Assembly: GCF_037042905.1 (NCBI RefSeq)
Contig: NC_087250.1
Location: 21,082,001 to 21,146,000, forward strand
Reading direction: 5' to 3'
DNA: 64,000 nucleotides
From: Lytechinus pictus
Lineage: Eukaryota
The notes beneath the pieces are model-generated. The model ran no database searches and was not told the DNA's origin. It worked only from the letters and a program-made list of their open reading frames with translations. Below, one piece after another: positions 1 to 64,000 of this stretch. The first letter of the stretch is position 1, and each line of letters starts with the position of its first letter. The position numbers and the translations under genes were made by a program.

Positions 1-862
1 CCTTTCATTGACAAACCATGGGGAAATCAAGACCAATCTCAGAACGGAGAAGGGTTTAAAGTCTTTCACTCGGGTGTATATGCCTAGGGGTGTTACGTAA
101 TAGACGCCGGCATGCCTGGGAGGTCTAATACAGGAGAGCAATAGTTAGACTAACCAAGCAGAAGAAAAATGTGTTTTCACTTTGAAACATGTAACTTCAC
201 AAAGGTTATTTATTTTGGTTTAGCAATCAAGAGACCTGCTAAGAGTCTAGGAATTGGGATTGTTGGAAACTAGAACTGCGATAGCCCGAATTAAATAACG
301 ATCACGAGTTCGGTCGAATTCGTGTTGTCCGAACTTTTATCGCATTAGTCCGACGGGCTCTCATGACGGACGGAATATATTATGCAAGTCAATTGGCCTT
401 TTGCAAATTTCGTATTGATTCAATTTCCCCATGATTTGACAATATAAGGTCGCTTTAACAGAAATGATAATACACAAATTGTAGGTTTGCCGAAAATCAA
501 TTAAAGATTAAGAAAGTGAATATAATTTCAATTTTTGGATATGTGATTTCATAACTGAGCAGCTGTTTCATACTTTGATTAATATAAAGTGCCTAAATTA
601 AAATGTTTTACTTTGTTTGAGATGACTTATTTTTGTATTCTTTTTAGGAGTGGATGTGAAATAATTGGACTATTGATGTACTCGTGATACAGTAAAACCT
701 ACATGTAAATTTTCTGAGAAAGTGGCCTTTCGCCGATTATTTTACCATACGATATGAGGGACAACTGCTCGCATTACGTCACAAGTCAAATAACCAAAAT
801 GCTATTTTTACAATGAACACTTTTTAAGGGTGAACAAAATTTTAATAAATGGCTTGTAATTC

Positions 863-1030
863 TTTGGCCGGGTAGTCTATTAAAGGCGCTTGATCACAAA
901 AGTCATGTGTTGGGTCCTTGGTCACGGCACTTATGACCGTGAGCAAGGACATTAATTAACAATTTATTCTTCATTCAAACACATGAAAATGATAGAGCAT
1001 TATTTATAGTAATGTGTGCACTTGTTTAAA
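863..1030 (+). mobile_element. Diverged copy of tRNA-derived SINE
   Basis: Similar to the copy at 3290-3470 (ggcacttatgaccgtgagcaagg...ttcaaa...gtgtgcacttg). Confidence 0.5.
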
Positions 1031-1610
1031 AAACAATGAATTTTATTCAGTAGAATAGGAATGGTTTTGTAGTGTTCTCCTGAATTTCACAGTCATTTGC
1101 ATAATTAATTACTTCAAATTTATTCAAAACTACTCTTCAGCCTTGTAGTTTACAGCCGGCCCTAGGCACTTTATGCGAATTTTTGCGACTGGAACACAAA
1201 GGTTAAGATTAATTGCTGATTGAAATGGCCTATCAAGATCATCGTTGCATGCGTTTTTTATTCAGGAGACTATCGAGGAACCAATCAGAATTGTTCTTCC
1301 ATATTAGCGATTAGTTGATAACCTGTGTGTTACAGGCCCCAATAGTCGAGATCGGAAGGAGGGGGTGAATTTGATCTGGTCTTGCCCATTCCAAATATGA
1401 CCAAAACAGAGTGATATTCATTCTCAGACACGTTAACCAAACGTTTCAGTGCCCAAAAAATTAGACTTACAATCGATTATAACTTATAAAGTAAAAGAAA
1501 AAAAGCGAAAATGGAACTTGTTTATTTATAATGTGAATGTGTCCTATGAAGTTATTAATCACTAATTAATAAGCTATCTTGGCCGATTCTTAAAAATGCA
1601 GTTTTCACAA

Positions 1611-1790
1611 CTGGGCGTTGTGGCGTGCGCCTGTAATCCAAGCTATGTGGGGAAGTTACAAATTGATGCAGAGGTTCGAGGTACGAGCCCTGGTCACGTC
1701 TTTCGGATGGTGACGTAAAAGGTCGGTCCCAGACGTAAATAAACATATCTGATTGATACACGTCTGACAAAACTCAAATACACACACACA
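1611..1790 (+). mobile_element. SINE with 7SL-RNA (Alu-domain)-like head, B-box-like segment, Deu-domain-like segment and (CA)n tail
   Basis: Head ctgggcgttgtggcgtgcgcctgtaatccaagcta resembles the 7SL/Alu 5' end. Followed by gaggttcgaggtacgagccc (B-box-like), gtctttcggatggtgacgtaaaa and a (CA)n tail. Possible TSD cacaa at 1606-1610 and 1787-1791. Confidence 0.65.
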
Positions 1791-1883
1791 AACGAATTAA
1801 TGGTAAAAACGGTTTAAATCGATTACAATATTGATATTATATAATAAAAAAAAATAATATAATTTATTTATACAAAAATAAAC

Positions 1884-2575
1884 GGAGCCGTGGCCGAGTG
1901 GACTAAGGCGCCTAACATCACTTTTAAATGCACTGTCAATGATTATAAAGTCATTCATCTTTTTTTTTTTTTTTTTTATTATGTTTAAAGGCTTTTCAGT
2001 CTTTTTAGACTATTTAATCTGGGGTGATTCTTTAAAATGCAGCTTTCATAAGAAAGGTAATGGTTGAAGCAAAAGTACTTTGTTATATTAGCAGATTTCT
2101 GTCATATTATTTATTTATTGTTGGTTTGAAATTTTTTTAAATTGATTTCAACATTGATAAAAAATTATAATTACTTTATACAAAAATAAAATAAAACAAT
2201 TTTATTGTCATAGTTTTAAGGCGCCTGGCAATACATGGAAAGTCCGGGGTTCGATCCTCGGCGGCGGTACCAATGCCTGTTTTTAATCGATAATGGTCTT
2301 TTATCCTGCATTCAAATAAATGAACATGCAAAACACACTCTTGGTAACTAGGTGTGCACCTGTAAAAAAATTAATTGATAAAATTAAAATAACAAATAAA
2401 ACAAGTAACTTTAATAATACAAAAATAAAATGAGTCATAACCGAGCGGTCTAAAGGGCTTGACAATACATGGAAAGTCCGGGGTTCGATCTTCGATAATG
2501 GTCTTTTATCATGCATTCAAATAAATGAGAATGGTATACGCATTTTGGTAACTAGGTGTGCACTTGCTAAAAAAA
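1884..2575 (+). mobile_element. Cluster of tRNA-derived SINE2 copies (head 1884-1915; bodies 2217-2370 and 2437-2575)
   Basis: A box gtggccgagtggactaaggcgc and B box ggttcgatcc. The bodies share tacatggaaagtccggggttcgatc...ttggtaactaggtgtgcac. Confidence 0.7.
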
Positions 2576-2954
2576 TATAAAAGCTCAAATTTGTTTCACT
2601 GTCGAAATTGTTACTTCGAACAGTCGAATGCATTAAGAAATCTGTTTCGATCCAGACCCCCATGATCGATACCATGGTTTGCTTTCAATCGAAACATGCC
2701 GATAACCAATCAAGATCGTCGTCAAACGCTCAATCTGTTCCTAAGATTTGACTATCAGCCATTTAGATTTGTTCTTTCATTCTTGTGATTTAAATGGGTA
2801 GCGACCAACACTGACTCTGTTCATGTTTTAAGAATGGCTAGTTTACAAAAGGTTTTCCCCACAAACACCAAAAAACACAAAATCCAATACCATACATGAA
2901 TGGCTGGTCTCACAATGCATATTTTGTTAAATTAGACAAACTGAAGTTGATTTA

Positions 2955-3155
2955 GCATTGTGCTGCACTCAACCCAAGTGAGGTGAAGGGTACTTGGTAT
3001 GAATTTATTCCTTGAAATGCGTGTGCGCTGTAATCTTAGTAATTACGGCTGCCAAGCTACAGCTGGGGTAATATCCAAGTCCTTTGGAAGCGCATAGAGA
3101 CATTCATAATTGTGATGTGCGCTATACAAGAACTGTTTATTATTATCATTATTAG
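2955..3155 (+). mobile_element. SINE 3' part with L2-type tail
   Basis: tgctgcactcaaccca...aagcgcatagagac...gcgctatacaagaactgtttattattatcattatt, an L2-like stem plus (ATT)n tail. Confidence 0.5.
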
Positions 3156-3289
3156 CAAATTATTCACTTCCTCTATCTCCCTCTTTCCCCCCTTTTCTCA
3201 ACATACATCCACGCACAAAATCCAACACGATGCAATAATTTTACTTCGGGATGATTTTTTTTTTTGATATATATATATATTTTTTTTTA

Positions 3290-3470
3290 AAACAAGTCCA
3301 CACCTAGTTACCAATAATGCATATAGCATTTCCATTTATTTGAAAGCATGATAAAATAGCATTTTAGATTAAATGCCTTGCTCACGGGCATAGGTGCCGC
3401 GGCCGGGGATTGAACCACGGACTTTCCATGTATAGCCAGGCGCCTTAGACCACTCGGCCACGGCACCTCC
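3290..3470 (-). mobile_element. Intact tRNA-derived SINE2
   Basis: Reverse complement reads ggaggtgccgtggccgagtggtctaaggcgcctggc...gtggttcaatccccggccgcggcacc (A and B boxes). Same body as 2217-2575. Confidence 0.75.
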
Positions 3471-4446
3471 ACTTTTAGTCCTGTTATTGATCATTACAAC
3501 GCGCCCTCTCGCGCTCAAGATTAATTACTAATGCGTTCAGTAATTTTTACACAATAGCAATACACGAATAAGATTATGAATGTGGTACATCCTACTTCAA
3601 CCATGAATACCTGAATGAAAAATTCTTTGATACAATTTTGTGAAATTGCTAGTGAAGGCTCTAACTTGTTTCAAACATCACAACACTGATTATTAAAATT
3701 GTATGAAATGGCCGTCATACGTACGGAATGGTTTATATTAGTTGTTTGACATTGTCACATTGTGTCATATTGCGATTTAAAGATTTATGCGCGCGAATAG
3801 TACTGTTATATTAAAAGAGCTAAACTCATTATTAATGTTTGTACATTTTCCATATGTCGTGGGTAGGACAGGAAAGAGCAGTCAAAACGCCAAAAGATTG
3901 AGTTGTAGTCGATCTTTTATTTTACAGCCAGATCAAAACGTCATGAAAACGAAACCAAAACGAACAAAAACCCTGCAAAGACATGATAAATACATAGTGC
4001 CACAAGGCAGTCATATTCTGTAATATAGATCTTAGTATTGCATCGATAATAATATATATATGTTTTGTAGTAAGCTTAAGTGTTTCAACAAATATGAAAT
4101 TTATAATTTCTCTAAATTCAATTTGTAAATGATATTGAAATATTCAGCTATAGCAATACAAGTTATTCATTACCACCCTCATCTGTATCATCAAATCTGA
4201 TAATGAATAGACTGTATATCTCGAGAACATCGTCACCCCGAATGTGACATGAAAATCCTCTGACTTGTTTCTCAATCGTTACTTCCTTGTTATCCTCTGA
4301 TAACACTCGTCATCTTACAAGGCAAGAGCAAAATAAATTTGGAAATAAAATCTAACTTGCAACCCTTACTCTTAACTCTTTAAACCTGAAATATCTCCTA
4401 AAAATAAAGTTAAATGAAATGCATTCTGGAGTTAGGCCTACACGTG

Positions 4447-4478
<32 letters not shown>

Positions 4479-4505
4479 TACAGGTATATATATATATATA
4501 CATAC
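4447..4505. repeat. (TA)n microsatellite
   Basis: Interrupted TA run. Confidence 0.9.
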
Positions 4506-4618
4506 TCGAAAGTGTTCAATCAAATCCTCTATTGAATTTGATCGTAATGAAACATGTTCTAAAACCGAATTGTTTTAGACCGCTGAGAATTTCCAAACTA
4601 CAAAAGCACTTTTTACAT

Positions 4619-5640
4619 AGGGACCTTTCACACGTGAATCTTGAATCATTATTGCATTCATGATTGAAATTCGTCTTTAGAATCATACGACCTTTCACAC
4701 GTCAATCGAAAACTGTAATTTGAATTCCAATACTTTAGACCGGTTTAATAACATATTAAAACTTTATGCATACCAGTTTAACGAAGGTTGCCCCTAACAA
4801 CCGGAAAGCTTGCCCGAAGTTTGCCCGAAATAGCGAAAACTAATGTATGCAAAGTGAATTCCATTTATTGAAATACCATTATTAGGTACAGGTTAATGGA
4901 ATATATCGTTACTAGGCCCCGAGGGAAGATACATCCATAAATTTGACATTAGTAAACCGGTCTATTCCGGCCAAACGAATGCGGTATACGTATGTCCTTG
5001 GTGACTTGTCAATCAAAGCACTGCATCGATTCGATGAGTGCATGACAATTGTATTATCTACGGAAGTGCTTGAAAGGACACGTAAGCTCCGCCCCCGAAA
5101 GATGTTTTGGAGGTCAGACAAGCCTTTTACACCTAAAATTCGTACCGTCATTTTAGTGAAACTTAACTGGAATTCGCATCCGGAGTAGAATTTGAATTCG
5201 TGATTGTGATTAGCGTTTGTGATTCTAGTTTGGTTTCACATATGCTAAAAATTCGCCATTAGCCATAGTTTTCAATGGGATCATCATTCAAATTACGATT
5301 TTTTGCCGTGTGAAAGGGTGGGTTGAGTAAAAAAGATTACTGAGTGAAACGTCTTACATACTTGGCTGCCCAAGTGCATGCCGATCTACATGTTGAATAC
5401 TTGCACCTGCTCTAAAAATGTATGCCGTTCAGAGAAACATTAATCGCCCTTTCACACGGTCAAAAAAATCAAAATCTTGAATGTAAATGATTCCATTGAA
5501 AAATAGGGCTAATGACGAATATTTAGCAGGTGTGAAACCAACCTAGAACATGATTAGAATCACGAACGATAATCACAGTCACGATTACAATAGCAATCAT
5601 CATTATAATGATGATTCAAGATTCACGTGTGAAAGGCCCT
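4619..5640. mobile_element. Two inverted copies of a MITE (about 4619-5318 with an insert, and 5447-5640), Harbinger-like termini
   Basis: Termini (a)gggNcctttcacacg...cgtgtgaaagg(g/ccct). 5447-5640 is the reverse complement of the 4621-4650 plus 5200-5318 segments. Confidence 0.6.
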
Positions 5641-6908
5641 AAGTTAATACAAACAAATCTCTGCACCGTATTATCGTTGTTTTGCATACCCCTGTAGCTA
5701 TCCTTCGAATCTCTGTAGCTATCCTTCGAATCTAATAATTAACGATCCGGTTTAAAGTGCACTGCAGTCTTATAAAGCAGTAACAAAAATGTAGGTCTGT
5801 ACGTACAAGCAAGCATAATTCCAACCCCGACACTGAAAATTTCAACTTACACCACCACAAATATTTTCACGACTCATGAACTACTGGTAACGTGTTGATT
5901 GCTATGATTACATCGCTATAAAAAATACACCATGTCCTGTAGTTCAAAACCATTATAACTTCAAACATTTGACAAGAAGTATGCATTTTCCAGAAAAATT
6001 TTTTTTCTTCAGATATGTTATAAAATGTAATTCTCTGCTTTTATGACGAATAATTTTGTATAATTCATATTGAAAATTATATTTTATGAAAATTGAAAAA
6101 TGAATGTTTATTTGAATTGAATTGAAAATATTAATCATATCCGCTTTTCTGCAATTATCAGACTGTCGGTTAAACTGTTACGTAATCGGTTCAATTTGTA
6201 TTATGAACTCCACTGAAGTTTGAAAATGAGAACATTTATATTTATACTAATTTCATAATTATACATAAAATGTATAATCCATGTTACAAGCATATCGTAT
6301 GCCGATATTTACTTTTTTTTATTTAACAGGGTAGCCCCATTAGTAGTGACAAGGCTGTTATACTAGGAGGCCTTGCATAACATAAAACACATATACAATA
6401 CATAAATATACATGAAAAAACCATCCAATGGTGATATGAAAGATCAGTACAACATTTTATTTGATGCTACTTGTCAACGAGTAATAATAGAAAACAAATA
6501 TTTACAACATAATAGTTATTGATGAATACAATACATTTTCATCTTTGGTTAAATTAAGATCAACGAAAATACATGTATAATAAACAAACAGTTCATTTTA
6601 AGGCTACTAACAAATAAGTGTAAGAAGATATAAGACATTCGGTAGGAGCAAATCGGGTCTAAAGTAGTCATATTACTTATTATATTATAATAAGCTGCTT
6701 TTAGAAATAATATTAATGAATATTATAGTAGCTATCTCTACAAGATTGGGCAAAAAAACCATAAAGGCATGGAACATAGCAGTTGACTTGACGAGTTCTT
6801 GTGTTTTCAGCGTCTAAATCCATTCCATGGCGTGGTACTATGAACCCGCTTGCATTAGGCTTTGATGGCGCATTTAGGATTCAGCTTCACTCTCATCATG
6901 CTCATCGC

Positions 6909-6956
6909 TCAATCGATGTGGGGAATGTAGTAGCTTTTATAATAACCAAAATCATC
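6909..6956 (-). CDS. NLR putative terminal coding exon
   Basis: Strong polypyrimidine acceptor ttttgtgtctcgttttag|GAT, phase 0. Encodes DDFGYYKSYYIPHID followed by TGA. Confidence 0.55.
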   Translation of the reverse strand, partial: DDFGYYKSYYIPHID

Positions 6957-9900
6957 CTAAAACGAGACACAAAACAATATAAATGCCACCGAGATAAACA
7001 ACATTCATCAGTAATGACACATTTTTCAATTTATATATGATTTTTAACGTAACGGGAACGGAGACTATTTTTTTGGTTGACGTACATTGGTTTTGATAAT
7101 TATACACCCCTTGTTTTTGTTGCCTAATTCATTTGGTTATAACCCTCGTCCAATTCGGAGCCCATGCCCATAGCCCAGGGAAGCGCAGGTGCTGGGTGCT
7201 GAAGCGCCCCAATATCTACTTCATTTATTTATTTATTTATTTAATCTATTTATTGATTTAAATATTAATTTATTTATTATCATTATTATTACTTTTCTGG
7301 GGGGGGGGGGGTGCTGGGTATGTTATACACCATAGGCAATTCCCCCTGAAAACCACTTGGTGTGCAAATAAATGTAGATTTAACTTCTTGTAAAATACTT
7401 ATTTCATCTAAAAAATAGTTCCCATGTCCCTGTCCATTCCCCTTTTTATCAAATTTTCCTATCGTCCCCTATCTCGCTAATTTGTTAAATATATCTTCAT
7501 TTCGTCTATATCTTTTTATTCGTCTGTCGGTTATTGCGCTTACAATTCTCTTTATAGTATCATTTTAATCTACAATATGATTATACGATCAGATAAATAA
7601 TTTTCTTTTGATAAAATGGAAAAGCGAAATATAGAATATTGGGAAAATAGGTTAGATGTTTGCTTCCTTTTGCTAATTTCGTTTCGATTTTCAATTGTTA
7701 TTTTCACGGAACGATAACGGGAAAAAATCTAAACAAAACGAAACTTTTGTTTTGGTTTTAGCTATTGATTCTTCAATTCTTACTTTATTTTGGTGAAATG
7801 AAACTTAAATGGTCTAAAGGCACAGACACTTGTTCTTTTTTGCACAGTGCAGGGTCTGAAGCAGTTAGGCTAAAATCAATAAGTTCTGTGACTGACTCTA
7901 CTCTCATTTCACGCAAGATTGGGGTCAGTGCTTGCAGACTAATATCTTAATGGTCATTTCTGGGGTTATCCTTACTTTGATCTTGTTTCTAGAAATTGGA
8001 AACTTAGTCCCTCCTAAATCAAAATGCTGTAATTTTGAATGGAATAATTTTGAGATATAATATTTCGTAGGTGGTTTTCTAGAGTCATAAAGCAACTCTT
8101 GGGGAAAATGAAATTGATCGGTTTAGTCATGCATGGGTAATCAAAGAGTGAATTGAAAATTACATTTTTTTTACAGTCACAAGAGTAGTTTATCAGGTTA
8201 TGCCAATACAAAGTCGGGCGAATGCTTTTCTTTTGTGGTGAGTTTTATGGTGCTCATGATGTTTCACTATCCATCATTTAGCCACTCTACATACAATTTT
8301 GATAGCGTCTGTTCATGGTTAAGTGAGCACATTTTTGTGACGCATCATCATAGGGTTTTATGGTAGTATCCTCTATAACTTAAAAAAATACACGTAAGAA
8401 TTGAAAAGTGTTAGTGGCTCCCCTCCCCCAATTTCTCGGCCCCCTCCCCATTTTCAAATTCTGAATCCACCACTGATTTGTCCATAAATTTAACTGATCC
8501 TGAGAAATTGTTAGGAAATGGATGCATTTATGCTACACAAGAGTATTCATTCCTAAGTTTTCAAATGTAAAAACTTCAGAAAGTGTGCGGTGATACAAAT
8601 GACTGAAGATACAACCAACAGCAATCAAATCACATTTGAAACGGAATTTGCCCCTTTATAACCCCGCAAAATAACTGTGACATTGAAAATGCATTTTTCC
8701 CCTCTTTGATGCGTGCTCATCATCCATAAATAAACAAATCGATTTCATTTTTGCACAGAATTCCGCCCACAGGTTGATAAACATTACTGTCAAATGACAT
8801 TGATTAAGACAGCTTTGAAAGAAAGTTCCACCATATTAAATGAGGGGTTACTTATTCTTAAAGGTCCTATGACACCAATGTCATCTCATTTAGATACATT
8901 GCTATTATTAGGTAGTTTTACTTGAAAAATACGAATTTGCCATCGGTTCCTGTGTACGACGAACTGGTGTTGAGTTATTCCATGGAAATTAACTTCAACG
9001 GGAATGCCCACTAAAATTTTCGAAAGAGTCCGACCGATCGACCTGTCAATCATTGTGACGTCATCGAAGGAAGGCTTTCCCAGCTGTGCAGCCGGACCCC
9101 TAGTTATTGTACACGTTCATCGTGTAGTTGCTGTTTCGAACGAGCTCATCCTTAACGGATTTTTTTTAGATTTTTATGAGATTTTGATCATGGCTGCAGC
9201 ATCGTCATCAGCTGCGTCTGATTCTTCAGACTTTGAAGATTCAGGTTCTGAATATTATTCCAGCAATTCAATTTATCTACTTTGGATCCACATGTGCAAC
9301 CACAATAGGCACTTCACGCTCCAAACGTCAACAACACTCAGCAGCTTCCTTCCCTGACGTCATAATTGTCACGTGATATATACGAAACCAAATCTGGCTG
9401 AATTTTTGTGGGAGGGGCGAATTTGGCTCAATTTTCAATATAAAACTGCCTTTGAACCTGATGTGGGATATTTTTCGGGTAAAATTTTGATGGAATCGTA
9501 ATTAGTAACTACTAAGCTAACGAATAAGTCAGCATCTTTGCTGTATTTCATGGCACCTTTAAACATATTCACCCATAGTGTACAAAATGTATATGACAGA
9601 GGAAACCAAAATTTTAATAATATGGAAATGAGGGTTTGTTTCATAGACGGTTTTTGTTACTTTTGCCAACTTTTTTCCATGAAACTTTGCCCATGGCATC
9701 AGTGTGACACTATCCAAAAAGTGCGCACACTAAAATAATCATTCGGTACAGCAGAGTGGGAACAAGGCCTTGAACTTTCTTCGTTTTTGCATAATTTTCG
9801 AATATATTGTGCTCACTGAAGCATAAGGCACCGGGATTTCATAAAAATCATATCAAATGAACTATGCAAGAAGGTTTGTGACAGATATCCATAGTTAGCA

Positions 9901-12900
9901 ATTGCATTTTTCCCAATAGAGTAAAAAAAAGAGCTATTCACATTCCTCATGTTCATTCAAGCGGGAATGTTTAATTTAAACGCCTTTGAATCACTGAAAC
10001 ATGTTAATTTGTCATGAACGTAACGAAAAAAAGTTGATAAGATAATTTCAGTTCCCATAATAAAACAGTACTTGCCTATGATATTTGTTGACGATACTCT
10101 CCCCAAAAATAATTGTCATCTTGTCATCATATTCGATCATTTTTATCGATAGAAATGTGTAAAAAAAAATCAAATTATAGCAAATTTTGAATTGTGTTTA
10201 TTCAACCGTGAAATTTAGCAAAAAGAAAGTTGTACGGTCTTTTAGAAAGTATATTCTTCAAGCCATCTGACGATTTTTCGTGATGAAAATGTAAAATTCG
10301 TTCCAATAAAGTGGAATCAAAGTCATGATATTTGGCTCGCGACTTTTAAAAAGTGACAATTTTGCCTCCTTACGGTGGTCACTAAAGCATGGCATAAAGT
10401 ACGTCCGTAACATTCACTCTGAGGGTAGCTTATAAAATTACCTACACGCTCATGTAAAAATATATCGAGCTCTCTCAGTGGTTCGGAAATTATTGATGTT
10501 TGTCTAAGGAGGGACTTACTTTTTTGTTGTGTATTATTTCGACTCTGCCTTCTTTTTCTTATTTTCTTCACAAAGAGATAAAAGAATGTCTTTCGTTTTG
10601 CAATGTTGCTTATTTTTTTGCATTTACAACGTGAAACAAGTATGGACTGCATTTTTTTCTGTGGTGAGAAGTTTTGGTAATTGGTAAGCTAATAGAAATA
10701 AGACAGGTGGGAACTCATGCACTCCATGCCCGAAAAAATAAAACGAATAAGGGAATTATCAATGTCTTATATAATGTAACAAAATAAATGGCATATTCCT
10801 TGTCATGATTAAATATCTTTAATAATCATGTCATTCATCGGGGGTATGTAATTTTCTGAGTAATTTGCACAGGAGTGAAAAAAGAGAAAGGATTCTGAAA
10901 AGTATTTTGGCGGACAGTGTCTGAATTTTAAGACGAAAACAACATCACATGTACCGCATGTACCATAGTTGTTGTTTCTCACTGGAAATGACAATCGATA
11001 GAAAAAAAAGATAACGAGTGGTTATATTATATTTGTTTCATATAATGTTGTATTTTCATAGTTATATTTAAACGAATGTTTAGTTACCGATGGCCTGTTG
11101 TAGTTATTGCCTATAATGTAGATTTTCTACGATCATCACACAATGTATCAATTTACGTTTTTTTTATTGGGCATCGTAGGCCGCCACGGGCTATAATTTT
11201 TTGCGTGTGTGTGTGCGTTTATATTGTTTAAAGTCATCTTATGAATTAACATGCTTGACATCGTAGATGGCCGAATAAAAACCATCATGAGACAACGATC
11301 GTTATAACAAACTCACGCAGAAAATACAATAAGTATAGCATCACCATTCAATCACCCTTCAGTTTGCTGTTCGTTACAACATACTTATGCAATTTACAAG
11401 TCATAATTGTGATCGAGTTATGACTTCGATTTTCCTCCCTCAGGTTAAGTATATAACGCTTGATAGTTACGTTTTACTGGTATAGGATCGGTTTAACGTT
11501 AACTTGCATGAACGGAATATTTATATGTGGGGCTATGGACCGACTACGATAAGAAATATTCTGACTTTTATCCCTTTCCCTTCCCTTCATTTCGCTTTCC
11601 CCCTTTGACCTTTTCCTTACATTGAATATATAGCGAATTATATGTTAAAACGCGATCACTTTTTTCCCCACATTCAAGGCTTTTACCATACTGGGTGCTT
11701 TTGTTTCTTAATAAAAAAATGCTTCAATTCCTCATTGTCGTTGGAGTATGCTAAGAATTAAAGGTAAAATTGATTAACGCGCTTTGCCTGCTTTCAATTC
11801 AATTTATTTCACATTTGCATAAGACGACAGTACATATAATTACAGTGAAAAGGCATATAATACATAAGATCACACAAAATACCGATAATACAAATGTGTG
11901 GAAACTAACAAAGGCCAACGGCATATCGAAGGCAAATCTCAAACGGTTGCAAACAGAAAAAACGTGTTTAAAATAGAACCTAGGCAAAGACACGAATTTA
12001 TCAGAAATTCCATTTATATTCGTTGAAAAGAGTTGAGTGAATTATGAATCAGAGAAGAGCTACTACTACACATTAGATTTCAAATTGCATTAATTTAATC
12101 TTTCACTGTTGGATTATCTTTCGATTTATCCTGACACGTACATGCTTTACCATCAATAATGATACTAGTGTGTCAATAATGTGGTATTGAAATGACAGAG
12201 TGTACAGAAGCAGAGCATGTGACTTACATGGTAAACAAGCACGTGGAGATCGTTGGGTGATTTAGTGTGAAGGTGCTGGACGTGAGAAGCCACCTTACCA
12301 TTCGACATCGTCCGACAGTATAGCCTATATTCATAGGTCATGGGTTTAAGAAATCAAAATTAGATGGGGAATGTGTATCAAAGCAAGGAGATATCACTCT
12401 AACTCGTAGAGTGATATCTCCTTGATCAAAGTGTCTGCGTGTCTTGTACGTATATTTGTATGGTTGAGGTGGATATGCTAGTGATATTGGAATGTTTCGT
12501 TTGGATGGAAGATTTTTTGTTTACTCTTCCCTTCGGAAATCAAAATTTATACTTTATAATGCAAAAGTGTTTAAAACATCAGTCCCTTTGGAGTTAGCGC
12601 ATTGCACATTATAGGATTCCATGAGAGTTTGCAATAACGGATATCAAGATCATGGTTCTCCAAATATCATTTCAAATTGAAACGGAAGTGTGCGGAAGTG
12701 TTTTGTCTTTAGCTTCAGCATTAAGCTTGATTTGTTGAACATGCGTTTCGGCGACCACCTCACCCTAACAAATGTAATTGTTTGGCCTGCAGTGAACGTG
12801 AGATGATTATGACGAAGTAAATTATCTCAATCGAGTTTAAATTAATACATTTTGAGATTTGTATTGGTCGGCTTGGTGAAAAATATAATAAATAAAAACG

Positions 12901-15900
12901 CAATATACTATTCATCTTTTTAACAAAATGCCATTTTAAAGCATGTGATGTGCTGATAAATTATGGCTTTGTCGTTTAATTTGTAAAATGATGGGGGTGG
13001 CACTTAGAGCCATTTTCAAAGAAGTTAAAACAGAATACCGAGAGAGGGAGCTCGATATCCCCGAAGGTGACATTCTGATTGGCAGATCACTTTCATAAGA
13101 TTAACAAATTAATGATATAATAATAACAGTCCATATTTAATATAATAACTTTACCAAAATGGAACTATTTGTTCTGAGATGTACATTTCAATGTTGTGAT
13201 AAGACAAACATATTACCCCCTCTTCGTCCAACTCTTTTAAGTAAATCTTAAAGGAAAAATCCGACCTTTTTCCAAATACTATCATTGTCACGTGTTTGAT
13301 ATTGTTTTAGAAGAGTTTTTAATTTAAAGGGGAATCCAGCCTTGGCCATAAAATGTTGTGTTGGGAAGGAGAAAAATTAATTAAACAGAATGGTGAAATT
13401 TTGAAAGAAATCGGACAAGCAATAAGAAAGTTATAGCTGCTTTAAAATTGAGATCACTAAATAGTATGTAGATTTCAAATTGGCAACTGGGTAAGTAAAT
13501 TATGACAAGGGGCAAGGACAACTTTCCCATGGGCCATGTACTTTATTATCAGGGATTTGTGGTTTTCTCTTATTACCCATTCCCCTGGGGCAGTAATCTA
13601 AATATAACCCAGGTAGTACATTGTTTTATGTCCTCATGAAAGAAAAATACAATTTGAAATAAAACTTTTGGGAAAAATGACATTTTAGCCATAATATGCA
13701 TTGGAGTACATGGAAGAGTAGTCCTTGCCTTACATCACTATGACATCCCATATGCGGCCAATTTAAAGTCTCCATGGGTATAGTGATTACCAATATTTAC
13801 AACTTTTAAAAATTCCTAACTTTCTTGTTGTTTGTCCAATATTGTTCAAACTTTCACCTATCAACTTGTCTGATTTTTCTTTTTCTTATAAAAACTATTT
13901 TTTATATGGGTTGGATTCCCCTTTAAGCTTAATAAGTTTGAATCATTTTGATTAACACAAGTAAACATTAATATTTTATGAAAATGATGCAAATACAATA
14001 TTGAGAGAAATTGGGGAAAATACACCAACGTATCGAGTATTCAATATTTTGAATTTGGAAATAACAAATAGTATTAATCTGTTTTTTCAATTGTGGTATT
14101 AAATGTTTACACAAATTCTGTAATTGGTTTAATAGTTTAAGTAGCTGAAATGTTAGCCCTGGTGCAAATTAGTTACAGGGGGATTTCTTGTAATGTTAAC
14201 GTCTTTGATTGATGTATCTTAATGATAACAAATACTGTTTAAAGCAATAACATACTCTACGTATCCCATCGTCTTCACATGTCGGCAGCATTCAATGAGG
14301 TAAACCAAGTCATCCTCGTCTGTACACTTCACCCGACCCAGAATGAGATACTTCAGGTTCTTGGTATGTTCCTTGATGAGCAGACCCAGTCCTCTCATTG
14401 TCTTGCTTGATACAGGACTCTTCTCTGATCGGAGTGAGTACGTAGTGCGAAGGGTAATGATTTTGAGATTTTGTCCTCCAGTCCGACGAAGACCAGCCGT
14501 GATAAAGGCTATGTCTCCCTCTGCATCATCGATAGTGATTTTAATATATACCAAAGCAGGGAGTGATGAGATCAGACCTTCATAGCATTGTGACGTCACT
14601 CCATCAGTTGATAGCTCTGTGATGGATGGTAGCTCAGGAGGAGATGGAGGGAAATCGATAGATGAGTCTGAGATGGTGAGAGAATTTAGCATCGGGAATG
14701 ATTTAAGGCAGGCCCATAGTCCATCTGTCACAGCGGTTGCCATGATAGACTGCTCGAATTGTACACTCACAACCTATTGAGGAAATGAAAGAAAAACAAA
14801 TTAACAGCATAAGAAGGAGATACAATCGGTTTTATTTATTGATGGTAACTGCAACTATTTACCAATATGTAGTATTGTACCTTTTAGTAGTTTTTTTTCT
14901 CACAGGACCAAACTGAATAGTCAGTAAAACGGACCTACTATACCCAGCTTTTTATTTTTTTATTTTTAGCTCTGATTTGTTTATTGTTTGATCATAGTGG
15001 TTTGGTTCATCACCTGTAGCGGCCGCACAGAAACGCTGTTAGGGAAGGTGTTAGCGCGAACAATTTACAAACAAATCAGCCACTAACAACACCATGAGCA
15101 GACTGAACGCACAGAAAACGTGGGTTTGAGCCTTTTCTATGACATGCTAAAGTGATTTATGTGTGCATTTATACAATGTAAGGGCCCTAGGCTCAATGTA
15201 TTATTCCCATTAAGTCGGGGCTCGGATTTGCAACATTAATTCTTACTTTGTGATGACATTTTACTACGGTGTTAATTGGTCCATGTTTTAACATAAATCG
15301 TAGTCTTAATAAAAATAATGTATTAACGGCATCAATCGTTAAAGGGGGGGGGGGGGCTATATTGCTTTGCTCGTAGAGTGGAAGAATTACTTCCGTCTAT
15401 GGAGGTGTTTATAGGGAAGCAGGATGTGAAGTATAGAAAAACAAACAATTGAAAATGAGGCGAGCTGATCATGTTATTTGTAATTTCCCCCACTTATTCA
15501 TTTATACATGTGAGATTGTGTTCATTTAAACTGAATTTGTCCTTGCAGTGGAAAGTAAATATGACCACTGCTTCAGTAATCATCATGACCATTGACAAGT
15601 TTTACATAGGCCTACAGGTAGCAGTTGTTACAACCGATAATGTCGCAGATTGCGACATTATGCCAAGAGCGTCCGACGCATAATGTCGCAGTCAACGCAT
15701 AATGTCGTAGTTTTTCTAACGCATAACGTCACATGTCGCAACGCATAATGTCGCAGCAAATTTCTAACGCATAACGTCACATATCGCAACGCATAATGTC
15801 ACAGCGGTATTTTCTTTAGGACTCGAGTTACAGAGAAGATATAAAATATGCTTTCACTAAGTATTTTTAAACACGAGAAAGAGAATTAGGTGATTTGGAA

Positions 15901-18900
15901 ATCAGGATTACTCTTTGTATGGATATTTATCAGTTTATTGCCATTTCGTCTACTGCCTTTTTCCCCACTATCGCATGGTCTGATATCATTTCGTCTACCA
16001 TTAGTTAGTCAACTATCAACATAGTCCAATAATAATTTCGTCTAACTACCATCTCGTCTAATAGCAAGTTGGTCTAATAGCCGTTTTGTTTATTATCATT
16101 TAGTCTAATTGTATTTTATTCAATTGGTCCAATATCCACTTTTTCCAATATCATTACGTCTATTACCTTTTGGTCTAATAGCAAATTGGTCTAATAACCA
16201 CTTGTACTACTCTCATTTCGTCCATGTTCCATTTGAACTTAAGTTGGTTCACTATCACTTTGTCTAAACCCATTTCGGATAACAATCATTTGGTATCGTT
16301 GCCATGGGTCCAATCACCATCTCGTCCAATCATCATTTCGTCCAATAGGCATATTCATTTCATCTTATAACCATAATGGTCTACTGGCACTAGACCTCTA
16401 CGGTGACTCGATGTATCATTGCCGATTTGTTGCAGTACTACTCCTGATTTGATTGCTCGCGAGCGCAAAATAAACCCTTTACCATCCGCCGAACATGGCA
16501 AAGCAAGGGAGAGAGCGAAGCAGAGCGAAGCAGAGCGCCGCGAGACAGGGCCTCTTGACATCTGACCCGAATTTCACCGACTTTCGCGGGTAGGGCGAAA
16601 AATAAAAACTCATCGGATCTGCTTTATCTTCTGAATATTGATGCCTTTGGATGTTAGAAGATCCCACAGAGCGAAGACGGCTGAATTGGGGGGGGGGGGG
16701 GGGGGGGGTCTCGGGGGCAATTTTGAAGAAATCAATTTGGTCATATTTTGGAAAATTTGGACCAGTCGCGGGTAGGGCGAAAAATAAAAACTTGTTTTTA
16801 CCAATTCACCGACCAAAATCTGGTCGGTGAAAATCATCCAATGAGAGCGCGAGCTGCTATGACGTCTATTAAATATTCATGAGCTCATCTTGAATGGCGA
16901 CACTTGGATTCATGGCGAGGAGTGACGACGAAATATCAAAGAGCGCTGAATATGACTCTAAAATGCTGAATATTGACCGATTTAAGGATTTGCAAGTCGA
17001 TGAAATTAACTCTGCACTGAAAGGACAAGATGTCTTTGTAAATCTACCCACAGGATATGGAAAAAATGTAATATTTCATGCGATTCCACCGGTCGAACCG
17101 GGGCGTCGATTATCGATCTCCGCTGTGCAGTGCAGTGAGGGAAGCTGGGGTGGACTTGCTGGGAGTTGACTCGAGTCTTACCAGCGGCTGAGCAGTATCT
17201 CCCGGGAAGTTTCGGGACGGTGATGGGTCTGTTACGGCCAGTAGTAGTAGTAGTAGTACCACTACTTGTAGCATTTTGCTGGTTATATCCCCTTTAGTGT
17301 CCCGCAATTAAATGAATCCCCTGCAGAATAATGGACTACTATACTATATAGTATTCCCAACCCAAAATGAAACAGCTTTGACATTTAATTGGTTTACTCG
17401 GTGACCGGTAATATCATGACTCATGTATATTCATTAGTAAGATGTTCCTCATGAATATATAATTCAGTTCAGATGTCAAGAGGCCCTGGCTCGCGCCAGG
17501 CCTAATTCGCTTCGCGAATTAGGGAATCCCTCGCTTCGCTCGGGAAGCAGCCGCCAGGGCCTCGACAAGAGGCTACCCTTGGTACGGCATAATAGTCATT
17601 ATGCCTACCAGGTCCCTTGGAGAGGACCTTAAGCCGTCGGTCCTCTGGTTGCTTGCTTACAAGCATTCATGCTTTCTTAGCAACCAGGTAAAAAGTCACC
17701 ATGTGATATATATAGCCTAAAATTTTCGCTCGAGCCTCGCATCCACATCCACTTCAGAATTTTCATGCATAGTGCTTGAAAAAGTGTCTAAATTTACCCC
17801 TTTTTGGACTGGAATATGAAGTATTTGTTGCTCGTGCTTCGCTCTCGCTTTATATTTTTATGCTTTTTCAGTTCTGATTTGCTTTGCAAAGTGTACATCA
17901 ATAATTATTACTATTATTGTTTTTACTATTACGAAGTTATGTTTATGCATGTGTGTAAAATAAGGTAATGAAACTAAGTTTTGGGGCTGGCCTCACATAC
18001 AAGCATCGCTTATTTTCGGCAGCCCCTCCGTTTTACTCTAAAATGCAAAAAAAAAAATTAAGGCAGCTAAATGTTATTGATTGGAATACTCCCCATGGAG
18101 TGGAGGATGTGCACACATTGTGTGCGGGAATGGCTGATTGAATCCGATGACCGGGGTAATAATATATCTGTAAAGCGCTTAGACACGTCGTTCAGATGTA
18201 TTAAGCGCTATAAAAAGCGGATTATTATTGTTATTGTGTTTATCAAATCTATAGGCCTTATTATGTTTTATAAGATGTTATGTTGTGTAATATTCTTTAT
18301 TTTTATGATATGTTCATTATATACAACATTGTGAAACGGAAAACAGTGAATGAAATGATTAAAACATGTATTCAAAATGCCTAAATTATACATGTAGGTC
18401 TAAATCTAAAAGAAAAACGCACACGAATAAAGTCTGAAGTTTTAAGTACATCTAATGTTTTTTTTTCTTACAAACAAGATAAGATATCTAATAAGGCAGG
18501 CGCGTATCCAGGATTTTGCATCTCGTGGAACAGACCTATACGCAGCTTGTTCTATATATTTATAACGTGCTTGAATTATCCAGTTTCAGATCAGAATATA
18601 AAAAAACTTCTGCTCGCATTAATAACATTAATGTAGGAAGATACCTATTTACCCATCCATTTTACGATTTACAAAACTTTAAAAGATTGTCCTGTTCTTA
18701 GATATAAAATCTATTTTTTCGGCTCGCGCTGCCGTCAATTGTTTAGTTATGTAACTCGAGTCCTGACGAAAATACCGGTGATTGGACCTTTTGGTGATTG
18801 GAACCATGGCAACGATACCAAATGATTGTTAGCCAAAATGGGTTTAGACAAAGTGATAGTGAACCAACTGAAGTTAGACCAAACGGAACATGGACGAAAT

Positions 18901-21900
18901 GAGAGTAGACCAAGTGGTTATTAGACCAATTGGCTATTAGGCCAAAAGGTAATAGACGTAATGATATTGGATAAAGTGGATATTGGACCAATTGAAAAAA
19001 ATACAATTAGACTAAATGATAATAAACAAAACGGCTATTAGACCAACTGGCTATTAGACGAGATGGTAATTAGACGAAATTATTATTGGACTATGTTGAT
19101 AGTTGACTAACTAATGGTAGACGAAATGATATCAGACCATGCGATAGTGGGGAAAAGGCAGTAGACGAAATGACAATAAACTGATAAATATCCATACAAA
19201 GAGTAATCCTGATTTCCAAATCACCTAATTCTCTTTCTTGTGTCTCAAAATACTTAGTGAAAGAATATTTTATATCTTATCTGTAACTCGAGTCCTGAAG
19301 AAAATACCGCTGTGACATTATGCGTTGCGACATGTGACGTTATGCTTTAGAAAAACTACGACATTATGCGTTGACTGCGACATTATGCGTTGGTGCGACA
19401 TTATCGGTTGTAACAGCAGTGTTGTATTGAAACATAAATTTACCAGTTCACGTTAAAATAATCAGGAAAGGGGGGATGAGGTATGGGACTTTTTTCTATT
19501 TATGATTTTTGATTGGTTTTGCAATCACAAACATAATCTCAACAACTACTGTACATATCATTGGTATACTTAATGGGGGAAAACAAGGTATTAAAAAGGT
19601 AATAACAACAGTAATAATAACAATCATGAAACAAATGAAAAAGAGACTTGGCTTCGTAATTCCATTCTAGGATATTCATTGTGGCATGGATAGTCATCAA
19701 TGTTTTCTAAAATACTGTACAGTGTTCACTTCATTCAGTTCATCTTTCTTCATTATTTTCCATTGAAGAATTATGTTATTGATTGAAATTACTGTCTTCT
19801 CATCCTTCTCATCTAATTTCATTCTGTTTTTTTTTCTCATATGGACTGGGGGCTTGAGCAATGGCGGATCCAAAGTAATGATCAAATTTTTTAGTGTAAA
19901 CATGCCGGCCATTTTTGTCTCGCCTGCATAGCAGAGCGAGACTATAGGCGCCGCTTTTCCGACTGCGACGGCGGCGGCGGCGGCGGCGTCAACATCAAAT
20001 CTTAACCTAAGGTTAAGTTTTTGAAATGACATCATAACTTAGAAAGTATATGGACCTAGTTCATAAAACTTGAACATAAGGTTAATCAAGTAATACTAAA
20101 CATCCTGCTTGAATTTCAGGTCACATGATTAAGGTCAAAGGTCATTTAGAGTCAATGAACTTAGACCATGTTGGGAGAATTATTTTCAAAATCTTAACCG
20201 AAGGTTAAGTTTTTGAAATGACATCATAACTTAGAAAGTATATGAACCTAGTTCATGAAACTTTAGCATAAGGTAAATCAAGTATTAGTGAACATCCTGC
20301 TCGAGTTTCAGGTCACATGACCAAGGTCAAAGGTCATTTAGGGTCAATGAACTTTGGTCAAGTTGGGGGTATTTGTTGAATTACTATCATAACTTTGAAA
20401 ATTTATAGATCTAGTTCATGAAACTTGGACATAAAGTTAATCAAGTATTAGTGAACATCCTTCCTGAGTTTCAGGTCACATGGCCAAGGTCAAAGGTCAC
20501 TTAGGGTCAATGAACTTTGGCCAAGTTGGGGGTATTTGTTGAATTACCTTCATAACTTTGAAAATTTATGGATCTAGTTCATGAAACTTGGACATTAGGT
20601 TAATCAAGTACCACTGAATATCCTGTGCGAGTTTCAGGTCACATGACCATGATCAGTGGTCATTTAAGGTCAATAAACTTTGGCCGTGTTGGGGGTCTTT
20701 GTTAAATTACCATCCTAACTCTGAAGGTTTATGGATCTAGTTCATAAAACTTGGACATAAGAGTAATCGAGTATCACTGAACATCTTGTACGAGTTTCAG
20801 GTCACATGACCATGGTCAAAGATCATTTAAGGTCAATGAACTTTGGCCGTGTTGGGGGTATTTGTTGAATTACCATTCTAACTCTGAATTTTATGGATCT
20901 ATTTCATAAAACTTGGGATTTAAGAGTAATCAAGTATCACTGAACATCCCCTGTGAGTTTCAGGTCACAAAACCAAGGTCAAAGGTCAGTTAAGATCAAT
21001 AAACTTAGGCCATGTTGGGGTAATTGTTGAATTGCCATCATAACTTTGAAAGTTTTTGGATAGAGTGAATGAAATGTGGACATGGGTGTATTTGACAAGT
21101 CTTAAGTCACCGTTCAAATGTCATCTATGGTCAATGAACGTGGTATTATGTCATTATATGAATGGTGTGTTTGTGAATTATTATTTTATAGTAGTTTTCA
21201 AAGTTAGCACTGCTGCTATATTGAATTGCGTAATGCAGGCGAGACTGACAGAGGCGTTCCACTTGTTACAGAAGTGTGCCCCTCCCCCTTGAAAGCGATT
21301 AAGGACTTTTTTGCTAGCAAATTTTTGTTGGGACAATAATACCTTAAATGTTAGATGTAACCCCCCTTCTTTATTGCTTGCCAAGCTTTTTCTCGGGAAA
21401 ATGAGCCCCCTTTTGGAAGAAACTGAATCCGCCCCTGGGCTGAAATGTCCTTTTAACTCGTTCTAGGTCTATTCTTAAGCACTTGATATAAAAAAGGAGA
21501 CAAGTTTTACGCACGAAACGCAAGAGATATTCATTAAAGGGATAGTCTAGGCTATATATCGAAAATTTGATTAAAATTGGATAACAAATAACGAAGCTAT
21601 TGAATTTTAAAGATTTTCATTATCTGGTGTAACAATAGGCATGTCTTTATGAATATTCATTACGTGGGCTGATGATGTCATATCCCCACTTTTTCTTTTG
21701 TATATATTTCATTATATGAAATAAGGTTTATTAAATCATTTTCTACCAAGAGCTAAAACAATTGGATTGACAACTGATTAAATGCATTACTTATTTATTG
21801 CTGCAACTTATTTCATCATAATGGAGACACATCATTTACACATGTATGAAATAATGAAATATTCATGATTTCATGTAATAACATAAAAAAAGAAAGTTGG

Positions 21901-24900
21901 GATGTCACATCATCAGCCCACCTAATGAATATTCATGAAGATGTGCATACAACTGTTTTCACAAAATATTGATAAATTTAAAAATTCAATAACTTCGTCA
22001 CTTGTTATCCGATTCTGATGAAATTTTCAGCATTTTGCTCTGTGAATTTTACTCTATTTTTTTTAATATAAATATTTTTAGCCCGGACCATCCCTTTAAC
22101 ATAAGCACTGTCGCTGCCCTTGACACTGTTAGTGGATAGTTCAAACATTAGCGCTAATGTCAGCTTCTGTGCGATCTTGTAATATTAGTCTAACAGCGCT
22201 AGCTAGTGATTTGGCTAACATCCTGCTCCTGTGCGGGCAATACCTCGCTAACAGTGCTATGAGTGACAAGTGCTCTGTTAGCGCTAACTGGGCCTTTCGC
22301 AAACCTCACGGACGCTAATATTAGGGTCCTCAAACACAAAAGTTGACTCTTAATCATACACTTGATTTTTAAGATTGATTGTACATTATAGTCAATAGAA
22401 TCAAACGTAGAAAACTGCTCTACAATCATTGCTAAGCTTTGTGTTACAAGGGGGGGGGGGGAGGTTACAGGCCCTACAGATCTGCTTTTCGTGTGCAAAA
22501 TTCTTTCCCGCGACACCCGCACCATACATGCATGTACATTACGACTGATAGTCATCATCGTATAGATTATGACATATGGATAAGAAAGTGGTTTTTCGAA
22601 CAAATCGAGTACATATTGAGTGAGGAATGAAGTTACTGAATTAACCAATGAAGTCACTGAATTAAGGCTTAGATATAGATCATTACAGTCCATCGAATCG
22701 ATATTGCATTAAATGTGGATTATTGATGGATCACTGGCAATTGATTCCATGGGTCAGATCACCTCTCAAGCCGAAACCATTTCGCATGCGTTGATATGTG
22801 CACGGCATAGGCAATAGGCCTAAACATATATACGTCTGAATACAAGCCAAATTTGCGGGGTTTTTTCTTTTGCTTACTCCTACGCAAACGATATGCCTCT
22901 AGCACACAATGTAATGGGCATTACGTTTTACTTTCCCCAGAAATGGGGGATTAGATTCAATTTCCCGGGGGACCACTTCCATTGATAAGTTGATACCAGG
23001 CGCGACCATGGGGTTTCGAAAATCACCCTAAACAAGGGAAGCAAGTCTTTTCCAGATTATGAAAATGCATCTCTTAACAAGTATTTAGCTTGTAAAACCC
23101 TACAAGTCTTGGAAATATATCCCTCTTTTCAGTATTTTAAACATCTTTTTTGGCACCCTTATAACGTTACATAGGCCTATACGTAATGTACTTGCCCACT
23201 CTTTCTCTATTTACGCGTGGTTGCGCCTGGTATCCACTCTTCAATGGAAGTGGCCCCCCGGGCGGCCTCTCGATCTCTGGGCGGAATCAAATGTGGCTCT
23301 GATAAGTCGAACCTAAATCGGATATATCGCTGTTACCATAGTAGCAACCAGGATTTTGCACACGGAACGCAGATTGAATGTTTCCGTTCCAGATGCAAAA
23401 CTAAAAAAATCTCATGTCACACAATTTGCATTGCAGGACAGAGTTTTACGACCATGACGACGGGCCCCAAAGTCTCTTCCAAAATCAACTACCGTTGTAA
23501 ATAGGCGTTTGCGCTCTCGAACGAAAGGTCGGGAACAACGTTTCTGCGCGGCCGATACTTATTCATCAATGGATTATATTCTACTGCTGTTATCTTAAAC
23601 GATTATCGATTAATATCATGTGATTTGGTATAACAAAAGAAAGCAAATATTTATGAAATACAACATGATGGATTATATGAATTTATTTCTCTAGCAATTA
23701 TCTAGCATTAGAATACCTTTTGTTTCAGTTCTCTTGGAAGATTTCGCATCCCAACTACAGTATACACTGTTGGCGATTGCAAAAGCATACTTTGTGACGT
23801 CACACACCTTCGAACCAAGGATGACACCTTCCCATCGCTAACCCCAGACTCTGATGAACAGTCTAAGAGAATACGATAACGCTCACTCTCGGATAAATAA
23901 CTATTTGTCAGAAGCGTCTCCATTATTCGAATACAGAGTCTGTTCTTTGTTCCAGCAGCAAAACGAATGAGATTTTCATAATCGCCAACATTTCTTTTAA
24001 TATTTTGTAACACTTGGTCTAACTTAGAAATCTTCCAATTCAGCTTGAAACGACTTGTTTTATGAGCTAGGAACTTCCCGGCTGCATGTTCTTGGGCAAG
24101 TTTGTGATAAAATTCTATAGTAGTAGAAGAGGTTTCGTTAGTTTGAGGAAGGTGTTCGCTTGATACAGTTGTCTTGGATACTATCCCTAACTGACATGCC
24201 TTATCGAGGACAGATGGAATCTTCTGAAAATCACGAGGGGTAAATACCAACTTCTTAGAATAAGCAAGTAGACCAGTGAGAGCAACTTTACCCAGTTTGT
24301 GGATTATTTCGTCCAGGGTTTCAGGTGTGAATAACCTATCGGTCCGTTTATTTGCGTGGTGGCTTAAAAACACGTTTACTTTGTCGAGCAATGATGTTTG
24401 AGTCGAAGTCTCACTGTCAAGACGATCTACAGACCATAAGTGACATACCATGAGGCAGAATAGTGGTGTTTTTACTAGTTCCTCTATCAGTGGATTTGTC
24501 TCGAGGTAAAACTTCAGACCATCTGCTTTCATTGGTTTCTGAATCCGGGAAGAAAAGAACCTGTCAATGTAATCACATGAGCTCTCTTTGGAGAATCCTT
24601 CGATCTCCATCTTCGTGTATACCCTTGGTAGATCCCCTTGACTGAAAATGTTTTCTAAGTGAGGTCGTGATGTTACAAGAACTCGACATTGTTGAAACAT
24701 TTCCCATAGGAGAATTTTCATGATATTGCTTGAGGAGGAGATACCAGCATACTCATCGAGCCCATCTAGTACAATATGACAGATTCCCTGATGCTGCCTG
24801 ATGAAACTTTCTAGCCCCTCTGGCGTCAGATCGTCAACATCACTCAGGAGTTGTGATATGATGGCTTCTCCGATCGATGTACTATGGCTTGTGTTTCGAA

Positions 24901-26085
24901 ACTTGACAACAAACAGCAGTGGCAAGTCCTCTAATCCTGAGCCATCTTCTCTGTGAACCCAATCGTGCGCCATCTTAGCAACAGCTGTCGTCTTTCCTCG
25001 TCCAGCGGGAGCCGAAATAAGGATTCGAGATGGCAATGTTCCGTTTACTTTGGCTGAAAATATTTTTCCTGCAGAGCCTTGTAGTATTTCCTTTTCCTTA
25101 ATATCTCTCCCACGATCGTCCTTCTTTACCATGGTAACAACGGTGTGCATATCTTTAAACTCTGCATAATCATTATTGTTCCAAGGTGTCAATTGAATTT
25201 TACAAAGCTGGTTCGAGTATTTGTCCTCTAAGATTGTGCGACATTTTCGAACAGTCAGTGATTCCGATATCTTCTTACTGTAGGTATCTGGAACGATATA
25301 ACAAAAGCATTGAGTAGAATGAGTTCAACCACGTGATATCTGCCCTTTGAAATAGGACAAAGAGATGATTCGGAATAAGAAATACTTATGCGGGTCTTTT
25401 TTCCATTATTCAATATGATAGTACAAAAACAAGAATACATACCAAAGAAACAATCCCTTGAGGAAGGAAAAAATGAAAAATACTATGTAACGAAACTTGT
25501 TGCAAAATATTTACACTCAGAGGCAGATTAAAAGTGGAAAATAAGGCTGTCATAGTTATATCTAAAGCTTATTTTTTAGTATGAAGATTTTGTTTTATAC
25601 GCCCTAAAGTCTTCTTTATCTGATAAAAATGGAAAAGGTAAACTTTAAATATTCATTTTAAATTGATAGTTTGATGCTTCCTGGAGATAATTTTTTTTAT
25701 GGATAGATAAAAAAAAAAAAACATATTCATTTTTAATTCGTTGATGATTAATATATTATTTGGCCTGAATTGTATTTTCACCTTGGGTAGCTATCGTCTC
25801 TCTGAGATAAGTTTCAGCAAGCCTGATTAGATTAGCATCAATAAGTGCTTGCTTCAGCCTAGGATGCTGATTGGATGGCTCCACTCTCTGTCTCCAGTCA
25901 AACAGCATGTCACGTGTTCCCTTACACGTGACCCGTCCTTCCAGTCTGTTGGTCTCTGCGTATCTATTGATGGCTGCAGTGTTGAATCCTAGTGTTCGTC
26001 CCAAGGCCCCCATCTGTTCACTCGTCTCGATGTCTTCAGTTAGCTTACATAGAAGCTCATCTGGAATATCTCCTTGTGTTGCCAT
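6909..26085 (-). CDS. NLR-family innate immune receptor (DEATH-NACHT-LRR), spliced, 5 coding exons, about 845 aa
   Basis: join(complement 26085-25782, 25287-23717, 14773-14256, 12324-12228, 6956-6909) = 2538 nt. All four introns are GT-AG, with consistent phases 1, 0, 2, 0 and no internal stops. The DEATH+NACHT+LRR architecture is typical of sea urchin NLRs. Confidence 0.85.
8862..9558. mobile_element. Kolobok-like non-autonomous DNA transposon
   Basis: TTAA on both sides (8858-61, 9559-62). Imperfect TIR aggtcctatgaca / aggtgccatgaaa. Confidence 0.55.
12228..12324 (-). CDS. NLR coding exon 4 (97 nt)
   Basis: atatag|G CTA TAC... encodes (E)LYCRTMSNGKVASHVQHLHTKSPNDLHVLVYH, open in the phase required by exon 3. 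Ends at a consensus donor CAT|gtaagt. Confidence 0.7.
12384..12424. mobile_element. 41-bp perfect hairpin with CAAGG termini and 7-bp TSD (P-element-like footprint)
   Basis: caaggagatatcactcta-actcg-tagagtgatatctccttg, flanked by atcaaag at 12377-83 and 12425-31. Confidence 0.75.
13328..13922. mobile_element. Kolobok-like MITE
   Basis: TTAA TSD (13324-27, 13923-26). TIR aggggaatccagcc / ggttggattcccct. Confidence 0.75.
14256..14773 (-). CDS. NLR coding exon 3: leucine-rich repeats
   Basis: Acceptor tcctcaatag|GTT (phase 0). LRR-like units FPMLNSLTI, LPSITELS, LPALVYIKI, GQNLKIITL, TKNLKYLIL. Donor GA|gtatgt (phase 2). Confidence 0.85.
16539..17575 (+). mobile_element. Academ(H)-like non-autonomous element with RecQ-like helicase fragment
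   Basis: 27-bp inverted repeat at 16539-16565 and 17469-17495; 3' end ...gaggcta. ORF 16894-17169 contains KDLQVDEINSALKGQDVFVNLPTGYGK (SF2/RecQ Q-motif and motif I), then loses homology. Confidence 0.55.
16894..17090 (+). pseudogene. Truncated RecQ/SF2 helicase N-terminal fragment
   Basis: GQDVFVNLPTGYGKN matches the RecQ pattern G.DVF..LPTG.GKS; the downstream helicase motifs are absent. Confidence 0.65.
18083..18240 (+). mobile_element. SINE/L2-type 3' fragment
   Basis: ctgtaaagcgcttagacacg...tattaagcgctataaaaagcggattattattgttatt tail. Confidence 0.5.
19912..21267 (+). mobile_element. Helentron-associated non-autonomous element (HINE/DINE-like) with internal 163-bp tandem array
   Basis: Starts tttttgtctcgcctgcat; subterminal IR atgcaggcgagac near the 3' end; ends cttgtt. 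(GGC)n follows the 5' hairpin. ggtcac anchors at 20311, 20474, 20637, 20800 and 20963 give a period of 163. Confidence 0.75.
21538..22095. mobile_element. Kolobok-like palindromic MITE
   Basis: TTAA TSD (21534-37, 22096-99). TIR agggatagtctaggct / agcccggaccatccct, with extended internal inverted similarity. Confidence 0.75.
22964..23262. mobile_element. MITE with CCCGG...CCGGG termini (about 45-bp TIR)
   Basis: cccgggggaccacttccattgataagttgataccaggcgcgacca versus tggttgcgcctggtatccactcttcaatggaagtggccccccggg. Confidence 0.7.
23717..25287 (-). CDS. NLR coding exon 2: NACHT NTPase, winged-helix and HD2 region
   Basis: Acceptor ttccag|AT (phase 1) gives DTYSKKISESLTVRKCRTILEDKYSNQLCKIQLTPW, in frame with ORF 23708-25192. 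Motifs: Walker A ISAPAGRGKTT, Walker B HIVLDGLDEY, sensor-1 VLVTSRPH, GFS, TPLFCLMVC, WHD FYHKLAQEHAAG. Donor AAG|gtattc. Confidence 0.95.
25782..26085 (-). CDS. NLR coding exon 1: DEATH-fold domain
   Basis: MATQGDIPDELLCKLTEDI...LGRTLGFNTAAINRY...TRDMLFDWRQRV...LKQALIDANLIRLAE has the DEATH-domain helical pattern (LG..LG, ML..W, L..AL). Donor CAAG|gtgaaa, phase 1. AG acceptors lie just upstream of the ATG (26088-89 or 26095-96). Confidence 0.85.
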
Positions 26086-26620
26086 CGCTGCAGTCTAATA
26101 GACATAACAAAGAAGAATTATAATCTAATTGGAAAATTGAAATAAAAAAGAGTATTTGTTGTATCCGTTCATTATTGTACATCTTTAAATTAAACTGAAC
26201 TGAAGTCTATTAGTTCAATAATGTGCATCGTCTTCAAAATTCTTGGCGAGACTGTGTTGTTTCTGGGTTGTGTATGTCTCCATCGTGGGATTAGAAACCA
26301 ATTCAATTCAATACGATCATTACACAACCAAAAGGCTGTAATTAGCATGCTTACAATACAATTTTCACAAGTCATACATGGGTAAAAAGAACAAACAGTT
26401 ATACTGTAAAACTACAGTACTACATTACATAACGAAAATCAAGTCTTTAGATAACGACATTGTAAAACCTATAATTCAGTACAATTTCGGTGAACACAGG
26501 TCGATGAGTATTAGATAAAAAGCTGATTATCTCATATGTATTCTCTGATGCATTGTGTGCTGATCAAAAAGCGGCAGCTTGAGTTAAAATTTGAGTAATA
26601 ATAAGTAGGATGAGCCCAGG

Positions 26621-27880
26621 TATTTTTCTTTTTTTTTTCATTTCATTTATTTTCCACAAATCAATCAAAATACAAAAACATATAACTCATTCCAAAATAG
26701 TATGCATAATTACAATATAAATGCAGATTCAAAGTGGATGGACCTAAAGTAAAGCAAAAGCTTGTTGTGGATAGGCCCTTAACAAATAATTAATGTGTAA
26801 TCATTGATAGCTAAAAATAGTTACAGAAAAATAGAGCTGAGCTCGGAGAAAGTTACAGAAATGGACAAGGACGAAAACAGAGAACGTTACAAAGAACAGG
26901 GACACACAGGTTACTAGACAAGACAAGGAAGACAAAGCAAAACATAAAAGAAAGAAAGAAGGAAAGAAGACCCGTCTATCGTCAACCATATGGTAAGATT
27001 CATTCGCGAGCTTCATTCTCTGATTTCTCATAACTTCCACCTTTTCGCGATACGATAGGGTCTTGAAGAGGATGTGACGCGGTCGATCTTCTAGACGCTT
27101 CCCATCACGATGAGCTCTTTCTACTTTGACAGCGAGACCAAACTTTTCCTTCAATATTTTCTCAGTGATGTTGACGCAGTTTTCTTCTCCCGATGTCGAT
27201 TCTGGAATACCGATGATCCTGATGTTATTCCTTCGGGAAAATCGTTCACTTTTGTTGATCTCAACACGTTGATTGGCAACTTCGGATCGTAGTTTAGGCA
27301 CTTCCGATTCCATTTTTTTCATTATTTTCTCCAGGCTTGTATATTTCCCCTCCATTTCCGTTACTCTTCGACTCTCGTGTTCAATGGCAGAAGCCAGGTG
27401 CGTCTCAACTAGTTTTACGTTCTCCTTGAGTGAAGCGACGGTATCTCGTATCATCTTTTCGAACTTCTCCGTAGCTGCTTTGAAGTACCGATCTATTTCT
27501 CCACGGGTTACGTCATCGTTGTCATGCAAATTCAAGGAATCTGGAGAGCTGGAAATATCTTCTTGGTTCCTGGTGGTCTTCGGACGGGCCCCAGGGCCAC
27601 GGAGAGATCCGGCGTCTAGGGGTTTCGGCTCCCGTGGAGGCGTCTGAAGGTCCGAGATATCAGAAAGGTCCTCATCTTTGCCAGACTTGGATTCATCTTT
27701 CTCGGTCTTCCTTGACTTTTTCGTCGTCGTCTTCTTGCCATGTCTGGTCATGATGAATGTAGGATCCAATAAATCAACAAAAATAATCCAATATAATCCA
27801 AGAAATGTGAAAATATGAAGTTAGTTGAGAGAAATTACGGAGAGACTAGATGTCACGTCTTATTCGCAGGCGGCCATTTT
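26621..27880 (-). mobile_element. Non-LTR retrotransposon remnant with L1-type (Transposase_22/RRM) ORF1, truncated
   Basis: ORF 26801-27769 has a coiled coil followed by ERFSRRNNIRIIGIPE...VERAHR...RPRHILFK. Homology stops at MVDD (about 26978). A LINE-like 3' tail with aataaa and an A-rich end lies at about 26621-26790. Confidence 0.75.
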
Positions 27881-28514
27881 ACGATTATTGTTGTTTTATT
27901 ATTAATTTCGTTATTACTATTAGCAGTGTTATTGTAATTATTATTTTTTTTTACACTCTAGTGAGTTTTGGTTACTCCTATTGCTTATCATTATTACCAT
28001 TATTATTTCAAATATTTATTATCATTTACTAATATTAAAAACATCATATCTGCATTTTTTTTTTACTTTATGATACGAAATCATGATTATTCTCTCAGTT
28101 TCATTTGAATTTGCTTAGCTGAGTTGAATATTTATCCTCAAAGACTATGCGATACTTTCTAACGGTCAGAGACTCAGAAATATCCTCACTCTAGATATTT
28201 TGAATAATAAAAACGGACCAAAATTAGTTCAACCACGTGCTATCCGACAGTTGAAGAAATTAAATAAATCAACATAAAATAATGTGTGTTGTCACCCACG
28301 TCCGCATATGTGGATGTCATGTGACCTATCTAGCCAATCAGAGACATGTACCCTGCGAGATACCGTGCATACGGCACTTCGACAGAGTATATAAGGCCTG
28401 CTTTTACAAACTTTGCTTTTACAAACTGATCTGAGCTATATTATCTGTGGATATATATGAATTTGGAATATACGAATCTTAGTTCAGCAAAAGCGAAAGT
28501 CGTCTGAGAAGCTT

Positions 28515-30127
28515 ATGAACCAACTCTTTCGATTCGGACAGCGGATTGGTAAGCCTGTCAGCGAAATTCAAAAGCACATTTACAGTAAACTAACCAGCAT
28601 ACTAACAAAACCCAATGTTAACGGTACTTCTAATAATATTCAAACTATCCAAACAGAGGTAATGGAAACGGAAGAGACAGATATTTCTTCTGGAGAAGAA
28701 GCGTATTACCAAGCCGCAATTGGTAAGGTAATGAATACCCCGAGCAGTAATAGAAAACAAGGTATATTCCAATCTCATCTCAATAAAACAAATGATAGAG
28801 AGAGTTCTACAGAAGTTGAGAGTGAAATGGAGTGGCGAAAAGTGGAGAGAAAAAAGAGAAAGGCAAGTACAAGAACTATAAATGAAGATGACAGAAGAGT
28901 TAGGAAAGGAAGTTTCGAAAACAAAGAAGGGTCGTGTTCAAATCGTAAAAAAGGTAAGGAACAGAATATCAGAAATGAGAAAAAATCTATGATAGTAGAA
29001 ATAAGAGATGTTGGTGAGAAATCATGCATAAGCAAAATAAGCCCAGCAAGACTCATTAAAGAAATTACCTCGAAGTATGGAGAGGTGAGTAAAATTACGA
29101 AAGAAAAGGGAAGCCTAAAAGTTACTTGTATTGATGAAACACAGATGAAAAAGATTTTAGAAATGACTGGACTAATTCACACCCCTGTAAAGGTTGCACA
29201 ATATCTGCCCATAACTCAAATCCGCGGTGTTATTCATAAAGTAGGAAGAACTAAATGAGCTCCTGAAAGAACAAGGTGTGACGTATGTAAAGAGATTCAA
29301 TAAAAGAATAAACGGTGAATTATCACCAACCCCTTCTGTTCTACTAATATTCAAAGGGCCAAATCTTCCACACCATGTCTCCTTTCTATACCAAAAATAT
29401 GTAGTTGATGAGTTTGTCCCTACTGTAACAAGATGCCACAAATGCCAGCAATTTGGGCACATCCAAAAGAATTGCAAGGGTCATTTAAGATGTGTAAGAT
29501 GTGGTGAGGCCCACACTTTTGAAATGTGCCCCAATAAAGATCACCCAAAATGCTTGAGATGTAACCTTAATCATTCAGCGGCCTATCAAGGATGTACCTA
29601 TTATAAGGAAGCAAAAAATATTCAACATGTCAGCTTGCAAAATAATTTAACTTATGCTCAAGCAACAAAAATATACCATCAAGAAAAAAAGAGAAGAAAA
29701 TCATTCAAAAGATCGTGATTCATCAAACAAGAATATAATCAAACCCCCCAAAAGAAAGAAAATCCCTGATCAACCGAATATTTCGGAAGCTGACGTAGAA
29801 CAAATACCAATTACGGTAAAGAGGTCGACCATAAAAACGGCGACCATGTCCACACAAACAGAAACGGCGGAAAAGTCTGTTCAGACAGATGCGCAAGAAT
29901 TTACTTCTAATCATAGGCCTAATGAAGCAGAAGAATCTGGGCCTGTAATTCCCGCATCCACAGAAAATGCTAGAGTCGACTTTTTGGCATTCATCACTTT
30001 TATTGTAAATAACCTTGACAAAGAAACTTCACATTCAAACATAATTAGATTAGTGGTTGATGCAGCCAAGCGATGCTTAGACATCAACGAGGTGTCTCCA
30101 GAGATGATCCACGATCGTCTTCAGTAA
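28515..30127 (+). pseudogene. LINE ORF1 gag-like protein (frameshifted near 29250 and 29690)
   Basis: Pieces 28515-29258, 29278-29718 and 29654-30127. Zinc knuckles RCHKCQQFGHIQKNC, RCVRCGEAHTFEMC, KCLRCNLNHSAAYQGC. Confidence 0.85.
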
Positions 30128-30161
30128 TAAAGACAGCTCAAAGACTATCAACGCTCGGACT

Positions 30162-33100
30162 TTCAATATTTTACAATGGAATGCCCAAAGCATGAATGCT
30201 CACGGTCCAGGCTTTTACAAAGAGCTAATAGAAAGTGTAGAATTAAACTCACTCCCTGCCTTGATATGTTTACGAGAAACATGGTTCACTGATTTCAATA
30301 TATTAGCAATTCCAGATTTCATCCCAGTAATAAAAAATAGAGGCCAATGAGGAAGAGGAGGAATTGCAATATATGTGCATAAAACAGTTACTTTCAAAGA
30401 AGTTAATTTCCCTCAAATAAAGGTATATCAAAGAATTTACATTTTCACTTATGACAAGGTCATTTCATTAATCAATTATTATAATCCCTGTCAAAAGATA
30501 GAATTGCGCGAATTAGAAGATTTGATTGAAAATTGTTCAAAAAACATAATAATTACAGGTGATTTCAATTCACACAACCCTCTGTGGGGTAGCATAAAGC
30601 GAGATAGTAATGGGACATTAGTTGAAAACTTTATAACAAAACATGATTTAGTAGTATTGAATGATGGTACACCTACAAGAATGGACATCCATACAGGGAC
30701 AAGGTCTTGCCTAGACTTAACAATTGCTTCGAAGGAAATTGCCAGCAAACTAAAATGGAACGTGCTAGGAAATTTCGGGAGTGATCACAATGTCATCAAG
30801 TGCTCACTGCACGAAATAGAATATGTAGATCATAATATCAATCCTCATAAAAAGAATTGGTCCTTCAAGCATGTAAACTGGGAAATATATCGGGAAAAAA
30901 TGAAACATAAATTTAGTAAAATAAAGATATTACAATTTTCACACAATCTGAATATTCAAGATAAATACAATTTGATTTTGCAGATAATTAACGAAGTGGC
31001 AGAAGAAACCCTTCGCAAAGCAGGCCGAAATCGAAAAGCCAAAAACCCAGTTCCTTGGTGGACACTAGAATACCAAGAAGCAATTAAAGAAAGAAATAAA
31101 TATAGAAATCGATTAAATAGACATTTTAGAAAGGAGGACTTGGAAATGTATAGGAAAAAGAAAGCATATGCCCAAAAAATAAAGAGACGAACACAAAAGG
31201 AATACTGGTTAAATTACTGTCAGTCTTTGAGGAGAACATCCAACTTAGGAAAAGTATGGGAAATGGTAAAAGGACTACAAAATGGTTCTGTCTCAAAACA
31301 TATATTTCCCAATTTATTAACAGAAAACAATACACCAGTAGCTAATGCTCAAGAAAAGGCAGAATTGGTTGCTAAGGCTTTTAAAATGATAGACAATCGA
31401 TTAGACAATGAGGAGATTATTAGAAGAAATTCATTTGAAAATTTAATACAAAATACGATCAAAGAAAGCTGCTCCTCTGAATCACCTCTTGATGATGAAT
31501 TTACATATGATGAATTAACAAGCGCTGTTAAAGAAATGAAAAATTCTGCAGCAGGAACAGATGGTATCAAATCAATTATGATACAACACCTACCGAAAAT
31601 AGCTTTTCAGTTCATATTAGTTTTAGTAAACAATATTTGGAATTCCTCAATTCTACCCTCAGATTGGCATTATTCTACCCAGATCCCTGTACTTAAACCA
31701 GGTAAAGACCCAACAAACCCTTCTTCATATCGACCTATTTCCTTGACATCAACTTTCTCCAAACTGATGGAAAGAATGGTTAAAAATAGACTTGTATAGT
31801 TCATGGAGCGATGCAGTATCCTGACACCAACACAGGCAGGATTTAGAAAAAATAGAAGTTCTTTAGATCAGCTCCTTAGATTAGAAACGGACATACAGAA
31901 AGGATTGGCTAACAAGGAGTATGTCCTAGTTATTTTCATTGACCTTGAAAAGGCATACGACCTTTTATGGAGAAAGGGAATAGTATTTAAATGTCATCAA
32001 GCTGGTATAAAAGGAAAAATGTTACAGTGGATTAATTCATTTTTACAAGATCGATATTGCAAGGTAAAAATTAATGGCCAGTTATCTTCACAATTTGTTC
32101 TGGAAAATGGAACGCCCCAAGGTAGTGTTATTAGTCCAATTTTGTTCAATTTAATGTTGAATGATCTAAAACTGATAGAAAAATCTGTAAAAATCTCTAT
32201 GTATGCCGATGATATTGCCGTATGGTGCTCAGGCAGAAATCTTGACTTTTTACAAAAGAAAATGCAGAAAGCTATAAAAGAAATTGAACAGTGGTGCTCA
32301 ACCTGGAGTATGATTATTTCTCCTCAAAAGTCTGCTGTTATGATTTTTACGAATATGCAGCATATAGAGGTAAATATTAAGGTTAAAGATAACTCTATAC
32401 CACAATACAAAGAATATAAGTTTCTGGGTATTTGGTTTGATGTGAAACTCACCTGGAAAAAGCACATCGATTATATAAAACTCAAATGTTCAAAAAGAAT
32501 CAATTTGTTACGGTGTATAGCAGGAACAAGTTGGGGAAATAATAAAACGATTCTTTATATAATATACAAAGGTCTTATTAGATCCATATTAGACTACGGA
32601 TGTGAGTTATACGACTCGGCTAGCCTTTCGCTAAAACAAGAATTAGATTCAATCCAATATCAGTCACTGAAAATAATAACTGGTGCAGTATATAACCCTG
32701 CCCTTGAAGCACTTCAGGTAGAATGTGGTGAAAGACCTTTACAACTAAGAAGAGAACTGTCTGTTGACAAATACATGTTTGATCTTTTAACAAACAGAGA
32801 TAGTCATCATCCTACTTTAGAAATGATTGAACCTTCCTGGTATATTGATCAATTTACTTGGAAATCAGGTCGTGGACCCTTTGTAGTCAGAGCATGTAAG
32901 CCAAATGAAGAGATCCAAATTAAACAACTAAGCCAAAGAATATTACGAGAACCTCTTAGGTCATATGAAATACCTAATATATCTTACTATATCCATAAGA
33001 TTATCAATAAACAACGTAACTTAGTACAAGATATGAAAAACTGTGTCTCAGAAAGGATACATACAAGATGGAAAGGTTATTTAAATATCTACACTGATGG

Positions 33101-33996
33101 ATCAAAACAAGAAGACAAGAGAACCGGCTCTGCTTTTTATATACCAGAACTGGATATTAAAAGATTCTATAGATTAAATTCTGTAAGTATAATGAGAGCC
33201 GAATTAACAGCAATGGTAATGGCACTTGATTGGCTAGGAGATAACAGAGGTATGTCCGTGGTAATTTTTACAGATTCGTTGTCTGCTCTTCAAGCACTTG
33301 AAAGCAATCGTATACAAAACAATCTTATTGTTGATATCTTGTATAAAATCAAAGTTTTACAATCATCATATATTTATGTCAATTTTGAATGGATACCATC
33401 CCATTGTGGTATTCACGGGAACGATGTGGCAGACCTTTTAGCAAAAAAAAGGAGCATCAAACGAACAAGTTGAATTAAACATTCCATATATCAAAGAGGA
33501 ATGGAAAACCCACATGTCTTTGATTTATAAAGAAATATGGCAGGCTCAATGGGTATCCTCATCTAAAGGAAGACATTTATTTAGCATCCAACCCAACGTG
33601 GCAGATACAATTAGTTATCAAGGTCTCATTCGGTTTGAAGAGACTATGATACACCGTTTAAGACTCGGAAAATGTAAATTAAATTATTATCTGTATAAAT
33701 TTAATCAACATGAAAATGGTCTATGTTCCCATTGTCAGGTTCCTGAGACAATAAAACATTTTTTACTACAATGTAAGAAATATGAAAGAGAAAGAAGAAT
33801 TATGCAAAGAAGCCTGAAATTAAACAAGCCAATATCAGATCTAGCAACATTATTGGGAAGAAATGCAGATTATAAAGTCATCCTGAATTACGTGAAAAAA
33901 CAAATATATTCGAATAAGAATATTCCACTGATCTCTTTCCATCTCTTTCTCTCTCTCTCTCTTCCTTTTGTTCTGATGATTAGTGATAATTCTTAG
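30162..33996 (+). pseudogene. LINE ORF2: AP endonuclease, reverse transcriptase, RNase H, zinc finger (disrupted)
   Basis: APE: ILQWNAQS, CLRETW, GDFNSH, GSDH. RT: YRPISLTS, DLEKAYD, GTPQGSVISP, YADD. RNase H: IYTDGSK, AEL, TDSLS, WIPSHCGIHGNDVAD. Zinc finger: CSHCQVPETIKHFLLQC. Stops at 30348 and 31797; frameshift in the A-run near 33445. Confidence 0.92.
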
Positions 33997-36900
33997 ACTA
34001 CTAAAATTGAGCTCCGACCTAGCTTCTTATATAAGTTTGCATACTATGAAGTACAAAAACGCACAATTTAATGGTGGTGGTAACTAATAATAATTATATT
34101 GCACCTCGCTATATGACGGGTCAGACTAGTCTAACGCCGAGGACATTGATGCGGGAATTAAGCAACTAACTCGGAAACGACCTGGCGCAGATAATCTACC
34201 AGATTGAAGAGCGCCAACTTAACTCCAACACCAACCAACCTTTGCTCATTCTTCAGAGTACGACAAGAACACACTTGTCGAAACGTCGAGATTGGGTGGT
34301 CCTTTTCAGGACCAACATATGCCCAAGAAAGATACATGGTGTACCGTGAAACCTACTACACTATTCTTCTTCGCCATGGAAACCTTCAGAAGTTATAACA
34401 TAAAATAGGGTTTGAAAATATTGTTGACTCAAGATAAGTGGGCGTTATACTCGGCAAACAAAATGACAAAACAAAATAATATGCGATTATGTCGTGGCTT
34501 TATTCAATAGAGATGAACACTTTTCCGAATCTGGTGTCACAATCACATAAGTATAAAACATGGATATGAATACCTCTGATTAGAGACTTACATTCATGTA
34601 TGTCTGGAACCAACCGATAGCCTTGGTTTAGCTCCCCGAAGGGGGGTTAAACCCCCGGCTAGAAGGCCCCCCTCCCAGAAAATTCAACGTTAAATTTCAC
34701 GGCTGCTTTCCCACTGGTTCTCTGCTAGCCGGACAGGAATACCAGCACAGCTATTAACTACATGTATGAGCTATCGGCAAATCGGTGGATTACAGATGGC
34801 ATACTTATATCATATAATATACATATATATACCAGCCTTCCCGCATGAGAACTTGGGTGAGGCCAAAATTTCACGAAAAATATAAATGTATACAGAATAC
34901 CAGCCTCCCCGCCTATGAGATCAGGTGAGGCCTAAACTGAAAGTTCGAGCGTGACACCCTTACATTCAAATTACAATTGCGTTCCTAAAGTACTATGTAA
35001 AGTTATAAATAAATCCCCTTCGTCTAGGTACCGAATGAGGACCCGATTCAATATGAAATATTAATCAACGTACATGGCATCAAAGTGGAAAATCTAATAA
35101 CTAGAGGCTAAAATATCATTCACTGCTTTACACACCTTGCAAAAGTGACCATTGTGGATTAAAGAACATATGCCATGCCAATAATATGAGAACTCAATTC
35201 ATGTGAATCACCAAAATATAACGAACACCCAGTCCCAAAAACGGGTAAGGGCGAAAACCCACCTGACCACAGACCAAAATAGATCAGAAGGATAAAATTC
35301 CCTTACGGCCCACATTTCTAAATACACGACGATCTTTATATTGTTTTGATGTGCGACCAGGCAAACTGCCCCCGGATTTGAATTCGTGTTTCGTTATATA
35401 AATCAACATTAAATTCATATAAGTAAAATAATTCAAATGTCCATATATTAAATAACAATTCCACATCCGTTATTCCATTCATAACGAGCTATACACTCCG
35501 ATAAAACACAAATCAACTCTGAATGATACCTAGAGTATCTTCATTCTCGACCTTCCCCATTGCATGGGTTTAAACAACATTCCAACATTGTTTGACCCAA
35601 ACGTAACATTTACATGGATGGTTGTTGGGGAGGAGGTGGGAAAATTACAAGCGAATATTTTGGACGTTCATCTCCGTTGAAAGCCAAGACTAAATGAAGG
35701 ATTTTTCGCGCCTTCACGATCACCTAGGCGCGCGCGCCAAAATATGGGCGCTCCTTGCGCCCAGTAAAAATTATTGTCATTGTGCGCATAAACAATACCG
35801 TCTGGCGCGCCATTGTGACGTATCACCTCGTCAACCGCGCCATTCCAAATTACAAACACCTTCATGACCTGGCTTTGTTCGCCGACCTATAAATCATTTT
35901 AAATCGCCGAGTCGTCTTTAAAATACATTATAGTTATTTGTGTTAAACAAGGGAAAAGTTGAACAAAATTGAAAAACCTGCCAAAATCCATACAAAAATG
36001 AATCACCCATTCTGAAAAAATTAGAATATATTTGTTTCTACCGAGACTGGTTGCATATACATGTAAACTATAGGATGTTAGGGGTGTTTACATGAGTATG
36101 TATACGATGCGCGTCAATAAATCTGTTACATTTTTTTGAAAAGCTGTCGAAAAGTCGGTTTTTATGATGAGGGAGATGTGTAATACAGAACGTGTTATAA
36201 TTAACTTTATCAGATGACACTAAAAAGAGCCAATTTTTTTCAGGTACTCCAGATCATCGACCCTTTATTGCCAAAGATGTAAAAAAAAAAAACGGCTACC
36301 GCTAAAAGGGAAAATCACAGAGTAGAAGCAATTGCCTGAATTGGTGCTCCAATATGTTGCTTGTTCATGTCGTTGCATGCATGGCAAATTGATATTACTG
36401 TACGGATCATGTATCACAGGCATTGATTTTATGTCAAGTCATTGACAAGGTAGGGCAAGAGGATCACCTTTTTATACAAGGATGACATGATAATACATTT
36501 TGCTTAAAACATACTCCAATGGCGTAGGCTGGTTTGAGCATGCTGGGGGATGTACTGCATATCCTGGAGTTGTGGAGCTAAAGTGATATGGGGAGTGCAC
36601 ATCTTGGGGAGTTTGGAAAATCAGCTGTTGAAACCATTGAAAGGGATACAAATTTCGCTTCGCTTCCCAGAGTCGGAACTCCTCTGCCATGTCTGCCTCA
36701 GCGGGAGGGTGCACGTGCACCTAAGCCTACGCCCTTGCACACACTAAGAACAAGTTAGGCATCTTAAATCTAGTCAGTCATAAACATTTCTGAATCAATT
36801 ATTTCTCATCTGAATAGTTGTCGATGGGGGCGCTGCTCCCTCCCAGCCCCTCCCCGATTTTGCTCAGGCACTTACATTAAAATAGTATTATTAATACAAT

Positions 36901-37487
36901 TTCTAATTACCATCAGGGCTTACCACACAGTCAAGCAAAAACTTAAAGTGACAACACCTACAAAGGGTAACTTAATATCATCTTTTGACCGACATATATT
37001 TTGTCATAAACTCTATTAATTTTTTTTTGCTAAAACGTTGCAGAAATCAATGCATGAAACAAAATAAATTTCTACTAAAAATTGATATTTAGTTGCTGTC
37101 CTACATGTATGCATTTTCTCAGTGTCACAATTGACGAGACTTGTCATTAAATCTATATTCATTGCCAGTATTTCCGTTTCATGCCCAGTGAGATCTTCAC
37201 GGTAAATGAATATCTTTAGCAAAGCGAGGAACAGATATCATAACCAATACTTTATGATATTTCGCAAACAATCTAAAGATAACTTTGAATGAATGAACAA
37301 TATATATAATGACTGTGAGTCAAAAAATTGACTGTTGCTTTCATAGTTTCACTTTCTTTCATTTTTGCCCGAATCAATATAACAAATCATTGGATTTATT
37401 GGAAAAGGTAGTGCATCCAACATTTTAAGAGATGCAAAATAATTGTGAAATCGTTGAAGAGGTTTTAGGTACACCATGTTGTGATAT

Positions 37488-37530
37488 TGTCTCCGACGAA
37501 GATTCTGCTAGGATCGAAAGCTTAGGCCCC
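37488..37530 (+). ncRNA. Minimal hammerhead-ribozyme-like motif (Penelope-type)
   Basis: ccgacga-a-gattct-gct-aggatc-gaaa-gctta: CYGANGA core, stem II, GAAA and a palindromic stem III (aagctt). Confidence 0.5.
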
Positions 37531-37734
37531 TTTTTGACTTTCTATATAATTTCAAAATACATGAAATAAAAAATGAAACATCCCTGAACATCTCAAACGA
37601 AGATCGGGAACTGAAACAAATTAAAGCCTTCCTACCTGTTTCACGGTGTACTGGAATGGCCACAAGAATGTTCAGTTCTTCTTTATATGGAGGTTGTTCA
37701 CCTATTGAAATTATGGGAAAACCAAGGCTATAGT

Positions 37735-38220
37735 AATTAGAAATATAATAATAAGAATATTAAATTTGAACATATCACCCCTATTCTCTACTCCCTCCAT
37801 TGGCTTCAGGTTCATAATAGAATTATTTTCAAGCTCCTTCTCCTTGTCTATAAAATCATCCATGGTCTCGCCCCATCCTACCTTCAAAATCTCATCTCTC
37901 TCTGTCCCTCATCCTCTGCAACTCAACGTCTCCGATCTTCTTCTACTGCTCACCTTCGACTATCTCTAGGACCCCGCACTTTTACCCGTTATGGCGATCG
38001 TGCTTTTTCTGCTCTTGCCCCTAAACTCTGGAACAATCTCTCCATCTCCATCCGTAATGCATCCACTGTCGAATCTTTCAAAACACTCCTCAAATCTTAC
38101 CTCATTAAGCAGTCCTCTTAGTTCCATATCCTGTTCTCACTTTTTTTTCTTCTTTCCAATGCGCTTAGAAACTGTTGTATTAAGCGCTATATAAATGTTA
38201 ATTATTATTATTATTATTAA
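37735..38220 (+). mobile_element. L2-clade LINE 3' fragment
   Basis: Encodes EHITPILYSLHWL...IIFKLLLLVYK..HGLAPSYL...YGDRAFSALAPKLWNNLP. Tail gcgcttagaa...aagcgctatataaatg(ATT)n. Confidence 0.85.
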
Positions 38221-38558
38221 ATCTGTAATATATATCTCACACAGTGGATGCATTATCATACATTTTTATTGCGCTTTCATGCTTCCTTGTTTTCAATCTC
38301 ATGAATCGGCAAAAAATAGTAAGTAATTATATATCTGTGCGTGAAATAAAATATACGGATTTAAAACGTTTGAAATGGGAACCATTGCTTACAACAAAAT
38401 GAAAAAAAGGAAGGAATGAATAAACGAACGAAAAATAAACTAAAAATGAACATTTGGCAAGACGGGTTAACTCGACCAGCTGTAATTGTGATAGTGGCTC
38501 CATTGTCATTTAAGATAGACCAAAAGGGTTATGGATCATTTAAAAGAGATTAATAATT

Positions 38559-39219
38559 GAAGAGTTTGGTTGCAAAAGGGGTTAGGTGCACTTTGGACCA
38601 TTCTGTAAAAACGTGTTTTTATTCTCACTATTGCAATATTCTTATGAGAAACTAAACTGGGTATAAAAGAAATCTACCTGTCATCATTTTTTTTCTATAT
38701 ATAAAAAAATACATCATTGTGGACCTTACCCCTGTTGCAAGCAAATTGAAATTAATCCAATCCCTTTTGACTAAAATGGTATCATCAGGCCGACTAATAT
38801 GTAGAGGTTTTGAGAGAGAAACAATAACATTTATGAAAAATGGACCTAACCCCTTTTGACAAATGAGCTCTTCAGAAGAGTTTGGTTGCAAACGGGGTTA
38901 TGTCCACTCCAAGATATTAGTTTTAATTCTCCCATATTGCAATATTCTTATGCGAAACTAAATTTCAAGATACCCTACCATGAGAACATAAACTTGGGTT
39001 TTAAAGAAATCTACCTGTCTTCATATTTAAAAATATTATTTTAAAAAAAAATTATGTGTGGACCTAATCCCTTTTGCAACAAAACTTAAATGGGCAACCC
39101 CTTTAAAAAAGTGATTTTTCTTTGCCAATTTAGCTCACTTTTTAATTGGAATTTCAACTTTTCTTTGGTATCATCTTGTAGAGCTAGTAAAAATATTTAC
39201 TTTTTCAAGTGAGCTCTTC
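38559..39219 (+). mobile_element. Sola1-like non-autonomous element (dimer, internally deleted copy)
   Basis: GAAGAG...CTCTTC termini, AATT TSD. Internal junction ctcttc-a-gaagag near 38870. Homologous to 62521-63334. Confidence 0.7.
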
Positions 39220-40340
39220 AATTATTGACTATAGCAATATCAACGAATTCCGTTTTTTTTTAATAATAATTGTCAATTATGAATAATTTCCATACAGGGA
39301 TACATCTTAAAAAAACATGTATTATCGATTGTGATAATGATAATATCACGAGGAGAAAAAAATAAGCCTGGTATTATAATAAAGATAGTGGTTTCACATT
39401 GCTTACTCTTGAAAAAGATACCTAGGATGAACTTGGCCAGTTAATATTATATCATTAAAATATCATCCAACTGAAGCTATTGATCGAAAGGCGATTGACC
39501 ACATACCAGTTTCCCAGCCTCGCCTGATCGGTGTATAATGTTCTTACGCTTTGTATGTTCTATTCGCCATGTTACGAAGCTAAAATATTTGTGGCCGTCT
39601 GTGTTGAACTAAGTATATCGGCGCTAAAAACAGTTTACCGTCGTAAAGTTATAGATTTCTACAAATTAAGAATTTCGATTTCGATAAAGTTTTTTCTTTC
39701 TTTATTTTGAAATCAGGGTTAACAGGGTTAGCACTTTTGTCGTTTTTTCTATAGTGAAATTAAATGATTTTGAACACACTTTCAACATATTTTTTAAAAA
39801 TAGTCAATGAAAAAAGTTCCCAAAATCTCTGCGTACATACATGCCCCTTTGCACCCTCTCAAAGTTAGAAAATAACGATTAAAAAAAGCTCTTTTTTCTG
39901 AAAAAAAAATAACTTCCATATAAACTGACAACGTTCGGAGGGAAGGTCGGAGTAGCGCCCGTCTTGACATAGTTACTCCTACCTTCCTCCGACCAAGATA
40001 ATCATGAAAACTAGTTGGTCGGAGGAAACCCGGGGTAATTCTGTCTTGGTCGGAGGAGGGTCGGATAAATTTCCTGCAACCTTACTCTGACCGAAACAGC
40101 CTGTGTCTAAACGAGGCTGATTTCAGCAGACAAAACAAGGATACACTATGCATAGACAAATTCGCAAGCTATCAAGTATACCAAATGGACAACCAAACTG
40201 GTTAAATCAAAATGTTATTAGAAAATCAAAACAATTGATCGACTAACTGTAAACCGATTTGATATAAACCATTATTTGTTGATATAAATAAATTTAAAGT
40301 AGATCACATAAGTAATGTTGTGGTTTTAGATATGTTACTG

Positions 40341-40561
40341 CACAGTAAAAACGCTGTTAAAGATTTTATACAACGCTGTTTACTATATGAACCTTAAAGT
40401 ATTTGGTTAACCGTTTAAACAATCATGTTTGATTTATTGAAGATTAGATATTGAAAATTAAAACTTTGTTGCTTAAGATTTAAACACTTGTTCAAACTGT
40501 TTAAACAATTAATGTTAGGTTCATATAGTAAACAGCGTTGTATAATTTTTTTTGCACTGTG
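40341..40561. mobile_element. EnSpm/CACTA-like palindromic MITE
   Basis: cacagt...actgtg termini, 2-bp TG duplication, inverted arms (caacgctgtttactatatgaacc / ggttcatatagtaaacagcgttg). Confidence 0.65.
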
Positions 40562-42780
40562 TGTATGAACATAATATTTATCTCGTATCGTTGTATGGCC
40601 CGAATTTAGATAATCCATTATTTTTTTCAGAGATCCAACAAACCATAATAGACTTTGATAATCCACATACGGTAATTTGTGGAGACTGGAATTTAGTTCA
40701 AGAGTTTACCTTTGATACCTATAACTACTTGCACGTAAATAACCCACGAGCGAAACAGCAAGTGGACAATATGAAAACTGATTTGGATATGCGACCCTTG
40801 GAGAGTTAGATTCCCAGATAAAAGATATTATACATGGCGACAATCCAACTCCTTTAAGCAGAGTAGATTAGATTTCTTTTAGATTTCTTCGAAACTCCTT
40901 TCACTTGTTCAGAAAGTTGGCATTTTCTCAGGTTATCGCACAGATAATTCTTTAGTTTGTCCAAGTCTCAACTTAAATAAGATAAAAAGAGGTCCTGGTT
41001 TTCGGAAATTCAGCAATTCATTATTGAAAAGTGATGACTTTGTTTCTAATATAAAAAAATAATAAAAGATACGATTGTGTTTTATGCGAGAGACGAATTA
41101 GAATTTGATGAAAATGATCGTTTAGTAGGTAATTGTGAATTCAATATAAATGATCAGTTATTTTTCGAAACTTTAATGATGATAATATCACATGCCTCCT
41201 TTGTAAAAAATAAAATATAAACAGAGAAAAAGACTTAGAAAAGAAAATTGAAGAGCTGGAAAGAAAACTGGTGATTACCGACGATAATATATCTATTTTG
41301 GATCAAATTGATAAAGCAAAATCAGAACTTGAAATATTCCGTTTAAAAACTAATGAAGGAATTGCGATTCGATCTCGGATTAAGTAAATGGAGTTTGGTG
41401 AAAAGCCTTCTAAATTCTTTTTAAATTTAGAAAAACAAAATGACATTAATAAAGAAATACGTCTGTTATCCACTAAAAATGGTGATAATTTAGAAATGCA
41501 AAGTGACATAGTCAATGAAATATTTAATTTTTACTCAATTCTTTATGCGGAAAAAGAAACCAACGTAAGCAACTTGGAATTATTATTAAATTTTCCTAGT
41601 ATTCCTAAGTTGTCCCCTCAAATGTCGGCCTTATTTGAGGGTCGTTTAAATGTGATGAGGTTCTTTCCGTTTGAAAGCTCATGAAAAATAGTAATTCGCC
41701 CGGACAGGATGGTTTTACCGTAGAATTTTATCGTCATTTTTTTGTAAAATCATTCAATTATGCGGGACATTATTCAGGACATATGTCTAATTCACAAAAA
41801 ATGGGAATAATTGCTTTAATTCCGAAAGGAAACAAACCCAGACACTTGTTAAAAAAATGGCGACCTATCTCCCTATTAAATGTTGTCTATAAAATAGCTT
41901 CCAGTTGTATTAGCAAACAGACTCAAAGGTGATCTGTCTTTTCTAATACATCAAAACCAAACTGGTTTTTTGAATGGTCGCTTCATAGTTGAAAACATTC
42001 GTTTATTGTATGACACATTACTTTACAGTGAATTACATGGTAAAGTTGGCATGCTTCTGGTTGTTGATTTTGAAAAAAAAATCGATTCTGTATCACATAA
42101 TTTTCTGTTCAATGTCCTGGATTTTTTGCTTCGGTCCATCCATTAAAAGATGGATACAATTATTTTAAGCAGACGCAACCTTCTTGTGTGTTAGTTAACG
42201 AACATTGTACAAATTGGTTTAATATTGGAAGAGGGTGTCGTCAAGGAGATCCCTTATCTTCCTATCTTTTTTGTTAGTCAGTGAGATTCTTGGTATTTTG
42301 ATTCGACACTCAGACAAACTAGAGGATTTAAAGTGTGCCCTTGATCATGTTGATACACTTGATGAATTTGAAAAATATCCAACCTTAAAATTAACATAAC
42401 TAAAACCCAGGTGATATGGATTGGGAAGAATAGAACTTTCAAATGAGAGCTTTTACATGAGTACAAACTGAACTGGATTTCGGAAGAATATTTTAGGTAC
42501 CTAGGTATAGACTTTTCAGTTGAACTATCAAAAATGGTTGATTACAATTATCAAGAAAAGTTTCAAGAAATAAAACGTCCGATGGCGGTATGGCGAAAAA
42601 GATATATGACTCCCTTAGGGAGGGTAACCATTGTTAAATCTATATTTATACCGAAATTGAATTACTTGTTTTTATCTTTTCCAGAACCAAAATTAGAAAT
42701 TATGAATGATATTCATCGATGTTTTACGACTTTATATGGGAAGGCAAACCTGATAAAATAAGTAGAAAACAAATGTGTTG
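40562..42780 (+). pseudogene. Decayed L1/Tx1-clade ORF2 (endonuclease and RT)
   Basis: YGPN...ICGDWNLV, GEKPSKFFLNLEK, SPGQDGFTVEFY, WRPISLLNVVYKI, VDFEK, GCRQGDPLS, FRYLG, TPLGRVTIVKS. Many stops and frameshifts. Confidence 0.88.
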
Positions 42781-43375
42781 AGGGTCATTCTAAAAAAAAC
42801 CGTTACAATTCACAAAAAACGTGTCCCGACTATCTTATGGCCGCCAGCTTCACACCCTGAACATTTTCTACAAAAAACATTATCAAGACAATGACATTAA
42901 TAGATTAGCTCCACAAAGCATTTGCGACCAGTGACTAGTAAAACACTAATTTTGTTACAAAAGCCTTTTATTTTTGCATTTAGTTAGAATTGACACTGTC
43001 TCCGGTCAGTTTCAGATTTGACTATCATTCTCTTTCCTAAGTAGTCTGTATTTCTTACTTACATTAATGTCTGGTGAGGGCAGCTTGGTGTAACTGTCTG
43101 ACATATTGCGCTTATCCCATTATTTGATGATCACTTTGTGATTATTTTCACTGTTAACTTTGTGCCGAATTCATTTTAACCTCCGTAACGAATTCTTCCA
43201 TGTGTTTTTTCTCCCTTTCAAACTGACCGATATTATATGATAATGGGTCTGCACGTAGAGCGATATTCATTAATTAAAAATTAACAGGGAATTATCATAT
43301 GTGTTTCCTGTATTACACGTAAATGAAGGACTATTCTAAAAAAATGAAATGTATCAGTGACTAAAGAGCTTCAAC

Positions 43376-43803
43376 ATAATAATAATAATACTAATGGATA
43401 TTTAGAGGCGCTAAAAACAAAAAAGTACCATAGCGCGTACAATGTATGAATAATTTAACATGAATAATAATTAAATAACTACAATATTCATGATAAAAAG
43501 GGAAATTAATTATTGAGGAAAAAGGTATGTCTTAAGGGAAGATTTGAAGCCAAGAACACTGGAAGCATTTCTTATAGAAAGAGGGATAGCATTCCAAGTC
43601 TTGGCAGCTGCTACAGCAAAACGTTTTTCGGCAGAGGAGAGTTTTGACAAGGGAATGCAAAGTCTGCATGTGTCAGTGATTGAACGAAGATTACGAGAGG
43701 GTGTGTATAATTTGATGGTATTATTAAGATATTCAGGTGCCAATTGATTTAGAGTTTTGTATACATATAAACATACTTTAAACTGAATACATCCGTAACG
43801 CAC
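43376..43803 (-). mobile_element. L2-clade LINE 3' fragment
   Basis: IQFKVCLYVYKTLNQLAPEYL...RNLRS...RFAVAAAKTWNAIPLSIR...FKSSLKTYLF, with an (ATT)n tail. Confidence 0.85.
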
Positions 43804-44049
43804 CTTAAAAAAATATGCACCTTGGCACTTCTGTTAAGGATTCAGTATTATATAGGATAAGAAGCACATTTCATAATAAATACAGTTTTCAAAGGTAAGG
43901 CTTCTAAATAAGGACTGCGTTGGGCCATAAAGCATAAAAACATTAACTTCCGTAACATTTTTCTTGAAAATGCTACAAATTTGTGCTTTACTGAATCACT
44001 CCGGATCATACAGATATAAATCATATAAGATACCCTCCACCTAGGTGAG

Positions 44050-47000
44050 TTTTACATGACATGTGACACTGAAATTTGGTATGATGGGGTATTTTTAGGC
44101 ACTGATATCAAATATTGCCAGCCCCCAGCAATTTGACCATTTGGTCGGCGGCAAAATGGCCGCCATCTTGTAATCCAAGATGGCCGCCATGATAATTTAT
44201 AATATTGCAATCATTTTCTCGAGTTTTATATGAACTGCGGTATTGAAATTTGGCATATAGGCTTAATTTTGGACGATGAGTTCATATATTACCGGCCTCA
44301 AGCGATTTGACCATCGGGTTAGCCGCCATTTGAAATCCAAGATGGCCGCCATGAAAAATCATTGAACTCATTTTCTTAAATGTACATAATATGTGCCACT
44401 GAAATTTGTAGTATATCGGTATCTGGGTGAGTTCATAAAAAAATTGCTGGCTCCAAGCCATCTGACAATTGGTCGGCGGAAAAATGGCCGTCATCTTGAA
44501 TTCAAAGCTGGCTGCCATATAAATATTGCAATTATTTCGTTGAGTTTTATATGATCTGCGGTATATTGCACTTTGACATTAGAAGTAGTGTGGGGAGCTT
44601 ATTTCAAATATTGCTGGCCCTCAGCGATCTGATCCCCTGAGTCAGGGTTATACGGGTCAAAGATATTCATTCGAGCCAACCCATTTAATATTCAATTTGT
44701 AATTTTGATATTGCTGATTGACAAGAATGGATGAATATGATTGATAATCTAACACTGATTCTAGGGAGGGTAAGTTTACTGAACTTCCTTTTTTCAAATT
44801 GGGAAGATATATCACCACTTTGGAGCTATTTTTATACTGGCGGAAGAAGTATTGCCATTTTACTGTCTCAAGTGATGAATTTGATCCTGTCAGGTGTAGT
44901 CTTCATAAATGCCGATTTATTTTTAAAATGAGCTGGTCGAGGTACCCTTTCTAGTCAGATATGGAATGTCAGACATGTATCCTATCCACTGGACAGGTAG
45001 TAAACATTCAATTCTCGAATTTCATCCTTATTTTTTGTTAGAGCGCCTCTTTAACTCACGAGTCTATGGGAAATGTTTTAGGCCCGTGATACCTCAGATG
45101 CAAAATGGCAGCCATCTTGAAATCCAAGATGGCTGCCATAAAACATCATTAAAATAATTTTCTTGAGTTTTAAATAATTTGAGGCACTGCATTTTAGACA
45201 TATAGGCAGGTTTTGGCCTGCTGGTTTTAGAATATTGCTGCCCCAGTGATTGATCCACCGGGTCAGCTGAAAATGCACGCCACTTTGAAATCTAAGATGG
45301 CTACTACGAATATCTTTCAAAGTGTTTTCCTGAATTATACATTACCTGTGACACTGTAAATTAGTACTACGAAGCAAAAATTTGTATTGTATGTTAATTT
45401 CAAATATGGATAGATAATGAACATATAACACATAACCCACTTTATCTGCCATTTTAAATCACACAACATAATGGGGCAGCTGCCCGTGCAGTATATCACG
45501 TCACAAATCAAAAACTTAAAATTCTAATTTCTTTGATGGATTTACCAATATCTTTTTTATATCATATTTTCTTGCGTTTTTACAACAAACTTATCTCCCG
45601 GGTGAACTTCCCTTTTAAGGGATAGAGCAACGTCCGATGTGGCGCCGCTAAGTTGCTGCCGGGCTGACGATCTACAGGGTATGGGTATTCGGAGCATTTC
45701 TGTTACTGAATTATATTTTGAACAATAAAATATGTATTATTATCATCCATCATTAATATTAATTTCATCATCATCATCATCATCATACCACTATATAACC
45801 ATCAGTACTTCAAGTCTGGAGCAGTTTTCTTCGTGTCGATTTGTAATAAAATATCGCAATTATTGGAGCAATATTGTGAAACCAGCAGGCCAAAAACCTG
45901 CCTGTATATCTAAAATGCAGCGCCTCAAATTATTTAAAACCAAGAAAATTATTTTAATGAATTTTCATGACAGTCGATCCTCTCTAGATTTCAAGATCGA
46001 TGGTGGCCATTTTGCGGCATATCTATTGGACAGATTACTGGGGGCAATTTCAATATCCTTAGATGCCAAATTTTAAAATAATACGTTACGTGATACTAGA
46101 TAAAGTGATTTTTTTTTCAATGATTTTTTTTTCATTGCAGCCATCTTGGATTTCAAGATGGCTGACATTTTGCTTCTGACTCAGGGGATCAGATCGCTGA
46201 GGGCCAGCAATATTTGAAATAAGCACCCGGGCCCCGCACTCCGTCGATATGTCAAAGTGCAATACTGCAGATCATATAAAACTCAAAGAAATAATTTAAA
46301 GCCTCTCTACAGAAATTGATTGTTCCGGATGGTTATTATATTCAACCAAAGCCACTTCAAATGTGTAACTGCAGAAGAAGCTAGCTGGTTTGTGTATTTA
46401 TGGTGCTTCATACTTGTGTAACATCTATATCAGCAATGAAGGGTGCCAAAGTATTATAATCCTTACAACGGACAAAGATGTGGTTGTGTTGGATTTGTTT
46501 TAAGTGCCAATACAATGGGTTTTACTCACCATTGTAATGTTGTACATCATTCAAACCTGGTAACCATATTGGAATTCAAAATAGCATCTATTTATGTATT
46601 TTTCATTGATCAAGGATGCAAAGATCAAATTATCTTTCATGGCGGTCATCTTGTATTTCAAAATGGCAACCAAACAGGGGTCTGACAATAATCAGTGCCT
46701 AGATATATGCCTATATGACAACTTTCAGGGCCAGAGTTCATATAAAACTCAAGACAATTATTATTGTTTTTAATTCATGGCGATCATTTTGCCAAAACCC
46801 AGTGGTTACATTGCTGGTGGCCGGCAAAAATCAGTGCCACGTACTTCTGTATGCCAAATTTTGGTGTCATATATAATGTAAAATCAAAGAAAATTATTTT
46901 GATACGGTTTTTTATGGCAGCCATCTTGCCGCTGAACTGATGATCAGATCACTTGTGGCTGGCAATATTTGAAATCAGCACCCCAAAATAGATACTCTAT

Positions 47001-48825
47001 TTGCAAAAGTTCAGAGCACATGTAAATTCAAGAAAATGATTTTTAGTGATTTTCATGGCGGCCATCTTAGATTTCAAGATGGTGGCTGACCTGGTGGTAA
47101 GACTATTTGAAATAAGTGCCCTAAACTACTGTAACTACACCTACACTGTATATGCTAAATTTCAATACCATAGCTCATACAAAACTAGAGAAAATTATTG
47201 CAACGATTTTTTATGGTGGCCATTTTGCCGCTGACCTGGAGGCAAATTGCTGGGGGCCGGCAACATTTGAAGTCAGTGCTTTAAAATACTCCTATATGCC
47301 AAATTTCAGTGTCACATATCATGCAAAACTCAAGAAAATGACATTAATGATTTCTCATGGCGGCCATCTTGGATTTCAAAATGGCGGCCGACCCGATGGT
47401 CAAATCACTTGGGGCCGGCAATATTTGAAATCAGCACCCCGAATTAAGCCTATATGCCCAATTTCAGTGTCACATTTCATGTAAAACTCAAGAAAATGAC
47501 ATTTTTAAAGATTTTTCATGGCGGCCATCTTGGATTTCAAAATGGCGGCCATTTAGCCGCCGACCAAATGGTCAAATTGCTGGGGCCCGGCAATATTTGA
47601 AATCAGTGCCTAAAATACCCCTATATGCCAAATTTCAGTGTCACACGTCATGTAAAACTAAAAAAAATGATATTAATGATTTTTGATGGCGGCCATCTTG
47701 GATTTCAAAATGGCGGCCGACCCAATGGTCAAAACACTTGGGGACGGCAATATTTGAAATCAGCACCCCGAATTAAGCCTATATGCCCAATTTCAGTGTC
47801 ACATATCATGTAAAACTCAAGAAAATTACATTTAATGATTTTTCATGGCGGCCATCTTGGATTCCAAAATGGCGGCCATTTAGCCGCCGACCAAATGGTC
47901 AAATTGCTGGGGGCCGGCAATATTTGAAATCAGTGCCTAAAAATACCCCTATATGCCAAATTTCAGTGTCACATATCATGCAAAACTCAAGAAAATGACA
48001 TTAATGATTTCTCATGGCGGCCATCTTGGATTTCAAAATGGCGGCCGACCCGAGGGTCAAATCACTTGGGGCCGGCAATATTTGAAATCAGCACCCCGAA
48101 TTAAGCCTATATGCCCAATTTCAGTGTCACATTTCATGTAAAACTCAAGAAAATGACATTTAATGATTTTTCATGGCGGCCATCTTGGATTTCAAAATGG
48201 CGGCCATTTAGCCGCCGACCAAATGGTCAAATTGCTGGGGGCCGGCAATATTTGAAATCAGTGCCTAAAATACCCCTATATGCCAAATTTCAGTGTCACA
48301 CGTCATGTAAAACTAAAAAAAATGACATTAATGATTTCTCATGGCGGCCATCTTGGATTTCAAAATGGCGGCCGACCCGATGGTCAAAACACTTGGGGAC
48401 GGCAATATTTGAAATCAGCACCCCGAATTAAGCCTATATGCCCAATGTCAGTGTCACATATCATGTAAAACTCAAGAAAATTACATTTAATGATTTTTCA
48501 TGGCGGCCATCTTGGATTTCAAAATGGCGGCCATTTAGTCGCCGACCAAATGGTCAAATTGCTGGGGGCCGGCAATATTTGAAATCAGTGCCTAAAAATA
48601 CCCCAACATACCAAATTTCAGTGTCACACGTCATGTAAAACTTAAGAAAATGAAATTTAATGATTTCTCATGGCGGCCATCTTGGATTTCAAAATGGCGG
48701 CCGACCCGATGGTCAAATCGCTTGGGGCTGGCAATTTTTGAAATCAGCGCCCAAAAATACCCCTGTATGCCAATTTTCACACTTTATGCCTGATTTGAGC
48801 ATCTTTTCACATATCTACTGGACTA
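44050..48825. repeat. Foldback element with satellite arms; 47290-48790 is a homogeneous array with an about 328-bp dimeric higher-order repeat
   Basis: Repeated ORFs at 47625/47953/48280 and 47783/48111/48438 (monomers about 158 and 170 bp). 44050-45360 carries the same units on the opposite strand. Ends ctggacta. Confidence 0.85.
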
Positions 48826-48842
48826 CCATACAAAATTGACCA

Positions 48843-51800
48843 AACCTTGTTTTTTATATATACAATATTTTTGTATGGTTTCTTGTCAATTCGAGGGTGC
48901 TGATTACGAATCTGAATGATGCCACTTGTGTAACCTTGAGCATTTTCCGCAAATTGGCAAAATCCAATATGGCCGCCAAAATATGCAAATTACCCATGAA
49001 AATCATAAAACTGCCAGCAGATTGGCTATAAAATGTATGTAATTGTGTTGCAGGAGTGAAATACTCTTTTTTTTTTTAAATATGTATTTTTCTTGATATT
49101 TAAAATGGCCACCATAGACCGCTGTATTCAACATTATGTACAATATGAATGGGGAAAAATAATTTTCACAAAAGTGAGCACTAAATGCAAGTAATTGTGA
49201 TTTTTGTGAACTAATGGGTGAAAACATGATTGCTAACGAAATGTATCATTTGTTATGTCATGTTTGTAACAAATGAAGCATTTTAGTATTCAAAAAGCCA
49301 CCAATCGACCTGACAGTAGTATGTATAATGTTAAAGGGGACAAAAGAAAATCACAAGAGTGAGTACTAAAATGCATATTATTAAGATAAGCGAGTGGACA
49401 ACTGGTTAAAAACAAAATTTAAACGAAACATAATATTTAAGATGCAATTTATGTGATAAATGCTGTATTTTGAAATTCAAAATGGCCGCCATAGGCCCAT
49501 TTTACATTATGTACAATGCGAATGGAGAAACTAATTTTCACAAGAATAAGAACATAAAATGCATGTAATTGTGATATACGAGTAAAATGTTGTCTGAAAA
49601 CATGGCTTATAGCTTAACATAATTATCATTTCTTTTGTCATGCATTATATAATTGCTGTATTGTTAAATTTAAAATGGCCCCTATAGACCCTACCAGTAT
49701 TATCTACAATGTGAATGGGGACATGTAATTTTTGTAAGAATTTGGATTTGCTTGACTATGAAATCCATATAATCCTTCTTTATGAGTAAAATATTATTTG
49801 AAAGCATGATTTTTATGAAATATAGCATTTCTTCTACCATGTAAATACTGTATTTTGACATTCAAAATAGCCGCTACAAGCCCTAATTAAATTATGTTAT
49901 TTATGCGTTTAGGATAACTTATTTTCAGTGGGAATCATAAAATATGCATGTATCTGTGATGTACGAGTAAAAATATTGTCTTAAATATGATTTATAAATA
50001 AATACATCACATGTTGGTCATGGAGGTAATAAATGCTGTATTTTAAAAATTCAAAATGGCTGCCATAAGCCCTAAAAGTACTATGTGCATTGTAATTTGG
50101 TACATATAATTTTGACAGAATTTGGCTTTGCTTGACTATAAGTATTGCATATAAATGTGATGTAAGAGTGGAATATTGTCTAAAACCATGGTTTCTAACG
50201 AGATAATCATATCTGGTGTAATTAAGGTGATAAATGCTGCATTCTGAAATTGAAAATGACCGCCATAGGCCCTTACTGTATTATGTACAATTTAAATGAG
50301 GACAGATAATTTTCTCAAAAGGGCATATGGCGGCCATTTTGAATTTTGAAATATAACATTAATCACCTAAATTTTATATAATATGATATATTTCGTTAGT
50401 AATCATATTTTCAGACAATATTTTCCTCATACACCACCATTTAGTCAAGCAAAGCGAAAATCTGTTAAAATCATTTGTCCCTATTCACATTTTACAAAAT
50501 AACATTAGGGCCTGTAGCGGCCATTTTGACTTTCAAAATACAGTGTTTATTACCTACCTAGCAGGAGAACTGATATATCTTGTTAGAAATTATGCTTTCA
50601 GACAATATTTACTCATAGATCAGAATTACGTGCATTTATGGTGCTCACTCCTCTGAAAATTGATTTCCCAGTTCGCATTGTATATAATACACTCAATGTC
50701 TATGGCGGCCATTTTGAAAGTCAAAATACAGTATTAAACACACACTTTGAACCTTAATGATATATTTCGTTAAAAATTATGTTTTTTTTAGACAGTATCC
50801 CATTTATTTATCACAAATAAATGCATTTCAGTGCTCACTCTTGTGATTTCTTTTGCCCTCTTTCTCATTGTACATGATACTTTTAGGGCCTTTGGCGGCC
50901 ATTTTGAATATCAAAGTACAACATTTATCACATACATGGCATATTAAGTAATATGTTTTGTAAACAATTATGTTTTTAGTAAGTATTCCACTCGTTTATC
51001 TTAATAATATGCATTTTAGTGCTCACTCTTGTGATTTTTTTGGCCCCCTTTGCTCTAGTACTTAGTACTATTTGAGCCAGTGACGGCTATTTTTAATATG
51101 AAATGCTCCTATTTTCACATATATGACATAATTAATTGATGATTGTTAGCATTGACGATTTTCATACATTATACTTCGTCCATAGATCACAATTACTTGC
51201 AGTTTAGGGATCATTTTTGTGAAAATTTGTTTTCCCTATTCATATTGTACATAATAGGGTATTTGGCGGCCAATTTGAATATCAAGGAAATAAATATTTT
51301 TTTCAAAAAATATTATTTCAGAGGCTTATTATAATCACTCGGGTCGCGTTCGAAATCACTCGGGTTCTGGATTTTTGGCGATTTTTTTTTCTAACGGTGT
51401 CTTCAATGGGACAAACACGCTGGAAAAATAAAATGAAATTGAAATTCTAGTTTCGTTTTAAACGGGCCTCAAATAAAATGCACTCGCCTGCTGCTTAACA
51501 TAACAAACAAGCAAATCAGCCATGTGGCTCAACTATCCTAGAATACATCCAGACTTCTACTGTTTTTATACGAGGACTCCGAGTCGGAACTTGCCATATC
51601 TGCCACATCGATATTACATCGTCATTTCCATGTGCGGACATGCATGCCTTTTTCATTAAAAAAAATTAAAAGAACTGTATCAAATAAAGATCATTATTCC
51701 GTTTTGTCCTAAAATGCACAAAAAAGGGAAAATAAACCTAAAAGGGGAAACAACAGTAACTAATTGCTTCGGCTGTCGCGCAACTTCACTTCCCCGTTTT

Positions 51801-52725
51801 ATTGGAACTTAATGCATTAACATATGGCCATTGAGTCCATGTACAGATCGAGCTAAAACTTCGGTCTCTGTATTGGTGAGTGGAGCTTACGGAGTTCAGC
51901 GGAACAACGAACATTACAGAGACCGAAGCTTTTGGTCTAAATACGTATGTATGCATTAAACTACGGATGGCTGGCTATGCATACCGCTAAATTAAATACT
52001 TTCGGACGAGCTGCGAACTGACTGGCACTGTAACGTGGGATCTAACTCGGCTCGACTCACGTTACCTTGCTCCATGCTACCGATGCACGCCGTGTCCAAC
52101 CGTGGCCGGGTCCCGCCTTGGGGCAATTGCAAGCAGGCATGCATGTCCGCACATGGGAATGACGATGTAATATCGATGTGGCAGATATGGCAAGTTCCGA
52201 CTCGGAACAGTAGAAGTCTGGATGTATTCTAGGATAGTTGAGCCATATGGCTGATTTGCTTGTTTTTTATGTTAAGCAGTAGGCGAGTGCATTTTATTTA
52301 AGGCACTTGCCGGCTTAAAACGAAACTAGAATTTCAATTTCATTTTATTTTCCCAGCGTGTTTGTCCCATTGAAGACACCGTTAGAAAAAAAATCACATC
52401 GAAATAAAAAAATCGCAAAAATTCCAAAACCCGAGTGATTTCGAACGCGACCCGAGTGATTATAATAAGCCATTTCAGAGAGTATTTCACTCCTGCAACA
52501 CAATTACATACATTTTATAGACAATCTGCTGGCAATTTTATGATTTTCATGGGTAATTTGCATATTTTGGCGGCCATATTGGATTTTGCAAATTTGCAGG
52601 AAATGCTCAAGGTTACACGAGTGGCATCATTCAGATTCGTAATCAGCACCCTCGAATTGACAAGAAACCATGAAAAAATATTGTATATATGAAAAACAAG
52701 GTTATGCCTCTTCTATCCTGGACTA
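48843..52725. mobile_element. Giant palindromic (foldback) element, Academ-like 3' end
   Basis: 48843-49068 is a near-perfect reverse complement of about 52480-52703. Inner repeat arms 49070-50300 and 50320-51320 are inverted. Ends ctggacta. Confidence 0.8.
51323..52471. mobile_element. Merlin/MULE-like non-autonomous transposon, TIR about 320 bp, 8-bp TSD
   Basis: ggcttattataatcactcgggtcgcg...cgcgacccgagtgattataataagcc. TSD atttcaga at 51315-22 and 52472-79. Confidence 0.85.
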
Positions 52726-54340
52726 TAGTTCGCACGCAATCCCTGTTTGTTCAACATGCTACAAAGTTTGGTTATTTTCCTTCTTTTCTCTCCAACAGAG
52801 TTCTATCACATTGAATTTCTTTAGTACCTGTTTAAGAAGAAATATAGGAAGAATAAATTCAATCTGCTTTTGTGCGTCTGCATACTCGATGCAGCCGTTA
52901 CGGGCTAATTTTCTTTGATCGACTCTGGTACACGAATTATGAGATGGGCATTGTGTTACATTAAAGAAATTTGTTTGATGTGCTAATATCATCATTTATG
53001 AGCGTTATATTTTATTTTTCGATTTGCCTATTTTTTTTTCGATGTATAAATACGTAACTGATATTGGGCACACAAAAATCGCCTCAGCAGAAGAACGGTA
53101 TGCAGCATGTAACTTCTAGGTCAAGCGTCAAGCCCCATTGCTACGCTAAACGGTCAACCCCATTCATGCAATTACTATGTTTTTTTGACTGGTCAATATA
53201 TGGTTTTACCCGGAACAAATTGCAACAAATGATTTTCCAGCTTTTCTGGCAGCATTTGACCTCAGGTATAAAATATTAAAAATCTACCAAAATCCGCATG
53301 TGGGAAAGTAGTTATTTTTAAGATGGCTGCCATTCACTGAAAATGGATAAAACTCACTCATTATTCAACCTAGAATCCTATTTGGGTTTATATTCCATGG
53401 TCAAGTTGGTAAACGAATTTATTGATACAATTTAGAGTGAATATTAGCACTCCAGGGTACCAGAAAAATCCAAGATGGCGCCCAAAATGGCTGCCGTATG
53501 ATAAAAAATCAATAAGTCGTCTATTACTTACTTAAGTGTCTTTAATTTGTTTTTTATTCGATGGTTTTAATGGTGAAGTAGTACAACGGGACAAACTGCA
53601 AGGACAGACAGTGGTCTAGTGTGTCCAAATATCAAAAACGGTGTCCAAAAATTGAGTTTAAAATGGCTGTTAATACCCGGGAGATATGATTTTGGTGTCT
53701 AGACCATGGTTTCAATAGTCAAATAAATACATGTACATTGTGACAAGTTACAAGGACAGTCAGTGGTACAGTATGTAAAAAAAAATCCAAAATGGCTTCC
53801 AAAAATGGAGTAAAAAATGCTGTTGCTATTTAAAAAAAACAAAGACATAGTTTGTTCGATATCCGGGAATATATTTTTTGTGCCTATACCATGATTAAAT
53901 GGGTCAGGTAATACATTGGGATAAGTTACAACGACGATGGATGGTCAAGTATGTCCAAAAGTCCACAGTGGCTTTAAAAATAGTATAAATTGTACAACGC
54001 CTACTTAGCTTGTTGTATGCGAGCAAATGGGAGGCTGAATGTCAAACATTCGTACCGTTGCACAAAAGACGTACCATCCAAAATGTACCGTCCAAAATGT
54101 ACCGTTGCTTTAGGAGGTGACGTCACAATATGATTCAATTCATTGCGCTCAGTAAAAATGCAGGTGCAATACGCGAATAGCCTGCTGGCTAAATGCGCAA
54201 TGCTGCCCGGGCCCGAGGTGTTCGCTTGTGGGATTTTGCTTTTCGCTTTCCATATTTTTGCTCCCTTTTCATAGATTACTGCAGGAAAAACTCTTTGTTT
54301 TTTCATAAATTCGCTAAACTCCGAGGCATTGTACAACACA

Positions 54341-54499
54341 AATAGCGAATATTCTTATTCGTGCAATGGTGCGAGATTTCGCATTCGGTGAAAGAAAGAA
54401 ACGCTCTATTCAACTCGGCTAACGCCTCGTTGAATAGAGCATCTTTCTTTCACCTCATGCGAAATCTCGCACCATCGCACTCATGCCTATTCGCTATTT
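54341..54499. repeat. About 160-bp long hairpin at the end of an inserted element
   Basis: aatagcgaata...tggtgcgagatttcgca...gaaagaaaga...gctctattcaac / gttgaatagagc...tctttctttc...tgcgaaatctcgcacca...tattcgctatt, with a central ctcggctaacgcctcg. Confidence 0.85.
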
Positions 54500-56149
54500 G
54501 TATATTAGCCGCTGGTATTTACACCTGGACATAGTTCATGTAATTACCGTCAAGGGCATATGATTTTGATGTCTATACCATGGTTTTAAAAGTAGAAAAA
54601 ATAGTTATAAGGACAGTCAGTGGTCCAGTATGTCGAATATCAAAGTTGGATTTCAAAAATTCGGAGTCTAAAATGACTGCTGTTACTCTAAAAATGGACA
54701 TAGTTCATTTAGAATCAACCAAGAAGATATGGCTTTGGTGTCCACAATATGGTTTCATGGTTAAAAGAATACGTTTGGACTGGTTACACTGATATGCAGT
54801 TGTCCAGTTTGTTTAAGAATCCAACAGGGTTTTCAAAAAAGGCATCTAAAACGACCCATATCACTCAATAATGATCAGAGTTTTACAATATCTATCTGTA
54901 AGTAATAATGTAGGTGTCTAATTGTGGTATGGTGGGTCAAATAATACATTTTGCCTAGTAACAAGGATGGAATAGTATTCCATTTTGTCAAAAAAATCCA
55001 TGGCGGATTCAAAAATTTCATCAATATTGGTGATGTTACCAACTCATGAAACAATATGATAACTTTCCCCATGCATTTAAGTGTAAACACCAAGATTATT
55101 TCTCACAGGTGGATAGTCTATGAACTATGTCCATTTTTAAGTTATAGCAGTTACTTTAGAACCCATATTTTAAAGCCAACTTGGATTTAAGTCAAAATGG
55201 ATAACTGCATATCATGGTAACCGGTGACAGCCCGCTAGACCGAGGGTCCGCGAGACCGAGGGTCCGCTAGACCGAGGGTCCGATAGACCGAGGGTCCGCG
55301 AGACCGAGGGCCCGCAAGACCGAAGGCCCGCGAGACCGATTTTTTTTTCCCTTCATCGGTTGCCGCGGTCGAGTGGTTTAAGGCGCCTCGTTGCAGCGGC
55401 GTAACAGGTGCCTGTTATCAGAGGGGGGGGGGGCAGCGCCAATATTTCCCAGTAATTTCGTCTAGAAGGTGACAGCCCGCTAGACCGAGGGTCCGCGGTC
55501 CGCGAGACCGAGGGTCCGCTAGACCGAGGGTCCGATAGACCGAGGGTCCGCGAGACCGAGGGCCTACAAGACCGAAGGCCCGCGAGACCGATTTTTTTCC
55601 CTTCATCGGTTGCCGCGGTCAAGTGGTTTAAGGCGCCTCGTTGCAGCGGCGTAACAGGTGCCTGTTATCAGAGGGGGGGGGGGGGCAGCGCCAATATTTC
55701 CCAGTAATTTCGTCTAGAATTAGTGGCATAACTAGGATTTCAGTTTAGGTGGCAGTAGTGAGCACGGGAAGCGCGTTCCGGGGGGGGGGTGCAGGGAAGG
55801 GAGTGTCCTCTGCCTGTTATCGGAGGGGGGGGGCAGAGCAAAAAATCCCGGTAACTATTAAAGTCTAGAATCAGTGGCTTTGCTTTAGGATTTCATTTTA
55901 GGGGGCGGTGGTGAGCACGCGAAGTGTGAGAAACACTTAATGATGAGCGCACGAAAGGTGATCCATATTTTAAGAGGAGTTTCCCCCTCCCGCGCGAAGC
56001 ACGGAAGCTCCGACGTTTTCTTCGAATTGTTCCTTGCCCGCTCCAGCCTGCTCTTCTCACGTTCTCTGCCTGTTAACGGAGAGAGGGGGATTTTAATTGC
56101 GGAAGCTCCGACGTTTCTTTGAATCGTTCCTTGTCTGCATCCACTCTTC

Positions 56150-57417
56150 CAGTGGCGTAACAGGCGGGGGGTGGGGGGCAAGCTGCCCCCCCCTGGCGGA
56201 GTTCACCGGGAAAATAAAAAAAACGGGAAAAATAAAAAAAGGGGGGAGAAAGACAGAAAGGGAAAGGAAAAGAAAAAAGAGGAAAGAAGAAAAGGAAGGG
56301 GAAAAGGAAAGGAGAAAAGAAAACTAAGAAAAAAAAACATAAAAAGGGAAAACGGAAAGAACTTGGGAAAAGGAAGGAAAGAAGGACATGTAAGAAAAAA
56401 TAAACTTCCCCGATATACAAATACATTAGCATGATTAGTAAGATAGGGAAATAATAAAATTAAAGATGACAAAAAGGCAAAGAAAAGCGGGAAATGAAGA
56501 TAGAATGGAATGAGGCAAAATTTAAATTGGAAAATAAAGAGAATGGACAAGATATTACTACCGGGCTGCTGAGGATTGAAGATAACGAGCGGGAAGAAAG
56601 ATGGATGGTATATAACATAATTTCGTATGAAAGTCTATCATAAATTTGCTAAATCTCCAAAGCTACCGGGGGCTCTGTCCAAGGTCAAGACCCCGTGCAG
56701 TGGGGGCTCTTCATCTGTAACATTTAAAGGGCTCTATAACGGGCCCAATATGGACCCTTTTTGCATTAAGCTTTGTGTTGAAGCACTGGCGTACTGGGGG
56801 AGGGGTAGTTCCACAGCCAAGGGGAAATAAAAGAAAATGAAGGAGGCAGCGAAATGAGATGAATGAAAAAATACATGACATGATATTTGTTATGATTTAA
56901 AAATATGTCACATAATTATAATTTCATTTCATAAGGCAAATTTTCTTTCTGGCTCGCTTCACTCGCTGGCGACTTTTTACAAATTTTCCCACATTTGCTC
57001 TGGTGTGCCCCCTCAAAATATTTGGATGATTACGCAAACAACAACAAAAACAGGAGGAAAGAAAGAAAAGCAAACGAAAAGTGTATAATATTTTTCTGAA
57101 TATCACGTCAAAATCTGTCTTCATGTTAGATTCTCATGAAAAGGTTTTTTTTTTTAAATCTCGCTCGCTTCGCTCGCTCGGGAGTTATTAAGCTACTTCT
57201 TGCCACAACCACCATACTGGGCCCCCTCGAGCATATAGAGCTTCGCCCTGATGCGCACAATCATAACAAATATTCTGTTCACCGTGGCGTACAAAAAATA
57301 TTATTTTATTTTTAACATTATGCCAAAGTCTATCACAAAATTGGATTTTTGCATTAAAAATGTCAAAATTTTTGCTCGCTCGCACACACACAGACACACA
57401 CACACACACATATAATA

Positions 57418-57477
<60 letters not shown>

Positions 57478-57610
57478 CCCGATATACTCCATATATCGCC
57501 CCCTCAAATCTTTGCTTCATGATGCCATTGCCAGTTCGATGATATGACCGGGAAATGTTTGGCTCTTGCACCCCCCCCCCCCCTGGCCACCGACCCCTGT
57601 TACGCCACTG
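56150..57610. mobile_element. hAT-like non-autonomous element
   Basis: TIR cagtggcgtaacagg / cctgttacgccactg. 8-bp TSD cactcttc at 56142-49 and 57611-18. Confidence 0.85.
57383..57473. repeat. (CA)n-(TA)n compound microsatellite
   Basis: Seen directly in the sequence. Confidence 0.9.
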
Positions 57611-60600
57611 CACTCTTCTTACGTTTTCTGCCTGAAATTGGGAGGGGGGAGGGGGCACAGCCAATAATTTCCCGTTAACTAAGTCTAAAATTTTTGGCGA
57701 AGCTGGGGTTTAATTTAAGGGGGCGGTAGTCAGCACGCGAAGCGTGTGAAACACTAAGCGCGCAAAACGCACTCCCGGGGGGGGGGGGATCATGCATGGA
57801 GTGAGAAGCTGTGGCGATCCCTTGAACTATTCCCTGTCTGCTCTCGCTCGTCTAACGTTCTCCTATACCTTTTTATTTTCTCGCTCACGTTCCCCCTCTT
57901 TTGGGGGGGAGGGGGGTGGCGTTTTTTTTTGTGCTACGAGGGTGTATCAATTGATAAATATAATTGATCATTTTGTTCATTCATTCATTCATTCAGCTAT
58001 TCATTAATAGATTCCTTTTTAATATCAATTTTATAGATAACATTTCAGCTTCTGCCGGAGTATTATTAGACTGGGGATAGTTTGCAAAAATGCCTTTCAT
58101 AATATACTACTAAATCGGATACCCCATCCCTTTTTTCACTTCATCGTCTTACGAAATCATGCCATAGTCTCTAAAGAAATCTATACAACCGAGGTGAAAC
58201 CAAAAAATGTTACAACAATTAGACTGACGAACCCAAATACAGTGGCGCCGCATCCGAAGTGAGCTGTTGCAAATTTCAAGATTTTTTTTTAATAGAAATA
58301 TCCTAATCATATTTTGCATAGAAACGCACACACTCATCCCACACACTGATAGACACAGAGCACATTCAAATAAATTGGATATTCTTTCGATAGCTTCTGT
58401 GGGAAACAGGTGAAAACACGTTTATTTAATGAAATTATGGAAATACAAGCATTGTTTCGAGGGATCATAACTTTTTTATTTCTTGACCATTTTCTGTGAT
58501 TAAGGTATCAAATCAAAAAGCCAATATTGAACTTCTTAGTCATGTGACTTTTTGTTTAAAATTCAGATACCCCCCGCCAAATGAGTTTTTGACATCCTTT
58601 CTTCGAATTGTTTTTGCTCACTCATGCATAAATGAGGAATAATCTAAGTAGTATCAGATGAAAGAGGAGATTCTAAGCTTTACGTTGGTAGGTCTTTTGC
58701 CTATTGTTTTTTTTTAATGATTAAGTTATGATAAATCATCGCTAAATCTCGGTATCGTTTTTTGTGGGACGCAATGTATAAGTATGAAATACGCGCGCGC
58801 ACGTTTATTTAGATAGTCAACTTGTTCTCTATTGAAATCGTTATCCAGTATGAGATCACAATATAAAAAGTTTTCTGCTTGCACTTGGTGCTCGCATTAT
58901 TAATGTAAGGAATTCAAGATCCCCACTTACTCATCCTTATCATGATTTACAAAACTTGAATAGAGTGTCTCGTTCGGGGGGCTAAATCTCGAAATTTTCT
59001 GCTCGCGCTTTGCGCTTGCATCAGTTTAGTTATTGTTTAGTTTATATACCTACTCTGTTTAAGTTACAAAAAGTGCTTAGAATTTCCATTCCTTACGTAA
59101 AAATGTCAAGAGATTTCAGCTCGCGCTTCGCGCTCGAATTATTTGATTTTTAAAATATGTAACGTCTTCATGGCAAACTGCAAGCAGTCTTCAACAGTAC
59201 CTTTTCCATCAGTTCATTTTTGCTCGCGCTTCACGTTTGTAGTAATTATCCATTTGCATACACATCTTTTTCAACAAACATTGCCCAGAATTTTCCAAAT
59301 TTTAGGAAAAAATACAGAAGATTTCAAAGAAAAATTAGCTCGCGCTCGCATTATATAAATAAGGATTATCGTATTATATATATATGTCTATTCATAAGAC
59401 TTAAGCTAAAGAAGTGACTATTAGGTCTACCCCTTGAAAGAAACCAAAAATCCCGGCAAAAATCATCTTCGTGCGGCCGATCGGGAAAAATATGGCTTAA
59501 AAAAACGCCTCCCCCCCCCCATATTGGCGAAGGCTGGATCCGCCCCTGACTACTACTACTACGACTACTAAAACTACTACAACAACTACTACTACGACTT
59601 CTAATTCTACTACTGCTGCAGCTGCTGATATCATGATAACAAAAATAGTAACAACAACAATAGAAAAATGGGTTTTAGGACAACTCCCCGAGAGGACTAC
59701 TCCTCCGGAGGGCGACTCCCCCACGACAACTCCCCAATGAAAACTCCCCCGAATGACCATTCTCCCGAGGAAAGGCTTCCCGGAGGAAAACTGATTTAAA
59801 CCGGCACTTCTATTTGAGTGACAAATTAATTTACGTTCTTTTCTTTAGAACTTTCACCATCTTGTTCTTCTTATTATCCTGTTTAAATGAAAAAAAAAAA
59901 ATGCTAAGATAATATTGCCCATAATGAAGGTTCAATGTTCTAGGTGTATGTATTTCCATGATACTTCCAGTTTTCTTGTTAAACATTAAATGCACAAGAT
60001 CATGAAGCAGAATTACCATAAAAATAAACGTTAAATGAGTAGAGTCAACGATTAGGTAGTGTCAGTGAAATAAGGCATCGTAAGTTTATACTGTAAGTAG
60101 CAGAAACACCCCCACCCTGCACCCCCACCCCCCCCCTTAGAGAGATGTTTCGTGCGCGCAGTACGTGTTTCGCACGATTCGCGTGCTCACCACCGTCCCC
60201 TACAATGAACTCCTAGCAACGCCACTGATTCTAAACTTAGTTACCGGGAATTATTTGGCTTCCCCCCCCCCCATAACAGGCACCTGTTACGCCGCTGCAG
60301 CACGCTGCAACGAGGCGCCTTAAACCACTCGACCGCGGCAACCGATGAAGGGAAAAAAATCGGTCTCGCGGGCCTTCGGTCTTGCGGGCCCTCGGTCTCG
60401 CGGGCCCTCGGTCTCGCGGACCCTCGGTCTAGCAGACCCTCGGGCTCGCGGACCCTCGGTCTCGCGGACCCTCAGTCTCGCGGACCTTCGGTCAAGTGGT
60501 CGGACCCCTGGTAACCAGTCCCAAAGTATTTTTGACCCTTGAAACCCTAGTGTAGACACCAAAATAAAATAAAAGCTGTATTTGTAATGTTCTATATCCA

Positions 60601-62520
60601 CTTTTAAGTAACAACAGTCATTTAAGACCCCCATTTTTAAAGCCATCTTCGATTTTTTTTGACATACCTGGTGTATTCTAAAAAACTATGTATACTTTTA
60701 AAAATAACAACAGTCAATTTACACTACACTTTTTAAGACATCTTGGATTTTTTAACATACAGACAACTGACTGGTCTCGTAACTTACCCTGGTGTATTAC
60801 TTGACCCTTTAAATCATGGTTTAGACACCAAACTCATATTTCCCCAGACACATATTGAATAAACTATGTCCTTTCATAAGTAACATAAGACATTCTTTAC
60901 TCTATTTTTGGAAGCCATATAGGAATTTTGGACATACTAGATCACTGACTGCCATTGTAACTTGTCCTAATCAACATCTATATATGACCCTTGAAACCAT
61001 AGTTTAGATACCGAACTCATATCTTACAGGCGGATATAAAATGAGTTTTGCCATTTTTAAGTATCAGCAGCCATTTTAGAATCAACTATTGGAAGCCAGA
61101 TTTGATTTTTGGTCATACCAGACCACTGTTTGTCCTTAAATCTTGTCCTACTGTATTATTTTGGCCCTTGAAACCAGTGGTTTAGACACCAAAATTGCAT
61201 CTCCCAGGCCGATATGAAATAAGCTATGTCCGCATTAAGTAACAGCAGCCAACTTTTAAGATCAATTTTTGGAAGCCGTCTTCGATTTTGGACATATCAG
61301 ATCACTAACTACCTTTGTAACTTATCCTAATATATTATTTGACCTTTGAAACCAGTGGTTTTTACATCAAAATCACATCTCCCAGGCCAAAACAAAGTAT
61401 TAGAAGCCATTATAGAATCAATTTTTGGAATCCATTGCGGATTCTTGCACATACCTAACCACTGACTTTCCTTGTTACTTGCATTATTTGACGCGTTTAA
61501 CCATGGTATATAGACACAAAATCATATTTTTTGGATATTGAGCAAACTATGTTGGTTTTTTAAGTAGCAACCGCAATTTTAGACTATATTTTTGGAAGCC
61601 ATCTTGGATTTTTGAACATACTGAACCACTGACTGTCCTTGTAACTTTTCCCAATGTCTTATTTAAGACACTAAAACCATTATGTCCCAGACGGATATGA
61701 AATGAACTATGTCCATTTTAGTTATCAACAGCCAATTTAAACTCCATTTTTGGAAGCCATCTTGGATTTTTTGGACAGACCAGACCACTTGCTGTCCTTG
61801 TAACTTGTTCCAATGTATAACTTCACCATTTAAACATTGAATGATAACCAAATTAAAGCCACTTAGATGAATTGCGGATTTTCAGCCTACGGCAGCCATT
61901 TTTGGCGCCATCTTGAATTTGCCAGGTACACTGGAGGGCTTATAATTCACTCTGGCCTGTATCAACAATTTTCTTACCCCTAGAAACATGGAATATGTAC
62001 CGAAATAAGATTCTAGGGTGGATAATGAGTCAACTGTATCCATTTTCAGTAAATAACGGCCATCTTGGATGCCATTTTCAAAATAACAATTTTTCTGGAT
62101 GCGGTTTCTGGTAGATTTTAGTATGTTATTCCTAAGGTCAAATAGTACAAAAAACCGTTGAAAATAATTTGTTGCAATTTGTTCCGGGTAAGGTTTTTTT
62201 GGTTTGTATATTGACCCGTCTATTAGAGACATAAATATTATAATGCGTTTTGCTTATATTTCAGATCATTCTTAATAACTCTCTGGTTCAGATCAAACCA
62301 ACAGTAAGTCGCCCATTCTGATTTTTTTTTTTTTTTTTTTTTTTTTTTGGGGGGGGGGGTTATTGTGCTTAAAAGTCCCTTTTCTTTTATTAGATTTGAA
62401 AATGTGATCAGCAATAACCTTCACAAGTGGTTGATTAAATGCAGAAGAAATTCAGTGGGAGGTTCCCCAAAAAAGGAGAAAACAAGGTTAGAAGTATGGG
62501 GTTCAACCAAAGCATGAAAT

Positions 62521-63334
62521 GAAGAGTTTAGTTGCAAAAGGGGTTAGGTCCACTTTGGACCATCCCGAGAAAAAAAAACATGTTTTTTATTCTCATATAT
62601 TGCAATATTCTTATGAGAAACTAAATTGTCATGATGTACTACCTCATCATATGAACATGAAATAGGGTATAAAAGAAATCTACCTGTCTTCAAGATTTTC
62701 TATATATTAAAAAAATATATATCATTGTGGACTTAACACAAGTAAACTGAAATGAATCCAATCTCTTTTGATTAAAATAGTGATTTTTCTTTGCCACTTT
62801 CATTCACGTTTTCATTTGAATTTCAAATTATCTATGGTATCATCAGAATAATTAAAAATATCGAGGTTTAGAGACAGAAAACAATAAAATTTATGAAAAA
62901 TGGACCTAACCCCTTTTGACAAATGAGTTCTTCAGAAGAGTTTAGTTGCAAAAGGGGTTAGGTCCACTCCAAGAAAAAAAAAATTAATTCTCCCATGTGG
63001 CAATATTCTTATGCGAAACTGAATTCTTATGATACCCTACCATGGGAACATAACATTGGGTATAAGAGAAATCTACCTGTCTTCATATCTTTTATGATAT
63101 TATTTTCCACAAAAATTATGTGTGGACCTAACCCCTTTAGCAACTAAACTGAAATAGACCTAACCCCTTTTGAAAAAAAAGTGATTTTTCTTTGCCATTT
63201 TAGTTCACTTTTTAATAGGAATTTCAACTTTTGTTTGGTATCATCTTATAGAGCTACTAAAATTCTATACATTAAGACATAAATATCAAATTTGATGAAA
63301 AATTGATCTTACCCCTTTTGCAAGTGAGCTCTTC
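62521..63334 (+). mobile_element. Sola1-like non-autonomous element (head-to-tail dimer)
   Basis: gaagagtttagttgcaaaagggg...ccccttttgcaagtgagctcttc; AAAT TSD (62517-20, 63335-38). Internal junction near 62930. Confidence 0.75.
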
Positions 63335-63519
63335 AAATGTGCACAATGTGCATTCACAATGAAACTTCCAAGTGGTCCATAAAACTGCTTAGAAAAATAA
63401 TTCCTTTATCTTTCTTTTTAATTTAATTTCACAACTTCAAATTTTGACAGTTTGTATTGACGCCTGTGATTTAATAGAGGACAAGAAACAGAAGGAGATA
63501 GAGAGAAAACTATAGATGA

Positions 63520-64000
63520 TATACATTTTCAAAATATTAGAGGGCGCTATTTGTCAAAGGAATGTCCACTGATGCGTAAAACAAAGTTGGATTATGTGCA
63601 ATGATACAAGTGGCAAACCCTAAAAATATGAAACCAAAATAAATTAAAACAAGGAAGTTTGGCAATTTTATATTTTTAGACTTCAATAGAGGGCGCTATT
63701 TATAAAGGTAATGTTAACTGATGCGTAACAAACCAGTGATTTTTGAAGGATGTTACCATAAAGAAACCCTTAAAATATAATAACAAAATGGATGAAAACG
63801 AGGAAGTTATGGCATTTTTCAAATTTGCAATTTTTCAATAGAGGGCGCTTTTTCTTAAAGGTAATGTTTAGTGATGCGTAAAAAACATGTGGATTATTAG
63901 GAATGTCACAATAAACATACCCTGAAAAAACCGCGAAATGAATGAAAACAAGGAACTTATGGCCATTTTAATATTTCTTTAGTTTGCAATAGAGGGCGCT
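63520..64000 (+). repeat. About 150-bp tandem repeat, running off the window end
   Basis: agagggcgct recurs near 63539, 63688, 63840 and 63991, followed by ...aaagg(t)aatgt...tgatgcgtaa in the first three units. Confidence 0.8.

Follow-up and report, generated by a model that had tools for sequence, protein, structure and literature searches.

A candidate chimeric SINE with a 7SL RNA-like 5' domain, a tRNA-like remnant, a Deu fragment and a LINE-type tail in the sea urchin Lytechinus pictus

The window, a 64,000-nt stretch of Lytechinus pictus DNA (64 kb; NC_087250.1, 21,082,001–21,146,000), contains a candidate SINE of 180 bp at 1610–1790 on the plus strand, located inside AT-rich DNA. From 5' to 3' the element consists of a 7SL head, a tRNA-like remnant, a Deu fragment, a LINE-type tail and a (CA)n repeat. 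The features of the element, its insertion site and the matching LINE end, all on the plus strand, are as follows.

1606–1610, plus: possible 5-bp target duplication, left copy, weak (right copy at 1787–1791)
1610–1656, plus: 7SL (SRP RNA) 5' Alu-domain head, 47 nt (Rfam Metazoa_SRP model)
1657–1692, plus: what is left of the parent SINE's tRNA-like head (L090 alignment, B box alignment, consensus scan)
1693–1729, plus: 5' part of the Deu/Nin central domain, ~37 nt (Deu row of AmnSINE1_HS)
1730–1779, plus: LINE-derived 3' tail, two-stem hairpin and A-rich spacer (covariance model, pairing)
1780–1790, plus: (CA)n terminal repeat (sequence; end point shared with relatives)
2017–2064, plus: empty paralogous site, where the flanks recur locally with no element between them (gapless flank alignment)
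34178–34240, plus: 3' end of an APE-RT-RNase H (presumed I-group) LINE, same two-stem hairpin, (CAAC)n end

Comparison with the Rfam Metazoa_SRP model revealed that the head (1610–1656) aligns to positions 1–44 of 299 with 29.6 bits, at E-values of 3.6e-6, 7.7e-5 and 8.2e-4 in searches of 301 bases, 6 kb and the whole 64 kb (4227 families), respectively. An earlier note on this DNA had recognised a 7SL-like head, and this part stands; however, it placed the start at 1611 and the length at about 35 nt, whereas the Rfam alignment begins at 1610 and covers 47 nt. The score lies under the gathering score of the model (70) because the fragment has just 47 nt, and the assignment was made against this cross-species model; the host's own 7SL would presumably be the donor. 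In the Rfam scan of the 64 kb, the head was the sole SRP match, and the other five of the six matches at E ≤0.1 fell in an AT microsatellite (4434–4517). The head is identical to the consensus throughout model positions 21–30, which we take to include the U-turn contacted by SRP9/14. Twelve of the 14 model pairs are standard pairs in the head and the remaining two are non-standard; the closing helix is Watson-Crick in all three of its pairs, two of which are changed on both sides relative to the consensus (compensatory). The folding energy of the head was ordinary (z 0.11), and the minimum-energy fold contains both hairpins and omits the closing helix. Judging from these alignments, the 5' end of the element is derived from 7SL RNA.

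It is highly improbable that the head is instead a diverged sequence of tRNA type, or an unrelated GC-rich one, with a chance likeness to the Alu domain. Its score is far under the gathering value, and the mir-1268 miRNA model comes close, at 28.6; however, we take mir-1268 to be Alu-derived, the match remains significant over 64 kb and 4227 families, and it starts at model position 1, which is the first base of the element. ARAGORN called no tRNA, and in shuffle tests the head did not resemble the tRNA-like heads of the four relatives described below (p 0.40–0.94). We see next to no chance that the head is a human or other mammalian Alu that reached this DNA through contamination, an assembly error or horizontal transfer: strong conservation of the 7SL 5' end does make the head look like the vertebrate-like consensus of the model, but only 47 nt are present, joined seamlessly to the body of a marine-invertebrate SINE, the flanks have a local paralogue, and the two compensatory pairs of the closing helix set the head apart from the consensus.

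Extension of the SRP alignment to the 3' end of the model (1610–1667) gave 29.5 bits and thus no gain over the 5'-only alignment, which indicates that the 3' Alu segment and the S domain are absent and that the element is neither a 7SL pseudogene nor the product of an Alu-type internal deletion. Full-length 7SL similarity followed by poly(A), as in a processed pseudogene, was ruled out since the match stops at 1656; full-length similarity was also the outcome that the earlier note had set against its own proposal, and what we found is a match that ends after 47 nt. A reading of 1664–1693 as continued 7SL sequence was dropped, because it brought no gain in model score and the stretch aligns with the B-box region of the relatives. 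Retention of both a 5' and a 3' part of 7SL around a central deletion, as in Alu, B1, Urop and the hagfish element, is absent here.

A putative Pol III A box lies within the 7SL head at 1614–1623 (element nt 5–14) and is identical, by eye, at 8 of 10 positions to the human and at 8 of 10 to the hagfish 7SL A box printed in PMC7245038; the degenerate A-box scan pattern was fitted to the element, so that its zero mismatches carry no meaning. The B box at 1680–1690 (element nt 71–81) has one mismatch to the 11-letter consensus and aligns with the B boxes of the relatives L070, L090, L092 and L048, and an overlapping B-box-like word with two mismatches begins 7 nt upstream (1673–1683). The B-box-like string of the earlier note is thus real, but it comprises two overlapping words, only the downstream one being the counterpart of the relatives' B box. 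In this copy, the B box is altered at a normally invariant base. The gap between the two boxes is 56 nt, near the 60 nt of human 7SL, whose A and B boxes lie at 6–15 and 76–86, respectively, in the excerpted text of PMC7245038. No TTTT run occurs within the element, and the first one downstream is at 1922. The junction between the head and the following segment is sharp, as the alignment with the head of L090 begins exactly at 1657, one base after the SRP match ends. Segment 1657–1692 showed 21 identities with L090 over query positions 1–30, a modest similarity (p ~0.02, 1000 shuffles), and no significant similarity to the heads of L070, L092 and L048 in the shuffle test.

A search with a 17-letter motif from the body returned 100 metagenome loci, four of which match the element far beyond the motif; the other 96 matched by chance, over ≤33 nt, and were left out. 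The identity to the element was 88% over 111 nt in L070, 86% over 94 nt in L090, 84% over 90 nt in L048 and 79% over 116 nt in L092, with L090 the closest relative at several diagnostic bases. The SINE spans in these contigs are as follows.

L070: 290–441
L090: 160–372
L092: 215–400, minus strand
L048: 270–436

All four have the body and tail in common and the same end point in (CA)n or (CAAC)n, and their flanks are unrelated. Upstream of the body, L070, L090 and L092 carry tRNA-type A and B boxes and L048 only a B-box remnant, and no Rfam match was obtained in any of the four at E up to 1. The contigs are marine and may come from hosts other than Lytechinus. They represent a group of tRNA-headed, short-Deu, I-group-tailed SINEs with at least three head variants among the four loci, and from 1657 onward the element is, by sequence comparison, a member of this group. 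Since body and tail are shared with tRNA-headed copies, the 7SL piece appears to have taken the place of a tRNA-like front end; most simply read, the 5' domain of 7SL now stands where such a head had its front part. The SRP match and the tRNA-headed relatives together support the earlier proposal of a chimeric 7SL/partial tRNA/partial Deu SINE in an echinoderm.

The recurrence of body and tail in four unrelated flanks with a common 3' end, together with an empty paralogous site, places the element at 180 bp within the SINEBase definition of a SINE as given in the excerpted PMC3531059 (<1 kb and interspersed; a head, a body and a tail of simple repeats). The SINEBase head criterion is ≥60% identity over ≥60 nt to tRNA, 5S or 7SL; here no single RNA spans 60 nt, the longest single-RNA match being the 47 nt of 7SL, and the composite head measures 83 nt including 36 nt that are tRNA-like by homology.

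Comparison of the central segment with the Deu row of AmnSINE1_HS in the PMC7245038 supplement, counted by eye, revealed identity at 24 of 28 columns for 1693–1720 and at 29 of 37 for 1693–1729; the likeness to the Deu core claimed earlier is thus real but short. The segment is conserved in the four relatives, with the limitation that 17 of its bases served as the search pattern and are circular in this comparison. According to passages of PMC4824008, the Deu domain extends over 330 bp in vertebrates, ~120 bp in Nin and 70 bp in the shortest remnant, and the ~37 nt found here amount to about half of the latter. Motif searches of literature supplements recovered Deu/Nin rows and no sequence with the tail of this element.

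The (CA)n tail was present as described in the earlier note, with about five units at 1780–1790. Upstream of it, the outer stem of the tail hairpin is formed by 1730–1736 and 1761–1767, and hairpin folding gave z-scores of −1.75 for the element, in which one inner pair is broken, −3.4 for L070 and −3.5 for the 3' end of the LINE. In a six-row alignment of the SINE tails and the LINE, 72 of 77 cells were paired, compared with 23–40% in slid controls; three compensatory pairs were found in the outer stem, all in the LINE row, a number reached in 3 of 500 shuffles. A covariance model was built from the five SINE tails only and searched against both strands of the 64 kb. Its top non-self match among 21 was the LINE end at 34178–34235 (17.4 bits, E 0.0049, the next at E 1), where the E-value is rough owing to a short calibration and the likeness to the LINE had been spotted by eye before the model was built. 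Plain local alignment of the tail to the window was no better than that of shuffled queries.

The LINE (~28420–34240, plus strand) is nearly full-length and encodes endonuclease, RT and RNase H. Its ORF1, with three zinc knuckles, is split over two frames, and ORF2, which carries a C-terminal knuckle after RNase H, is broken by one stop and a shift to another frame; 28411–28417 and 34240–34246 may be the two copies of a 7-bp target duplication. Its relatives of 1,000–1,300 residues carry the identical domain set. We take this APE-RT-RNase H set to define the I group. The LINE may belong to the Nimb clade, the I-like clade reported from sea urchins in excerpts of PMC4758252. The earlier note had called for a partner LINE with the same 3' tail; the homologous hairpin is indeed present in the window, but the match is distant, and from its sequence this LINE would be a relative of the likely partner, not the exact partner. 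A poly(A) tail and an L1 partner, traits of Alu, B1 and Urop, are absent from the element, which ends in (CA)n and has a tail homologous to an APE-RT-RNase H LINE. The trait of LINE-partnered SINEs, a 3' tail homologous to the LINE 3' end with a conserved stem-loop, is present.

As a side observation, the presumed 5' end of the LINE (28412–28434) resembles 1656–1672 and L090 218–241 (20 of 24 columns with L090), which would fit a bipartite LINE contribution to the SINE if consensus sequences bore it out. This likeness is unproven, as 27 and 2 of 1000 shuffles scored as high in the region chosen post hoc and the window-wide score was 29 vs 27–33. Other frames in the window bear on LINEs: a 339-aa frame at 26801–27820 (minus strand) lacks a Pfam match and by motif presumably represents an L1-type ORF1, and short frames at 37741–38121 (plus), 43510–43833 (minus) and 42447–42761 (plus), with no match to Pfam or to the SINE-tail model, look to us like ends of other LINE ORF2 proteins.

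Analysis of the flanks revealed that 1576–1605 and 1787–1804 together align without gaps to 2017–2064 (37 of 48 identical), with further colinear blocks of duplicated flank (20 of 23 and 25 of 32 identical); the right flank scored 80 vs 50 ± 5 for shuffled sequences, and none of 500 shuffles scored as high. An empty paralogous unit thus lies ~400 bp downstream in a locally duplicated region, and the element is probably an insertion into this duplicated unit. The 5-bp TSD suggested earlier exists as a direct repeat (1606–1610 and 1787–1791), but it is weak as a target duplication, because its last base is at the same time the first base of the 7SL match, and its other letters are those of the tail's own CA unit. 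In the empty-site alignment, junctions from 1783 to 1789 score alike (112–115), and since the repeat letters are also tail-like, a target duplication is not established. Several pieces of a second SINE-like family are found in the duplicated units beside the element: this tRNA-headed family has clear A and B boxes at 3254–3467 (minus strand), with further pieces at 925–1036, 1884–1913, 2217–2397 and 2441–2591. The 3254–3467 copy was unrelated to the body of the element, as 70 of 300 shuffles scored as high.

We next consider copy number. Self-comparison and the tail covariance model detected no second copy of 1611–1790 in the 64-kb window, and exact-pattern scans gave 0 matches for head plus body in metagenome contigs and 0 for the head in viral contigs; the viral-contig scans gave 0 in 3 of 3 and the scans of bacterial and archaeal genomes 0 in 2 of 2. 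In a sequencing-run index, 19 runs (organisms A and B) contained 30–48% of 23 words sampled from 1560–1850, no run reached half of the words and one seawater run contained 13%; these shares do not distinguish copies of a repeat from alleles, nor the head from the body, and were not used as evidence. The single copy in 64 kb, the absence of head-plus-body matches from metagenome contigs that yielded four tRNA-headed relatives, and the damage to the B box and one tail pair would suit a one-off or few-copy chimera, formed when the LINE RT, copying a tRNA/Deu SINE, jumped once to a 7SL fragment, with no 7SL-headed family behind it. U6/L1 chimeras are analogous products of RT jumps. We consider this origin unlikely, since the junction coincides precisely with the closing helix's end, the promoter is complete with A and B boxes at Alu-like spacing, and a random 64-kb window would be far likelier to contain a member of a family than a unique chimera.

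Known 7SL SINEs, which the literature treats as exceptions, provide the context for a 7SL-headed family. The hagfish element has been called the first SINE1 outside Euarchontoglires (PMC7245038); 7SL SINEs were listed in 2024 for primates, rodents and hagfishes (PMC10886601), and the shrew mole was added to the hosts in 2026 (PMC13023118). In the excerpts of these three papers, all known 7SL SINEs keep both 7SL ends, and PMC13023118 makes the case that 7SL SINEs arise through one specific central deletion. The titles and abstracts searched mention no invertebrate 7SL SINE; Repbase, Dfam, Repbase Reports, subscription journals and SINEBase might hold the family under another label.

The closest parallel in construction is SINE1-1_EBu of the hagfish Eptatretus burgeri, which likewise has a 7SL head grafted on an older tRNA-headed SINE, a LINE-derived tail for mobilisation by a non-L1 LINE, and a microsatellite end with no poly(A), as described in excerpts of PMC7245038. 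In contrast to the urchin element, with its 47-nt 5' domain only, tRNA-derived B box, Deu fragment, I-group tail and 180 bp, SINE1-1_EBu keeps 5' (96 nt) and 3' 7SL parts with the B box of 7SL itself, and has a bipartite RTE tail, ~17-bp target duplications and a length of 282 bp. Alu, FLAM and B1 of Euarchontoglires and Urop of the shrew mole share the 5'-terminal 7SL Alu domain, the A box and a similar A-to-B spacing, but they derive entirely from 7SL, retain the 3' Alu segment, and have poly(A) and L1 as partner (PMC7245038 and PMC13023118, in excerpt). The interspersed 7SL-derived copies P7SL_MD and P7SL_Cpo comprise full-length 7SL and poly(A), whereas the urchin element joins 47 nt of 7SL to foreign modules (PMC7245038). 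The 5S-headed DeuSINEs (AmnSINE1, SINE3-1 and kin) also combine a Pol III small RNA and a partial tRNA in the head, followed by Deu, but differ in the 5S rRNA donor, a Deu domain of up to 330 bp and CR1/L2 tails (PMC4824008 and PMC4758252, in excerpt). SINE2-3_SP is, like the present element, a sea-urchin SINE with a Deu domain, but it is listed with a tRNA head and a CR1 partner (PMC3747384, PMC4824008).

On this evidence, we consider it fairly likely that the element is a copy of a sea-urchin family of 7SL-headed chimeric SINEs, of which one copy was examined, with a hybrid promoter and mobilisation by an I-group LINE. Such a family would have been born when the 47-nt 7SL 5' Alu domain was joined to an older tRNA/Deu SINE in place of the first half of its tRNA-like head, most likely via a template switch during reverse transcription, for which the 5S-headed DeuSINEs give a precedent, as their 5S plus partial-tRNA heads in vertebrates have been explained in this way (passages of PMC4824008). 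The RNA would be transcribed by Pol III from a hybrid internal promoter, with the A box supplied by 7SL and the B box by the tRNA remnant. Its 3' hairpin and CA-type repeat may be recognised by the RT of an RNase H-bearing I-group LINE, probably Nimb, which would then insert the element at new sites by target-primed reverse transcription, as the tail homology suggests. The head may fold as an SRP9/14-binding domain and, as in Alu, carry the RNA to the ribosomes that are synthesising the LINE protein.

Excerpts of PMC11760393 describe the 46-nt 5' Alu domain as necessary and sufficient for SRP9/14 association and as supporting retrotransposition, with a B box required from elsewhere. The 47-nt urchin head equals this minimal domain in extent, and by analogy with Alu the chances that it acts in SRP9/14-mediated ribosome targeting are about even. 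A true 7SL-headed family could also have kept its head merely as part of the promoter (the A box) or by drift, SRP9/14 playing no role because a stringent LINE finds its template through the 3' hairpin. The LINE-type recognition hairpin without poly(A), unlike Alu, speaks for this reading, as do the tRNA-headed relatives, which spread with the same tail and without any 7SL part; however, the entire 5' domain corresponding to the minimal SRP9/14 unit is kept, although an A box needs just the first 15 nt, and the excerpts of PMC7245038 report that hagfish SINE1 retains the Alu-domain fold though moved by a non-L1 LINE. We regard the promoter-only reading as rather doubtful.

Within SINE1, the element lacks two defining traits of the known lineages (the 3' Alu segment, and poly(A) with L1), and its 5' end probably works like theirs. 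A more tentative proposal, which we offer as possible though somewhat short of likely, is that the family represents a fourth independent origin of 7SL SINEs. It would be the first invertebrate case and, alone among the four, would have taken just the 47-nt domain; selection would have favoured the SRP9/14 module since delivery to ribosomes increases retrotransposition, even where the partner is a stringent, hairpin-recognising I-group LINE and poly(A) is lacking. In that case, evolution would have arrived at the minimal unit delimited by deletion mapping of Alu, and capture of SRP9/14 would be a portable, partner-independent booster of SINE mobility. A sea-urchin family that has the 5' domain only, takes its B box from a tRNA and relies on an I-group LINE would reveal a further route to 7SL SINEs, and the relatives that combine this body and tail with a tRNA head provide a natural control for the 7SL head. 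The ribosome/SRP9/14 model is a long-standing account of Alu success, and it would become testable outside L1 and mammals, in a laboratory-model genus.

The window contains several further features. Large imperfect tandem and inverted repeat arrays with units of ~160–330 bp occupy 44046–48779, 49057–52471, 53206–63849 and 19997–21083, and a repeated unit with a tRNA A-box-like stretch occurs in tandem at 55223–55773 and inverted at 60175–60499. An inverted pair of 640-bp repeats (15693–16332 and 18779–19410), 92% identical and 2.4 kb apart, may represent a non-autonomous DNA transposon. An NLR immune gene lies on the minus strand at 14222–26094, with a death domain at 25759–26094, a NACHT exon at 23711–25324 and a probable leucine-rich exon without a Pfam match at 14222–14773; the protein of the NACHT exon is 93% identical to L. 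pictus, 84% to L. variegatus and ~70% to Strongylocentrotus proteins.
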